DNA from: Lachnospiraceae bacterium
Lineage (GTDB): Bacteria > Bacillota > Clostridia > Lachnospirales > Lachnospiraceae
Direction of reading: 5' to 3'
NCBI GenBank assembly: GCA_051879255.1
Contig: JBJELR010000335.1
Coordinates: forward strand, 1 to 37,416
DNA length: 37,416 bases
The notes below the pieces were generated by a model. It saw only the letters and a list, made by a program, of their open reading frames with translations. It had not been told where the DNA came from and made no database searches. This document shows, in pieces, positions 1 through 37,416 of the stretch. The position numbers were made by a program, and so were the translations under genes. Numbering within the stretch: the first letter of the stretch is position 1; every line of letters begins with the position of its first letter.

Positions 1-1
1 A

Positions 2-370
2 ATGAAAACCACAAGAGAAAATGGAGAAGCCCTGGAAGGACTCTGTGCTTATCTGGCTGAGAATGATAAATGGGGAGGGAGTCCTGTACTTCTTTATGGG
101 GACTGCCCCGGCCTTTCCTTTTTGTTGAATATGCCCTTTGCTCTGGGAACGGCATGGCCGGATTTGGATTCTTATCCTTATGCAGCCTTTGTCAGTGAAT
201 TGGAGGGGATAGAGACAAGCCCCATTGTGATTTTGCGAAATCATAAGCCTAATGGAGAACAGGGAGAGAAGAAAAGAGCCTATCTTCTGGAATGGATGAA
301 GAAGCAGGGCTATAGCTGTGAATATTCCAATGAGAGCTATGAGGTATATCTTGCAGGAAAATGGAGATAA
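2..370 (+). CDS. Hypothetical protein. Probably the C-terminal part of a gene that continues upstream of the window.
   Basis: ORF track 2..370. The frame is open to the window edge, so the ATG at 2 may be internal. No catalytic motif recognised. The 3' end overlaps the next gene's start region (361/373). Confidence 0.5.
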   Translation: MKTTRENGEALEGLCAYLAENDKWGGSPVLLYGDCPGLSFLLNMPFALGTAWPDLDSYPYAAFVSELEGIETSPIVILRNHKPNGEQGEKKRAYLLEWMKKQGYSCEYSNESYEVYLAGKWR

Positions 371-372
371 AC

Positions 373-1509
373 ATGATTAATTTTAACGTTCCCCCTTTTA
401 CGGGAAAAGAAATAGAATACATTCAGGAAGCGGTAAGGGCACAGAAAATTTGTGGAGATGGGCAGTTTACCCAAAAGTGCAACCACTGGCTGGAGGAAAA
501 AACAAAAACCGCTAAGGCTCTGCTAACCACCTCCTGTACCCATGCTACGGAGCTGGCAGCCCTGTTGATGAAGGTGCAGCCAAAAGATGAGGTGATTATG
601 CCCTCCTATACCTTTGTGTCCACAGCAGATGCCTTCGTCTTAAGAGGAGCTGTTCCGGTTTTTGTGGATATTCGTCCGGATACCATGAACCTGGATGAAA
701 GAAAAATTGAAGCTGCCATTACGGAGAAAACGGTGGGAATTGTTCCCGTTCATTATGCCGGGGTGGCCTGTGAGATGGATACCATTATGGAGATTGCAAA
801 AAGGCATAACCTGTGGGTAATTGAGGATGCTGCCCAGGGAATTATGTCAACCTATAAGGGAAAGGCCCTGGGGACCTTTGGTGAATTTGGCTGCTTTAGC
901 TTTCATGAAACGAAAAATTACAGTATGGGAGAGGGCGGAGCCCTTTTAATCCAACAAAAGAAGTATATTGAAGAAGCAGAGATTCTCAGGGAAAAGGGAA
1001 CCAACCGCAGTAAATTTTACCGAGGACAGATTGATAAATATACCTGGGTAAATTATGGCTCCAGCTATCTGCCCAGTGACATGAATGCGGCTTATCTCTG
1101 GGCCCAGTTAGAAATGGCAGAAGCCATTAACGAAAAGCGGCTGGAGATTTGGAAAAGGTATGAATACCGCCTTACCCCGCTAAAAGAAAAAGGTGTGCTT
1201 GAGCTTCCTGTTGTTCCCAAGGATTGTGTGCATAATGCCCATATGTTCTATATTAAGGTAAAAGATATTGAGGAAAGGACGGCTCTCATCGATGCCTTAA
1301 AAGAGAAGGGAATTATGGCAGTTTTCCACTATATCCCTTTGCATACAGCTCCCGCAGGCTTAGCCTACGGACGTTTCCATGGAGAGGATGTGTATACCAC
1401 CAAGGAAAGTGAACGGCTTTTGCGTCTGCCGATGTATTATGGACTGGAGCCGGGACAGGTGGATGCTATCTGTGAGGCAGTAAAGGAGTTTTTTGAAAGG
1501 AGGCCTTAA
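373..1509 (+). CDS. wecE: dTDP-4-amino-4,6-dideoxy-D-galactose (Fuc4N) transaminase, WecE/RffA type (DegT/DnrJ/EryC1 family)
   Basis: ORF 361..1509. End-to-end resemblance to enterobacterial WecE as I recall it: MINFNVPPF, EVIMPSYTFVSTA, VPVHYAGVACEMD, the PLP-lysine motif FSFHETKNYSMGEGGAL, REKGTNRS and HYIPLH. The ATG at 373 has GGAGA 5 nt upstream and matches the WecE N-terminus. 361 is an alternative start. Confidence 0.85.
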   Translation: MINFNVPPFTGKEIEYIQEAVRAQKICGDGQFTQKCNHWLEEKTKTAKALLTTSCTHATELAALLMKVQPKDEVIMPSYTFVSTADAFVLRGAVPVFVDIRPDTMNLDERKIEAAITEKTVGIVPVHYAGVACEMDTIMEIAKRHNLWVIEDAAQGIMSTYKGKALGTFGEFGCFSFHETKNYSMGEGGALLIQQKKYIEEAEILREKGTNRSKFYRGQIDKYTWVNYGSSYLPSDMNAAYLWAQLEMAEAINEKRLEIWKRYEYRLTPLKEKGVLELPVVPKDCVHNAHMFYIKVKDIEERTALIDALKEKGIMAVFHYIPLHTAPAGLAYGRFHGEDVYTTKESERLLRLPMYYGLEPGQVDAICEAVKEFFERRP

Positions 1510-3317
1510 TGAAGCCAAAACGCATCAATCATAAAGTTCAAAACCGTTTGCTTCCTTTGCTGGTGGTGCCGGTGATCTTTCTGGTGGCCGGCCTGTGTTT
1601 TGATTTTTACTATCAATTGAATGATGATGTGGTGATTAAGGATATTCTGTCGGGAGCTTTTTCGGGGCTTCCTGACGGACATACCAATCAGATTCTTTAT
1701 CCCCTGGGGTGGCTGATTAGTCTGGGTTACAGAATTTTACCGGGGATCCCAATCTATCCCCTGTTTTTGTTAAGCTGCTATGGAATCTGCTTCTATCTTT
1801 TGGGCTATCGGAGTGTACAATATTACCAAAGGCTTTGGGGAAAGCTGCTGTTGCTTTTGCTGGAAGCAGGAATATTCCTGTCCCTGTTTTTGTGGGAGCT
1901 GGTATACGTACAGTATTCTGTTGTCTGTGGGCTTCTTGGAGCAACAGCCTGCTTCTGGTTCTATACCACCAAGCAGGATTTGTCCCCGGGAAGCTTCTGG
2001 CTTTCCAATCTGCCTGCTCTGCTGCTTATCTGGCTGGCTTTTCTGGTGCGTTCCGAAATGCTGCTTTTGCTTACCCCTTTTATTGCAGTAATGGGGATAT
2101 ACCACTGGTCAGAGGAGGTGTCCGGCGGTAAAGAGAATAATCATTTTCCGGGAAAGGACAGGCTTTGGAAAAGGCTATTCAGTAAAGAAAACTGTTGTAA
2201 GTATATTGCCTTCGTTCTGGTGACGGCTTTGGGCTGCCTGGCCTTCTGGGGACTGGATGAGGCGGCTTACACCGGGACAGAGTGGAGGCTGTATCGGCAG
2301 TTTTTTGATGCAAGAACCAGGGTATATGACTACACCTGGTATCCCTCATACGAAGAAAATCAGGCTTTCTATGAGAGTATAGGGGTAAGCAGTGAACAAT
2401 TTAGGCTGATTGACAGCTATAATTTTGGTTTAGATGAGGAAATTGATGCGAATACTTTGGTTAGGATAGCTTCCTTTGGAGAAAAGGCAAGCCGTCAGGG
2501 CAGTCTACCCACCCGGCTGAAAAATGGAATACGGGAAATGGTGCTTCGTATGACAGACCCGGGGGAGGGACCCTATAATTATTTTGTCCTGACGGCCTAT
2601 GGTATGGTTATTGCATTGGCCATTTTACAAAAAAAGAAAAGCTATATCTGGAAATTACTGCTGCTGGCTTTGGCCCATAGTATTTCCTGGATGTATCTGC
2701 TTTTGGCTGACCGGGTGGTAGCAAGAATTGCCCATCCCCTTTATATTTTGGAATTCTTATGCCTTTTGGCTCTTTTGGTAAAAGAATTTCGTGATCGGCC
2801 GCTGTGGAATGCCGAGCTCTATTATCGTCGGGGAGCATTGGCAGTATTTTTCCTGCTGGTCATCATCAGTGGGGCAGTGGTGTTTCCCAGGGTGGCTGAG
2901 GAACAGACCAGACGGCAGAGAGTAAATGAGCCAATGGAGGCCTTTCAGGCTTATGCCGCAAAGGAGGAAGAAAGCTATTATTATTTTGATGTTTATTCCA
3001 CCGTCTATTTTACAGAAAAGCTGTTTGCCCAAAACGGGGAAAAACGTAAGAATTATGATATTTTAGGCGGCTGGTTTAACCGTAGTCCCCTGCAAAAGGG
3101 GGTGGTTTGGGAGTATGCCAAAGAGGCAGGAATAACCATCAGTCAGGCCCTGCTTACCGATAATTTTTACTTTGTGGCGGAAAGACAAGGGGATATGAGT
3201 CCGGTGCTTCTTTGGTATGAGGCTGCTGAAGCTGCTGTGGAGGTAAAAGAGGTAACAGCCTTAGGCCGGGGAGAGAATCCCCTTGTGGTATATCAATTAA
3301 GAATAAATGAGGAATAG
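1509..3317 (+). CDS. Polytopic integral membrane protein (602 aa), family not recognised. Candidate GT-C-fold extracytoplasmic glycosyltransferase.
   Basis: ORF 1509..3317. The start overlaps the wecE stop (TAATG) and has AGGAGG 5 nt upstream. There are many hydrophobic segments. An acidic motif (QLNDDVV) follows the first TM directly, and a roughly 150-aa hydrophilic C-terminal domain follows the last. Confidence 0.55.
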   Translation: MKPKRINHKVQNRLLPLLVVPVIFLVAGLCFDFYYQLNDDVVIKDILSGAFSGLPDGHTNQILYPLGWLISLGYRILPGIPIYPLFLLSCYGICFYLLGYRSVQYYQRLWGKLLLLLLEAGIFLSLFLWELVYVQYSVVCGLLGATACFWFYTTKQDLSPGSFWLSNLPALLLIWLAFLVRSEMLLLLTPFIAVMGIYHWSEEVSGGKENNHFPGKDRLWKRLFSKENCCKYIAFVLVTALGCLAFWGLDEAAYTGTEWRLYRQFFDARTRVYDYTWYPSYEENQAFYESIGVSSEQFRLIDSYNFGLDEEIDANTLVRIASFGEKASRQGSLPTRLKNGIREMVLRMTDPGEGPYNYFVLTAYGMVIALAILQKKKSYIWKLLLLALAHSISWMYLLLADRVVARIAHPLYILEFLCLLALLVKEFRDRPLWNAELYYRRGALAVFFLLVIISGAVVFPRVAEEQTRRQRVNEPMEAFQAYAAKEEESYYYFDVYSTVYFTEKLFAQNGEKRKNYDILGGWFNRSPLQKGVVWEYAKEAGITISQALLTDNFYFVAERQGDMSPVLLWYEAAEAAVEVKEVTALGRGENPLVVYQLRINEE

Positions 3318-3321
3318 GTGT

Positions 3322-3894
3322 ATGTTCATACCGGAAAGTAAACGAATAGAAGGAAATCAGATCTATCTCAGACCCATCACCAGAGAGGATACCGATAAGA
3401 TCATTCAGTGGAGAAACAGTGATACGGTGAGACCCTTTTTCATTTATCAGGAGCCTTTTACCAGAGAGGGGCACTTAAACTGGTTGGAAAAAATGATTGA
3501 ATCCCAGAAAGGCTGTCAGTTTATTATCTGCTTGAAAGAGGCTGACAGGCCTATCGGCAGTACCTATCTAAGAGATTATGATCCGGTAAGCCGAAAAGCA
3601 GAATATGGAGTATTTATTGGAGAAAAAGAGCAGAAGGGGAAGGGAATCGGTACAGAAGCACTTAAGCTGACGATGGAATTTGCCTTTGATGAGCTTAAGC
3701 TCCATAAGGTATTTGCCCGGGCCTTCAGTGACAATCAGGCCTCTATTCATTCCTTTTTAAAGGGAGGCTTCCGGCAGGAGGCCTGCCTGAGGGATGAGGT
3801 TCTGGTTGCCGGAAGATATAGGGACATTATCCTGCTGGCCAGACTGAATCCGAAGGAAGGCCATCAGGCAAAGGATGAGAAAGAAAAGGATTGA
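3322..3894 (+). CDS. GNAT-family N-acetyltransferase (RimJ/RimL-like). Candidate amino-sugar N-acetyltransferase.
   Basis: ORF 3307..3894. It shows the GNAT core with acetyl-CoA loop EKEQKGKGIGTEALK and the pattern IYLRPIT..D...I..W. The ATG at 3322 has GAGGA 8 nt upstream, whereas 3307 lacks an RBS. Confidence 0.75.
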   Translation: MFIPESKRIEGNQIYLRPITREDTDKIIQWRNSDTVRPFFIYQEPFTREGHLNWLEKMIESQKGCQFIICLKEADRPIGSTYLRDYDPVSRKAEYGVFIGEKEQKGKGIGTEALKLTMEFAFDELKLHKVFARAFSDNQASIHSFLKGGFRQEACLRDEVLVAGRYRDIILLARLNPKEGHQAKDEKEKD

Positions 3895-3902
3895 AGATAT
3901 CC

Positions 3903-4880
3903 ATGAAGAAAAAAGTAAGCTTTGTTATTCCCTGTTATCATTCTTCACTTACCTTAAGGAAGGTGGTGGAAGAAGTTCAGGAAACCATGAAAAAACTGGA
4001 GCAATATTCCTATGAAATTATTCTGGTTAATGATTGTTCACCGGATACTACATTTTCGGTGATTCAGGAACTTTGCCGGGAAAATGAAAACATCTGCGGA
4101 GTCAATCTGGCAAAAAATTTTGGTCAGCATGGAGCCCTGATGGCAGGCTTCCATCAGGTGACCGGGGATATTTTGGTGTGTCTGGATGATGATGGACAGA
4201 CACCGGCGGATGAGGCAGGAAAGCTTCTGGAGAGACTGGAAGCAGGAGATGATGTGGTGTATGCCCGCTACCCCCATAAGCAGCATTCTCTCTTTCGTAA
4301 CTTTGGCAGCTTCATCAATGAAAAGATGGCTCAGTTTTTGCTGGGAAAACCGAAGGAGCTTTACGTTTCCAGCTACTTTGCGGCAAAACGCTTCGTGGTG
4401 GACGAAATGTTGAAGTATGAAAATGCCTACCCCTATGTTATTGGTCTGGTACTGCGAACCACAAAAAAAATTTCCAATGTGGAAGTTAATCATCGGCAGC
4501 GGGAGGTAGGAGAATCAGGCTACACCCTGACCAAGCTTCTGGGACTGTGGTTTAATGGGTTTACTGCTTTTAGCACTAAGCCTCTTCGGATTGCCACAGT
4601 GACCGGATTTTTATGTGCCATGGCCGGTTTTCTCTATGCACTTTATACCATTGTTAAAAAATTTGTTAATCCGGCAGTACCGGTGGGGTTCAGTTCTTTG
4701 ATGTCGGCAATCATGTTTATTGGTGGTATGCTGATGCTGATGCTGGGATTAATCGGTGAATATATTGGAAGAATGTACATTTGCATCAACAATGCCCCTC
4801 AGTTTGTCGTGCGGGAGCTGATTCCTGTTAAAGAAAAGAAGGAAGATGCAGAAGGCAAAAGGGAAACGACGGAAAAATAG
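3903..4880 (+). CDS. GT2 polyprenyl-phosphate glycosyltransferase of the GtrB/ArnC/CsbB type, with a C-terminal membrane anchor
   Basis: ORF 3891..4880 (TTG at 3891, ATG at 3903). GT-A motifs are VSFVIPCYHSS, VNDCSPD and CLDDDGQ (DxD). Two C-terminal TM helices (LRIATVTGFLCAMAGFLYALY and LMSAIMFIGGMLMLMLGLIGEYIGR) are typical of the GtrB/ArnC architecture. Confidence 0.8.
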   Translation: MKKKVSFVIPCYHSSLTLRKVVEEVQETMKKLEQYSYEIILVNDCSPDTTFSVIQELCRENENICGVNLAKNFGQHGALMAGFHQVTGDILVCLDDDGQTPADEAGKLLERLEAGDDVVYARYPHKQHSLFRNFGSFINEKMAQFLLGKPKELYVSSYFAAKRFVVDEMLKYENAYPYVIGLVLRTTKKISNVEVNHRQREVGESGYTLTKLLGLWFNGFTAFSTKPLRIATVTGFLCAMAGFLYALYTIVKKFVNPAVPVGFSSLMSAIMFIGGMLMLMLGLIGEYIGRMYICINNAPQFVVRELIPVKEKKEDAEGKRETTEK

Positions 4881-4903
4881 CAGGAAGGGCAAGCAGGATT
4901 TAT

Positions 4904-4961
4904 TTATTTATTTGAGCAATAGAACAGGCAAGGCCTGTTCTAAGCATGGGGATTAAAATGG
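4904..4961 (+). repeat. Copy 1 of a conserved 58-nt intergenic module: T-rich tract, TTGAGCA, perfect hairpin, RBS, ATG
   Basis: Direct comparison gives 53/58 identity to 27821-27878. The perfect palindrome TAGAACAGGC-AAG-GCCTGTTCTA lies at 4920-4942. GGGGA follows, then ATG at 4958. Confidence 0.9.
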
Positions 4962-6802
4962 ATAAGAAAAGAAGGGAAAAGTGGAAGAAAATAGAGCAGA
5001 ATGCGGTGGTCAGAGGCTGCTTTGGCATTCTGGCTTCTATGTCTATGTTTTCCTCATTAAGTACCACAGTAACAGAAGGCAGGGAGGCTGTAGTCTACTC
5101 GAATAGCTTTTTTTCGTTTTTTTTCGCCCTCCTTTGTGCAGTCTGCTTTTTGTTAGTGAAAAAGAAGACCCCAGAGGGGGATAGGAGGGGCTTTTGGGTA
5201 AGTCTGCTTTACAGCCTGGGAATTTCAGCCTGCCTGGTGGTGGGAAAGCAGTTGGAAACGGTGGAAAATATAAAAATAACAGATGTTGTTATTTGGATAA
5301 ACATATTGATATTGACCCTCTTTTTTCAGCCCTTTGTCCAATTTACCTGGAAATGGCTGGAAGAATCAGGGAAGGAAGGGAGTGCAGAAAAAGTAGGGAA
5401 ACAGGGCTGCTTTTTGGGTCAAAAGCTTTTCTGGAAAAATCTCTGTCTCTTACTGATTTGTTGGCTGCCGGTCTTTCTGGCCCTTTATCCGGGGGCCTTC
5501 GTTTATGATGCTGCCGATGAGTATGTGCAGGTAGCCACCAGAAGCTTTACCACTCATCACCCTCTCATTCATGTCCTGCTTTTGGGTGGTTTTGTGGCAG
5601 GAGGGAATAAATTCTTTGGCTCCTTTAATCTGGGAATTGCTGCCTATACCCTGTTTCAGATGCTAATCCTGGCGGCAGTATTCAGCTATACCATTCTCTG
5701 GCTAAAGAGAAGAATAAACCGTAAGTGGGTGGAATGGGCAGCACTTTTATTCTATGGGTTTTTCCCCGTAATTCCTATGTATGCAGTCTGCTCTGCAAAA
5801 GATGGTTTGTTTACCGGCGCAGTTCTTGTGGTAGTGCTTCAGATGCTGTCTCTTTTTGAAGAACCGGAAAGCTTTCTGGCAAAAAAGAGCAACTGGATTG
5901 CAAGTATTCTTGCAGCCGCCATTATGATGCTGCTAAGAAATAACGGATGTTATGCGTATTTCGTGTGGATTCCCCTGGCTATTTTGGGACTATCGGGAAG
6001 GAAAAAAAAGCTGTGTCTGCAAACTGCAGCTCTACTGCTTGGTTCGGCAGCAGTGTTTATGCTGATTTCAAAGGGCCTGGCCTGGGGGCTTGAAGCGGAT
6101 GACAGCGGCAGCCAGGAAATGATGACGGTACCGATTCAACAACTGGTACGAACCTATAACTATAGCCCGGAAAGCTACACAGAAGAAGAACAGGCGTTAC
6201 TTTTTGAGCTTATTCCGGAGAAGGAGATGGGAGCCTACAACCCAAGGATTTCCGACATAGTTAAAAGTAAATTTAATAATGAAAGCTTCAATGCGAATAA
6301 AGGAGAGTACCTGAAGCTTTGGGCTAAAATCGGCCTGCGTAAGCCCATGAGCTATATTAATGCCTGGCTGATGACCTCTTATGGCTTCTGGTATCCGGAT
6401 GCAGTAATCAATATTTATGGAGGAAATACGGTCTATAGCTTTACCTATGAAGACAGTTCCTATTTTGGCTTTGAAACAGAATATCCGGGAACCAGAGAAA
6501 GTAAGTTTCCCTGGCTGGAGGAGCAGTACAGGAGGCTGTCATTGGAGCTTTATCAGCAAAGACTTCCGGGGCTGTCCATGCTTTTTTCTCCCGGCTTTTT
6601 GTTCTGGGTATTCGCTTTTTGTCTATGCTTTCTGCTTTGGAAAAAGCAGGTAAAAAAGCTGGTTCCCCTGCTGCTGATTTTTCTGGTATGGATGACGTTT
6701 CTGCTGGGGCCTACTTATCTGGTGCGCTATGTGCTGATTCTCTGGTTTGCCCTGCCTGTAATTGTAAGTGAGATAAAAGTATGCTATACTGATTTGATAT
6801 GA
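4958..6802 (+). CDS. Large polytopic membrane protein (about 614 aa). Candidate GT-C-fold glycosyltransferase, possibly a DUF6020-like family.
   Basis: ORF 4946..6802. ATG 4958 is preferred because it occupies the same position as the start in repeat copy 2, with GGGGA 6 nt upstream. There are more than 10 hydrophobic segments. An acidic loop motif (YDAADEY) follows a TM, and a roughly 190-aa hydrophilic loop precedes the last TMs. Confidence 0.55.
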   Translation: MDKKRREKWKKIEQNAVVRGCFGILASMSMFSSLSTTVTEGREAVVYSNSFFSFFFALLCAVCFLLVKKKTPEGDRRGFWVSLLYSLGISACLVVGKQLETVENIKITDVVIWINILILTLFFQPFVQFTWKWLEESGKEGSAEKVGKQGCFLGQKLFWKNLCLLLICWLPVFLALYPGAFVYDAADEYVQVATRSFTTHHPLIHVLLLGGFVAGGNKFFGSFNLGIAAYTLFQMLILAAVFSYTILWLKRRINRKWVEWAALLFYGFFPVIPMYAVCSAKDGLFTGAVLVVVLQMLSLFEEPESFLAKKSNWIASILAAAIMMLLRNNGCYAYFVWIPLAILGLSGRKKKLCLQTAALLLGSAAVFMLISKGLAWGLEADDSGSQEMMTVPIQQLVRTYNYSPESYTEEEQALLFELIPEKEMGAYNPRISDIVKSKFNNESFNANKGEYLKLWAKIGLRKPMSYINAWLMTSYGFWYPDAVINIYGGNTVYSFTYEDSSYFGFETEYPGTRESKFPWLEEQYRRLSLELYQQRLPGLSMLFSPGFLFWVFAFCLCFLLWKKQVKKLVPLLLIFLVWMTFLLGPTYLVRYVLILWFALPVIVSEIKVCYTDLI

Positions 6803-6881
6803 TAAGATGAGGCGGTAATAAAAGCCGAATCATGCATCAATGTGGACAGGCAGGATAAGGATTAAGAAACGGGAAGAATCG

Positions 6882-9362
6882 ATGAATCAACGAATTAAAT
6901 TAAGCCGAGGAATTCAATATGTAATGGCAGCAGCGGCAGTCATACTGTTTTTGCTGTTCTGGCCCTTTGGGATAATTGAGAGCAGGTATACCGCTAAAAG
7001 TGATGAGGTGATTTTACAAAAATCGGACCCCATCAGTGTAGAGAATAATGGAACCCAGATGTTTATTGCCCAGGGGAGTAACCTGAAGGCGGTGGATCTT
7101 TATGTTGCCAATGATATGCGGGCAGAAACCATCACCTTTCGGCTTTACGACAGTGCCTATCAGCAGCTTTGGGAAACCTTTTATGTGGTAGATGCAGATA
7201 CAACATTCCCCGGATTTATCCGTATTCCTATTGAGATGGAAACGGTAGAGGGTTGGGAATATTATTATACCGTAGAGGGGCTTACCAGCGATTTGGAGCT
7301 GTATTACGAGGATACGGTCAGGTCAACCTCCTTTGCCAACGGAACCTATCTTTATGGAGGGGCAGAGATGTCGGGCATTAATCTGATTGCCCGCTATCGC
7401 TATACCACTCCCTTTTCCTGGTGGATGATTGTGATTTTCGGTCTGCTTCTGGGGACAGCAGCAATAACCCTGTGGAAGCTGACGGATAGGCTTTTTGCAG
7501 CAAAATGGGCAGATAAAAATAAGGAAATTACCGTACAGAAGCTTTTGCAATGGACCCTGGGGCCGCTTATCCTTCTGGCAATGCTGGCCGCTTTGCTGAC
7601 CGTTTTTCCGGGGCGGACTTTTGGCAGAGGCAAAGTGAACTATGGATTTTACTACCTGGGGATTATGCTTACGGCAGGAGTGCTGTTGTATGGAGTAAGT
7701 CATAAACGATTGGGGCAGGAGCCTTTAATCAACTTAAATAAGATAAAAAGCAGCTGGCCCAATTGGGCCATGTCTGTCTGCTTTGCAGGAGCGTTATGGT
7801 CCTGCTATGAATATATGAATGGGCTTTATGATATCCATCACAGTTATGCTACCTGCAGGCTGCTGGTCTGGTTTGCCCTGGCCACGATTTTCACCTTCAG
7901 GTTCAACAGGCAGGAGCTTTTTAAGGTATACAACCTGATTTATCTGGCAGCAGCCGGTGTAGGAGGCTATTTTTATGCAAAACCCTACCGGGGAGTGGAG
8001 GAGCTGGAGGAGCTTTACCGTCTGCAGGCCTATGTTCTGGTGGTCTGTGGATTTGCCCTGCTGCAGATGCTCATTGCCCTGGTGAAGACGATGGGGAAAA
8101 AAAGGCAGGCTGCAGCTTACTGGTATCTTCCTTATACAGGTGCGTTGGCTTTGTTTCTTGGGATGCTGGTCATTTTCCGCAATACCCGTACCTGGCCTGT
8201 TTTACTGGCAGTGGTTTTCGGCCTTTTTTATCTGCGGATGTGGATGTGGGAAAAGCGGGACAGCCTGCCGGAAATTTTTTGTAATGGAATCATCTTAAAC
8301 TTTCTCTATACGGTAGTCTACTGCCTTATGCATCGCCCTTATCTGCGGTTCAGACACAACCGTTACGGAATGACCTATCATACCGTTACCATGACCGGTT
8401 ATTATCTGGCTCTGGTGCTCTGTGCCATCATGGTGCGCCTGTTTGTGCAGTATAGGAAAAATGGGCGATGGCAGGATGCCTGGAAGGAATTGTGCCTTTT
8501 GGGAACGGGAAATGTATATCTGTTTTTAACTCTGTCCAGAACAGGCTATCTGGCAGCCTTTGTAATGGAAATGTTTATGATCATTTTTCTCTCTGCGCTG
8601 TGGGAAAGAAAGAAGCTAAAGGCTGTCTTTAAGGCGATAGGGCTTACCTTAGGGGTTAGTATACTGTTTTTTCCCATTGTGTTTACGGCTCAGAGAATTG
8701 TGCCCACTCTTTTCAATGACCCCATTTATTCGGAAATTGAGGTGTGGGAATATACGACACAAGAAAACACCCCCAGAGATTCAGAGCTTTATATTGATTT
8801 GGAAGCCTTTGTAAAAATCATGAAAAACAAGCTGTTTGGGATGAAAATGGAAAATATTTCCTTAAGCAGCATAAGAGATAAGCTGCAGCCGGTGTATTTA
8901 CAGTCCCAGGGAAGGCTTTTGGCCAGTGTTTCTCCCACAGAGGGGGAGGAAAGGGATTTTTCCAATGGCCGGATGGAGATTTTTCGGGAATACATTGGTC
9001 AGTGGAACATGACGGGACACGATGAGATGGGATTTCCCTTTCCCGATGGAAGTATCTCTACTCATGCCCATAATACCTATTTACAGGTAGCCCATGACCA
9101 TGGGGTAATTACAGGAGTTATTTTCCTGCTTTTTGGTATTTACACCTTCCTTCTTGCGGTTTACCGCTATGTCAGGGAAAGAGAAAAGCAGCCTTATCTG
9201 ACCTTGATTATTGCCGTCACCATAGCCTTTGGAGCAGCGGGAATGGTGGAGTGGATTTTTCATCCTTGTAATCCCTTTGGCTTTTCCCTAATGGTGGTGA
9301 TTGCCCCTCTGCTGTTTAAACCGGGCAGACCACAGGTCATAAATGGAGGAAAACATGAATAA
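6882..9362 (+). CDS. O-antigen ligase/polymerase-like (Wzy_C domain) membrane protein with an N-terminal extracytoplasmic domain (about 826 aa)
   Basis: ORF 6840..9362. ATG 6882 (MNQRIKLSRG..., then TM1) is preferred. A Wzy_C-type signature sits near the C-terminus: GRMEIFREYI...STHAHNTYLQVAHDHGVITGVIFLLFG. A domain of about 170 aa without TM segments lies between TM1 and TM2. Confidence 0.7.
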   Translation: MNQRIKLSRGIQYVMAAAAVILFLLFWPFGIIESRYTAKSDEVILQKSDPISVENNGTQMFIAQGSNLKAVDLYVANDMRAETITFRLYDSAYQQLWETFYVVDADTTFPGFIRIPIEMETVEGWEYYYTVEGLTSDLELYYEDTVRSTSFANGTYLYGGAEMSGINLIARYRYTTPFSWWMIVIFGLLLGTAAITLWKLTDRLFAAKWADKNKEITVQKLLQWTLGPLILLAMLAALLTVFPGRTFGRGKVNYGFYYLGIMLTAGVLLYGVSHKRLGQEPLINLNKIKSSWPNWAMSVCFAGALWSCYEYMNGLYDIHHSYATCRLLVWFALATIFTFRFNRQELFKVYNLIYLAAAGVGGYFYAKPYRGVEELEELYRLQAYVLVVCGFALLQMLIALVKTMGKKRQAAAYWYLPYTGALALFLGMLVIFRNTRTWPVLLAVVFGLFYLRMWMWEKRDSLPEIFCNGIILNFLYTVVYCLMHRPYLRFRHNRYGMTYHTVTMTGYYLALVLCAIMVRLFVQYRKNGRWQDAWKELCLLGTGNVYLFLTLSRTGYLAAFVMEMFMIIFLSALWERKKLKAVFKAIGLTLGVSILFFPIVFTAQRIVPTLFNDPIYSEIEVWEYTTQENTPRDSELYIDLEAFVKIMKNKLFGMKMENISLSSIRDKLQPVYLQSQGRLLASVSPTEGEERDFSNGRMEIFREYIGQWNMTGHDEMGFPFPDGSISTHAHNTYLQVAHDHGVITGVIFLLFGIYTFLLAVYRYVREREKQPYLTLIIAVTIAFGAAGMVEWIFHPCNPFGFSLMVVIAPLLFKPGRPQVINGGKHE

Positions 9363-11229
9363 GAATACCTTTAATCGTCAGCTTTTTTCCCGCAGAGCAG
9401 GGCTGATGCTTTATGATGTAGCCAGTGTACTGGCAGCCAGCTTTCTGGCTATTTCCATGCGTTATGAATTTAACTATGACATGATTCCCTCCTACTTTTT
9501 GGAGACTATTGCCCGCTTTCTGCCCTTTAATGTTGTGATTACACTGGCTGTTTTCTATGTTTTTCGCCTCTATCACAGTTTATGGGCATTTGCGGGAGAA
9601 AATGAGTTACAGAATGTGGTGGTGGCCAGCTTTCTTGCTTCTGCAGTTAACGGATTAGGATTATTTGCAGTAAGGGTACAGCCCAAGGCAGTACCCAGCA
9701 GCTACTATTTTATGTATACCTTTTTGCTGATTACCTTTACCTTTATCAGCCGATTTTCCTATCGCTTTCTGCGCAACAAAAAGCACAAAATACAAAATAA
9801 GAAAAACACCACAAGGGTAATGATTATTGGTGCCGGTGAAGCCGGAAATGCTATTATCAAGGAAATCGTCAGCAGTAACTATTCCACCATGACCATAGGC
9901 TGCATCATCGATGACGATGCGAAAAAATGGGGAAACTTTATCCAGGGCATCCGGGTGGCAGGAGGCCGGGATAAAATTTTGGAATGCGTGGATTTGTATA
10001 GCATAGATGAAATTTTTATTGCCATTCCCTCTGCCTCCAGAAAAGCCATTCGGGAAATTCTGGAAATCTGTAAGGAGACAGAATGTAAGCTGAAAGCCCT
10101 TCCGGGAATCTACCAGTTGGTTAATGGGGAAGTCAATGTAAGTCAGTTAAGAGATGTGGAGGTAGAGGACCTTCTGGGCAGAGACCCCATCAAGGTGGAC
10201 TTAAACTCTATTTTGCAGTATGTCAGCCAAAAAACGGTACTGGTAACCGGGGGAGGAGGCTCCATTGGCAGTGAGCTGTGTCGCCAGATTGCCCAGCACA
10301 AGCCCAAAAAGCTGATTCTGGTGGATATCTATGAAAACAGCGCATATGATGTACAGCAGGAATTACAGTATAAACACCCGGAACTGGATTTGGTGGTGTT
10401 AATTGCTTCTGTGCGCAATACCAATCGAATGAACTCTATTTTTGAAACCTACAGGCCGGATATCGTCTACCATGCGGCAGCCCATAAGCATGTGCCGCTA
10501 ATGGAAGCCAGTCCCAATGAAGCAGTCAAAAATAACGTGTTCGGCACCTGGAAAACGGCCCAGGCAGCGGCCTATTACGGAACCGGAAAGTTTGTGATGA
10601 TCAGTACCGACAAGGCCGTTAATCCTACCAATATCATGGGAGCCAGCAAACGGATTTGTGAAATGATTATTCAGACCTTTAATCGCCATTATGATACAGA
10701 ATTTGTGGCAGTACGTTTCGGTAATGTGCTTGGCAGCAACGGCAGTGTTATTCCTCTGTTTAAAAAGCAGATTCAGCAGGGAGGGCCGGTAACGGTAACG
10801 CATCCCGATATTATTCGTTACTTTATGACCATACCGGAGGCGGTTTCTTTGGTGCTTCAGGCGGGAGCCTATGCCAGAGGCGGAGAGATTTTCGTTTTGG
10901 ATATGGGTGAGCCGGTGAAGATTCTGGATTTGGCCAAAAATTTGATTCGTCTGTCCGGCTATAAGGTGGGCGAAGATATTCAGATTGAGTTTACCGGTCT
11001 TCGTCCCGGGGAAAAATTATATGAGGAGCTTCTAATGGACGAGGAGGGTCTGCAGGATACGGATAATAAAATGATCCATATCGGAAAGCCCATAGAACTG
11101 GATGAGATGGCCTTTTTTGCCCAACTGAAACGGCTGAAGGAGGAGTCCAAAAACGAGAGTAAAGACATTCGTCAACTGATTAAAGAAATTGTGCCTACCT
11201 ATCAGATACGGGAGGAACAGGAAGCATAG
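9355..11229 (+). CDS. Membrane-anchored nucleotide-sugar 4,6-dehydratase of the CapD/PglF/WbpM/EpsC family, probably acting on UDP-GlcNAc
   Basis: ORF 9343..11229. ATG 9355 has GGAGGA 4 nt upstream. It has four N-terminal TM segments and two Rossmann motifs (VMIIGAGEAGNAI and VLVTGGGGSIGSEL). The family block ISTDKAVNPTNIMGASKR is present. Confidence 0.85.
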   Translation: MNKNTFNRQLFSRRAGLMLYDVASVLAASFLAISMRYEFNYDMIPSYFLETIARFLPFNVVITLAVFYVFRLYHSLWAFAGENELQNVVVASFLASAVNGLGLFAVRVQPKAVPSSYYFMYTFLLITFTFISRFSYRFLRNKKHKIQNKKNTTRVMIIGAGEAGNAIIKEIVSSNYSTMTIGCIIDDDAKKWGNFIQGIRVAGGRDKILECVDLYSIDEIFIAIPSASRKAIREILEICKETECKLKALPGIYQLVNGEVNVSQLRDVEVEDLLGRDPIKVDLNSILQYVSQKTVLVTGGGGSIGSELCRQIAQHKPKKLILVDIYENSAYDVQQELQYKHPELDLVVLIASVRNTNRMNSIFETYRPDIVYHAAAHKHVPLMEASPNEAVKNNVFGTWKTAQAAAYYGTGKFVMISTDKAVNPTNIMGASKRICEMIIQTFNRHYDTEFVAVRFGNVLGSNGSVIPLFKKQIQQGGPVTVTHPDIIRYFMTIPEAVSLVLQAGAYARGGEIFVLDMGEPVKILDLAKNLIRLSGYKVGEDIQIEFTGLRPGEKLYEELLMDEEGLQDTDNKMIHIGKPIELDEMAFFAQLKRLKEESKNESKDIRQLIKEIVPTYQIREEQEA

Positions 11230-11293
11230 TTAAAGAGTATCGCAGACCAGGCTTGCGGTATAGATAGAGAGTAGATTCAGAATGAGGATTATT

Positions 11294-12427
11294 ATGGAAA
11301 AAAAACGGATTTATCTTTCTTCTCCCACCATCCATGGGGAGGAACAGCAATTTGTACAGGAGGCCTTTGATACCAATTGGGTAGCCCCCTTAGGCCCTAA
11401 CGTGAATCATCTGGAGGAAGAAATGTGTGCTTATACCGGGGCAGGGGCTGCCGCCGCCTTAAGCGCAGGTACGGCTGCTATCCATTTAAGTCTTAAGCTG
11501 CTTGATTTACAGCCCCAGGATGTGGTGTTTGTGTCGGATTTAACCTTTTCTGCCACCTGTAACCCAATCTGCTATGAAAAGGCCTCCCCTGTGTTTATTG
11601 ACAGTGAGCGGGACACCTGGAATATGTGTCCCAAGGCATTGGAGAAGGCCTTCAGCCTTTATCCCAACCCCAAGGCGGTAATTTGTGTGCATCTTTATGG
11701 TACGCCGGCTAAGCTGGAGGAAATTCAGGCCATCTGCAGCGCCCATCAGGTTCCCTTGATTGAGGATGCGGCAGAATCCTTAAGTGCCCTCTATCTGGGA
11801 AAACAGACCGGTACCTTTGGAAAATTTGGAATCTATTCCTTTAACGGAAATAAAATCATTACCAGCTCCGGCGGAGGTATGCTGGTATCCGAGGATGAGG
11901 AGGCCATTGAAAGAGCCAGATTTTTGTCCACCCAGGCCAGAGACCAGGCCAGACATTATCAGCACTCCAGGATTGGGTATAATTACCGGATGTCCAATAT
12001 TGTGGCCGGAATCGCAAGGGGGCAGCTTATCCATCTGGAGGAGCATAAAGCACTGAAAAAGAAAATCTATGAGCAGTACAAAAAGGCCTTTTCGGATATT
12101 TCGGAAATTGCCATGAATCCCATGAATCCTAAGGGGGAGGCCAATAACTGGCTGTCCTGTCTGACCATTGAAGAAGGTTCAAGGGTAACGCCCAATCAGA
12201 TCATGGATGCTTTAGAGGCAGAAAATATGGAATCCAGACCCATATGGAAGCCTATGCATCTGCAGCCGGTATTTGAGAAATATGACTTTGTTTCTCTGGA
12301 GCCTAGAGATAAGGCCATCGGAGAGGATATTTTTAACCGGGGACTTTGTCTGCCCAGCGATATTAAGAATACGGCGGAAGATATGGAGAGAATTATCGGC
12401 ATCGTCAGAGCCTGCTTTGGAAAGTAG
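11294..12427 (+). CDS. DegT-family PLP aminotransferase, PglE/EpsN/WcfR type (UDP-4-keto-6-deoxy-HexNAc C4 transaminase)
   Basis: ORF 11282..12427. The MEKKRIYLSSP start resembles EpsN-type N-termini. Motifs seen are NWVAPLGP and GTAAIHL, plus the PLP-lysine block YSFNGNKIITSSGGGMLVS. Confidence 0.8.
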   Translation: MEKKRIYLSSPTIHGEEQQFVQEAFDTNWVAPLGPNVNHLEEEMCAYTGAGAAAALSAGTAAIHLSLKLLDLQPQDVVFVSDLTFSATCNPICYEKASPVFIDSERDTWNMCPKALEKAFSLYPNPKAVICVHLYGTPAKLEEIQAICSAHQVPLIEDAAESLSALYLGKQTGTFGKFGIYSFNGNKIITSSGGGMLVSEDEEAIERARFLSTQARDQARHYQHSRIGYNYRMSNIVAGIARGQLIHLEEHKALKKKIYEQYKKAFSDISEIAMNPMNPKGEANNWLSCLTIEEGSRVTPNQIMDALEAENMESRPIWKPMHLQPVFEKYDFVSLEPRDKAIGEDIFNRGLCLPSDIKNTAEDMERIIGIVRACFGK

Positions 12428-12464
12428 GAAAGGCGGAATAACCGGCTTTGAAATGGAGGTAAAG

Positions 12465-13085
12465 ATGTATAAAAACGGGATTAAACGGGGATTGGATATT
12501 CTATTGTCGGGTCTGGCTCTTATTCTTCTTTCGCCCCTGCTTTTGGTGGTAGCCATTCTGGTAAGAGTAAAGCTGGGAAGTCCCGTTATTTTTCATCAAA
12601 AGAGGCCGGGAAAGGATGAGAAGATTTTTACCCTCTGCAAATTCCGTACCATGACGGATGATCAGGACGAGGAAGGGAATCTTTTGCCGGACAGTGTAAG
12701 ACTGACCCGGTTCGGAAAGCTGCTTCGATCCACCAGTCTGGATGAGCTGCCGGAGCTGTGGAATATCTTTAAAGGGGATATGAGTATTATCGGCCCCAGA
12801 CCCTTACTGGTTTCTTATCTTCCCTATTATACCAAGGAAGAACAAAAACGGCACAGTGTCCGTCCGGGGCTTACAGGTCTGGCTCAGGTAAACGGAAGAA
12901 GTGCATTAAACTGGGAAGAACGTTTTGCCTATGATTTGGAATACGTGGAAAAATGCAGCCTGTCCATGGATGCGCAGATTTTCTTTAAAACCATTGGCAA
13001 GGTATTTACCCGTTCCGGGACCCTTGAGGGAGAGGCACAGCCCCTGCCGGATTTTGATGATTACCGCAAAAGCCAAAGAGCCTGA
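12465..13085 (+). CDS. Small monotopic phosphoglycosyltransferase (bacterial sugar transferase, PglC/EpsL/WcfS type). This is the initiating enzyme.
   Basis: It lies inside ORF 12273..13085. ATG 12465 has GGAGG 5 nt upstream. An N-terminal re-entrant helix (LDILLSGLALILLSPLLLVVAILV) is followed by the motifs KFRTM, LDELPELWNIFKGDMSIIGPRP and PGLTGLAQVNGR. Confidence 0.88.
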   Translation: MYKNGIKRGLDILLSGLALILLSPLLLVVAILVRVKLGSPVIFHQKRPGKDEKIFTLCKFRTMTDDQDEEGNLLPDSVRLTRFGKLLRSTSLDELPELWNIFKGDMSIIGPRPLLVSYLPYYTKEEQKRHSVRPGLTGLAQVNGRSALNWEERFAYDLEYVEKCSLSMDAQIFFKTIGKVFTRSGTLEGEAQPLPDFDDYRKSQRA

Positions 13086-13138
13086 TGCTCATCCATAAAG
13101 AAATCCGTTTTCAGTAAAGCGAAAGGTAGATGATAGGA

Positions 13139-14122
13139 ATGAATATTTTAATCTTGAGTGCAGGTACAAGGAATAAGATTATCCAGTATTTTAAAAAAGA
13201 GTGTGAGCCGGGAGATCGGGTGATTGCTACGGATTGCAGCAATCTGGCTCCGGCCCTTTATGAAGCGGATGCCTTTTATCTCGTTCCCAGGATTACCCAC
13301 CCGGATTATTTGGATAAAATTCTGGAGATTTGTAAGGCGGAAAAGATTACCGGGGTTTTGTCCCTGATCGATCCTGAACTTTCTCTTTTGGCAAAGCACC
13401 AAAAGGCTTTTGTAGCTGTGGGAACTACTGTCATCGGTTCTGACTACGAATTGGTGGAAACCTGCTTTAACAAATATCGTATGTATAAAAAGCTGAAGGA
13501 GCTGGGTATTCCTACGGGAAGGTGCTACCTGGATAAAGCACTGTTTTATGCCGAAAGAAAGGCGGGAAAAATCGATTATCCGATATTTGTCAAGCCGGTC
13601 TGCGGCAGTGCCAGCCTGCAGATTAACAAGGTCAGCAGCGATGAAGAACTGGAGGTTCTTTTTGATTTGCATGATGATCTGATGATTCAGGAATATATGG
13701 ATGGGACAGAATACGGTGCAGACGTTTATATTGATATGCTTTCGGGAAAGACCAGTGCCATTTTTTTGAAGAAAAAAATAAAAATGAGAGCCGGTGAAAC
13801 GGATAAGTCTGTGTCCGTTAAGGATGAGAGGCTGTTTGCCTTAATCTGCAAATTTGTAGAGGAATGCGGTTTCAGAGGAATTATTGATATTGACATTTTT
13901 AATATCAAGGGAGAATACTATATTTCGGAAGTAAACCCACGATTTGGCGGAGGGTATCCTCATGCTTATGAGAGTGGAGTAAATGTTCCCCGGTTGATTA
14001 TGCAAAACCTGAGAGGAAAGACTACGCCCCCTGCCATTGGAGCTTATGAGGAAGGAATCTGCATGATGAAATACAATGAGGTGCTGATTCGCAGGATTTT
14101 GGAAAAGGATATTGTTGAATGA
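13139..14122 (+). CDS. ATP-grasp domain ligase (carboxylate-amine ligase type), substrate unknown
   Basis: ORF 13130..14122. The layout is typical of ATP-grasp enzymes from polysaccharide loci: NILILSAGTRN, VIATD, PIFVKP, IQEYMDGTEYGADVY and EVNPRFGGGYP. Confidence 0.7.
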   Translation: MNILILSAGTRNKIIQYFKKECEPGDRVIATDCSNLAPALYEADAFYLVPRITHPDYLDKILEICKAEKITGVLSLIDPELSLLAKHQKAFVAVGTTVIGSDYELVETCFNKYRMYKKLKELGIPTGRCYLDKALFYAERKAGKIDYPIFVKPVCGSASLQINKVSSDEELEVLFDLHDDLMIQEYMDGTEYGADVYIDMLSGKTSAIFLKKKIKMRAGETDKSVSVKDERLFALICKFVEECGFRGIIDIDIFNIKGEYYISEVNPRFGGGYPHAYESGVNVPRLIMQNLRGKTTPPAIGAYEEGICMMKYNEVLIRRILEKDIVE

Positions 14123-15207
14123 AGAAGATTCTGATTCTGGCCAATTCCTCAGAAGGCTTATATGACTTTCGATGGGAGTTGGTAGAGGAATTATTAAAGG
14201 AATATCAGGTGTATATCAGTGTGCCGGATCAGATTACGGCTAAAAAGCTTACCGGGGCCGGCTGTCAGGTAATACACACCAAAATGAACAGAAGGGGGAT
14301 GAATCCTGTTCAGGATATGGGGCTTCTTCTGGCTTATGGAAGGTTGATGAGAAAAATTCAGCCGGACTGTATTCTTACCTATACCATCAAGCCCAATATT
14401 TACGGAGGTCTTATGGCCGGTTTAAACCATATTCCCTATATTCCCACCATTACCGGCCTGGGAACGGCCTTCCGGAATACGGGGATGGTGAATCGGCTGG
14501 TAAAGCTTTTGTACCGTATGGCCTTTAGGAGGGCACAGGTGGTATTTTTTCAAAACAAAAGAAACCAAAGGGTGTTTGAGGAGAGCCATCTGCTTACCGG
14601 AAGGGTAAGGGTGGTTGCCGGCTCGGGAGTAAATCTGAACAGTCACCCCGCTGAACCCTATCCGGGAAGAGACAAGCCTCGGTTTTTATTTGTAGGCAGA
14701 CTGATGAAAGAAAAGGGAATCGAAGAATTTCTGAAAACAGCGAAAATGTATGCAAACCAGGCAGAATTTGTTATAATAGGTGATTATGAAGAGGATTACC
14801 GCAGTCAGGTAGAGGCAGCAGTGAGAGAAGATGGCCTTAATTACTGCGGTCCCCAGCGGGATGTACATTCCTTTTACCGGGATGCAGATGGAATAATCGT
14901 AGCCTCCTACCATGAGGGAATGTCCAATGTGGTTTTAGAGGCCTGCGCTACTGCCAGGCCGGTACTGGCTACCAACATCCATGGCTGCCTTGAGGCAGTA
15001 GAGGATAAGGTTACAGGCCTTCTTTTTTCTCCGGGGAGTACACAGGCTCTTAAGGAGGCGGTGGAAGCCTTTCTCCATCTGCCTATAGAGCGCAGGGAGG
15101 CCATGGGCAAGGCAGCCAGACTCAAAATGGAAAGAGAATTTGATCGATGCCAGGTGGCAGCCGCCTATCTGGAAGAAATAAAGCAGGCTGTGGATACAGC
15201 AGAATGA
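14119..15207 (+). CDS. GT4 (GT-B fold) glycosyltransferase
   Basis: ORF 14119..15207. The start overlaps the upstream stop (ATGA). The EX7E-type block is HEGMSNVVLEACATARPVLAT. Confidence 0.8.
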   Translation: MKKILILANSSEGLYDFRWELVEELLKEYQVYISVPDQITAKKLTGAGCQVIHTKMNRRGMNPVQDMGLLLAYGRLMRKIQPDCILTYTIKPNIYGGLMAGLNHIPYIPTITGLGTAFRNTGMVNRLVKLLYRMAFRRAQVVFFQNKRNQRVFEESHLLTGRVRVVAGSGVNLNSHPAEPYPGRDKPRFLFVGRLMKEKGIEEFLKTAKMYANQAEFVIIGDYEEDYRSQVEAAVREDGLNYCGPQRDVHSFYRDADGIIVASYHEGMSNVVLEACATARPVLATNIHGCLEAVEDKVTGLLFSPGSTQALKEAVEAFLHLPIERREAMGKAARLKMEREFDRCQVAAAYLEEIKQAVDTAE

Positions 15208-15216
15208 GAGGTTCTT

Positions 15217-16533
15217 ATGAGTTTATACGATAGGATAGTTAAGGGAGAGGAAAAAATATCCCTGGTGGGCCTGGGCTATGTAGGAATGCCTATAGCAGTG
15301 GCCTTTGCCCGCAAGGTCAAGGTAATCGGTTTTGACCTGAACCAGGAGAAGATTAAGCTGTATCAGTCCGGTATTGATCCCACCAGAGAAGTGGGAGATG
15401 AGGCCATTAAGGAAACTCAGGTGGAGTTTACAGCGGACCCCACAAGGCTTAAGGAGGCCAAATTCCATATTGTGGCGGTACCTACTCCGGTAAATGATGA
15501 CCATACTCCTGACCTGACCCCGGTGGAAGGAGCCAGCAGACTGTTGGGGCAGAATCTGACCAAGGGCTCTATCGTGGTCTTTGAATCTACGGTATATCCG
15601 GGAGTGACAGAGGAAATCTGCGTACCCATTCTGGAAAAGGAATCCGGTCTGACCTGCGGGGTAGATTTCAAAATCGGCTATTCTCCTGAGAGAATCAATC
15701 CGGGAGATAAGGTACACAGATTAGAAACGATTACGAAAATTGTGTCCGGTATGGATGAGGAAACCCTGGATGAGGTGGCTCTGGTCTATGAGCTGGTGGT
15801 AGAGGCCGGGGTTCATCGGGCAGAATCCATTAAGGTGGCAGAGGCCGCCAAGGTGATTGAAAACAGCCAGAGGGATATTAATATTGCCTTTATGAATGAG
15901 TTGTCCATTATTTTCAATAAAATGGGAATCGATACGAAAGCGGTGCTGGAGGCAGCAGGAACAAAGTGGAATTTTCTTCCCTTTTCTCCGGGACTGGTGG
16001 GCGGACATTGTATCGGTGTGGATCCCTATTACCTGACCTATAAGGCAGAACAGTTAGGGTATCACTCTCAGATCATCCTGTCGGGACGTCGGATTAATGA
16101 TGATATGGGAAAATACGTGGCAGAAAGCGTAGTGAAGAACCTGATTAAGGCAGGCCTTCCCGTAAATGGGGCAAGGGTGGCTATTTTAGGCTTCACCTTC
16201 AAGGAAAACTGTCCTGACACCCGAAATACCAAGGTAATCGATATTTATCGGGAGCTGGGTGAATATGGGATCACACCCATGGTGGTAGACCCGGTTGCCG
16301 ATGCTAATGAGGCTAAAAGTCTGTATGGAATTACCTTTGAAGACCTAGAGGAGGTTAAAGACATGGATGCCATCATCATTGCAGTGGCTCATGATGTTTT
16401 TATGCGAATCGATCAGGAACAGATGGCCGGCTTTTTTGCTTCCACAAATAAAGTCAGAGTACTGGCAGATATCAAGGGGATTTATAACCGTAAGATGTAT
16501 AGTAACGAAAACTATCTTTATTGGAGGTTATAG
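15217..16533 (+). CDS. UDP-N-acetylhexosamine 6-dehydrogenase (TviB/WbpO/WbpA family nucleotide-sugar dehydrogenase)
   Basis: ORF 15217..16533. The NAD motif is VGLGYVGMPIAVAF and the catalytic-Cys block is GLVGGHCIGVDPYYL. The overall layout matches TviB-like enzymes. Confidence 0.8.
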   Translation: MSLYDRIVKGEEKISLVGLGYVGMPIAVAFARKVKVIGFDLNQEKIKLYQSGIDPTREVGDEAIKETQVEFTADPTRLKEAKFHIVAVPTPVNDDHTPDLTPVEGASRLLGQNLTKGSIVVFESTVYPGVTEEICVPILEKESGLTCGVDFKIGYSPERINPGDKVHRLETITKIVSGMDEETLDEVALVYELVVEAGVHRAESIKVAEAAKVIENSQRDINIAFMNELSIIFNKMGIDTKAVLEAAGTKWNFLPFSPGLVGGHCIGVDPYYLTYKAEQLGYHSQIILSGRRINDDMGKYVAESVVKNLIKAGLPVNGARVAILGFTFKENCPDTRNTKVIDIYRELGEYGITPMVVDPVADANEAKSLYGITFEDLEEVKDMDAIIIAVAHDVFMRIDQEQMAGFFASTNKVRVLADIKGIYNRKMYSNENYLYWRL

Positions 16534-16535
16534 AA

Positions 16536-17516
16536 ATGGGATTTAAGGAATTGGTTTTTCCCCATAACAGTGTTTTTTTGGTTACAGGAGGAGCCGGCTT
16601 TATCGGCTCTAACCTCTGTGAGGCGATTACCGATATGGGCTATGTGGTACGGTGTTTGGACAACCTTTCCACAGGCAAAAAGGAGAATGTTGACCGCCTT
16701 AAGGACAGAGAAGCTTATACCTTTATGGAAGGGGATATTCGGGATTTAGATACCTGTATGAAGGCCTGTGAGGGGGTAGACTTTTGTCTGCACCAGGCGG
16801 CCTGGGGAAGTGTTCCCAGAAGTATAGAGATGCCGCTTTTTTATGAGGAGGTAAATATCCGGGGAACCCTGAATATGATGGAGGCTGCCAGACAGCAGGG
16901 GATAAAGAAATTCGTCTATGCCTCCAGCTCCTCCGTATACGGGGATCATCCGGTACTTCCCAAGGTGGAGGGGCAGGAAGGAAATTTACTTTCTCCTTAT
17001 GCACTGACGAAGCGGGTAGACGAGGAATACGGTAAGCTGTATAAGAAGCTGTACGGACTGGATACCTATGGTATGCGATACTTCAACGTGTTTGGAAGAC
17101 ATCAGGATCCGGATGGGGCGTATGCGGCAGTTATTCCTAAGTTTATTAAGCTTTTACTGAATGACCAGGTGCCTACCATCAATGGGGATGGAAAACAGAG
17201 CCGGGATTTTACCTATATTGACAACGTAATTGAGGCCAATTTAAAGGCCTGCCTGGCTCCTTCTGAAGCCGCAGGAGAAGCCTTCAATATTGCCTATGGA
17301 GGCAGAGAGTACCTGATTGATATTTATGATGGCCTGTGCAAAGCTCTGGGAAAGAATATTCAGCCAAACTTTGGACCGGATCGGGCCGGGGATATTAAGC
17401 ATTCCAATGCGGATATCAGCAAGGCAAGGAAGTTTCTGGGCTATGCACCGGAATACGATTTTGAAACAGGAATCAAACTGGCTATTGACTGGTATAAAGA
17501 AAATCTGGGTAAATAG
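16536..17516 (+). CDS. SDR-family UDP-GlcNAc(A) C4-epimerase, TviC/WbpP-like
   Basis: ORF 16521..17516. ATG 16536 has GGAGG 8 nt upstream. Motifs are VTGGAGFIGSNL, AAWGSVPRS, SPYALTK (YxxxK), RYFNVFGRHQDPDGAYAAVIP and INGDGKQSRDFTYIDNV. Confidence 0.8.
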   Translation: MGFKELVFPHNSVFLVTGGAGFIGSNLCEAITDMGYVVRCLDNLSTGKKENVDRLKDREAYTFMEGDIRDLDTCMKACEGVDFCLHQAAWGSVPRSIEMPLFYEEVNIRGTLNMMEAARQQGIKKFVYASSSSVYGDHPVLPKVEGQEGNLLSPYALTKRVDEEYGKLYKKLYGLDTYGMRYFNVFGRHQDPDGAYAAVIPKFIKLLLNDQVPTINGDGKQSRDFTYIDNVIEANLKACLAPSEAAGEAFNIAYGGREYLIDIYDGLCKALGKNIQPNFGPDRAGDIKHSNADISKARKFLGYAPEYDFETGIKLAIDWYKENLGK

Positions 17517-17555
17517 GCCAGGATGCTGCCGCGTAAGGGTGTGGGTGAAAGAAAA

Positions 17556-18626
17556 ATGAAAAAAATTCTGCACATTGTAGGGGGGATGTCCCCCGGAGGA
17601 ACCGAAAATTTTATTATGAATGTGTACCGGGCCATTGACCGAAGCAAGCTCCAATTTGATTTCATCGTTCATCTGAAAAAAGAAATTAACTATGATGATG
17701 AAATTGAAGGCATGGGTGGAAGGCTCCACTATGTGGTTCGTAAAGCCCACAATCCCATAAAAAATTTTTTTCAGATTAAAAGAGTGATAAAGGAGCAGCA
17801 TTACGATACGGTTTGCCGGCACTCCGACAATGCCTTTACCGTAGTGGATTTGCTTGCTGCACGATTGGCAGGGGCGAAAAGAATTATCATGCATTCTCAT
17901 TCGACAAACACCAGTCACAGCAGGATTCACTCTTTTTTTCGTTTATGGATGCCTTTTGTCCCTACCCATCGTTTTGCCTGCTCTGAGGCAGCAGGAAGAT
18001 GGATGTATGGAAAGGCTGATTTTCAGGTAATTCCTAATGCCATTGATACGGACAAATTTCTCTACCGGCAGTCGGTACGGCAGGAAATGCGTAAAGAGTA
18101 TGGGCTTACGGATGCCCATATCTATGGACATGTAGGCAGCTTTGTCTATGCCAAAAACCATGAGTTTCTGCTGAAGGTTTTTTCCCATATTGCCAGACAG
18201 GATGAAAAGGCAGTCCTTTTGCTGGTGGGAGATGGAGAACTGCGGGAGGAGATGGAAAAGCAGATAGCAGAGCTGGAATTGGAGAATCGTGTCATCCTCA
18301 TGGGAAGGCGGAGGAATGTAGAGGATTTTCTGCAGATATTTGATCTGCTGTTGTTTCCCTCCCGCTACGAGGGCTTTCCCGTTTCTCTGGTGGAGGCTCA
18401 GACCAGCGGCTTGCCTTGCCTGATTTCTGCCGGGATTACCAGAGAGGTCTGTCTCACCGATTGTATACAGATCTTTTCCCTGGAAGAAGGAGAAGAAGCC
18501 TGGGCAAAGAAGGCTATGGAAATGATGGCCTTAAGCAGGGCTAAGGAGAGAACCTCCAGACAGCAGGAAATTAAGGACAAGGGCTTTGGGATAGAGAGTC
18601 TGGCCGGATTTTACGAAAAGTTTTGA
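17556..18626 (+). CDS. GT4 glycosyltransferase (paralog 1 of a tandem pair)
   Basis: ORF 17523..18626. The MKKILHIVGGMSPGGTENF N-terminus is typical of GT4. The EX7E block is YEGFPVSLVEAQTSGLPCLIS. Confidence 0.8.
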   Translation: MKKILHIVGGMSPGGTENFIMNVYRAIDRSKLQFDFIVHLKKEINYDDEIEGMGGRLHYVVRKAHNPIKNFFQIKRVIKEQHYDTVCRHSDNAFTVVDLLAARLAGAKRIIMHSHSTNTSHSRIHSFFRLWMPFVPTHRFACSEAAGRWMYGKADFQVIPNAIDTDKFLYRQSVRQEMRKEYGLTDAHIYGHVGSFVYAKNHEFLLKVFSHIARQDEKAVLLLVGDGELREEMEKQIAELELENRVILMGRRRNVEDFLQIFDLLLFPSRYEGFPVSLVEAQTSGLPCLISAGITREVCLTDCIQIFSLEEGEEAWAKKAMEMMALSRAKERTSRQQEIKDKGFGIESLAGFYEKF

Positions 18627-18641
18627 GAGGAATGAAGGAAG

Positions 18642-19844
18642 ATGGCTTTACCGGTAATTATTCTCCATGTAGTGGGAAGATTGGACAGAGGCGGTGCGGA
18701 AAGCAGAATTATGGACTTGTACCGGCATATGGATCGAACCAAAGTACAGTTCTATTTTGCCCAGCATACCACAGATCGCTGTGCCTTTGCAGAAGAAATT
18801 GAAGCCCTGGGAGGAAGGATTTTTCATCTGCCCAGATTCAATGTGGCTAATATCCGCCTATATCAAAAGGCCTGGAAGAACCTGTTTCTTTCCCACCCGG
18901 AAATCAAGATGGTGCAGGGGCACATGACCAGTACGGCAGCAATTTATCTTCCCCTGGCAAAAAAGGCGGGGGTCGAAGTTACCATTGCCCATGCCCGCAG
19001 TGCGGGAGTAGACCCCGGGCCTAAGGGGTGGCTGACCCGGCTTATGCGAAGAAATCTATGGAAGAAATGTGACTACTGCTTTGCCTGCTCCAGACTGGCA
19101 GGGGAAGCAGTTTTTGGAAAACAGGCTCTGGAACAGGGAAGGGTAGAGTTTATTCCCAATGCCATAGAGGTGGAGAAGTTTGCCTTTAATGGGGAAATTC
19201 GAAGTAAGCTGCGCCAGGAACTGGGACTGGAGGGAACCTTTGTCCTGGGACACGTGGGGCGTTTTAATGCGGTAAAGAATCATGATTACTTATTGGATAT
19301 TCTGGAAGCGGGAATAGCTTTTGAGCGTGAAAAGAGACTGCCCAAGCTGATACTGCTTTTACTGGGTGAAGGAGAGCTTGAGGAAGCTATCCGTCAGAAG
19401 GCTCTTGATAAGGGGATTTCCTCCAGAGTGTATTTTCTGGGAAATCAAAGCCAGGTATATCGCTACTATCAGGCCATGGATTTTTTTCTTTTGCCTTCCT
19501 TTTATGAGGGCTTGCCGGGTACTGCCATAGAGGCACAGGCCAGCAGCCTGCCGGGAATCCTGTCGGATACCGTTACTAAGGAGGCTGTCATTACCGATTT
19601 GCTTAAGCAGCGATCCATTAAGGAAGCAGCCGCAAACTGGGCAGAAGCGATTGCAGAGTATGAGGCAGGCAAAGCAGATGGTAACCTGGAGGAAAGTCTG
19701 GCTAAAGCAAGACAAGGCGATACCGACTATGTGGCACAGGTAAAAGCAGCCGGCTATGAGGTAAAGGAGCAGGCAGCACGACTGCAGAAGTTTTATCTGG
19801 AAGGGACGAGGGAGAATGTGCGGAATCTGTGGATTTTACAGTAA
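18642..19844 (+). CDS. GT4 glycosyltransferase (paralog 2) with a C-terminal extension of about 70 aa
   Basis: ORF 18642..19844. The N-terminus is collinear with the upstream GT4 (ILHVVGRLDRGGAESRIMDLYRHMDRTKVQF). The EX7E block is YEGLPGTAIEAQASSLPGILS. The tail overlaps the next gene by 29 nt. Confidence 0.8.
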   Translation: MALPVIILHVVGRLDRGGAESRIMDLYRHMDRTKVQFYFAQHTTDRCAFAEEIEALGGRIFHLPRFNVANIRLYQKAWKNLFLSHPEIKMVQGHMTSTAAIYLPLAKKAGVEVTIAHARSAGVDPGPKGWLTRLMRRNLWKKCDYCFACSRLAGEAVFGKQALEQGRVEFIPNAIEVEKFAFNGEIRSKLRQELGLEGTFVLGHVGRFNAVKNHDYLLDILEAGIAFEREKRLPKLILLLLGEGELEEAIRQKALDKGISSRVYFLGNQSQVYRYYQAMDFFLLPSFYEGLPGTAIEAQASSLPGILSDTVTKEAVITDLLKQRSIKEAAANWAEAIAEYEAGKADGNLEESLAKARQGDTDYVAQVKAAGYEVKEQAARLQKFYLEGTRENVRNLWILQ

Positions 19845-21705
19845 ACTGAATATTACGACAGAGCACCTTACCGCAATGAACGATACCTTGCAGCATAGAG
19901 GACCGGATGACAAGGGAGTGGAAATCTATCCGGCCGGAGGGGGGTATCGCCTTGGAATGGCACATAGACGTCTGGCGATACTGGATCTGTCACCCCGGGG
20001 TCATCAGCCTATGGTTTCTGCAGATGGCAGAGTCGTTATTGTATTTAATGGAGAAATCTATAACTTTAAGGAAATCCGCAGGGAGCTGACGGATTATCCC
20101 TTTCATTCGGACAGTGATACCGAGGTGATACTGGCGGCCTACCTGAAATGGGGAATCCACTGTGTAGAACGATTCAATGGAATGTTTGCCTTTGGGCTTT
20201 ATGACAGACAGGAGGAAAGCTTATATCTGGTTAGGGACAGAATCGGAAAGAAACCCCTGTATTATTGGAAAAACAATGGAGGGCTGGTGTTCGCCTCAGA
20301 ACTGAAGCCCATAATGAATTGTCCCGGCTTTCGGGGTAAGGTCAGACAGGAGCTGCTTTGCCGTTACCTGACGGAGGGCTATCTTACCTCCCCTGATACG
20401 ATTTTTGAAGGGGTGTATCAGTTAAAGCCCGGCAGTATCCTTAAAGTTCAACAGACAGAAGTGAAGGAATGGAAATATTGGGATATCCTTGAGCGCTATG
20501 AATGCCTGAAGGATACCATGGCAGGCAGCGTTGAAGAAGCAGAAGAAAGATTGGATGAGATTCTCAACCGGGCAGTAAAAAGACGAATGATTTCTGATGT
20601 TCCTCTGGGGACCTTTTTAAGCGGAGGCTATGATTCCTCTCTCATTACTGCCATTGCCCAGGCAAACAGCAGTAAGCCGGTTAAGACCTTCTCCATTGGC
20701 TTTCATGAGCCGGAGCGTAACGAGGCCGTTTATGCCAAAAGGGTGGCCTCCTATCTGGGAACGGATCACAGGGAGCTGTATCTTACAGAAAATGATCTGT
20801 TTGCTATGGTGGAAGATTTGACGGATTATTACGATGAGCCTTTTGCAGACAGTTCCCAGATTCCCTCTATGCTGGTAGCCGGGCTGGCCAGAAAAGAGGT
20901 GACGGTGGCCTTATCAGGGGACGGAGGAGATGAGTTTTTCTGCGGCTACAACAACTATCAAATGCTTAGGAGGATGCAGAAGCTGGATTCTCTGGGGAAG
21001 CTTACCTATGATTTTTGTCAGCTTCCGGGAATAAAACAAATGGGAATGCTTCAACGGCTTCCCCACAAGGTTCAGATTGTGGCCGCCAACAGGCACCCGC
21101 AGTATAAGGTGCAGCCCTTTGATTTACTGCAAAGCCAGATGGCAGCAGGATTGCTGAAAAGTCAGCAGTGGGATTATCGCTTCCCGGAGGAAAAAAGATA
21201 TTCCGAGAACAACTGGCAGATTCGCCGGATGCTTTTGGATATGGAAACTTATTTGCCGGGAGATATTTTGGTGAAGGTTGACCGGGCTTCCATGAAATAT
21301 TCCCTGGAGACCCGCTGCCCCATTTTGGACAAGGAAGTAATGGAATACTCCTTTACTCTGCCTCATGAATTTAAAATGGAAGCAGGGAACAAGAAGCGGA
21401 TTCTTAAGCAGTTGGCCTACAGGTATATTCCCAAGGAGCTTTTGGAGCGCCCCAAGGTGGGATTTTCAGTGCCCCTTAAGAAGTGGCTGAGAGGCCCTTT
21501 GCAGAAGCAGCTTTTGGATTACACCAGTACAGAATTTCTGCGGGATCAGGATATTTTCTACCCGGAAAAGACACAGAAGTTTATTGCGGACTATCTGGGA
21601 AAGAAGGAGCAGGGAGCAGGGATAGATTATTCCCGTTTTGTTTGGGCATACTTTGTTTTTCAAAAATGGTATGAAAGGTATTGCAAGTGGAAAGGAAAAA
21701 GATAA
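19816..21705 (+). CDS. Asparagine synthase B-like glutamine amidotransferase. In this context it is likely a WbpS-like uronic-acid amidotransferase.
   Basis: ORF 19816..21705. The protein begins MCGI (Ntn nucleophile Cys2). The PP-loop is FLSGGYDSS, and the block SGDGGDEFFCGY is present. Confidence 0.8.
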   Translation: MCGICGFYSKLNITTEHLTAMNDTLQHRGPDDKGVEIYPAGGGYRLGMAHRRLAILDLSPRGHQPMVSADGRVVIVFNGEIYNFKEIRRELTDYPFHSDSDTEVILAAYLKWGIHCVERFNGMFAFGLYDRQEESLYLVRDRIGKKPLYYWKNNGGLVFASELKPIMNCPGFRGKVRQELLCRYLTEGYLTSPDTIFEGVYQLKPGSILKVQQTEVKEWKYWDILERYECLKDTMAGSVEEAEERLDEILNRAVKRRMISDVPLGTFLSGGYDSSLITAIAQANSSKPVKTFSIGFHEPERNEAVYAKRVASYLGTDHRELYLTENDLFAMVEDLTDYYDEPFADSSQIPSMLVAGLARKEVTVALSGDGGDEFFCGYNNYQMLRRMQKLDSLGKLTYDFCQLPGIKQMGMLQRLPHKVQIVAANRHPQYKVQPFDLLQSQMAAGLLKSQQWDYRFPEEKRYSENNWQIRRMLLDMETYLPGDILVKVDRASMKYSLETRCPILDKEVMEYSFTLPHEFKMEAGNKKRILKQLAYRYIPKELLERPKVGFSVPLKKWLRGPLQKQLLDYTSTEFLRDQDIFYPEKTQKFIADYLGKKEQGAGIDYSRFVWAYFVFQKWYERYCKWKGKR

Positions 21706-22829
21706 TTTTTTATAGCGGGAATTTGGCAAAAGGAGGGGCGGAACGGGTAATTATCAATCTTGCCACAGCCCTTTTGGCCAAAGGACATGAGGTGGTACTG
21801 GCCACCTCCGTCAGGCTGAAGGAGGAATATCCTGTGCCTACAGGAGCCCGAAGACTGGTCATCTATGAAAAGGCAGAAGAAGCCTCGGGAAATCGAATTA
21901 GAAATTTCGTAAAACGGTATATCAGGCAGCGCAGAATCTGGAAAGAGGAAAAACCGGATATTATCGTTTCTTTTATTGGCAAGAATAATGCCATGGCTTT
22001 GCTGACCACGTTAGGGATGAAGATACCGGTACTGGTTTCGGTGAGGGGTGAGCCAAGCCAGGAATATTACAACCGGCCACTTAAGCTATGTGCCAGATAT
22101 CTATTTCCCAGAGCAAAGGGAGTAATTCTTCAAACTGAGGACAGTAAGGCTTTTTTTTGCGCCAAGGTACTGAAGAAAGCGGTAGTCTTGCCTAACCCTT
22201 TAAATCCCATTTTTGTGGAAGAAGAAACCCGGACAGCAGATGGGGACAACTCTAAAAAGGAAGCGCCGGCAGAAGCAAAGGGGTTAAAAAAGAAGATTAC
22301 CATGGTAGGCAGGGTAGATGCCAATAAAAACCACCGACTGGTTATCGATGCCTTTCGGAGGCTGGCAGCCCAATTTCCTGATTATGTTCTGGAAATATGG
22401 GGCAAAGGAGAGGAAAGGGAGGTTTTGCTGGATTATGTGGAAAAAGCCGGTCTGGCAGACCGGATTTTTCTTCCCGGCACGACAGAGGAGGTAAAAGAGC
22501 GACTGAAAGCCTCCTCTCTCTACATTCTTTCCTCCAATACAGAGGGAATGCCCAATTCGCTGATGGAGGCTATGGCTATGGGACTGCCGGTTATTTCTAC
22601 GGACTGTCCCTGCGGTGGGCCAAAGATGCTGATTTCCCATGGCGTCAACGGACTTCTGGTTCCGGTAGGGGATGGGGAGGCTATGATGACTGCCATGAAG
22701 CAGTTGATGGAGAATGAGGAGTTAGCCAAAAGACTGGGGGAAAAGGCCCTGGAAATCAGAGAAACCTTAAACCCGGTTCGGGTGAACAGGCAGTGGGAGG
22801 AATATATTCTTTCCCATTGCAGAGGATGA
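21687..22829 (+). CDS. GT4 glycosyltransferase
   Basis: ORF 21681..22829. There is no ATG at the 5' end, so the start is TTG 21681 or GTG 21687, with GAAAGG upstream. Motifs are KIIFYSGNLAKGGAERV and the EX7E block TEGMPNSLMEAMAMGLPVIST. It overlaps the upstream amidotransferase gene. Confidence 0.75.
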   Translation: MERKKIIFYSGNLAKGGAERVIINLATALLAKGHEVVLATSVRLKEEYPVPTGARRLVIYEKAEEASGNRIRNFVKRYIRQRRIWKEEKPDIIVSFIGKNNAMALLTTLGMKIPVLVSVRGEPSQEYYNRPLKLCARYLFPRAKGVILQTEDSKAFFCAKVLKKAVVLPNPLNPIFVEEETRTADGDNSKKEAPAEAKGLKKKITMVGRVDANKNHRLVIDAFRRLAAQFPDYVLEIWGKGEEREVLLDYVEKAGLADRIFLPGTTEEVKERLKASSLYILSSNTEGMPNSLMEAMAMGLPVISTDCPCGGPKMLISHGVNGLLVPVGDGEAMMTAMKQLMENEELAKRLGEKALEIRETLNPVRVNRQWEEYILSHCRG

Positions 22830-22869
22830 ACAGGCAAAGAAGCTGTTTGGAAGGATTATGGAGGTTAAT

Positions 22870-24783
22870 ATGTGCGGAATTGCGGGCTTTTGTAATTGGC
22901 AGGGAGGACCTGAAAAAAACCCGGATGAGGGGTATCAGGACAGGTTGATCCAGCTCATTGAAAAGATGAATAAGCGCATGCTCCATCGGGGGCCTGATGG
23001 AGGAGAATATTGCATTGAGGATGGAGGGGCTCTCGTATTGGGACACAGAAGACTGTCTATTGTGGATTTGTCCCAGACCGGAACCCAGCCCATGGAGTCC
23101 CATAGCGGCCGCTTCTGCATGGTGTTTAACGGCGAAATCTATAACTACAGGGAGCTGGGTAAGAGACTGATCGAGGAAGGAAGGGTGACTGCCTTTCGGG
23201 GTACCTCGGATACGGAGGTACTCTTAGAGCTGTTTGAGGCCTATGGCGTTAAACCGGCTATTACACTTTGTAAGGGGATGTTTGCCATTGCTCTTTTTGA
23301 CCGGAAGGAAAAAATCCTGTATCTTCTGCGAGACAGAGTAGGGGAAAAGCCCTTGTATTATGGTTTTACCGCAGGAAGCTTCGTTTTTGCCTCAGAGCTG
23401 GGCTGTATTTCTTCCATGGATGGTTTTTCCAACCCCATTAATAAAGGAGCACTTCCCATCTATTTTGTTCATGGTTATATTCCTGCTCCCTATTCTGTAT
23501 ATGAAGGAATTTACAAGCTGGAGCCGGGAAGCATTTTAACCATCAAGGCACCCTTTGGTGAATTTTTTCTGGATACCTTTTGGTCCATGAAGGAAGCAGC
23601 AAGAAAGGGAGAAGAAAATCCTTTTCAGGGAACCAGAAAAGAGGCTGCAAAGGAATTGGAAGAACGGCTGAAAGAAGCAATCCGGGGACAGATGGTGGCA
23701 GATGTTGCAGTAGGAGCATTTCTATCCTCAGGCATCGACAGCAGCACGATTGTATCACTGATGCAGTCTTTAAGCAGCAAGCCGGTGCGAACCTTTACCA
23801 TAGGCGTGGAGGATCCGGGAATTAATGAAGCAGAGGCAGCAGCACAGATAGCAGCCCACTTGGGAACCGAGCATACCGAGATGTATATTACGGAGGAGGA
23901 TGCCAAGGGGGTTATTCCCAAGCTGGCCTATGTTTACGGAGAGCCCTTTGCTGACAGCTCTCAGATTCCCACCTATCTGGTGAGTAAGCTGACCAGACAG
24001 CACGTTACCGTATCGTTAAGCGGTGACGGAGGAGACGAATTATTTTGTGGCTATGGAACCTACAATTCTATTGAACGGATTTGGGAGAAAACCCGGAGAG
24101 TGCCTTATTTTGCCAGAAAACTGGCAGGCAGACTTCTTCTGCAGACTCCCCTGGAGCAAAATACAGTATACAGAACTAAGGCCCTGCTTATGCAGGCAAG
24201 AGGACCGGAGGAGCTGTATGAGCTGTCCTGTGAGCAGGAGCCGCTGGCAAGGCAAATCTGTCGGGAGAATCTCAGTCTGCCCTTTAAGCATACGCAATAT
24301 GAAGCAGGCTATTTAAAAGGAGTACGCCATAATCTTATGCTGATGGATATGCTGATGTATCATCCGGATGATATTCTGGTCAAGGTAGACCGCTCGGGAA
24401 TGGCAGTGTCTTTAGAATCCCGTATTCCTATGCTGGATAAGGATGTGGTAGAGTTTGCCTGGAGGCTGCCAATCGAATATAAATACCAGGATGGCATCGG
24501 TAAGAGGATATTAAGAGATATTTTATATCAATATGTTCCAAAAGAATTGATTGATTTGCCCAAAAGAGGATTTTCCATTCCGATTTCCCAATGGTTACGG
24601 GAGCCCGGACTAAAGCAGTGGGCAGAAGCATTGATCGACCCTAAAACGCTGGAGCAGCAGGGGATTTTAAACCCGGATGTGGTATGGCAGCTTTGGGAGG
24701 ACTACATCGAAAGAAATCAGTGGAGAGTACAAATCTGGTACATCCTGATGTTTCAGCAGTGGATGAGTGAAAGAATATGTTAG
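22870..24783 (+). CDS. Second asparagine synthase B-like glutamine amidotransferase (paralog)
   Basis: ORF 22858..24783. The true start must be ATG 22870 so that Cys follows Met (MCGIAGF), and GGAGG lies 5 nt upstream. The PP-loop is FLSSGIDSS, and SGDGGDELFCGY is present. Confidence 0.8.
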   Translation: MCGIAGFCNWQGGPEKNPDEGYQDRLIQLIEKMNKRMLHRGPDGGEYCIEDGGALVLGHRRLSIVDLSQTGTQPMESHSGRFCMVFNGEIYNYRELGKRLIEEGRVTAFRGTSDTEVLLELFEAYGVKPAITLCKGMFAIALFDRKEKILYLLRDRVGEKPLYYGFTAGSFVFASELGCISSMDGFSNPINKGALPIYFVHGYIPAPYSVYEGIYKLEPGSILTIKAPFGEFFLDTFWSMKEAARKGEENPFQGTRKEAAKELEERLKEAIRGQMVADVAVGAFLSSGIDSSTIVSLMQSLSSKPVRTFTIGVEDPGINEAEAAAQIAAHLGTEHTEMYITEEDAKGVIPKLAYVYGEPFADSSQIPTYLVSKLTRQHVTVSLSGDGGDELFCGYGTYNSIERIWEKTRRVPYFARKLAGRLLLQTPLEQNTVYRTKALLMQARGPEELYELSCEQEPLARQICRENLSLPFKHTQYEAGYLKGVRHNLMLMDMLMYHPDDILVKVDRSGMAVSLESRIPMLDKDVVEFAWRLPIEYKYQDGIGKRILRDILYQYVPKELIDLPKRGFSIPISQWLREPGLKQWAEALIDPKTLEQQGILNPDVVWQLWEDYIERNQWRVQIWYILMFQQWMSERIC

Positions 24784-26654
24784 AGAGCAAGCTATCGGTA
24801 ATCGTCAGCATTTATAATATTGAACAGTATCTTCCCAGAGCCATAGCCTCCATTTGCAGTCAGACCTATAGAAATCTGGAAATCATTTTGGTGGATGACG
24901 GCTCCACAGATGGCAGTGGAAGCATTTGCGATGAACAGGCGGCTAAGGATATAAGAATCAGGGTGATTCACAAAACAAACGGAGGCCTGTCCAGTGCCCG
25001 CAATGCAGGAATAGAGGCAGCTACAGGGGAGGTTATTGCCTTTGTGGATGGAGATGACTGGATAGATGAATCCATGTATGAAAAAATGCTTAGTCTGCTG
25101 CAAAACCATCAGGCAGATATGGTTGTCTGCAGCTATAAAAATATCAGTAAAAACGGGGTAACGGATACCTCTACGGGAAAGGTGACCGAATGGGAGGGGC
25201 GTGAGGCCCTGAGGATTTTTATTGAAGAAAAGGAAGAATATCAGATTCAGAATGCTGCCTGGAATAAGCTTTATACCAGAAAGCTTTTAGGGGAGCTTCG
25301 CTTTCCCGAGGGAAAGCTGTTTGAGGACATTGTCTATACCACAAAGCTTTTGGCTAAAAGCAGCAGAACCATATATGTGGATCAGGCCTACTATAATTAT
25401 GTGACGGATAGAAGTGACAGCATCATGAACAGTAAAAGGGTGGAACGGCTTCTTACGGATCAGATTCCCGCCTACGAAGAAAAGGGAGTCTTTTTAAAGG
25501 AGATAGGCGAGGAAGAGCTCTACCGGACACACCAGTACTTTTTTTTGAAAAGACTGCTTCTTCACTATCGGCAGGCTGAAGAAGAAAGGCCTCAGGGCTA
25601 CCGGGCATTTTTAGAAAATATCCGGCAGATTATTCTTAAGCAGAAGGATTGGAGTATTTACCGGGGGAAAAGGGAGCGCAGAGGGGAATATTTGCGGCTC
25701 AGGCTGTTTGTCCTGTCACCCGGACTGTATAAGTGCTTTAACAGGATTAATGAGGGGCTTCTTATTCCAATGAAGCAAAGAAGATACTTTCAGGGGAAAA
25801 AGGGAATCATCATCGTTCTTTCCGGGGGACTGGGAAACCAGATGTTTCAGTATGCCCTGTACCTATATTATCAGTCCAGGGGAATAGCGGTAAAAATGGA
25901 TGAGCTTACGGAATATGCTCACGAGAAGAAACGAAAGCCGGAACTGACGCAGGTCTTTGGCATACACTATGAGAAGGCTGCCCCGGAGGAAATCCGTCAC
26001 TGGACCGATTCCTATATGGATTTTCCCTCCAGAGTCCGGCGGAGGTTATGGGGGAGAAGAACCAAACTGTATCGGGATACCTATGGCTTTGACCCCGCAG
26101 TGCTGGAACTGGATGATGCCTATCTCTATGGCTGGTGGCAGAGTGAGAAATATTTTCAGAAGATAGCGGACAGGGTAAGGCAGGCCTTCCGGTTTTCAGA
26201 AGAAGGACTGAATGACAGGAATCAGAACTATCTGAATCGGATTCAGAATAGTGAATCGGTGGGTGTCCATCTTCGCCGGGGAGATTATCTGGAGGCGGAT
26301 GAGCTTTATGGAGGAATCTGCACCGAGAAGTATTATGCGCTGGCTATCCAGAAAATGAGGCAGCAGCTGCCGGGCTGTGAATTTTTTCTTTTTACCAACG
26401 ATCCGCTCTGGGCCAGAGAACATATGACAGGTGAAGGAATCACCATTGTGGAAGAAAATGATGAGGATCATGGCTATCTGGATATGTACCTGATGAGTCA
26501 GTGCAAGCACAATATTATTGCTAACAGCAGCTTTAGCTGGTGGGCCGCATGGCTGAATGAGAACCCGGAAAAGAGGATTATTGCTCCGGCCCGCTGGGTA
26601 AATGGCAGAGAAATGCCGGATATTTATACAAAAGAGATGGAGACTTGCATTTAG
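24777..26654 (+). CDS. Two-domain glycosyltransferase: N-terminal GT2 fused to C-terminal GT11 (alpha-1,2-fucosyltransferase family)
   Basis: ORF 24777..26654. GT2 motifs are LSVIVSIYN, LVDDGSTDGS and FVDGDDW. From about residue 335 the GT11 motifs appear: LSGGLGNQMFQYA, GVHLRRGDY and IANSSFSWWAAWL. Confidence 0.8.
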   Translation: MLESKLSVIVSIYNIEQYLPRAIASICSQTYRNLEIILVDDGSTDGSGSICDEQAAKDIRIRVIHKTNGGLSSARNAGIEAATGEVIAFVDGDDWIDESMYEKMLSLLQNHQADMVVCSYKNISKNGVTDTSTGKVTEWEGREALRIFIEEKEEYQIQNAAWNKLYTRKLLGELRFPEGKLFEDIVYTTKLLAKSSRTIYVDQAYYNYVTDRSDSIMNSKRVERLLTDQIPAYEEKGVFLKEIGEEELYRTHQYFFLKRLLLHYRQAEEERPQGYRAFLENIRQIILKQKDWSIYRGKRERRGEYLRLRLFVLSPGLYKCFNRINEGLLIPMKQRRYFQGKKGIIIVLSGGLGNQMFQYALYLYYQSRGIAVKMDELTEYAHEKKRKPELTQVFGIHYEKAAPEEIRHWTDSYMDFPSRVRRRLWGRRTKLYRDTYGFDPAVLELDDAYLYGWWQSEKYFQKIADRVRQAFRFSEEGLNDRNQNYLNRIQNSESVGVHLRRGDYLEADELYGGICTEKYYALAIQKMRQQLPGCEFFLFTNDPLWAREHMTGEGITIVEENDEDHGYLDMYLMSQCKHNIIANSSFSWWAAWLNENPEKRIIAPARWVNGREMPDIYTKEMETCI

Positions 26655-26754
26655 GCAGGGATTTTAGTACACTATTGGTATATATGCCTTGTGGCAGTAT
26701 CAGTAGTGTATTTTCGTTTTAAGAACCATAAAATTGATGAAGAAAGGGCAGCAG

Positions 26755-27798
26755 ATGATTGGAACCAAGCTATTAAAGGGACAGGGGCTGGGAAATGCTC
26801 TGTTCTGCTATGTTACCACCAGATGTCTTGCAAAACGGCAGGAAACGGAGTTTGCCATTCTGGGGAAAGAGGTCCTGGAAGGCATTGCCGGAAAAAATAA
26901 TGGGCTGTATTTTATGAATCTGGATTTTGGGCTGCCGGCAAAAGAAGAAGAATTCCCCCGGGTCTATCATGAGCGGGAGGACAGGCTTTTTTTAGGAAAC
27001 TCCCGTCACGACTGCCGTATAGGCTGCTACGTTACCGGAGCAGACCGGGAACTGTTTAAGGTGGAGGAAGGGACCTTAATCTATGGGAATATGCAGGCTG
27101 AGGAATACCTTTTGCCCTATCGGGAGGAAATAAAGCAGTGGCTTCAGGTAAAGCCGGAATATGAAAGTGATGAATTTACCCGGGATAACCTATGTGTGAT
27201 TAATCTTCGGGGAGGGGAATACCAGGGAAGCCCGGAGCTGTTTCTTGGCCGCAGGTACTGGTTAAAGGGTATGGCCCATATGCGCTTACTGCGGCCGGAC
27301 ATGGAGTTTATGGTGGTAACGGACGATGTGGAGGCAGCAAGAAGGGTGCTGCCGGAGGTACCGGCCTTTCATTTTACTTTGGATAAGGATTATGTAACCA
27401 TAAAAAATGCCCGTTATCTGCTTTTGTCCAATTCCTCCTTTGCTTTTTTTCCTGCACTGACCAGTGAAACGGTGAAGGAAATCATTGCTCCCAAATATTG
27501 GGCCAGACATAATGTGTCCAATGGCTACTGGGCGTCGGAGCAAAACATCTATTCCGGCTGGAAATACATGGACAGACGGGGAAAATTGTATACTGCCGAG
27601 GAATGCCGCCAGGAATTGGAAAAATATAAAAAGAAAAGCTTAAGATACAAAAGAGTGAACCAAAAGCCACAAGGCCTTGTGATGAAGCTGATGAGACTGG
27701 AAAGTGAACTGTTATATCGAGCTTCCCGGATAGTCCGGATGGCCGGCGGGGTAAAGCGGCGTATAAAAAGAATATTTACGCTTCGGAATGAGGATTAG
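26755..27798 (+). CDS. Divergent GT11-like (fucosyltransferase-superfamily) glycosyltransferase with a basic C-terminal tail
   Basis: ORF 26734..27798 (TTG at 26734). ATG 26755 has AAAGGG 6 nt upstream. The motifs are degenerate counterparts of GT11: KGQGLGNALFCY, INLRGGEY and LLSNSSFAFFPAL. Confidence 0.55.
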   Translation: MIGTKLLKGQGLGNALFCYVTTRCLAKRQETEFAILGKEVLEGIAGKNNGLYFMNLDFGLPAKEEEFPRVYHEREDRLFLGNSRHDCRIGCYVTGADRELFKVEEGTLIYGNMQAEEYLLPYREEIKQWLQVKPEYESDEFTRDNLCVINLRGGEYQGSPELFLGRRYWLKGMAHMRLLRPDMEFMVVTDDVEAARRVLPEVPAFHFTLDKDYVTIKNARYLLLSNSSFAFFPALTSETVKEIIAPKYWARHNVSNGYWASEQNIYSGWKYMDRRGKLYTAEECRQELEKYKKKSLRYKRVNQKPQGLVMKLMRLESELLYRASRIVRMAGGVKRRIKRIFTLRNED

Positions 27799-27799
27799 T

Positions 27800-27830
27800 G
27801 TGAAAATTAAAAATTTTCACTTATTTATTT
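27800..27830 (+). terminator. Candidate weak intrinsic terminator: an AT-rich hairpin followed by a T-rich tract
   Basis: GTGAAAATT-AAA-AATTTTCAC (27800-27820) is a perfect 9-bp stem. TTATTTATTT follows it. The element begins 2 nt after the stop at 27798. The stem has only 2 GC pairs, so termination may be partial. Confidence 0.3.
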
Positions 27831-27878
27831 GAGCAGTAGAACAGGCAAGGCCTGTTCTATGCAAGGGGATTAGTATGG
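27821..27878 (+). repeat. Copy 2 of the conserved 58-nt intergenic module
   Basis: It is 53/58 identical to 4904-4961. The palindrome TAGAACAGGC-AAG-GCCTGTTCTA lies at 27837-27859. GGGGA follows, then ATG at 27875. Confidence 0.9.
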
Positions 27879-28681
27879 AAAGAATTAACGGGCGGCTGCA
27901 GCTTCCCATGGTAACCTTGTGTGCCATGACCAGTGTGCTGGTGCCGGAAACCATTAAGGCCATGGAATACAGCATGAGGGAAATTGATTTTGGGGCAGCG
28001 GTGATTATCACCCATAAGAAACCGAAACGGCTTCCTCAGGAGATTACCTATAAGCATATTGATGAACTGACGGATATTGACTGTTTTAACTACAAAACGG
28101 TGTATGAAATGGGAGATTATATTGATACAGAGTTTGCCCTGCTGGTACACTATGACGGCTTTGTGGTGAATCCCGATATGTGGAGAGATGAATTTCTGGA
28201 CTATGATTATATTGGTTCTCCCTGGCCCCTGCCAAAGGAAGGGGACACCACCACCTACCGGGACATCTACGGAAATCTGTGCCGGGTGGGGAACAGCGTA
28301 TCCATCCGCAGTAAGCGGCTGATGGATTTTCCCAGGCAGGCAGAAATTCCCTGGACCCCTCAAAAGGGTTGGTTTAATGAGGATGGCTTTATCTGCTGTC
28401 GCAACAAGCATCTGTTTGAGGAGGCGGGAATGCGGTTTGCTCCTCTGGAGCTGGCCATCTATTTCGGCCATGAAAACATGATACCGGAGATTGAAGGTAA
28501 GGGAATTCGGCCCTTTGTTTTTCATAAATGGATGGGCACCAATGCTAAGTACCCCGACTTTCGTCCTAAAAAACCCTTAAAAAAGCTGTGGACAAAAACC
28601 AAGATTTTTTTGTGGAAGCTGCTGCATGGCAAAGAGGAGCAGACCGACACAGCAAAAAAGAGGGAAGACAAGCAGGAGTGA
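27875..28681 (+). CDS. Hypothetical protein, possibly DUF5672-like (a putative glycosyltransferase-like family)
   Basis: ORF 27875..28681. The block LLVHYDGFVVNPDMWRDEFLDYDYIGSPWP resembles what I recall of DUF5672 proteins. The C-terminal tail is lysine-rich. The family assignment is from memory only. Confidence 0.45.
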   Translation: MERINGRLQLPMVTLCAMTSVLVPETIKAMEYSMREIDFGAAVIITHKKPKRLPQEITYKHIDELTDIDCFNYKTVYEMGDYIDTEFALLVHYDGFVVNPDMWRDEFLDYDYIGSPWPLPKEGDTTTYRDIYGNLCRVGNSVSIRSKRLMDFPRQAEIPWTPQKGWFNEDGFICCRNKHLFEEAGMRFAPLELAIYFGHENMIPEIEGKGIRPFVFHKWMGTNAKYPDFRPKKPLKKLWTKTKIFLWKLLHGKEEQTDTAKKREDKQE

Positions 28682-28684
28682 AGA

Positions 28685-29638
28685 ATGATATACGATTGCT
28701 TTCAATTTTTTAATGAACTGGATATTTTGTATCTGCGAATGAAAATCATGGACTCCATTGTGGACAGATTTGTAGTCAGTGAGGCAACCACCACCTTTTC
28801 GGGCCTCCCCAAGCCTCTGTATTTTCAGGAAAATAGGGAGATGTTTGGGGAATTTGAGGATAAAATTATCCACGTAGTGGTAGAGGACACCCCTGCGGGA
28901 GATACCCATGAAAGGGACACCTTTCAGAAAAATGCCGTAGGCAGAGGGCTGGCAGAGGCAAAGGATGAGGATATTATTATTTTCAGTGATTTAGACGAAA
29001 TTCCCAACCCGGAAAAAATCAAGGAGATTTTACCCCATTTTCAGGAGGACAAGATTTATCATTTTGCGCAAAGGCTGTTTTACTGCTATCTGAATATGGA
29101 GGAAGTGTCCGGAGGCCTCCTGTCCTATGCGGGAGAATTTCCGGGAGTGGAAAAAAAGCAGTGGATTGGCAGTAAGATGTGCCGCTATAGGCTATTAAAG
29201 GAGCAGAACCTACAGTTGGGAGATTTGCGTTTCCCTCAGAGGAAGGAATGCGGAATCCGGGTGGCTGAGGGAGGCTGGCATTTTGGCTATATGGGAGGAA
29301 AAGGAGAGAGTGATATCCGCAAACGGGTACAGCAGAAGGTAATCTCCGCCGCCCATCAGGAATATAACAGCAATGAGGTACTAAATGATGTGGCAGACAG
29401 AATTAAGGACGGACAGGATATCTTTGGCAGACAGGCACAGTTTGTTCTGGGTACCATTGATGAAACCTACCCGGAATATATTCGTACCCATCAGAAGGAG
29501 CTGGCTCACTTGATTTTGCAGAAGGAATCGGAAGAAGAACGGATAAGACGCCACCGAAAGAGGAAGCTGCGCAAGGCTCTGGAAAAAGGAGTCAGAGGGG
29601 TGAAAAAGGTAGGAAGAATCGTTACCGGAAGAAAATAA
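28685..29638 (+). CDS. GT17-family glycosyltransferase (related to the beta-1,4-GlcNAc transferase GnT-III)
   Basis: ORF 28685..29638. The N-terminus MIYDCFQFFNELDILYLRM...VDRFVVSEATTTFSGLPKPLYF is characteristic of bacterial GT17 members. SDLDEIP is also present. The C-terminal tail is Arg/Lys-rich. Confidence 0.7.
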   Translation: MIYDCFQFFNELDILYLRMKIMDSIVDRFVVSEATTTFSGLPKPLYFQENREMFGEFEDKIIHVVVEDTPAGDTHERDTFQKNAVGRGLAEAKDEDIIIFSDLDEIPNPEKIKEILPHFQEDKIYHFAQRLFYCYLNMEEVSGGLLSYAGEFPGVEKKQWIGSKMCRYRLLKEQNLQLGDLRFPQRKECGIRVAEGGWHFGYMGGKGESDIRKRVQQKVISAAHQEYNSNEVLNDVADRIKDGQDIFGRQAQFVLGTIDETYPEYIRTHQKELAHLILQKESEEERIRRHRKRKLRKALEKGVRGVKKVGRIVTGRK

Positions 29639-29663
29639 CCAAAATCGTCACAAGGAGGCAGCT

Positions 29664-30578
29664 ATGGCTAAGGTATCCATATGTATACCCACCTATGAGA
29701 ATCCTGAAGAAGTAAAACGACTGCTGGATTCCATTGCGAGGCAGACCTTTAAGGATGTGGAAATTATTATTACCGATGATTCCCGGGATAGTCGGATAGA
29801 GAACGATGTAAAAGCACTGCAGGCTGTGGCTCATGGGATAGGGGCAAAAATCAGCTATACCCATAATGAAAAGCCGCTGGGTCATATTTTTAACTGGAAT
29901 GCTGCAATTTCCAAAGCCAGGGGTGAGTACGTGAAAATCATGTTCAGCGATGACTGGTTTACCTACCCTCACAGTCTTGAAAAGCTGGTGGATTTGCTGG
30001 AGGAAAATCCCCGGGCCTCACTTGCGTTTTGCGGCAGTCTGCAGGTATCTGATAAGGAGTCCTATGCCAGAAGGCCAACGGAAGAATATATAGCTGAGTT
30101 ACGGAAGGATTACCGCTATTTGTTTATCAGTAATCAGATTGGTGCACCCAGCGATACCCTCTATCGGAATACCCAGGGAATTGGCTTTGATGAAAGGAGT
30201 AACTGGGCATCGGATGTTTTTCTCTATATGGAAATACTGAAAAACAATCCTGTGTTTGTCTACACCGATGAGCCTCTGATTTCCATTGGAATCCACGAGA
30301 ATCAGTATACGGAAAGCTTCCATGCCACAGACCAGCGAATCTACAAGGACTATCAATACCTTTTTGAAAAATATAAGCTAAACGAAAGCGACCAGTGCAG
30401 GGAACATTTTTTAAAGCGGTATCTGATTCCCTTCTCCAAAGGACCAAAGGAAGCGAAAGAAAACGGGTATAGCCACAAAGAATACCTGAGAGCACTTTTG
30501 GCTTATTATGCAAAAGAGGTGCTTCCCTGCTATAAAAAGGCGATTCTTAAGAAAATAAAAGGAAAATCAGGCTGCTAA
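29664..30578 (+). CDS. GT2 glycosyltransferase
   Basis: ORF 29664..30578, with AGGAGG 5 nt upstream. Motifs are VSICIPTYEN, IIITDDS and MFSDDW. Confidence 0.75.
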   Translation: MAKVSICIPTYENPEEVKRLLDSIARQTFKDVEIIITDDSRDSRIENDVKALQAVAHGIGAKISYTHNEKPLGHIFNWNAAISKARGEYVKIMFSDDWFTYPHSLEKLVDLLEENPRASLAFCGSLQVSDKESYARRPTEEYIAELRKDYRYLFISNQIGAPSDTLYRNTQGIGFDERSNWASDVFLYMEILKNNPVFVYTDEPLISIGIHENQYTESFHATDQRIYKDYQYLFEKYKLNESDQCREHFLKRYLIPFSKGPKEAKENGYSHKEYLRALLAYYAKEVLPCYKKAILKKIKGKSGC

Positions 30579-30607
30579 GGAGCAGAAGGAAAAGGAAAAA
30601 GAGAAGA

Positions 30608-32356
30608 ATGAGAGACACGTTAGTAAAGCTGTTTAGTATTTTAAGCAAACGGCAAAAAAAGAATGTGGCAGGCATCGGCGTGATGATTCTGATTGGCGCC
30701 ATGTTGGAGACCCTGGGTGTTTCCATGATTGTGCCTCTGGCCCAGGCGATTATGGATGCCCAGGCTCTGGAAGGAAATCCGTATGTGATTCTGGTGATGG
30801 ACTGGCTGCAGCTTAAGGAAATGAGGCAGTTCGTTATTTTGCTGCTGTTTTTGGTGGTTGCCGTTTTTGTTTTAAAGAATGCCTATCTTCTGGTGATGAA
30901 TTATGTGCAGGCCAAATTTGTAAACAATAACCAGTTTCTGACGGTAAATTATATGCTGGAGGAATATCTGAACCGCCCCTATGAGTTTTACCTTAATGCA
31001 GATATTCCTACGGTTTTCCGTACTGTGGACAGCGATGTACCGAAGGTCTTTACGGTGCTGATGGAATTTATTTCTCTGATGACGGAAATCGTAGTAGCTA
31101 TCTTCCTTTGCGCGGTACTTCTGGTAGTAGACCCGGTGATGACCATTGTTATTGCGGGTATCCTGCTTTTTATGACGGTGTTGATTGTAAAGGTGGTAAA
31201 ACCCAAGCTGAATGCTCTTGGACAGGAAAACCAGGCTATACAGGCAAGAATGGGAAAATGGAGAAATCAGTCGATTTTTGGGATTAAGGATGTGAAGGTG
31301 CTCCATAAGGAGCAGTACTTTGTGGATAATTTTTCTGTATATTCTAAAAAAGGAGCAGATTTAAACAGTAAATATGTGGTATTCAATAATGCCCCCAGAC
31401 TGTTAATTGAAACGATCTGTATCTGCGGTCTGCTTTCCTATATGGCAATCAGTATTATTCTGGGAAAAGAGGTGAATGAACTGGCTACGCAGATTATGGC
31501 CTTTGCTGTTGCAGCCATCCGGCTTATGCCCAGTGTGAACCGAATTAACACCCACCTGACCAACATCGCCTTTTTCGCTCCCAGTGTAGACTATATCTAT
31601 GAAAATGTGGATTTCAGAGACTATAAGGAAGAAAGAAAATTTGGCAGTACCAGAATAGAGGCCGGAGAGCCCATTGAGGTAAAGGATAGTATTCGTCTGA
31701 ATCAGATTACCTACGCTTATCCCAATACTACAAAATTGATTTTGGATCAGGCAGATATGAATATCCCTATTGGCAGCTCTGTAGGAATCATCGGGCCCTC
31801 CGGTGCGGGTAAGACTACGGCAGTGGACATTCTGCTGGGACTGCTGGACAGTCAGGGAGGGAGTATTACCTGTGGAGGAAAAAATGTGATGGACAACTAT
31901 GCCGACTGGCTGAGCCATATCGGCTATATTCCCCAGGTAATTTATCTCACCGATGATCCTATTCGGGATAATATTGCTTTTGGAGTGAATCGGGATGAAA
32001 TTGACGATGAACGAATCTGGAAGGTGCTGGAGGAGGCACAGATGAAGGAATTTGTGGAGCAGCTTCCCCAAGGTCTGGACACTTCGGTAGGAGAGCGGGG
32101 AGTGCGGATTTCCGGGGGACAAAGGCAGCGTATCGGTATTGCCAGAGCCCTGTATCATAACCCGGAAATTCTGGTCTTTGATGAGGCTACCTCTGCTCTG
32201 GATACGGAAACGGAAACCGCCATTATGGAGGCTATCGATAAATTTCATGGCAGAAAAACCCTGATTATTATTGCACATCGTTTAAGAACTATCGAAAACT
32301 GTGATTTGGTTTATCGGGTAGAAAAGGGAAAGATTACCAGAACTACATTGGAGTAG
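30608..32356 (+). CDS. Fused TMD-NBD ABC exporter half-transporter (MsbA/PglK/Wzk-like). Candidate flippase for lipid-linked glycan.
   Basis: ORF 30608..32356. The N-terminal half has about 6 TM segments. The NBD shows Walker A GPSGAGKTT, the signature ISGGQRQRIGIARAL, Walker B ILVFDEATSALD and the H-loop IIIAHRL. Confidence 0.85.
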   Translation: MRDTLVKLFSILSKRQKKNVAGIGVMILIGAMLETLGVSMIVPLAQAIMDAQALEGNPYVILVMDWLQLKEMRQFVILLLFLVVAVFVLKNAYLLVMNYVQAKFVNNNQFLTVNYMLEEYLNRPYEFYLNADIPTVFRTVDSDVPKVFTVLMEFISLMTEIVVAIFLCAVLLVVDPVMTIVIAGILLFMTVLIVKVVKPKLNALGQENQAIQARMGKWRNQSIFGIKDVKVLHKEQYFVDNFSVYSKKGADLNSKYVVFNNAPRLLIETICICGLLSYMAISIILGKEVNELATQIMAFAVAAIRLMPSVNRINTHLTNIAFFAPSVDYIYENVDFRDYKEERKFGSTRIEAGEPIEVKDSIRLNQITYAYPNTTKLILDQADMNIPIGSSVGIIGPSGAGKTTAVDILLGLLDSQGGSITCGGKNVMDNYADWLSHIGYIPQVIYLTDDPIRDNIAFGVNRDEIDDERIWKVLEEAQMKEFVEQLPQGLDTSVGERGVRISGGQRQRIGIARALYHNPEILVFDEATSALDTETETAIMEAIDKFHGRKTLIIIAHRLRTIENCDLVYRVEKGKITRTTLE

Positions 32357-32375
32357 AGGAGAACGGAGGTAAAAG

Positions 32376-33605
32376 GTGAAGGAAGCAGTCCTGAATACTT
32401 ACTACAACCGCATATGGCAGGCCAGGGAAAGTAAGCTATGGCTTGGCCGGATATCGCAGATATCCTTTTATCTGGGGTTATTTATTGAATTAACCATTGT
32501 GATTCTGGATAAAAGTGCCTATATTATCCAGTATGAGGGGCAGTGGTTTCGGCTTACCTTCCTTCTTTTTGGAATCAGCCTGATTACGACACAGCACAGC
32601 CTTAGGGAATGGATATGGCTGTTTATCTTTGGCCTGCTGGGTGTGGTTTCTTATTATGCTACCGAGAGAAATGAAATTCTAAGGTTTGTGGTGTTCATCT
32701 GGGCCTGTGTGGGTAAGGACATGAAACGGGTTTTGAAGGTAACCTTCTGGTACACCGTTTTGGGCTGTGGGATTCTCATCTTGTTGTCTGTACTGGGCAT
32801 CTATGGAACCCTGGCTCAGACAGCGGTATATCGAACCGAAATGGCCTTTACCCTGGGAGAGGCAGAAACACGTTACTGTTTTGGCATGGGCCATCCTAAT
32901 GCCTTTCATTGTATGATGTTGGCCATAACCTGGCTGGGAGCCTATTGCTACCGGGAAAAAATAAAATGGTATGGGTATCTTTTGCTGGGGATAGCCCACG
33001 TCTTTCTTTATTTTTTTACCGGTTCCAGAACAAGTCTGATCATGGCGGTATGCTCTCTGCTTTTGATTGTTCTATTGAAATACATTAAGCCCTTACAAAA
33101 AAGTAAGTGGGTGTATGCGGCAGGAATTGCAGCAGTAGTCGGTGCGGTATTGTTCTCGGTTTTTATGGCAAAATACAGTGTACATCATCCACTGCTGGCT
33201 AAGCTGGACGGATTTGTATCCCAGAGAATTCTAAATCTATATTACGATACCAACAATCATGAGGGAATGCTGAGTACCTGGTCGCTGTGGTCGGTACCGG
33301 AAAACAGATACTTCTTCGACCTGGGGATTGTCCGTATATTCTATTGGTTTGGCATTATTCCCGGAGCCATCTGGTTTCTGGCACAGTGCAGGCTGCTTTG
33401 GTGCGGCTATGGAAAAAAAGACTATATGCTTTTGGCCATCGTAGTTTCCATCACCCTGTATTCCCTTTTTGAGGCTCATTATGTTTCCGACTATCTGGGG
33501 CGAAACTATATTTTTTTCTTTATGGGGATGTATCTGAAGGAAATGCTGGGCTCGGCCAGAGAAAAGGAGGGTGGAGAAATCGATGAGCATTCAGCCATTA
33601 GTTAG
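32376..33605 (+). CDS. Polytopic membrane protein, candidate Wzy-type O-antigen/repeat-unit polymerase (O-antigen ligase-like family)
   Basis: ORF 32376..33605. It uses a GTG start with GGAGG 6 nt upstream. It has about 10-12 TM segments and a loop block RYCFGMGHPNAFH that resembles Wzy_C-type histidine motifs. Confidence 0.55.
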   Translation: MKEAVLNTYYNRIWQARESKLWLGRISQISFYLGLFIELTIVILDKSAYIIQYEGQWFRLTFLLFGISLITTQHSLREWIWLFIFGLLGVVSYYATERNEILRFVVFIWACVGKDMKRVLKVTFWYTVLGCGILILLSVLGIYGTLAQTAVYRTEMAFTLGEAETRYCFGMGHPNAFHCMMLAITWLGAYCYREKIKWYGYLLLGIAHVFLYFFTGSRTSLIMAVCSLLLIVLLKYIKPLQKSKWVYAAGIAAVVGAVLFSVFMAKYSVHHPLLAKLDGFVSQRILNLYYDTNNHEGMLSTWSLWSVPENRYFFDLGIVRIFYWFGIIPGAIWFLAQCRLLWCGYGKKDYMLLAIVVSITLYSLFEAHYVSDYLGRNYIFFFMGMYLKEMLGSAREKEGGEIDEHSAIS

Positions 33606-34620
33606 CGTAATTATTCCGGTCTATCAGGTGGAGCAATACTTGGGGAAATGTGTAACCAGCATTCTTCACCAGACCTATACTCGATTGGAGATTCTTTTGA
33701 TTGATGATGGCTCTTTTGATAACAGCGGAAAACTGTGTGATGAATATGCTGCCCGGGATCAACGGGTCAAGGTTCTTCACCGGGAAAACGGCGGTTTAAT
33801 GTCGGCCTGGATGGCGGGAGTGAAAATGGCCCGGGGAGAATATCTTACCTTCGTTGACAGTGATGACTGGGTGGAAGAAACCATGGTGGAAAAGCTGGCA
33901 GAGAAGCTGACAGGAAAGCCGGGTGAGATGGTCTGCAGTAATTATCTGATTGAAAAAAAGAACAGCTCCATTCCGGTCATCCAGTCCATGAAGCCCGGGG
34001 TATATGAACGTGAGGATATAGAAAAAGAGCTTTTTCCCTATCTTTTGGGACAGGAGAGAAGAAGAATCCACTGTTCCCGCGGCATGAAGCTGATTTCCAA
34101 AGAATTGATTCTGGAGAATATGAAGTATTGCAACACACAGCTTGGCATGGGGGAGGATATGAACATTACTCTGCCGGCCATTTTAGATGCCCGGCGAATC
34201 GTAATTGTAGAAGAAGGACTGTATTATCATTACCGTTTTGTAGAGGCTTCCATGAGCCATCGATATAACCCGGGGCTGTATGCCAATAACCGGCAGCTTA
34301 AGCAAACACTGGAGAAGATTCTGGAGGATAAGTCGACAAATAAGAAAGAAGAAAGGGAATGGAAGGCCAGGCTGAACCGGGAATACCTTTTTTTGTTTTT
34401 TTATGTGATGAAGAACGAGTTGCGGGCGCCGAAAAGAGAAATCTCCATGGAATTGGTGCAAAAATGCAGGGAAGTCAGAAACGAGTTGGGAGAAGAAAAG
34501 GTTCTGGTTCAAAGCAAGGCAAACAGGCTGCTATACTTTATTTATCGCCATCCCACTAAAGCAGCAATTGGATTTGGACGTTTGGTGATGAAAATTTTTG
34601 ATCAAGGAACAGAACACTAA
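33583..34620 (+). CDS. GT2 glycosyltransferase (EpsJ/EpsH-like)
   Basis: ORF 33571..34620 (GTG at 33571). ATG 33583 has GGAG 6 nt upstream. Motifs are VSVIIPVYQ, LLIDDGSFDNS and FVDSDDW. It overlaps the upstream gene's 3' end. Confidence 0.8.
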   Translation: MSIQPLVSVIIPVYQVEQYLGKCVTSILHQTYTRLEILLIDDGSFDNSGKLCDEYAARDQRVKVLHRENGGLMSAWMAGVKMARGEYLTFVDSDDWVEETMVEKLAEKLTGKPGEMVCSNYLIEKKNSSIPVIQSMKPGVYEREDIEKELFPYLLGQERRRIHCSRGMKLISKELILENMKYCNTQLGMGEDMNITLPAILDARRIVIVEEGLYYHYRFVEASMSHRYNPGLYANNRQLKQTLEKILEDKSTNKKEEREWKARLNREYLFLFFYVMKNELRAPKREISMELVQKCREVRNELGEEKVLVQSKANRLLYFIYRHPTKAAIGFGRLVMKIFDQGTEH

Positions 34621-34650
34621 AGGTAAATGGGGATAGAAGGAGAGAGGCTG

Positions 34651-35529
34651 ATGAAACAGGCTTTTTTGATTACTGCCTATGAGGATTTTGAATGGCTCAA
34701 AAGCATTGTGGAAATTTATGCAAAATGGGCAGACTGTTACATCCATGTAGATAAAAAAACGGTTATCCCCAAAGCGTTTCGGGAATGGGTCGCCGGAATG
34801 CCGGGAGTATATCTCTATTCCCGATACAGAATCAACTGGGGAAGCTATAAGCATATCAGTGCGATTCTTTTTCTGCTTAAGGAAGCCATGAAGGCGAATA
34901 AATATCAATATTTTCATCTTGTCAGTGCCAATTCCTTCGTCACCAGACCCATGAAGGAGGTACTGGATTATTTTGAACAGGATGCAGAGAAAATCTATCT
35001 GGAGATTATCGATTTGGATGAGGTGGATAAGGACAGGGTGATTGAACCCTGGTACATCTATTATCACTTTCTTCATCTATACAATAAACGCAGCAGTTTG
35101 GGCAACAATGTAGATTATTATTTTTGTAAAATACAAAAGCGATTGGGAATTTGCAGAAAGCTTCATTTTCGCTATAAGGGCCTGGTATATTGCCATTTAC
35201 CGCTTGCGGCAGTGGAGTATGTTTTCCGGTTTATGAAAGACAATCCCGGCTATTTTCGCCGACTTAAGACCTGTAATATTGCAGAGGAATTTTTCTTCCA
35301 GAATATTCTGATGTACTCACCGTTAAAGGAGAGAATCTGTCCCTCACATCTGCTTTATGACAAATGGGATGCTAAAGGAGTGGCCTGCTTTCTGTCTGAG
35401 GAGGATTATCCGAAGCTAAAAAAGGATAAGTATCTGTTTGCCAGAAAATTTGGCCAAGGCAGCGGTTCTCTTTTTAAACGAATCTGTAGGGATATGGGAG
35501 AAAAAACAGAGGAGTCCGTTAGTGATTAG
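34651..35529 (+). CDS. GT14-family (core-2/I-branching, beta-1,6-GlcNAc-transferase-like) glycosyltransferase
   Basis: ORF 34627..35529. ATG 34651 has AAGGAG 8 nt upstream. The pattern AFLITAYEDFEWLKSIV...YIHVDKK...YRINWGSYKHISAILFLL...YFHLVSANSF matches bacterial Branch-domain proteins as I recall them. Confidence 0.65.
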   Translation: MKQAFLITAYEDFEWLKSIVEIYAKWADCYIHVDKKTVIPKAFREWVAGMPGVYLYSRYRINWGSYKHISAILFLLKEAMKANKYQYFHLVSANSFVTRPMKEVLDYFEQDAEKIYLEIIDLDEVDKDRVIEPWYIYYHFLHLYNKRSSLGNNVDYYFCKIQKRLGICRKLHFRYKGLVYCHLPLAAVEYVFRFMKDNPGYFRRLKTCNIAEEFFFQNILMYSPLKERICPSHLLYDKWDAKGVACFLSEEDYPKLKKDKYLFARKFGQGSGSLFKRICRDMGEKTEESVSD

Positions 35530-36547
35530 CATAATTGTTCCTGTTTATAACGCTGAAAATTATATAGAGGATTGTATAAACAGCATCCTGAGTCAAAGCT
35601 ATAGGGACTGGGAGCTGCTATTAATTGACAATGGCTCCAAGGACAATAGCTTAGAGCTTTGTCAAAGGATGGCTGGGGGAGAGGAGAGAATCTGTGTATT
35701 TTCTCAGGAAGTGAATGGCGGGGTTTCTGCGGCCAGAAATCTGGGAATGGCTAAGGCCACAGGAGAATGGATTACCTTCATTGATGCAGACGACTGGGTG
35801 CAGCCTGATTTTCTGGAAAGACTGTTTGAAATCCGGGAAAAAAATCAGGCAGATATGGTAGTCTGTAGTTATCGAAAGAGCTATCCTAAAGACAGAGAAG
35901 CCTATCGGCAGACTGCTGTTCAAGAGATTGCAGCAGGTAAGGAAGGAAGGCAAAAGAAAGACTATCCCTCAATGCCGGAAAAGGAATATGGGTGGAGGGA
36001 GTATCTGGAAAACTATCTCTTAGCAGGAAACAGCCATTGTTGGGGAGTGCTTTATCGGAAAAAGCTGCTGCAGGGTATAGAATTTTTGCTCAATCTTTCC
36101 ATCGGGGAAGATTTACTGTTTTTGATTGATGCGGCTCTGAAGGCTGAAAAAATTACAGTAACCGATTATCCGGGCTATTACTATTATATCAATACCCAGG
36201 GCGCCATGGAAAAGCCCTTTACGCCTTCCTATATGGATCAGATTACCTGCTGGCAGGAGGCACTGGGGAAACTGACAAAAGTATACCCCAAGCTGACCCA
36301 TCGTGTGGAAAGCCATCTGCTGACTGCAGTCCTTTTGGTGGTGGGAAAGCTGGCCAGGCTTCCCAAAGAGGAACGAAGGAAATACGTAAGGCAGCAGGAA
36401 TATTGCCTTACATTGGCCAGAGAGTACAGCAAAAAAAGGGAAGTGATTTCCTATTTGCCATCGGGATATCCTTTAAAGGTCAGGGTATACTGTTTTTTTC
36501 CCCGGATTTACCTGTGGGTCTATGGCAGATGGAAGAAGGTAAAATAG
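35522..36547 (+). CDS. GT2 glycosyltransferase
   Basis: It lies inside ORF 35438..36547. GTG 35522 has AGAGGAG 7 nt upstream and gives the N-terminus ISIIVPVYN, which is typical of GT2. Other motifs are LLIDNGSKDNS and FIDADDW. The start overlaps the upstream stop by 8 nt. Confidence 0.8.
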   Translation: MISIIVPVYNAENYIEDCINSILSQSYRDWELLLIDNGSKDNSLELCQRMAGGEERICVFSQEVNGGVSAARNLGMAKATGEWITFIDADDWVQPDFLERLFEIREKNQADMVVCSYRKSYPKDREAYRQTAVQEIAAGKEGRQKKDYPSMPEKEYGWREYLENYLLAGNSHCWGVLYRKKLLQGIEFLLNLSIGEDLLFLIDAALKAEKITVTDYPGYYYYINTQGAMEKPFTPSYMDQITCWQEALGKLTKVYPKLTHRVESHLLTAVLLVVGKLARLPKEERRKYVRQQEYCLTLAREYSKKREVISYLPSGYPLKVRVYCFFPRIYLWVYGRWKKVK

Positions 36548-36584
36548 GGAACGTTCAAGTATTCGCAAAAAAGGGGAGTAGGAA

Positions 36585-37416
36585 TTGGTTAAACAAGACA
36601 GTGCCATAGGAATAAGTAAGGAACAGGAAAAGGTGGTTTTGTATGCCCACGCAGGCAGTGGGAATCATGGCTGTGAGGCTCTTGCAAATACTCTTTGCAA
36701 GCTGATACAAAGACCCATAAGACTGGTAACCAACAGTGTTAAAGAGGATGAAAGCTATACCTTAAGGGGATTATGTGAAATTCAACCGGAGAGGAATATC
36801 CGGGCAAATAGAATCGCCCATATTTTCTACTATGGCTGGCGTATGGTGACTGGAGACAGGGAGTCTTTTCAACGCTACCGCTTTCGAAATGTACTGGGAA
36901 AAAATGCCTGCAAATGGAACATCTCCATAGGTGGAGATAATTATTGTTATGAGAATATGCTTAAGGACTTGATTCTGGCTAACAGTATGTTCAACCGCCG
37001 GGGAAGCAAGACCATTCTTTTAGGCTGCTCCATTGAGCCCCGGCTTTTGGAAGAGGAAGCTATCCGACAGGATATGAACCGATATACGGCTATTTTTGCC
37101 AGAGAATCCCTTACCTATGAGGCACTGAAAAAAGCGGGGATTAAATCCCGGCTCTACCTCTATCCTGATTCTGCCTTTACCCTGGATACTAAGAAGCTGC
37201 CTCTGCCTACAGGCTTTCAGAAGGGAAATACGGTGGGAATCAACATTAGCCCGATGATTGTAGAGAATGAGAAGGATTCCGGGATTACCATGAAAAATTA
37301 TCGGGCATTAATCCGATATATTCTGGATCATACGGATATGAGTGTGGCACTGATTCCCCATGTGGTTTGGGAAAGAAATGATGACAGAAAAACGTTGGCA
37401 GAATTGTACAGCTATT
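36585..37416 (+). CDS. Polysaccharide pyruvyl transferase family protein (WcaK/EpsO/CsaB superfamily), truncated at the 3' window edge
   Basis: This gene is not in the supplied ORF track. My manual translation of the frame from 36585 runs to the window end with no stop. TTG 36585 has AAGGGGAG 6 nt upstream, and an in-frame TAG at 36579 bounds the ORF. Motifs are LYAHAGSGNHGCEAL, SIGGDNYCY, FARESLTYEALKKAG, YPDSAF and LIPHV. Confidence 0.75.
   Translation, partial: MVKQDSAIGISKEQEKVVLYAHAGSGNHGCEALANTLCKLIQRPIRLVTNSVKEDESYTLRGLCEIQPERNIRANRIAHIFYYGWRMVTGDRESFQRYRFRNVLGKNACKWNISIGGDNYCYENMLKDLILANSMFNRRGSKTILLGCSIEPRLLEEEAIRQDMNRYTAIFARESLTYEALKKAGIKSRLYLYPDSAFTLDTKKLPLPTGFQKGNTVGINISPMIVENEKDSGITMKNYRALIRYILDHTDMSVALIPHVVWERNDDRKTLAELYSY

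Follow-up and report, generated by a model that had tools for sequence, protein, structure and literature searches.

Which sugar is handled by a compact set of aminotransferase, acetyltransferase and glycosyltransferase genes in a Lachnospiraceae genome, and on which side of the membrane would it be transferred? The set lies at the start of a stretch of 37,416 nucleotides, here called the window, which stems from an uncultured gut bacterium. An earlier note had delimited an "Arn-like" module at positions 361-6802. Its five plus-strand genes (WecE, a 602-aa membrane protein, GNAT, GT2 and DUF6020) were found at the coordinates given before; the extent proved too narrow, as the start of the block is lost at the window edge and the block runs on into 6840-13085. 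The features are:

2..370, plus strand: C-terminal 122 aa of M580, truncated by the window start; third polytopic membrane protein, about 580 aa
361..1509 (likely true start ATG 373), plus strand: WecE, predicted dTDP-4-keto-6-deoxy-D-glucose 4-aminotransferase yielding dTDP-Fuc4N
1509..3317, plus strand: 602-aa polytopic membrane protein, GT-C fold in the predicted model, candidate transferase partner of GT2
3307..3894 (likely start 3322, 190 aa), plus strand: GNAT N-acetyltransferase (PF13302 at 7.6e-27)
3891..4880 (likely start 3903), plus strand: ArnC/GtrB-type polyprenyl-phosphate GT2 (PF00535 at 1.5e-28)
4946..6802 (618 aa; 614 aa from ATG 4958), plus strand: DUF6020 polytopic protein (PF19484 at 6.8e-39)
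6840..9362, plus strand: Wzy_C-like membrane protein, 840 aa (PF04932, 27.6 bits, below the cut-off of 31.7)
9343..11229, plus strand: PglF/CapD-type membrane-anchored UDP-GlcNAc 4,6-dehydratase (PF02719 at 5.5e-124)
11282..12427, plus strand: PglE/LegC-like sugar 4-aminotransferase (PF01041 at 1.4e-91)
12453..13085 (start moved from 12273), plus strand: PglC-type small phosphoglycosyltransferase (PF02397 at 2.7e-63)

The start of GNAT was judged by the ribosome binding site and a 190-aa homologue in locus L088; that of PglC (MEVKMYKNG...) corresponds to ORF residue 61. The module genes are co-directional and overlap or abut each other, and a scan of them for terminator signals gave none above background. 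For the analysis of synteny, 56 species-level Lachnospiraceae genome loci with enough flanking sequence were compared. The presence of GT2 in 55, GNAT in 49 and WecE in 48 of these loci indicates that the arrangement is not due to chance. M580 occurs in 45, the Wzy_C-like gene in 48 and DUF6020 in 41 of the loci, and the PglF-type gene adjoins the module in 44. In relatives the block reads [ABC]-[GtrA]-AT3-M580-WecE-602-GNAT-GT2-DUF6020-Wzy_C-PglF-PglE-PglC, an order which is retained even where the identity of the 602-aa protein falls to 33%. Close relatives carry genes for an acyltransferase-3 protein and a GtrA flippase upstream of M580.

The transaminase had been called WecE-like, and the comparison places it at the equivalog level: it scores 644 bits with NCBIfam NF008687 (cut-off 375) and 645 bits with TIGR02379 (cut-off 435), and it shares 65% identical residues with WecE of E. 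coli K-12 over the full length of 376 aa, including the PLP-lysine motif SFHETKNY. In the PDB, WecE of E. coli (4piw/4zah) is matched with 565 bits, whereas the ArnB model gives 201 bits (cut-off 631). Judged by its sequence, the enzyme is a genuine WecE orthologue and not an ArnB. The neighbouring GNAT, whose best NCBIfam match is PseH (84 bits, below the cut-off of 93), is predicted to acetylate the 4-amino group of an NDP-4-amino-4,6-dideoxyhexose. An assignment as WecD orthologue was rejected (19% identity over 105 aa, E=0.014). Each aminotransferase of the block has its own N-acylating partner: WecE is accompanied by GNAT, PglE by an ATP-grasp enzyme in the window or by a PglD-like enzyme in locus L004. 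As the earlier note had stated, the window contains no GtrA, rmlA or rmlB; a six-frame HMM and BLAST scan of the 37 kb detected none. Its suggestion to look upstream was fruitful for GtrA, whose gene stands some 3-4 kb upstream in the nearest relatives and lies within 10 kb in 16 of 56 loci, being absent from the block of the cultured carriers examined. For rmlA and rmlB no such gene was found within 10 kb (0/56 loci), which counts against a dTDP donor; the WecE substrate would have to be supplied by genes elsewhere in the genome.

The GT2 combines a GT-A domain with two TM helices at the C-terminus (234-252, 270-288). Its designation as ArnC/GtrB-type is corroborated by an alignment with residues 8-322 of E. 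coli ArnC, which shows 32% identity over the full length including both TM helices and pairs LDDDGQ with the LDADLQ of ArnC at the DXD motif. ArnC is also the best NCBIfam match (195 bits, below the cut-off of 529), and the closest PDB relatives are ArnC (9hwj, 167 bits) and GtrB (5ekp, 121 bits). Within the conserved block this enzyme is the sole Leloir-type transferase, PglC being a phosphoglycosyltransferase, and for this reason GT2 is the likely consumer of the WecE/GNAT product. L-Ara4N has the configuration of D-Fuc4N minus C6; it is therefore chemically reasonable that an ArnC relative acts on a 4-acylamido-4,6-dideoxy-galacto sugar. With respect to the donor, a dTDP-4-amino-4,6-dideoxyhexose such as Fuc4N or Fuc4NAc had been proposed. 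The assignment of WecE agrees with this proposal; from gene order we infer that WecE and GNAT are coupled to GT2, and the donor sugar is probably Fuc4NAc, a 4-acetamido-4,6-dideoxyhexose, on a nucleotide deduced in the same way.

This coupling is weakened by 10 variant loci, which keep the 602-aa gene and GT2 and miss WecE, the free GNAT, M580 and DUF6020. At the position of WecE, before 602 and GT2, they carry a PseC-like aminotransferase. No more than three conserved positions, all with conservative exchanges, separate their GT2s from those linked to WecE, so that the donor of GT2 could be independent of WecE. These GT2s form a single clade, however, and a switch of the donor and shared ancestry are equally possible.

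Two GT-C candidates had been named, which were inspected by means of AF2 models and Foldseek. For the 602-aa protein, which has no match in Pfam and NCBIfam, the model (pLDDT 87.5, pTM 0.90) has a GT-C fold: the top PDB match is ArnT (5f15, E=3.3e-4, probability 1.0), further ones are ALG9, DPY19, EmbC, STT3 and Pmt, and all high-probability matches are GT-C enzymes. The family is large (3341 clusters of 50% identity at E<=1e-3), and N38-D39-D40 and D45, located in the first outside loop after TM1, are invariant across the homologues. As a working definition, a GT-C enzyme has been described by 8-13 TM helices and a DXD, DDX or DXXD motif in an extracellular loop (PMC5836110); owing to its model and the invariant DD motif, the 602-aa protein fits this definition. 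It is a candidate for the cognate transferase of GT2 on the outer side of the membrane; GT2 lies alongside the 602-aa gene in 55 of 56 loci. The GT-C likeness of DUF6020 (pLDDT of the model 80.3; no NCBIfam match) is weak, and the protein is suggestive of a possible second GT-C-type transferase. In M580, whose part in the window shares 70% of its residues with positions 458-575 of L006 1544-3277, full-length relatives show a D-x-x-D motif after TM1, with D40 invariant and D37 near-invariant in the family alignment (A3). M580, which has no match in Pfam, NCBIfam and PDB sequences, is a candidate GT-C enzyme on account of this motif; for both proteins a catalytic role is presumed. No profile similarity was found among the 602-aa protein, DUF6020 and M580, or between them and ArnT. 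Acidic residues beside TM helices, as described before, are conserved across homologues: besides those of the 602-aa protein, DUF6020 has invariant D188 and E192 and a D191 kept in at least 90% of the sequences, all following helix 160-179.

The module shares several features with the Arn pathway. Both systems have a DegT-family 4-aminotransferase and N-acylation before lipid loading, an ArnC-like GT2, and a GT-C enzyme, which in the module has ArnT as best structural match. In contrast to Arn, which modifies lipid A with L-Ara4N, the module possesses WecE instead of ArnB, a GNAT instead of a formyltransferase, and a 602-aa protein without sequence similarity to ArnT; its host is a Firmicute without lipid A. 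Since ArnA, an ArnD/NaxD-type deacylase and ArnE/F were not found and a lipid A acceptor is missing, the module is no Arn pathway, and the label "Arn-like" with its presumed transient N-acylation finds no support. GtrA/GtrB/Gtr(type) act on the enterobacterial O-antigen, CsbB-YfhO and GtlA-GtlB on teichoic acids. These systems and GacI-GacL, all three-component systems working with a C55-P-sugar, resemble the module: a GT2 facing the cytoplasm and having two C-terminal TM helices is encoded in one operon with a polytopic GT-C-type protein whose outside loop bears an acidic motif, and among the closest relatives the block includes a GtrA-family gene. Non-homologous GT-C-type proteins take one and the same role, as has been described for YfhO and GtlB (PMC5836110). 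Here, none of the GT-C-like proteins belongs to YfhO, GtlB, GtrS or another named family, and up to three unrelated ones accompany one GT2. A further difference is that WecE and GNAT are interleaved with the GT2/GT-C genes; this suggests a 4-acetamido-4,6-dideoxyhexose as donor rather than Glc, GlcNAc or Gal.

The dTDP-Fuc4NAc branch of the enterobacterial common antigen (ECA) comprises RffH/RffG, WecE, WecD and WecF. The module shares the WecE step and a subsequent GNAT-superfamily N-acetyltransferase, but lacks nearby rffG/rffH equivalents, a WecD orthologue and WecF (GT56). With a polyprenyl-phosphate GT2 as its single conserved transferase, the module would add the sugar from the outer side of the membrane, whereas in ECA it becomes part of a lipid-PP-linked repeat unit. 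The Pgf operon of S. mutans, which serves protein glycosylation, consists of the GT2 PgfS, two large polytopic proteins (PgfM1/PgfM2) and the epimerase PgfE. The module likewise has one GtrB-type GT2 flanked by two large polytopic proteins and sugar-modifying enzymes; the latter are, however, an aminotransferase and an acetyltransferase, GT2 reaches 158 bits with the PgfS model, far below the cut-off of 500, and the 602-aa protein and DUF6020 match no NCBIfam model. Directly downstream, homologues of PglF, PglE, PglC and PglK and a Wzy_C-like protein recall the Pgl systems of Campylobacter and Neisseria, although all window scores are below the equivalog cut-offs (the PglE/LegC-like protein gives 363 bits with the LegC model, cut-off 420), an ATP-grasp enzyme stands in for PglD, and the 840-aa protein exceeds PglL and WaaL in size by a wide margin. 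According to its sequence, the PglC-type enzyme initiates an Und-PP-linked glycan. The 840-aa protein, in whose family alignment (A4) the C-terminal motif H-A-H-N...Q...D.G and a number of arginines are invariant, is of the O-antigen ligase, O-oligosaccharyltransferase or polymerase type and probably handles the acceptor glycan.

Taken together, the most likely reading, to which we give an even chance, is a Gtr/CsbB-YfhO/GacI-GacL-type extracytoplasmic module within a Pgl-like surface-glycan cluster, using an Und-P-linked 4-acetamido-4,6-dideoxyhexose, probably Fuc4NAc, as donor. WecE would aminate an NDP-4-keto-6-deoxyhexose, most likely dTDP-4-keto-6-deoxy-D-glucose supplied by rmlA/rmlB elsewhere in the genome, and the PseH-like GNAT would N-acetylate the 4-amino group to give dTDP-D-Fuc4NAc. 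GT2 would load the sugar onto undecaprenyl phosphate at the inner membrane face; the GtrA-family protein, whose gene close relatives have shortly before the part that corresponds to the window, or in genomes without GtrA another flippase such as a PglK-like ABC transporter, would flip it outward. The 602-aa enzyme, and probably DUF6020 and M580 likewise, would then move it outside the cell to distinct positions on a glycan or glycoprotein for which the neighbouring genes (PglF/PglE/PglC, PglK-like and Wzy_C-like) are responsible; the acyltransferase-3 protein of relatives would add O-acetyl groups. The data establish the families and folds assigned to WecE, GNAT, GT2 and the 602-aa protein as well as the retained gene order; we infer the identity of the acceptor from the neighbourhood. 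The lipid-linked sugar, flippase and GT-C logic outlined in the earlier note agrees as an overall scheme with GT2, the GT-C fold of the 602-aa protein and GtrA in close relatives. The type of mechanism is a known one; the sugar is a prediction, and the membrane enzymes belong to uncharacterised families.

An unlikely alternative is that the functions are split, WecE and GNAT supplying dTDP-Fuc4NAc to a cytoplasmic Leloir transferase for a repeat unit, as WecF does in ECA, and GT2/GT-C decorating with UDP-derived Glc, GlcNAc or Gal. To our knowledge, the GtrB-type enzymes that have been characterised in Gram-positive bacteria take without exception UDP-Glc, UDP-GlcNAc or UDP-Gal, the donors of CsbB and GtlA being within this set (PMC5836110). 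About ten further GT genes in the window (GT4, GT2, GT11, GT14, GT17-like) and the variant loci are in line with such a division. However, no WecF-type GT56 was found among the window genes, the downstream GT set varies by locus while WecE and GNAT stay locked around 602/GT2, and both the ArnC-like GT2 as sole Leloir enzyme of the block and the single clade of variant GT2s reduce the weight of these arguments. Quite improbable is that the WecE-like enzyme and GNAT convert the PglF product UDP-4-keto-6-deoxy-GlcNAc to a sugar of the UDP-2,4-diacetamido-2,4,6-trideoxy-galactose type, which GT2 loads onto Und-P. PseH, which GNAT resembles most, acetylates UDP-4-amino-4,6-dideoxy-HexNAc, the PseC-like aminotransferase of the variant loci uses a UDP-sugar, and ArnC and GtrB take UDP sugars; a PglF homologue, present close by in every case, and the missing rmlA/rmlB also accord with this route. 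The identity of WecE and its scores far above the equivalog cut-offs argue instead for a dTDP substrate without a 2-acetamido group, and rmlAB is commonly encoded elsewhere in rhamnose-making Firmicutes. The route via PglF would need no rmlAB.

The preferred decoration scheme also has to be compared with chain extension, in which the three polytopic proteins polymerise outside from the Und-P-sugar as initiator, elongator and brancher, like the mycobacterial GT-C set Emb/Aft and Mpt with decaprenyl-P-arabinose or polyprenyl-P-mannose. We consider this very unlikely. It is favoured by operons in which a single GT2 is joined by as many as three unrelated GT-C-like proteins, by EmbC, EmbB and AftA among the Foldseek matches of the 602-aa and DUF6020 models, and by the restriction of M580 (45/48) and DUF6020 (41/48; both absent from the variant loci) to loci with WecE and GNAT; several GT-C enzymes sharing one lipid-linked donor are, however, also found in plain decoration systems, for example Rhizobium Rgt and S. 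mutans Pgf. Finally, DUF6020 and possibly M580 might be no glycosyltransferases at all but a polymerase, ligase, flippase or acyl/phospho-transferase, leaving the 602-aa protein as the only partner of GT2; we regard this as rather unlikely. For DUF6020, Foldseek gave no match with E<=1e-3 and the top ranks by E-value were H+-pyrophosphatases, the candidacy of M580 is based on its motif, and the invariant core is the 602/GT2 pair. On the other hand, the DUF6020 matches with a probability of at least 0.9 were Pmt4, Pmt1 and STT3, all of them GT-C, ArnT also being counted as high-probability, and in both proteins the invariant acidic motifs directly follow a TM helix whose predicted direction is out of the cell.

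The window is one gene cluster of 37.4 kb for a polysaccharide or glycan, with all genes in the same direction, a G+C content of 42-50% and a constantly positive GC skew. Promoter-like and terminator-like matches in the window were no more frequent than in shuffled sequence, which is compatible with one long operon. The five-gene region singled out in an earlier note was confirmed, and proved to extend beyond the borders drawn there. Its genes overlap or nearly abut:

361/373-1509, WecE-like aminotransferase
1509-3317, 602-aa polytopic membrane protein, whose ATG overlaps the WecE stop codon
3307/3322-3894, GNAT
3891/3903-4880, GT2 glycosyltransferase
4946/4958-6802, DUF6020 protein (PF19484)

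A third polytopic protein (M580, about 580 residues) is cut off by the window start, so that only its C-terminus is encoded here, at positions 2-370; this part is 70% identical to a full-length homologue in the related locus L006. The 65-nt gap between the GT2 gene and the DUF6020 gene contains a hairpin whose 10-bp stem pairs perfectly around a loop of 3 nt (window 4920-4942, AGAACAGGC AAG GCCTGUUCU region); it ends a few bases 5' of the start codon, no T-run follows, and the z-score of the 73-nt stretch is only -1.7.

That the transaminase resembles WecE, a dTDP-4-amino-4,6-dideoxygalactose transaminase, as had been proposed, is borne out by each comparison. The protein scores 644 bits with the equivalog-level model NF008687 of NCBIfam, surpassing the cut-off of 375 bits by a wide margin, and its identity to E. 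coli K-12 WecE amounts to 65% across the entire length of 376 aa; the PLP-lysine motif SFHETKNY is identical to the E. coli sequence in the alignment. The best PDB matches are WecE structures, with 565 bits to 4piw. No database record contains the exact WecE product of the window, and the contigs that are 98-99% identical end after 2.9 and 5.7 kb. GNAT belongs to the Acetyltransf_3 family; its best curated match is PseH with 84 bits, just under the cut-off of 93 bits; PseH is the N-acetylase of a UDP-4-amino-4,6-dideoxyhexose. Its similarity to WecD is confined to 19% identity over 105 aa (E = 0.014), and it is not a WecD orthologue.

The GT2 possesses an N-terminal GT-A domain (PF00535 at 1.5e-28), in which LDDDGQ is aligned with LDADLQ of ArnC, the DXD motif. 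The alignment with E. coli ArnC covers residues 8-322 at 32% identity and includes both C-terminal TM helices (234-252 and 270-288). In the PDB, three ArnC structures were matched with 157-167 bits and GtrB with 121 bits. As the best matches are ArnC proteins and the collinearity includes the DXD motif and both TM helices, the enzyme is predicted to be a polyprenyl-phosphate glycosyltransferase, an assignment that is very likely to be correct. It is not an ArnC orthologue: the best curated model, ArnC NF007986, gave 195 bits, far under the cut-off of 529, and where ArnC has its YNE motif, the clade of the window GT2 has Y-[HQRK]-S. In a comparison across phyla, the value for WecE is unusually high, given that the GT2 reaches only 32% identity with its E. 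coli counterpart and GNAT is unrelated to WecD; this hints at horizontal transfer, or at a very strong constraint acting on WecE alone.

The earlier note had nominated two membrane proteins as GT-C enzymes, i.e. as membrane glycosyltransferases using a lipid-linked sugar outside the cell. This view is well founded for the 602-aa protein. It has no Pfam or NCBIfam match even at E <= 10 and no sequence match in the PDB. An AlphaFold model built from 37 homologues reached a pLDDT of 87.5 and a pTM of 0.90, and the first Foldseek match in the PDB was ArnT (5f15; E = 3.3e-4, probability 1.0, TM-score 0.39-0.43). Further high-probability matches were ALG9, EmbC, STT3 and PMTs; DPY19 ranked fourth with a probability of 0.51, whereas non-GT-C proteins such as MFS transporters and other helical bundles did not exceed 0.13. 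The protein has a positively charged N-terminus and at least 10 hydrophobic helices, and residues N38, D39, D40 and D45, which directly follow TM1, are invariant. With these helices and this acidic motif it fits the description of GT-C enzymes that Rismondo et al. cite as a working definition, namely 8-13 TM helices and a DXD, DDX or DXXD motif in an extracellular loop (PMC5836110). Judged by its model, the 602-aa protein is thus probably a GT-C enzyme, and we regard this assignment as well supported.

For the DUF6020 protein, a GT-C fold is only plausible, and we consider it somewhat more probable than the opposite. The model is less confident (pLDDT 80.3) and yielded no Foldseek match at E <= 1e-3. 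Sorted by E-value, pyrophosphatases come first with a probability of 0.11; values of at least 0.9, however, were obtained only for the GT-C enzymes Pmt4, Pmt1 and STT3 (0.9-1.0, approximately 290-555 columns), and ArnT, PglB and DPY19 follow at 0.5-0.7. After helix 160-179, residues D188 and E192 never vary, and D191 is retained in at least 90% of the sequences; this acidic motif lies in a predicted extracytoplasmic loop after the fifth helix, not the first. A literature search for the name DUF6020 found no paper. M580 matches no family and has a conserved D-x-x-D after TM1. PDB sequence searches with the 602-aa, DUF6020, M580 and 840-aa proteins gave nothing meaningful. Comparing the three membrane-protein families by hhalign with each other and with E. 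coli ArnT resulted in probabilities below 5% (0.1% for the 602-aa protein and ArnT), so that they cannot be linked by sequence to each other or to ArnT.

We scanned one genome per species for relatives of the 602-aa protein. Such a relative was present in 170 genomes; 79 loci were kept and 56 had enough flanking sequence for counting. According to their labels, the 79 loci stem mostly from Lachnospiraceae, a few from Eubacteriales, Bacillota, Clostridium sp. and Ruminococcus sp., and one from Bacteroidaceae; the cultured strains among the carriers include Lachnospiraceae bacterium 10-1 (scaffold KE159818.1), Parablautia muri D42-62, Parablautia intestinalis D8-82 and Lachnospiraceae bacterium 64-25. 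For the 602-aa family, a word-indexed search gave 424 matches, and an exhaustive one (E <= 1e-3) gave 3341 clusters at 50% identity. On contigs with a 602-aa homologue the gene order is fixed: (PglK-like ABC) - (GtrA, PF04138) - acyltransferase-3 - M580 - WecE - 602 - GNAT - GT2 - DUF6020 - Wzy_C-like protein of about 840 aa - PglF - PglE - PglC. Even where the 602-aa protein is only 33% identical, this order is retained.

Occurrence of the components in the 56 loci
GT2, 55/56
GNAT, 49/56
WecE, 48/56
Wzy_C-like, 48/56
acyltransferase-3, 46/56
M580, 45/56
PglF, 44/56
DUF6020, 41/56
GtrA, 16/56
rmlA/rmlB homologues, 0/56

These findings are best explained by a pathway of the Gtr or CsbB-YfhO type (PMC5836110), although for the full mechanism we see the chances as evenly balanced. 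The NDP-4-acetamido-4,6-dideoxyhexose that WecE and GNAT would form is most likely dTDP-D-Fuc4NAc; the GT2 would load the 4-acetamido-4,6-dideoxyhexose on undecaprenyl phosphate (Und-P), a flippase would move the Und-P-sugar outward, and the 602-aa enzyme, possibly together with DUF6020 and M580, would transfer the sugar to a glycan. That the donor is Fuc4NAc itself has slightly less than an even chance. Several observations argue for a coupling of WecE and GNAT to the GT2: their genes overlap and are interleaved in the conserved order given above, the conserved block encodes no Leloir-type transferase other than the ArnC-like GT2, and the two aminotransferases are each accompanied by a separate N-acylating enzyme. 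Moreover, L-Ara4N corresponds to D-Fuc4N without C6, which makes a relative of ArnC chemically sensible for a 4-acylamido-galacto sugar.

The origin of the WecE substrate and the identity of the donor allow for other interpretations. Genes for the supply of dTDP-4-keto-6-deoxy-D-glucose to WecE would be rmlA/rmlB or rffH/rffG. The absence of rmlA and rmlB noted previously is correct for the 37-kb window, and neither gene was found within 10 kb in the 56 loci; the WecE homologue may conceivably use the product of PglF instead, although its 65% identity to E. coli WecE speaks against this. The main caveat on the donor comes from ten variant loci (L029, L032, L033, L035, L040, L041, L047, L053, L054 and L072; about 5-20 kb in each), which lack WecE, a free GNAT, M580 and DUF6020. 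There, a pseudaminic-acid operon runs directly into the 602-aa gene, and the order is PseF - PseI/PseH fusion - PseG - PseC-like aminotransferase - 602 - GT2 - FkbH-like - MBOAT - Wzy_C-like, the last protein being divergent. A different aminotransferase family (PseC-like DegT) thus occupies the position of WecE. The GT2, present in nine of the ten, forms one clade and differs from the WecE-linked GT2s at only three positions, all conservative, so no donor signature can be derived. Two interpretations are equally compatible with this. Either the donor of the GT2 is independent of WecE, and may be a common UDP-sugar, or a 4-aminotransferase and a PseH-type acetylase stand beside the pair in both classes of loci because the donor sugar is a 4-acetamido-4,6-dideoxyhexose in each.

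Taken together, the most far-reaching interpretation is that Lachnospiraceae use Und-P-4-acetamido-4,6-dideoxyhexose (Fuc4NAc or a close relative) as extracytoplasmic donor for up to three mutually unrelated, newly recognised GT-C families, two without a Pfam model and DUF6020 as the third, which decorate or even polymerise a family-wide surface glycan. The 602/GT2 pair of the variant loci would draw on the analogous 4-acetamido-4,6-dideoxy intermediate that arises in pseudaminic acid synthesis. In this entirety we put it forward tentatively and deem it rather unlikely. If true, just as ArnC is dedicated to Ara4FN, a clade of polyprenyl-phosphate GT2s would be dedicated to 4-acylamido-4,6-dideoxy sugars.

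With respect to the flippase, the statement that the window contains no GtrA-family gene (PF04138) holds; its closest relatives, however, possess one 3.4-5.8 kb upstream of the 602-aa gene. Because the near-identical contigs are so short, we infer a GtrA gene upstream of the window from relatives that are 74-75% identical. The block of the cultured carriers begins with an ABC transporter and contains no GtrA. There are two distinct PglK-like ABC exporters: one lies in the variable region (window 30608-32356), the other at the head of the block in related loci (L007 3750-5513, L034 4126-5883). As the window copy is only 47-48% identical to the block-head copy, a second copy probably precedes the window in the source genome.

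The genes following the module constitute a lipid-PP-linked surface-glycan pathway, whose glycan would be the obvious candidate to receive sugars from a decoration module that acts outside the membrane. In addition to many glycosyltransferase genes and the gene of the PglK-like ABC transporter, they include:

6840-9362, 840-aa Wzy_C-like protein, of much greater size than WaaL or PglL, no score above the cut-off of a curated family
downstream of the module, PglF-, PglE- and PglC-like enzymes
13130-14122, ATP-grasp enzyme directly after the PglC-like gene, NF009406 ('carbamoyl phosphate synthase-like') at 490 bits
15217-17516 and 19816-24783, TviB/TviC-like UDP-GlcNAc 6-dehydrogenase and 4-epimerase, two AsnB-type glutamine amidotransferases
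24777-26654, 625-aa protein in which a GT2 domain is fused to a GT11 (fucosyltransferase-type) domain
26734-27798, 354-aa ORF, no Pfam match
32376-33605, 409-aa ORF, no Pfam match, weak polymerase candidate, oligosaccharide repeat-unit polymerase model at 25 bits (below the cut-off of 40)

In the 840-aa protein, extracytoplasmic segments are predicted after the first TM helix (about 150 aa) and before an invariant HAHN motif (about 130 aa). At the position of the ATP-grasp gene, the related locus L004 encodes a PglD-type hexapeptide acetyltransferase; this exchange suggests that the window strain may acylate the 4-amino group of a bacillosamine-type sugar with a group other than acetate. The TviB/TviC-like and AsnB-type genes point to amidated N-acetyl-hexosaminuronic acids as probable constituents of the glycan.

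A comparison with known systems shows which part of the initial interpretation can be retained. The GtrB/GT-C logic is supported, as the module would work like the three-component C55-P-sugar systems Gtr and CsbB-YfhO. The proposed transient N-acylation as in the Arn pathway is not: Pfam and NCBIfam scans, in the window ORFs that they covered, detected no ArnA, ArnD or ArnE/F, and Lachnospiraceae are Firmicutes without lipid A; consequently, the module is not an Arn pathway. The Fuc4NAc branch of ECA synthesis was ruled out by the lack of a WecD orthologue and of WecF (GT56), whose family PF07429 has no match in the window. In the Pgf operon of S. mutans, one GT2 is flanked by several large membrane proteins. 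The module resembles it in this combination, and its GT2 scores 158 bits with the PgfS model; its membrane proteins, however, match no curated family.

The C55-P-sugar/GT-C mechanism class is already well established, and the gain would therefore lie in substrates and enzyme families, not in the principle. New would be the predicted Und-P-4-acetamido-4,6-dideoxyhexose donor and three uncharacterised GT-C-like families conserved across Lachnospiraceae. To our knowledge, a Fuc4NAc-type sugar has not been described as donor in any ArnC/GtrB-type pathway; an Und-P-Fuc4NAc-type donor would join the short list of those that have. A function would also be assigned to DUF6020 and to two large unannotated families, of which the 602-aa family alone comprises approximately 3300 clusters. 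Lachnospiraceae are dominant gut commensals with almost uncharacterised surface glycans. As relatives occur in so many species-level genomes, the block probably builds a core envelope structure that both phages and the host immune system encounter; the cultured carriers make direct tests possible.

We also considered a phage origin, as known from Gtr serotype conversion, and rejected it: the only matches were unannotated contigs of 5-8 kb designated 'Bacteriophage sp.' from faeces, which are probably mislabelled fragments. DUF6020 homologues occur on the short human-faecal contigs MT837038.1 (hits H1 and H2), MT837007.1, MT838126.1 and MT838982.1 of GenBank. MT837038.1 additionally encodes a 602-aa homologue, and the two genes are arranged as in the bacterial module, which indicates that these records probably represent bacterial and not phage DNA.

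Follow-up and report, generated by a model that had tools for sequence, protein, structure and literature searches.

A modular hairpin-bearing intergenic repeat abutting start codons in a narrow group of Lachnospiraceae

The two similar 58-nt leaders found in the window (the whole 37,416-nt stretch of DNA that was analysed, which is a single long plus-strand polysaccharide cluster) are copies of a modular intergenic repeat that is present in a narrow group of Lachnospiraceae and is not specific to polysaccharide clusters. Comparison of the copies shows that the second of the two hairpins in the unit, HP2, is conserved as a structure and not as a sequence.

The repeat unit in the window and in related genomes

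Read directly, the two leaders (4904-4961 and 27821-27878) align without gaps and are identical at 53 of 58 positions, in agreement with the original prediction, and a repeat finder lengthens the pair to 64 nt (4899-4962 and 27816-27879, 89% identity, family D3). The 23-nt palindrome TAGAACAGGC-AAG-GCCTGTTCTA has no mismatch in either copy (4920-4942 and 27837-27859), with a chance expectation of zero matches, even at three mismatches (100 shuffles). Similarity between the copies stops at the ATGGA of both start codons, and the genes that follow are unrelated (a DUF6020 membrane protein and a DUF5672 protein), which rules out the remnant of a gene duplication, as had been argued. The description of a cis module at a constant spacing from the RBS and ATG also stands, with HP2 ending 15 nt before the ATG in nearly all copies, as does the absence of a U-run 3' of HP2 in the window copies, where no terminator was called. 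Promoter and terminator scans called no sigma-70 promoter or terminator around either copy. What the earlier reading of the window lacked was an AT-rich hairpin at 27800-27820, which belongs to the same unit in copy 2, a decayed third copy, and the multi-copy status of the repeat in other genomes. The features are as follows.

4899..4919, plus strand: copy 1, U-rich linker ending in GAGCAA, which aligns to the linker columns of all copies
4920..4942, plus strand: copy 1, HP2, TAGAACAGGC-AAG-GCCTGTTCTA, 10 bp with a 3-nt loop and a GCA/UGC extension
4943..4957, plus strand: copy 1, 3' signature AGCATGGGGATTAAA with the Shine-Dalgarno sequence (SD) GGGGA (4948-4952)
4958..6802, plus strand: DUF6020 membrane-protein gene behind copy 1
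11238..11296, plus strand: decayed third copy, with the hairpin TATCGCAGAC-CAG-GCTTGCGGTATA at 11238-11262
11282-11293, plus strand: signature ATGAGGATTATT of the decayed third copy, with the DegT start codon at 11294
27778..27799, plus strand: left of copy 2, remnant of the 3' end of a second repeat, the A-unit (ACGCTTCGGAATGAGGATTAG), common to L012, L014 and L015
27800..27820, plus strand: copy 2, HP1, GTGAAAATT-AAA-AATTTTCAC, 9 bp, AT-rich, then a U-rich run; -6.7 kcal/mol
27821..27836, plus strand: copy 2, linker TTATTTATTTGAGCAG
27837..27859, plus strand: copy 2, HP2, identical to HP2 of copy 1
27860..27874, plus strand: copy 2, 3' signature TGCAAGGGGATTAGT with the SD GGGGA (27865-27869)
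27875..28681, plus strand: DUF5672 gene behind copy 2

A full unit is about 90 nt long and consists, in order, of HP1 (GTGAAAATT-AAA-AATTTTCAC, AT-rich and with a U-rich run after it), TTATTTATTT, GAGCA(A/G), HP2 (a stem of 10-11 bp), TGCATGGGGATTAnn and the ATG, with stops in all three frames ahead of HP2. Copy 2 is a full-length unit. Copy 1 is 5'-truncated and has no HP1, the sequence upstream of it (4881-4898) not aligning to HP1. To the left of copy 2, the A-unit remnant now codes for the last six codons and the stop of the upstream ORF, the orthologue of which (L025) ends about four codons earlier. The decayed third copy is a weak covariance-model match (11228-11299, 19.2 bits, E 0.06-0.35), and its stem is almost the same as that of the upstream unit in L033. 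Hairpins of different sequence stand just before the SD of the orthologous DegT genes in the window (11238-11262) and in a syntenic cluster, L030 (14190-14216), and their comparison suggests that a hairpin is maintained at this junction even where the repeat is unrecognisable.

The position of the signature affects the annotation of start codons. The true start of the DUF6020 gene is 4958, because a 98% homologue (P0121) has 614 amino acids; the start at 4946 given by the ORF finder corresponds to an ATG that lies in frame within the module signature of copy 1. The DUF5672 start codon is native to its gene, with MER/MEY..LQLP kept in the orthologues. The signature ATGGGGATTAnnATG sets an in-frame ATG 12 nt before the real start at 4946 and 11282 in the window, at 5161 and 7048 in L014 and at 5318 in L015, and ORF and gene callers add a false MGI(x) N-terminus because of the in-frame ATGGGGATT.

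Two further observations concern the window itself. At 26667-26721, between a GT2-GT11 gene and the next ORF, lies a long stable stem-loop followed by UUUUCGUUUU (-32 kcal/mol for the region, z -4). This stem-loop probably serves as an intrinsic terminator within the cluster, although a simple terminator scan did not call it, and the gene after it probably starts at about 26766 (ATGATTGGAACC) and not at the TTG at 26734. There are also two AsnB-type asparagine-synthase paralogues, at 19816-21705 and 22858-24783, which share a 120-nt stretch of 70% identity (repeat D1).

The palindrome recurs beyond the window. When the stem, with a free loop, was scanned in 185,579 species genomes, 14 loci were obtained, 12 of which lie in three Lachnospiraceae MAGs, on 4, 5 and 3 contigs, and have shared flanks. 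The other two have no shared flanks and were treated as unrelated, and L005, L007, L016, L017 and L020 were discarded as unrelated or chance matches. Copies with other stems came from a metagenome scan in which the flanks served as anchors and the stem was free, and a covariance model built from 17 copies found more of these. All copies are sense-oriented and directly 5' of start codons, and the gap between HP2 and the ATG is 15 nt (14 or 16 in two copies) in 18 of the 19 listed hairpin-bearing copies.

The genes behind the copies include those for a spermidine synthase (speE), an arginine/lysine-type decarboxylase (speA), a PP2C phosphatase, a MiaB-like radical-SAM enzyme, ModC, an ABC permease, an RnfC/Nuo51-like protein, a C39-like peptidase, a WYL regulator, a HAD hydrolase and several membrane proteins. 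Copies per genome look low, amounting to a handful, and their presence differs between close relatives; a tolerated selfish element therefore fits these data as well as a useful one. Assembly contigs break in or beside the unit (L029; L004, L012 and L013), as is expected of a multi-copy repeat. No Rfam family covers the module at its gathering score or at E<=5, and the sole Rfam overlap is a csRNA match on the opposite strand (E=1). No copies were found in viral contigs (two patterns) or, by blastn, in plasmids and phages.

HP2 pairing and covariation

The subfamilies of the unit carry different stems within constant flanks. The flank-anchored scan yielded TATCATAAGT/ACTTGTGATA and TATCACAAAC/GCTTGCGATA, and the covariance model yielded TATCGCAAGC/GCTTGCGATA and TATCACAAGC/GCTTGTGATA before speA in two related species, with the flanks GAGCA(A/G) and TGCATGGGGATT being more constant than the stem. 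The folding energy of HP2 ranges from -11 to -18.7 kcal/mol across copies, and that of the window HP2 is about -18.7 kcal/mol, including the GCA/UGC extension.

A search for compensatory substitutions in HP2 and its extension was positive: across 21 aligned cores, 94.2% of the positions are paired and 5 of 13 pairs have changed on both sides. The covariation is 0.283, as compared with 0.126 in shuffled alignments, and none of 500 shuffles reach it; this value rests on few subfamilies, perhaps 4-6 independent events, with the V1 copies having been gathered by a pattern in which the stem was fixed, and a DNA palindrome would co-vary just as an RNA hairpin does. Sliding the pairing partners, as a control, lowers the pairing of HP2 to 27-39%. 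Copies at orthologous positions in the speA leader differ by a double change from A:U to G:C, and in HP1 pairing is kept via compensated one-base indels and one change from G:C to A:U. The orthologous pairs L002/L022, L003/L019, L012/L015 and window/L029 are 98-99.5% identical, which is too close for a test of selection.

The wobble pairs in HP2 favour neither strand, there being 7 G.U and 9 A.C (an A.C corresponds to a G.U on the other strand), and the hairpin could therefore matter as DNA. Copies that abut the ATG have 12-13 Watson-Crick pairs of a possible 13, versus 9-10 in the displaced upstream copies.

Occupied sites, empty sites and the Shine-Dalgarno sequence of the unit

As in mobile repeats, multiple dispersed copies are found together with empty orthologous sites; insertion is lineage-specific, and the units are gained and lost rapidly. 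The DUF5672 orthologues (77-82% identity) have either a 15-nt spacer, TAG-gagaattagaacaat-ATGGAA, or one of 135 nt that lacks the unit. In the syntenic cluster L030 (DUF6020 74% identical), the site of copy 1 is an 11-nt spacer without hairpins, GAGGATTGA-ATGGGGATTAT-ATGGACAAG. This spacer, ATGGGGATTAT (L030 7815-7825), is the 3' signature of the unit standing alone, which may either have been left behind by a unit since lost or have been there beforehand as a target. The copy-1 unit is kept in a 98% identical strain, whose contig starts inside it. The spacer between speA and speE is about 410 nt long in L014, where it holds two tandem A-units of about 110 nt and a full hairpin unit, versus 11-53 nt in six relatives (SpeE 88-96% identical). 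The speA leader is empty in L032, L039 and L040, contains tandem units in L033 and L034 and has a decayed version in L014; tandem units are also seen in L010.

Several of these loci have additional features. The L014 speA leader comprises, in order, an SpF59/ldcC RNA motif (RF02440, 70 bits; 7569-7619, minus strand), located in the long leader of the speA-like decarboxylase, a terminator-like hairpin and the repeat units. Clostridiales-1 RNA (RF01699) was detected in L006 (1-119, 78.6 bits) and, truncated and below threshold, in L014 (5490-5600, 43 bits), where it adjoins the repeat-rich speA-speE spacer and is antisense to the operon. L033 and L034, which are two assemblies of the same organism, both contain at 3126-7651 a type I restriction-modification locus in which an integrase is flanked by opposed hsdS genes, two in number; the integrase segment is inverted between them, and this looks like a phase-variable specificity switch.

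The A-unit is a second structured repeat of about 110 nt (GATTTGTGCCGAAGCGTCACAAATCC...GCAAACGCTTCGGAATGGRGATTAG) with an internal 9-nt complement, CCGAAGCGT / ACGCTTCGG. It is found in L014 (5214-5461, minus strand, in tandem), L012 (whole), L015 (5194-5259, internally deleted) and the window (27778-27798), has no Rfam match and, like the hairpin unit, ends in ATGRGGATTA.

The position of the unit relative to the SD of the target gene is informative. In L003 and L001, a normal SD (GGTGGAG and AAGAGGG, respectively) comes after the upstream stop, and the unit begins next. Because the SD of the target gene is left upstream in this way, units arrive between the SD and the start codon, and because the native SD is stranded, the GGGGA of the unit serves as the working SD. 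Across the roughly 410 kb examined, the SD form GGGGATT is nearly confined to copies of the unit, which makes the signature a property of the unit rather than a general feature of these genomes. A solitary HP2 without linker or signature occurs between modB and modC in L009 (2637-2659, minus strand), downstream of a Moco riboswitch. The modB stop forms the first three bases of this HP2, the modC SD (GGAGG) lies upstream and the ATG follows 8 nt after the hairpin; since the hairpin sits between the modC SD and ATG, its folding would bring the two together.

The ends of the unit are not those of a classical MITE. By eye, the 17 aligned copies have no terminal inverted repeats, the ends GTGAAAATT... 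and ...ATGGGGATTA not being reverse complements, and no consistent target-site duplication, the left flank being a variable purine-rich SD-like run. This flank matches the right-hand GGGGATTA in some copies only (9/10 in L002, 5/10 in L012). The presence of ATGRGGATTA in both unit types, and alone at the empty L030 site, hints at a site-specific or 3'-end-primed (rolling-circle or retro-type) mechanism that targets start-codon junctions. It is tentatively proposed, with doubt outweighing confidence, that the unit is a mobile leader cassette of a previously undescribed kind, sense-oriented and lacking both terminal inverted repeats and target-site duplications, which integrates precisely between SD and start codon, swaps in its own hairpin and SD, and can be stacked in tandem.

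Readings of the unit and its consequences

The reading that fits the anatomy best, which was the first of the functions suggested in the original prediction and has a chance of being correct that may be put at about even, is that the unit is a co-transcribed portable leader, combining a processing or stability boundary with a self-contained translation-initiation region. HP1 and its U-run would cap the upstream cistron, either as a weak terminator or as a block to 3'-exonucleases. The single-stranded, AU-rich linker, whose final G lies 5-6 nt before HP2, resembles the sites cleaved by RNase Y- or E/G-type enzymes. HP2, then at the 5' edge of the downstream message and with the SD 5 nt after it, would block 5'-exonucleases and keep upstream sequence from interfering with the SD and start codon. 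The downstream gene would thus gain a standardised, autonomous translation-initiation region, and its stability would be uncoupled from that of the upstream gene.

Comparable arrangements exist in other Firmicutes. In Staphylococcus aureus, a hairpin located about 6 nt 3' of the cut determines RNase Y cleavage of saePQRS, the Bacillus subtilis cggR-gapA transcript is processed between its cistrons, the cip-cel operon of Clostridium cellulolyticum undergoes 'selective RNA processing and stabilisation', and 5'-terminal hairpins protect Firmicute mRNAs from RNase J; 5' stabilisers include those of ermC and aprE and the cryIIIA STAB-SD. The unit resembles these systems in its AU-rich single strand, the stable hairpin within about 6 nt, the strong SD and the long operon. 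They are, however, single-locus elements, whereas the unit is a repeated and apparently transferable cassette with a putative cleavage site. Against the leader and boundary reading are the lack of strand bias in the wobble pairs and the poor quality of HP1 as a terminator: it is followed by UUAUUUAUUU, yet has only 2 G:C pairs (-6.7 kcal/mol), and it is missing from copy 1. HP1 might still act as a weak terminator. Although the stem of HP2 is good, the sequence after it is UGCAUGGGG, and HP2 does not qualify as an intrinsic terminator.

The chief rival, which is quite possible if on balance doubtful, is a selfish or neutral small mobile repeat (MITE- or REP-like) without host function, in which the hairpins are DNA recognition structures for a trans-acting transposase or recombinase. 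The frame stops and the SD would then be carried only since insertions lacking them would kill the target operon. Such an origin is favoured by the presence and absence of the unit at orthologous sites in relatives whose SpeE is 88-96% identical, by the occupation of different loci in each genome, by the occurrence of tandem, nested and 5'-truncated units, by the mosaic with an A-unit that shares the ATGRGGATTA ending, by the unbiased wobble pairs and by the breaking of assemblies at the unit. It is harder to reconcile with the lack of terminal inverted repeats and of a consistent target-site duplication, with the absence of a transposase near any locus examined and of copies in the viral contigs, phages and plasmids searched, with the strictly sense orientation and exact ATG spacing, or with the better pairing of ATG-proximal copies than of displaced ones. 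A translational control element would make the downstream genes a post-transcriptional regulon, governed by a mini-ORF, by sequestration of the SD by the U-rich linker or by an RNA-binding protein on the flanks and hairpin. In the mini-ORF variant, the stranded native SD and the GTG of the unit drive MKIKNFHLFI*, whose translation modulates HP1/HP2. In about 9 of 15 full copies, the left edge does have an SD-like purine run 5-9 nt before a GTG or TTG, but the mini-ORF varies in frame and length (3-12 codons) and its start codon is lost in L002, L014 and L018. The flanks GAGCA(A/G) and TGCATGGGGATT are steadier than the stem and the MFE fold draws a weak helix between the U-rich linker and the SD; this helix, however, gains only about 0.4 kcal/mol over the two hairpins, the SD lies outside HP2, and the genes behind the copies have no functional coherence and are not the same in close relatives. 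Control of this sort is unlikely.

Two other functions, both raised by the original prediction, have lost ground. That the 23-bp perfect palindrome is the DNA operator of a dimeric transcription factor is very unlikely, because the half-sites vary by subfamily and no promoter-like site is near. Within the same flanks, the subfamily palindromes (TAGAACAGGC, TATCGCAAGC, TATCATAAGT) are quite different, their half-sites differing at 3-4 of 10 positions. An inverted repeat that is perfect in double-stranded DNA would be kept by symmetric changes too, and the wobble counts are unbiased between strands, but the copies lie within operons between cistrons and in a long 5' UTR downstream of a riboswitch-like leader, and 10-bp arms with a 3-nt central spacer suit a hairpin better than typical operators. 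Recruitment of a LoaP-like NusG paralogue, or of another processive antitermination system of polysaccharide clusters, might be read from the two or three copies in one long polysaccharide cluster and from the position of copy 2, about 1.1 kb past the probable internal terminator region. It is nevertheless extremely unlikely, because most copies precede genes unrelated to polysaccharides and the syntenic cluster L030 works without the unit. In addition, the copies lie between cistrons right at the SD, the first gene has no unit in its leader, the stem sequence is not kept across subfamilies, and no NusG/KOW-type protein is encoded in L030 or among the ORFs of the window, for which the absence of a LoaP-type factor had been noted correctly. 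The leader hairpins of LoaP, EAR and JUMPstart-ops are likewise conserved short elements inside polysaccharide clusters; the unit differs in not being cluster-specific, in having no cognate factor in the window, in its intercistronic position at the SD and in its variable stem. An integron attC or other recombination cassette site was also rejected, given a perfect stem without bulges, no integrase in the window and a position 5' of genes.

In kind, the unit is akin to ERIC, Correia, REP/BIME and the pneumococcal BOX/RUP repeats, which are small transcribed intergenic repeats that alter the fate of mRNAs, but it is a member of none of these families. It lacks the MITE features examined (terminal inverted repeats and target-site duplications) and the placement of REPs, and it has no Rfam match. 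ERIC/IRU elements of enterobacteria and the Correia elements (CREE/NEMIS) of Neisseria are small, dispersed, co-transcribed intergenic hairpin repeats that alter the mRNA processing, stability or translation of their neighbours. Both are found in Proteobacteria, are polymorphic in presence between strains, have terminal inverted repeats, occur in both orientations and are targets of RNase III/E; Correia elements also have TA target duplications. The unit is similarly a dispersed intergenic hairpin repeat with presence/absence polymorphism, but it has neither terminal inverted repeats nor target-site duplications, is strictly sense and start-codon-fused, carries its own SD and is unrelated in sequence.

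REPs are located mostly after stops or between convergent genes, in either orientation and in hundreds of copies, have a GTAG 5' tetranucleotide and an associated RAYT gene, and are known to affect segmental mRNA stability. The unit shares with REP/BIME elements a short extragenic palindrome and mosaic modules (A-unit and hairpin unit), but its placement is not that of REPs, the copies being sense and 5' of start codons. GTAG is present at the 5' side of the palindrome only in the GAGCAG-TAG variants (w2, L004, L006 and L013), with the others having CAATAG or CAGTAT. The pneumococcal BOX/RUP/SPRITE repeats are modular (boxA-B-C-like) Firmicute elements that often lie just upstream of genes and can change their expression; BOX supplies no SD and keeps no fixed distance from the ATG. 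The unit is also small, modular, upstream of genes and found in Firmicutes, but differs in its unrelated sequence, its SD and its fixed spacing. What is unusual in the unit is the strict sense orientation, the exact fusion to the start codon, the built-in SD, the stacking at one junction and the 3' signature common to two unit types.

The unit breaks metagenome assemblies, and the direct copies in the window, which are 22.9 kb apart, are substrates for rearranging the glycan cluster. It also provides a compact and testable model for the tolerance of small repeats within Firmicute operons. If the portable leader reading is true, the unit would re-set the translation initiation and the mRNA segment stability of any gene behind it, including genes in long surface-polysaccharide operons, where relative dosage matters, and these gut Lachnospiraceae would carry a natural, transferable 'insulated RBS' part.

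Follow-up and report, generated by a model that had tools for sequence, protein, structure and literature searches.

The locus described here raises the question of what is joined to what by an ATP-grasp carboxylate-amine ligase whose gene lies beside a set of genes for a bacillosamine-type sugar. Many bacterial glycoconjugates are primed with such a sugar, and the enzymes that make these sugars have been studied as drug and vaccine targets. The window, meaning the whole stretch of 37,416 nucleotides from a Lachnospiraceae bacterium that was analysed, had been described in an initial annotation as carrying a dehydratase, a C4 aminotransferase and a small phosphoglycosyltransferase (PGT), with the ligase in place of the usual acetyltransferase. 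This ligase probably N-acylates the amino sugar of the pathway at its 4-amine, with a carboxylic acid as donor and either the UDP-linked or the lipid-linked sugar as acceptor, a reading that is built on comparison of sequences and is developed below.

Organization of the priming module

The priming-amino-sugar genes are four in number, lie co-directionally on the + strand (9343-14122) and are all present where the initial annotation had placed them, with 52, 25 and 53 nt between successive genes and a 4-nt overlap between the stop of the ATP-grasp gene and the start of the next gene, which encodes a family 4 glycosyltransferase (GT4) (Table 1). The region 9343-15207 is best explained as a priming module within a large locus for a Lachnospiraceae surface glycan, where the GT4 is probably the second-step transferase on the primed lipid. 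The arrangement recurs in each of the 79 related genomic loci whose upstream sequence is available, and is thus far beyond chance.

Table 1. Genes of the proposed priming module and the uronate genes that follow it
Feature	Coordinates	Strand	Remarks
PglF/CapD-type membrane-anchored UDP-GlcNAc 4,6-dehydratase	9343..11229	+	628 aa; alternative start 9355
PglE-type PLP-dependent sugar C4 aminotransferase	11282..12427	+	381 aa
Small monotopic phosphoglycosyltransferase (PGT), PglC type	12453..13085	+	210 aa
ATP-grasp carboxylate-amine ligase, proposed priming-sugar 4-amino N-acylase	13139..14122	+	327 aa; PylC-like_N + ATP-grasp_3
GT4 glycosyltransferase, Glyco_trans_4_2 N-domain	14119..15207	+	Pfam; translationally coupled to ligase
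TviB-like UDP-GlcNAc 6-dehydrogenase	15217-16533	+	NCBIfam TviB 494 bits, below 592 cut-off
TviC-like 4-epimerase	16521-17516	+	NCBIfam TviC 295 bits, below 760 cut-off

A Pgl-type route to the priming sugar

The assignment of the dehydratase, aminotransferase and PGT to a Pgl-type route held, with Campylobacter jejuni PglF and PglE and Campylobacter PglC as the best solved-structure matches of the three proteins. The dehydratase (Pfam Polysacc_synt_2, 5.5e-124, with an N-terminal CoA_binding_3 region) is nearest to C. jejuni PglF/WlaL (5bju, E=1.5e-93), where its STDKAV..NIMGASK aligns with STDKAV..NIMGCTK of PglF, so that the Thr-Asp-Lys motif and the Met replacing the Tyr of the SDR family are both seen, residues that we take, from published work on PglF, to be catalytic. 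While this gene was confirmed, the start at 9355 previously given to it is the second Met, four codons into the ORF that opens at 9343. The aminotransferase (Pfam DegT_DnrJ_EryC1, 1.4e-91) has C. jejuni PglE as its nearest structure (1o61/4ztc, E=2e-83), with the PLP lysine motif YS(F/Y)NGNKIIT kept between the two, and scores 363 bits against the NCBIfam LegC family, under the cut-off of 420. Its similarity to PglE appears to favour a gluco (bacillosamine) over a galacto (AAT) C4 amine.

The start of the PGT was set at 12453, the mechanical ORF (12273-13085) beginning at a TTG inside the preceding gene. This protein (Pfam Bac_transf, 2.7e-63) keeps the SLDELP motif with its Asp-Glu dyad and GPRP, and is nearest in structure to Campylobacter PglC (8e37/8g1n, E=1e-66), an N,N'-diacetylbacillosaminyl-1-phosphate transferase. 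An ordinary diNAcBac product would also fit, the PGT being close to the diNAcBac-specific PglC.

Acetyltransferases in and around the locus

The initial annotation had found no PglD/EpsM-type acetyltransferase nearby, and this was borne out by tblastn, where six PglD/hexapeptide acetyltransferase queries matched neither the window nor any of 80 related loci (L001-L080) at E<=1e-2; likewise, none of the + strand ORFs of the window contains a Hexapep or PglD_N domain. An acetyltransferase could sit outside the 37-kb window. The view that the ligase stands in place of this enzyme is right in that no PglD is found here, but it is too simple, because PglD-like or GNAT acetyltransferases accompany the same ligase in many relatives, as fusion partners or as neighbours, which suggests an extra acylation step and not merely a swap. 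With such fusions being common, the target amine of the ligase may differ from the amine that PglD would acetylate.

A GNAT encoded upstream (3307-3894, earlier given as 3322-3894) had been put forward as a further candidate for this pathway. Evidence points elsewhere, in that this GNAT adjoins a WecE-type transaminase and, in a syntenic locus (L171), forms one protein with the GT2 next to it; a role in a separate WecE/GT2 module is more likely.

The ATP-grasp ligase and its family

The gene adjoining the triad encodes, as had been proposed, an intact ATP-grasp ligase. Its start was taken as 13139; there is an alternative ATG at 13130, but the homologues are 327 aa long. The protein carries PylC-like_N (5.6e-40) and ATP-grasp_3 (8e-15) domains and belongs to NCBIfam NF009406 (490 bits against a cut-off of 271), whose name, like that of PRK12767, is "carbamoyl phosphate synthase-like protein", a placeholder that carries no function. 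Residues K112, K152, Q184-E185, D252, E264, N266 and R268 are conserved, and the nucleotide- and metal-binding residues conserved in the family are retained. Among solved structures it matches 2pn1 (E=7e-92), a structural-genomics orphan from Exiguobacterium that has no assigned function, which is also the sole close fold match (TM 0.88-0.94) of its AF2 model (pLDDT 95).

The family is very large, with 7,577 clusters at E<1e-3 and 50% clustering. The top 120 matches (>=68% identity) are all ATP-grasp proteins of 324-465 aa, and those with a named source come nearly all from Lachnospiraceae MAGs. Paralogues of ~50% identity are found in a non-glycan setting, in the order cdaA-cdaR-glmM-LeuA-like-decarboxylase-ligase, indicating that the chemistry of the family is not confined to sugars.

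Linkage and fusions of the ligase across genomes

In the Lachnospiraceae loci, the ligase gene is immediately preceded by a PGT gene in 79 of 79 cases; PglF is encoded upstream in 64/68 related loci, and PglE is present in 65/68. Downstream, the gene after the ligase is the GT4 in 78 of 78 loci, and TviB (70/70) and TviC (69/70) follow, making the linkage of the ligase to GT4-TviB-TviC as tight in this clade as its linkage to the PGT; the window alone therefore cannot separate a role on the priming sugar from one on the uronate. The TviB-like/TviC-like pair fits a supply of UDP-GalNAcA, in line with the presence of GalNAcA in the glycan that had been predicted, and the predicted pyruvyl transferase is likewise there as a partial gene that runs off the 3' end of the window. 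The constant GT4-TviB-TviC order speaks for a different role, in which the ligase would join an amino acid or amine to the carboxyl of GalNAcA, either while this is still a nucleotide sugar or once it is part of the growing chain. The amine of the priming sugar would then be free, or acetylated by an enzyme whose gene lies elsewhere. In relatives, amines for such an amidation could come from the decarboxylases and PLP enzymes encoded near the ligase, and uronate amidoligases of the ATP-grasp type take part in making Campylobacter capsules.

The dehydrogenase link, however, is limited to the closest clade, with ligases of >=66% identity, and is absent from most loci of distant homologues; below this value, a dehydrogenase is found in 3 of the 27 loci with full flanks, whereas the PGT link persists. 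Outside the Lachnospiraceae, the gene order is PGT-ligase-DegT in Clostridium sediminicola, PglF-PGT-ligase-decarboxylase-CapK-DegT in L087, PGT-[decarboxylase]-ligase::PglD in Bacteroidales and aminotransferase-PGT-ligase on a Priestia plasmid. Among metagenome loci, a PGT lies <=2.5 kb upstream of the ligase in 41 of 62, and in essentially all of those whose ligase is >=55% identical to that of the window. There are also loci where the ligase occurs with a DegT or PGT and no uronate dehydrogenase is found nearby, namely L085, L087 and L113 (within 8-10 kb of the ligase) and an E. coli plasmid, where the ligase lies in a dTDP-sugar cluster (rmlB-rfbA-flippase-DegT-GNAT-PALP-ligase-GT2); in these four, a sugar amine is the sole evident sugar-borne partner.

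Gene fusions point in the same direction. Single PGT::ATP-grasp proteins of 526-545 aa make up nine or more distinct clusters (P0159, P0335, P0441-P0444, P0446, P0456, P0477, P0489), one of which, P0442, is encoded in L171, a locus in full gene-by-gene synteny with the window, and is 64% identical to the window PGT in its N-terminal half and 67% identical to the ligase in its C-terminal half. Other relatives are fused to DegT (P0322, P0460), PglD-like (P0264, P0313, P0342), GNAT (P0328, P0454) and FemAB-like (P0326, P0344) domains, to a decarboxylase (decarboxylase::ligase, P0271) or to a GT4 (P0352), and tandem ATP-grasp proteins are also seen. While PGT, DegT and acetyltransferases are thus found as partners, a UDP-sugar dehydrogenase never is, in the 18 long relatives that were domain-scanned from the 150 best representatives. 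In addition, the window carries two AsnB-type amidotransferases, which already explain uronamide formation and whose presence suggests the conversion of some uronates to neutral amides. With its TviB/TviC link confined to close relatives, the earlier proposal of uronate amidation has lost ground and is considered distinctly unlikely. The comparative evidence ties the ligase to the priming amino sugar and not to the downstream uronic-acid genes, and among the roles first proposed, acylation of the 4-amine is favoured by the PGT and DegT fusions and by the ligase loci that lack a uronate dehydrogenase.

A 4-amine left unmodified, giving a PSA-like zwitterionic AATGal motif, had also been proposed, in which case the ligase would act off the priming sugar, for example on a small peptide or metabolite, or on a protein or wall acceptor. 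The module without an acetyltransferase, the pyruvyl-transferase fragment with the uronate genes and the paralogues in non-glycan contexts are consistent with this, but the fusion of an orthologue to the PGT in a syntenic locus, the fusions of relatives to sugar aminotransferases and the universal PGT adjacency in the clade are hard to square with an unrelated role. The zwitterionic reading gained no positive support, the AsnB-type pair hinting at neutralised uronates, and a free priming amine is regarded as very unlikely.

Proposed pathway

In the pathway favoured here, where the 4-amine is acylated by the ligase, the PglF-type dehydratase would convert UDP-GlcNAc to the UDP-4-keto-6-deoxy sugar, from which the PglE-type transaminase would form UDP-2-acetamido-4-amino-2,4,6-trideoxyhexose. 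The ATP-grasp ligase, replacing a PglD-type acetyl-CoA transferase, would then turn a free carboxylic acid into an acyl-phosphate, and reaction of this activated acid with the sugar 4-amino group would give a non-acetyl N4-acyl bacillosamine-type sugar. This sugar would be moved onto undecaprenyl phosphate by the PglC-type PGT, and the coupled GT4 would extend it, probably with GalNAcA from TviB/TviC. As to the acid, the accessory and fused partners of relatives include a D-Cys-desulfhydrase-like PLP enzyme, an Orn/DAP-decarboxylase-like enzyme, a GNAT, a PglD-like acetyltransferase and a FemAB-like domain, which suggests an amino acid or amino-acid-derived acid that is tailored or N-acetylated in some lineages; the acyl group is most likely non-acetyl and probably amino-acid-derived. 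The identities of the genes, their intact catalytic motifs and the conserved linkage and fusions are established, whereas the amine acceptor, the acyl donor and the stage of acylation, on the nucleotide sugar or on the lipid-linked one, are inferred.

The same amine could be modified with another timing or partner, where the PGT acts on the free-amine sugar and acylation by the ligase follows on the Und-PP-linked product at the membrane, or where the ligase adds a second residue to an acyl or aminoacyl group placed by another enzyme. Fusion to a monotopic membrane PGT puts the ligase at the membrane, and the tandem ATP-grasp proteins and FemAB-like fusions of relatives suggest multi-residue side chains. 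The window, however, has one ligase and a module without any other acylating gene, and the closest similarity of the PGT is to PglC, an enzyme with a preference for the N4-acylated UDP-sugar; these variants are judged unlikely.

Tentatively, and with more doubt than confidence, the N-acylation reading can be extended to the family as a general class of tRNA-independent "sugar-aminoacyl ligases", which would attach side chains of amino-acid or short peptide-like character to the 4-amine of priming bacillosamine-type sugars, with PLP enzymes, decarboxylases, GNAT/PglD and FemAB-like domains diversifying these side chains lineage by lineage.

Implications

Assigning a function to the ligase would put a name to a family of thousands of proteins and give the orphan structure 2pn1 a role. 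If N-acylation is correct, a conserved Lachnospiraceae surface glycan would start with an unusual N-acyl, possibly aminoacyl, sugar, which would matter for how the host immune system recognises abundant commensals of the gut. If the ligases do act as sugar-aminoacyl ligases, the Lachnospiraceae enzyme would decorate a conserved surface glycan or glycoprotein system, possibly dependent on a Wzy_C/O-OTase, and the side chains together with uronates and pyruvate could yield charged or zwitterionic motifs in these dominant gut commensals.

Comparison with known systems

The C. jejuni pgl system, where PglF, PglE, PglD and PglC make UDP-diNAcBac and Und-PP-diNAcBac, is like the window in its dehydratase, aminotransferase and small PGT, and the position of PglA is matched by the window GT4. 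The window differs in having no PglD-type hexapeptide acetyltransferase and an ATP-grasp ligase in the slot beside the PGT, in its host, a Gram-positive gut anaerobe, and in that its locus runs on with ~20 more glycan genes. The AATGal systems of Bacteroides fragilis PSA and pneumococcal type 1 (WcfR/WcfS type, free 4-amine) share with the window a dehydratase, an aminotransferase and a small PGT without a dedicated acetyltransferase, as well as a pyruvyl transferase and uronate genes in the locus. To our knowledge, no ATP-grasp ligase is coupled to the PGT in these two systems, whereas in loci of the window type this coupling is universal and sometimes covalent.

Among enzymes of the same fold, PurT, which joins formate to the amine of GAR, and the L-amino-acid ligases share acyl-phosphate chemistry on an amine acceptor with the window ligase and are among its next-best structural matches (TM about 0.6-0.75, 13-21% identity), although their substrates are unrelated. 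The Exiguobacterium homologue lies ~3 kb from a Wzy/Wzz/PglF locus and, unlike the window ligase, does not adjoin a PGT.

A parallel is offered by Neisseria PglB2, a bifunctional protein with PGT and ATP-grasp domains that is implicated in the glyceramido-acetamido-trideoxyhexose (GATDH) pilin glycan. By its domain composition, PglB2 appears to follow the same logic, where the PGT of a 2,4-diamino-2,4,6-trideoxyhexose pathway has an ATP-grasp domain as its partner instead of an acetyltransferase. The acid would be glycerate in Neisseria, whereas the accessory genes of the ligase's relatives hint at amino-acid-type acids, and the window genes are separate, 53 nt apart; the coupling of PGT and ligase is nevertheless of the PglB2 kind, by adjacency in the window and as one polypeptide in P0442 and at least eight other clusters.

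The locus and its four-gene block

The window holds a glycan locus of about 30 genes on a single strand, with a GC content of about 0.45 over the whole 37.4 kb, and its nearest relatives are uncultured Lachnospiraceae. The initial annotation had described four genes at 9355-14122, all of which are confirmed by domains and coordinates: a PglF-type dehydratase, a PglE-type (DegT) aminotransferase, a PglC-type phosphoglycosyltransferase (PGT) and an ATP-grasp protein (the ligase), separated by gaps of 52, 25 and 53 nt. On the downstream side, the ligase stop and a GT4 start share 4 nt; on the upstream side, a Wzy_C-like gene, which is kept upstream of PglF in related loci, runs 20 nt into PglF. 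Predicted promoters and terminators over 6.5-18 kb did not exceed shuffle expectation, an uninformative outcome that would be compatible with a single transcription unit. Over the block, the proteins of the related locus L001 are 77-95% identical to those of the window.

Features of the locus
Feature	Position	Strand
Side module: WecE-type dTDP-4-amino-4,6-dideoxyhexose transaminase, 602-aa unknown, GNAT, GT2, DUF6020	361-6802	+
840-aa multi-pass protein, weak Wzy_C (O-antigen ligase-like) domain	6840-9362	+
Polysacc_synt_2 dehydratase, membrane-anchored, 628 aa	9343-11229	+
DegT-family aminotransferase	11282-12427	+
Bac_transf PGT, 210 aa	12453-13085	+
ATP-grasp protein, 327 aa	13139-14122	+
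Two AsnB-type glutamine amidotransferases, among GT4 genes near TviB/TviC	19816-21705, 22858-24783	+
GT2+GT11 (fucosyltransferase-family) fusion, 625 aa	24777-26654	+
Half-size ABC exporter (ABC_membrane + ABC_tran)	30608-32356	+
Polysaccharide pyruvyl transferase fragment (PF04230, E=8e-15), off 3' end	36582-37416	+

Triad identity and the missing acetyltransferase

Searched against all solved structures, the dehydratase, aminotransferase and PGT have their best matches in Campylobacter PglF/WlaL (E=1.5e-93), PglE (E=2e-83) and PglC (E=1e-66), respectively. In residue alignments, the dehydratase keeps the PglF STDKAV...NIMG motif, with Met at the Tyr position of other SDRs, while the aminotransferase keeps the PglE NGNK lysine motif and the PGT keeps the SLDELP and GPRP motifs of PglC. 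Given these matches and motifs, the predicted role of the triad as a route to UDP-2-acetamido-4-amino-2,4,6-trideoxyhexose (bacillosamine or AAT), with transfer onto undecaprenyl phosphate, is well supported.

No Hexapep or PglD_N domain is present in any window ORF, and six tblastn queries (two stand-alone PglD homologues, three PglD-like fusion domains and one other hexapeptide protein) gave no match at E≤1e-2, whether in the window or across 80 related loci of 17 kb each, in agreement with the absence of a PglD/EpsM-type acetyltransferase that had been claimed. The interpretation built on that absence, in which the ligase stands in place of the acetyltransferase, is partly supported: no PglD-type enzyme is found in the window and the 80 loci, but the ligase is often paired with acetyltransferases in its relatives and is thus not a simple PglD substitute. 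It had also been suggested that a GNAT (3307-3894), which lies between the WecE-type transaminase (644 bits) and the GT2 of the side module, could serve the priming pathway. As the missing N4-acetyltransferase this candidate was down-weighted, since the transaminase lies near it and its orthologue in L171, a syntenic locus, is joined to the GT2 in one 501-aa protein. The GNAT more probably acetylates the amino sugar of the WecE/GT2 module, and this module (at 902-4212 in L171) may be a lipid-carrier-based system adding an N-acetylated 4-amino-6-deoxyhexose.

Elsewhere in the locus, the TviB and TviC homologues (UDP-GlcNAc 6-dehydrogenase and 4-epimerase) support the earlier proposal of GalNAcA, and the pyruvyl transferase mentioned with it is present as a fragment, its ORF having been missed by the ORF listing because it is incomplete at the 3' end of the window. 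The accompanying idea of a zwitterionic polysaccharide is tempered by the AsnB-type pair, which suggests that part of the GalNAcA is amidated (uronamides, GalNAcAN-type). The half-size ABC exporter may act as a flippase of PglK/MsbA type on the lipid-linked glycan, and the Wzy_C-like protein is, from its sequence, a candidate ligase or O-oligosaccharyltransferase, in which case the locus would be a protein- or wall-glycosylation system.

The ATP-grasp ligase and its family

The ligase belongs to NCBIfam NF009406 (490 bits; cut-off 271), a placeholder family without attached function that is titled "carbamoyl phosphate synthase-like protein", and it matches 2pn1 from Exiguobacterium (E=7e-92), a structural-genomics entry likewise without attached function. 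Beyond 2pn1, a fold search returned only generic ATP-grasp proteins (biotin carboxylases, PylC, L-amino-acid ligases and PurT) and gave no clue to the substrate; the AlphaFold model of the ligase is a confident one (pLDDT 95). The family-conserved positions K112, K152, Q184-E185, D252, E264, N266 and R268, which in ATP-grasp enzymes generally would be nucleotide and Mg ligands, are all intact, and because of this the protein should be active as a carboxylate-amine (or thiol) ligase.

Homologues number at least 8,000 at E≤1e-10, which is all of the candidates scored, and the best 120 of these 8,000 are 68-98% identical, the named ones being almost all Lachnospiraceae MAGs. Clustering at 50% gave 7,577 clusters at E<1e-3 and 519 at E<1e-30. 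The family is not confined to glycans, since paralogues about 50% identical to the ligase (loci L088-L099, e.g. L098:680-8972) lie with cdaA, cdaR, glmM, a LeuA-like synthase and an Orn/DAP-decarboxylase-like gene, a housekeeping-like context without PGT or DegT that suggests a different, small-molecule role.

Gene neighbours and fusions of the ligase

Across 80 Lachnospiraceae species genomes a near-invariant order is kept, namely Wzy_C-like, PglF, PglE, PGT, ligase, GT4, TviB, TviC. Among loci with enough sequence, the PGT is upstream of the ligase in 79/79 and GT4 is next after it in 78/78, and the ligase is accompanied by PglE in 65/68, PglF in 64/68, TviB in 70/70 and TviC in 69/70. Between TviB and TviC, 45 of the 80 loci (e.g. 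L008:11437-12858) carry a multi-pass membrane protein of 419-478 aa with no Pfam match; the window lacks it, its TviB and TviC genes overlapping by 13 nt. Three loci (L025:9100-9646, L026 and L070) have a pair of genes (93 and 90 aa) between ligase and GT4 that are putatively antitoxin/toxin-like.

By itself, this linkage does not separate an action of the ligase on the amino sugar from one on the uronate, whose amidation had been among the earlier suggestions; broader sampling separates the two. Clostridium sediminicola has Wzz-PGT-ligase-DegT-GT4 and lacks a uronate dehydrogenase within 10 kb; L087 reads PglF-PGT-ligase-decarboxylase-CapK-DegT, a Priestia plasmid carries aminotransferase-PGT-ligase, and in two Bacteroidales loci a ligase::PglD fusion (:: denoting one protein) comes after the PGT within an elaborate N-acyl amino-sugar cluster. 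Of 87 further loci, 62 have enough sequence, and 41 of these have a PGT within 2.5 kb upstream of the ligase, a set that takes in essentially all loci whose ligase is at least 55% identical to that of the window. Only in the closest clade (ligase identity at least 66%) does the ligase travel with a uronate dehydrogenase.

The strongest single result is L171, which shows gene-for-gene synteny with the window (unknown gene, GNAT::GT2, DUF6020, Wzy_C, PglF, DegT, PGT::ATP-grasp, GT4, TviB, membrane protein, TviC) and in which a single 538-aa protein has PGT and ATP-grasp halves 64% and 67% identical, respectively, to the separate proteins of the window. PGT::ligase fusions recur in at least eight further clusters, and other fusion partners among relatives are DegT aminotransferases, acetyltransferases (PglD-like or GNAT), FemAB-like domains, an Orn/DAP-decarboxylase-like domain and the same type of GT4; among 18 long relatives scanned for domains, none is fused to a sugar dehydrogenase.

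Accessory genes and the putative acyl donor

A PLP enzyme (PALP) of about 328 aa, resembling D-cysteine desulfhydrase, ACC deaminase and CuyA, adjoins the ligase in 21 of the 80 Lachnospiraceae loci and in many metagenome loci, as an optional gene between PGT and ligase (L006:6951-7925, L107, L109, L133, L137), sometimes with a small GNAT. Its patchy distribution across the ligase tree led to its rejection as a marker of ligase specificity. The recurrence of this enzyme, and of decarboxylases, GNATs and PglD-like and FemAB-like domains as neighbours or fusion partners, suggests that the groups added are amino-acid-type side chains, further tailored or N-acetylated in some lineages. The window has no copy of the PLP enzyme, and none of these accessories lies beside its ligase, so the donor there is likely a common metabolite.

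The broader sampling also takes in four plasmids, found among 5,426 E. coli genomes, that carry the ligase in an IS-flanked dTDP-sugar cluster, epimerase-rmlB-rfbA-flippase-DegT-GNAT-PALP-ligase-GT2; the one examined is L173 (plasmid NZ_LR890610.1, 15689-34666), which is typed IncR. A DNA search found no E. coli chromosomal counterpart of the GNAT-PALP-ligase trio, O-antigen clusters included, and the cluster could be tied to no serotype of known structure.

A proposed PGT-coupled N-acylation step

Judged from sequence, the ligase belongs with the aminotransferase and the PGT as its putative functional partners. The simplest chemistry would be ATP-dependent acylation of the sugar 4-amine by a free acid, at the stage of either the UDP-sugar or the lipid-linked sugar, with the PGT transferring the acylated sugar and the coupled GT4 extending it. 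The arrangement occurs widely in gut Lachnospiraceae. It is most aptly viewed as a putative ATP-grasp N-acylation step that is coupled to the PGT of a Pgl-type priming pathway, stand-alone in the window and fused in relatives. In Neisseria, PglB2 is a PGT::ATP-grasp protein implicated in forming a glyceramido sugar, and the system proposed here would follow the same logic, with ATP-grasp acylation coupled to a PGT.
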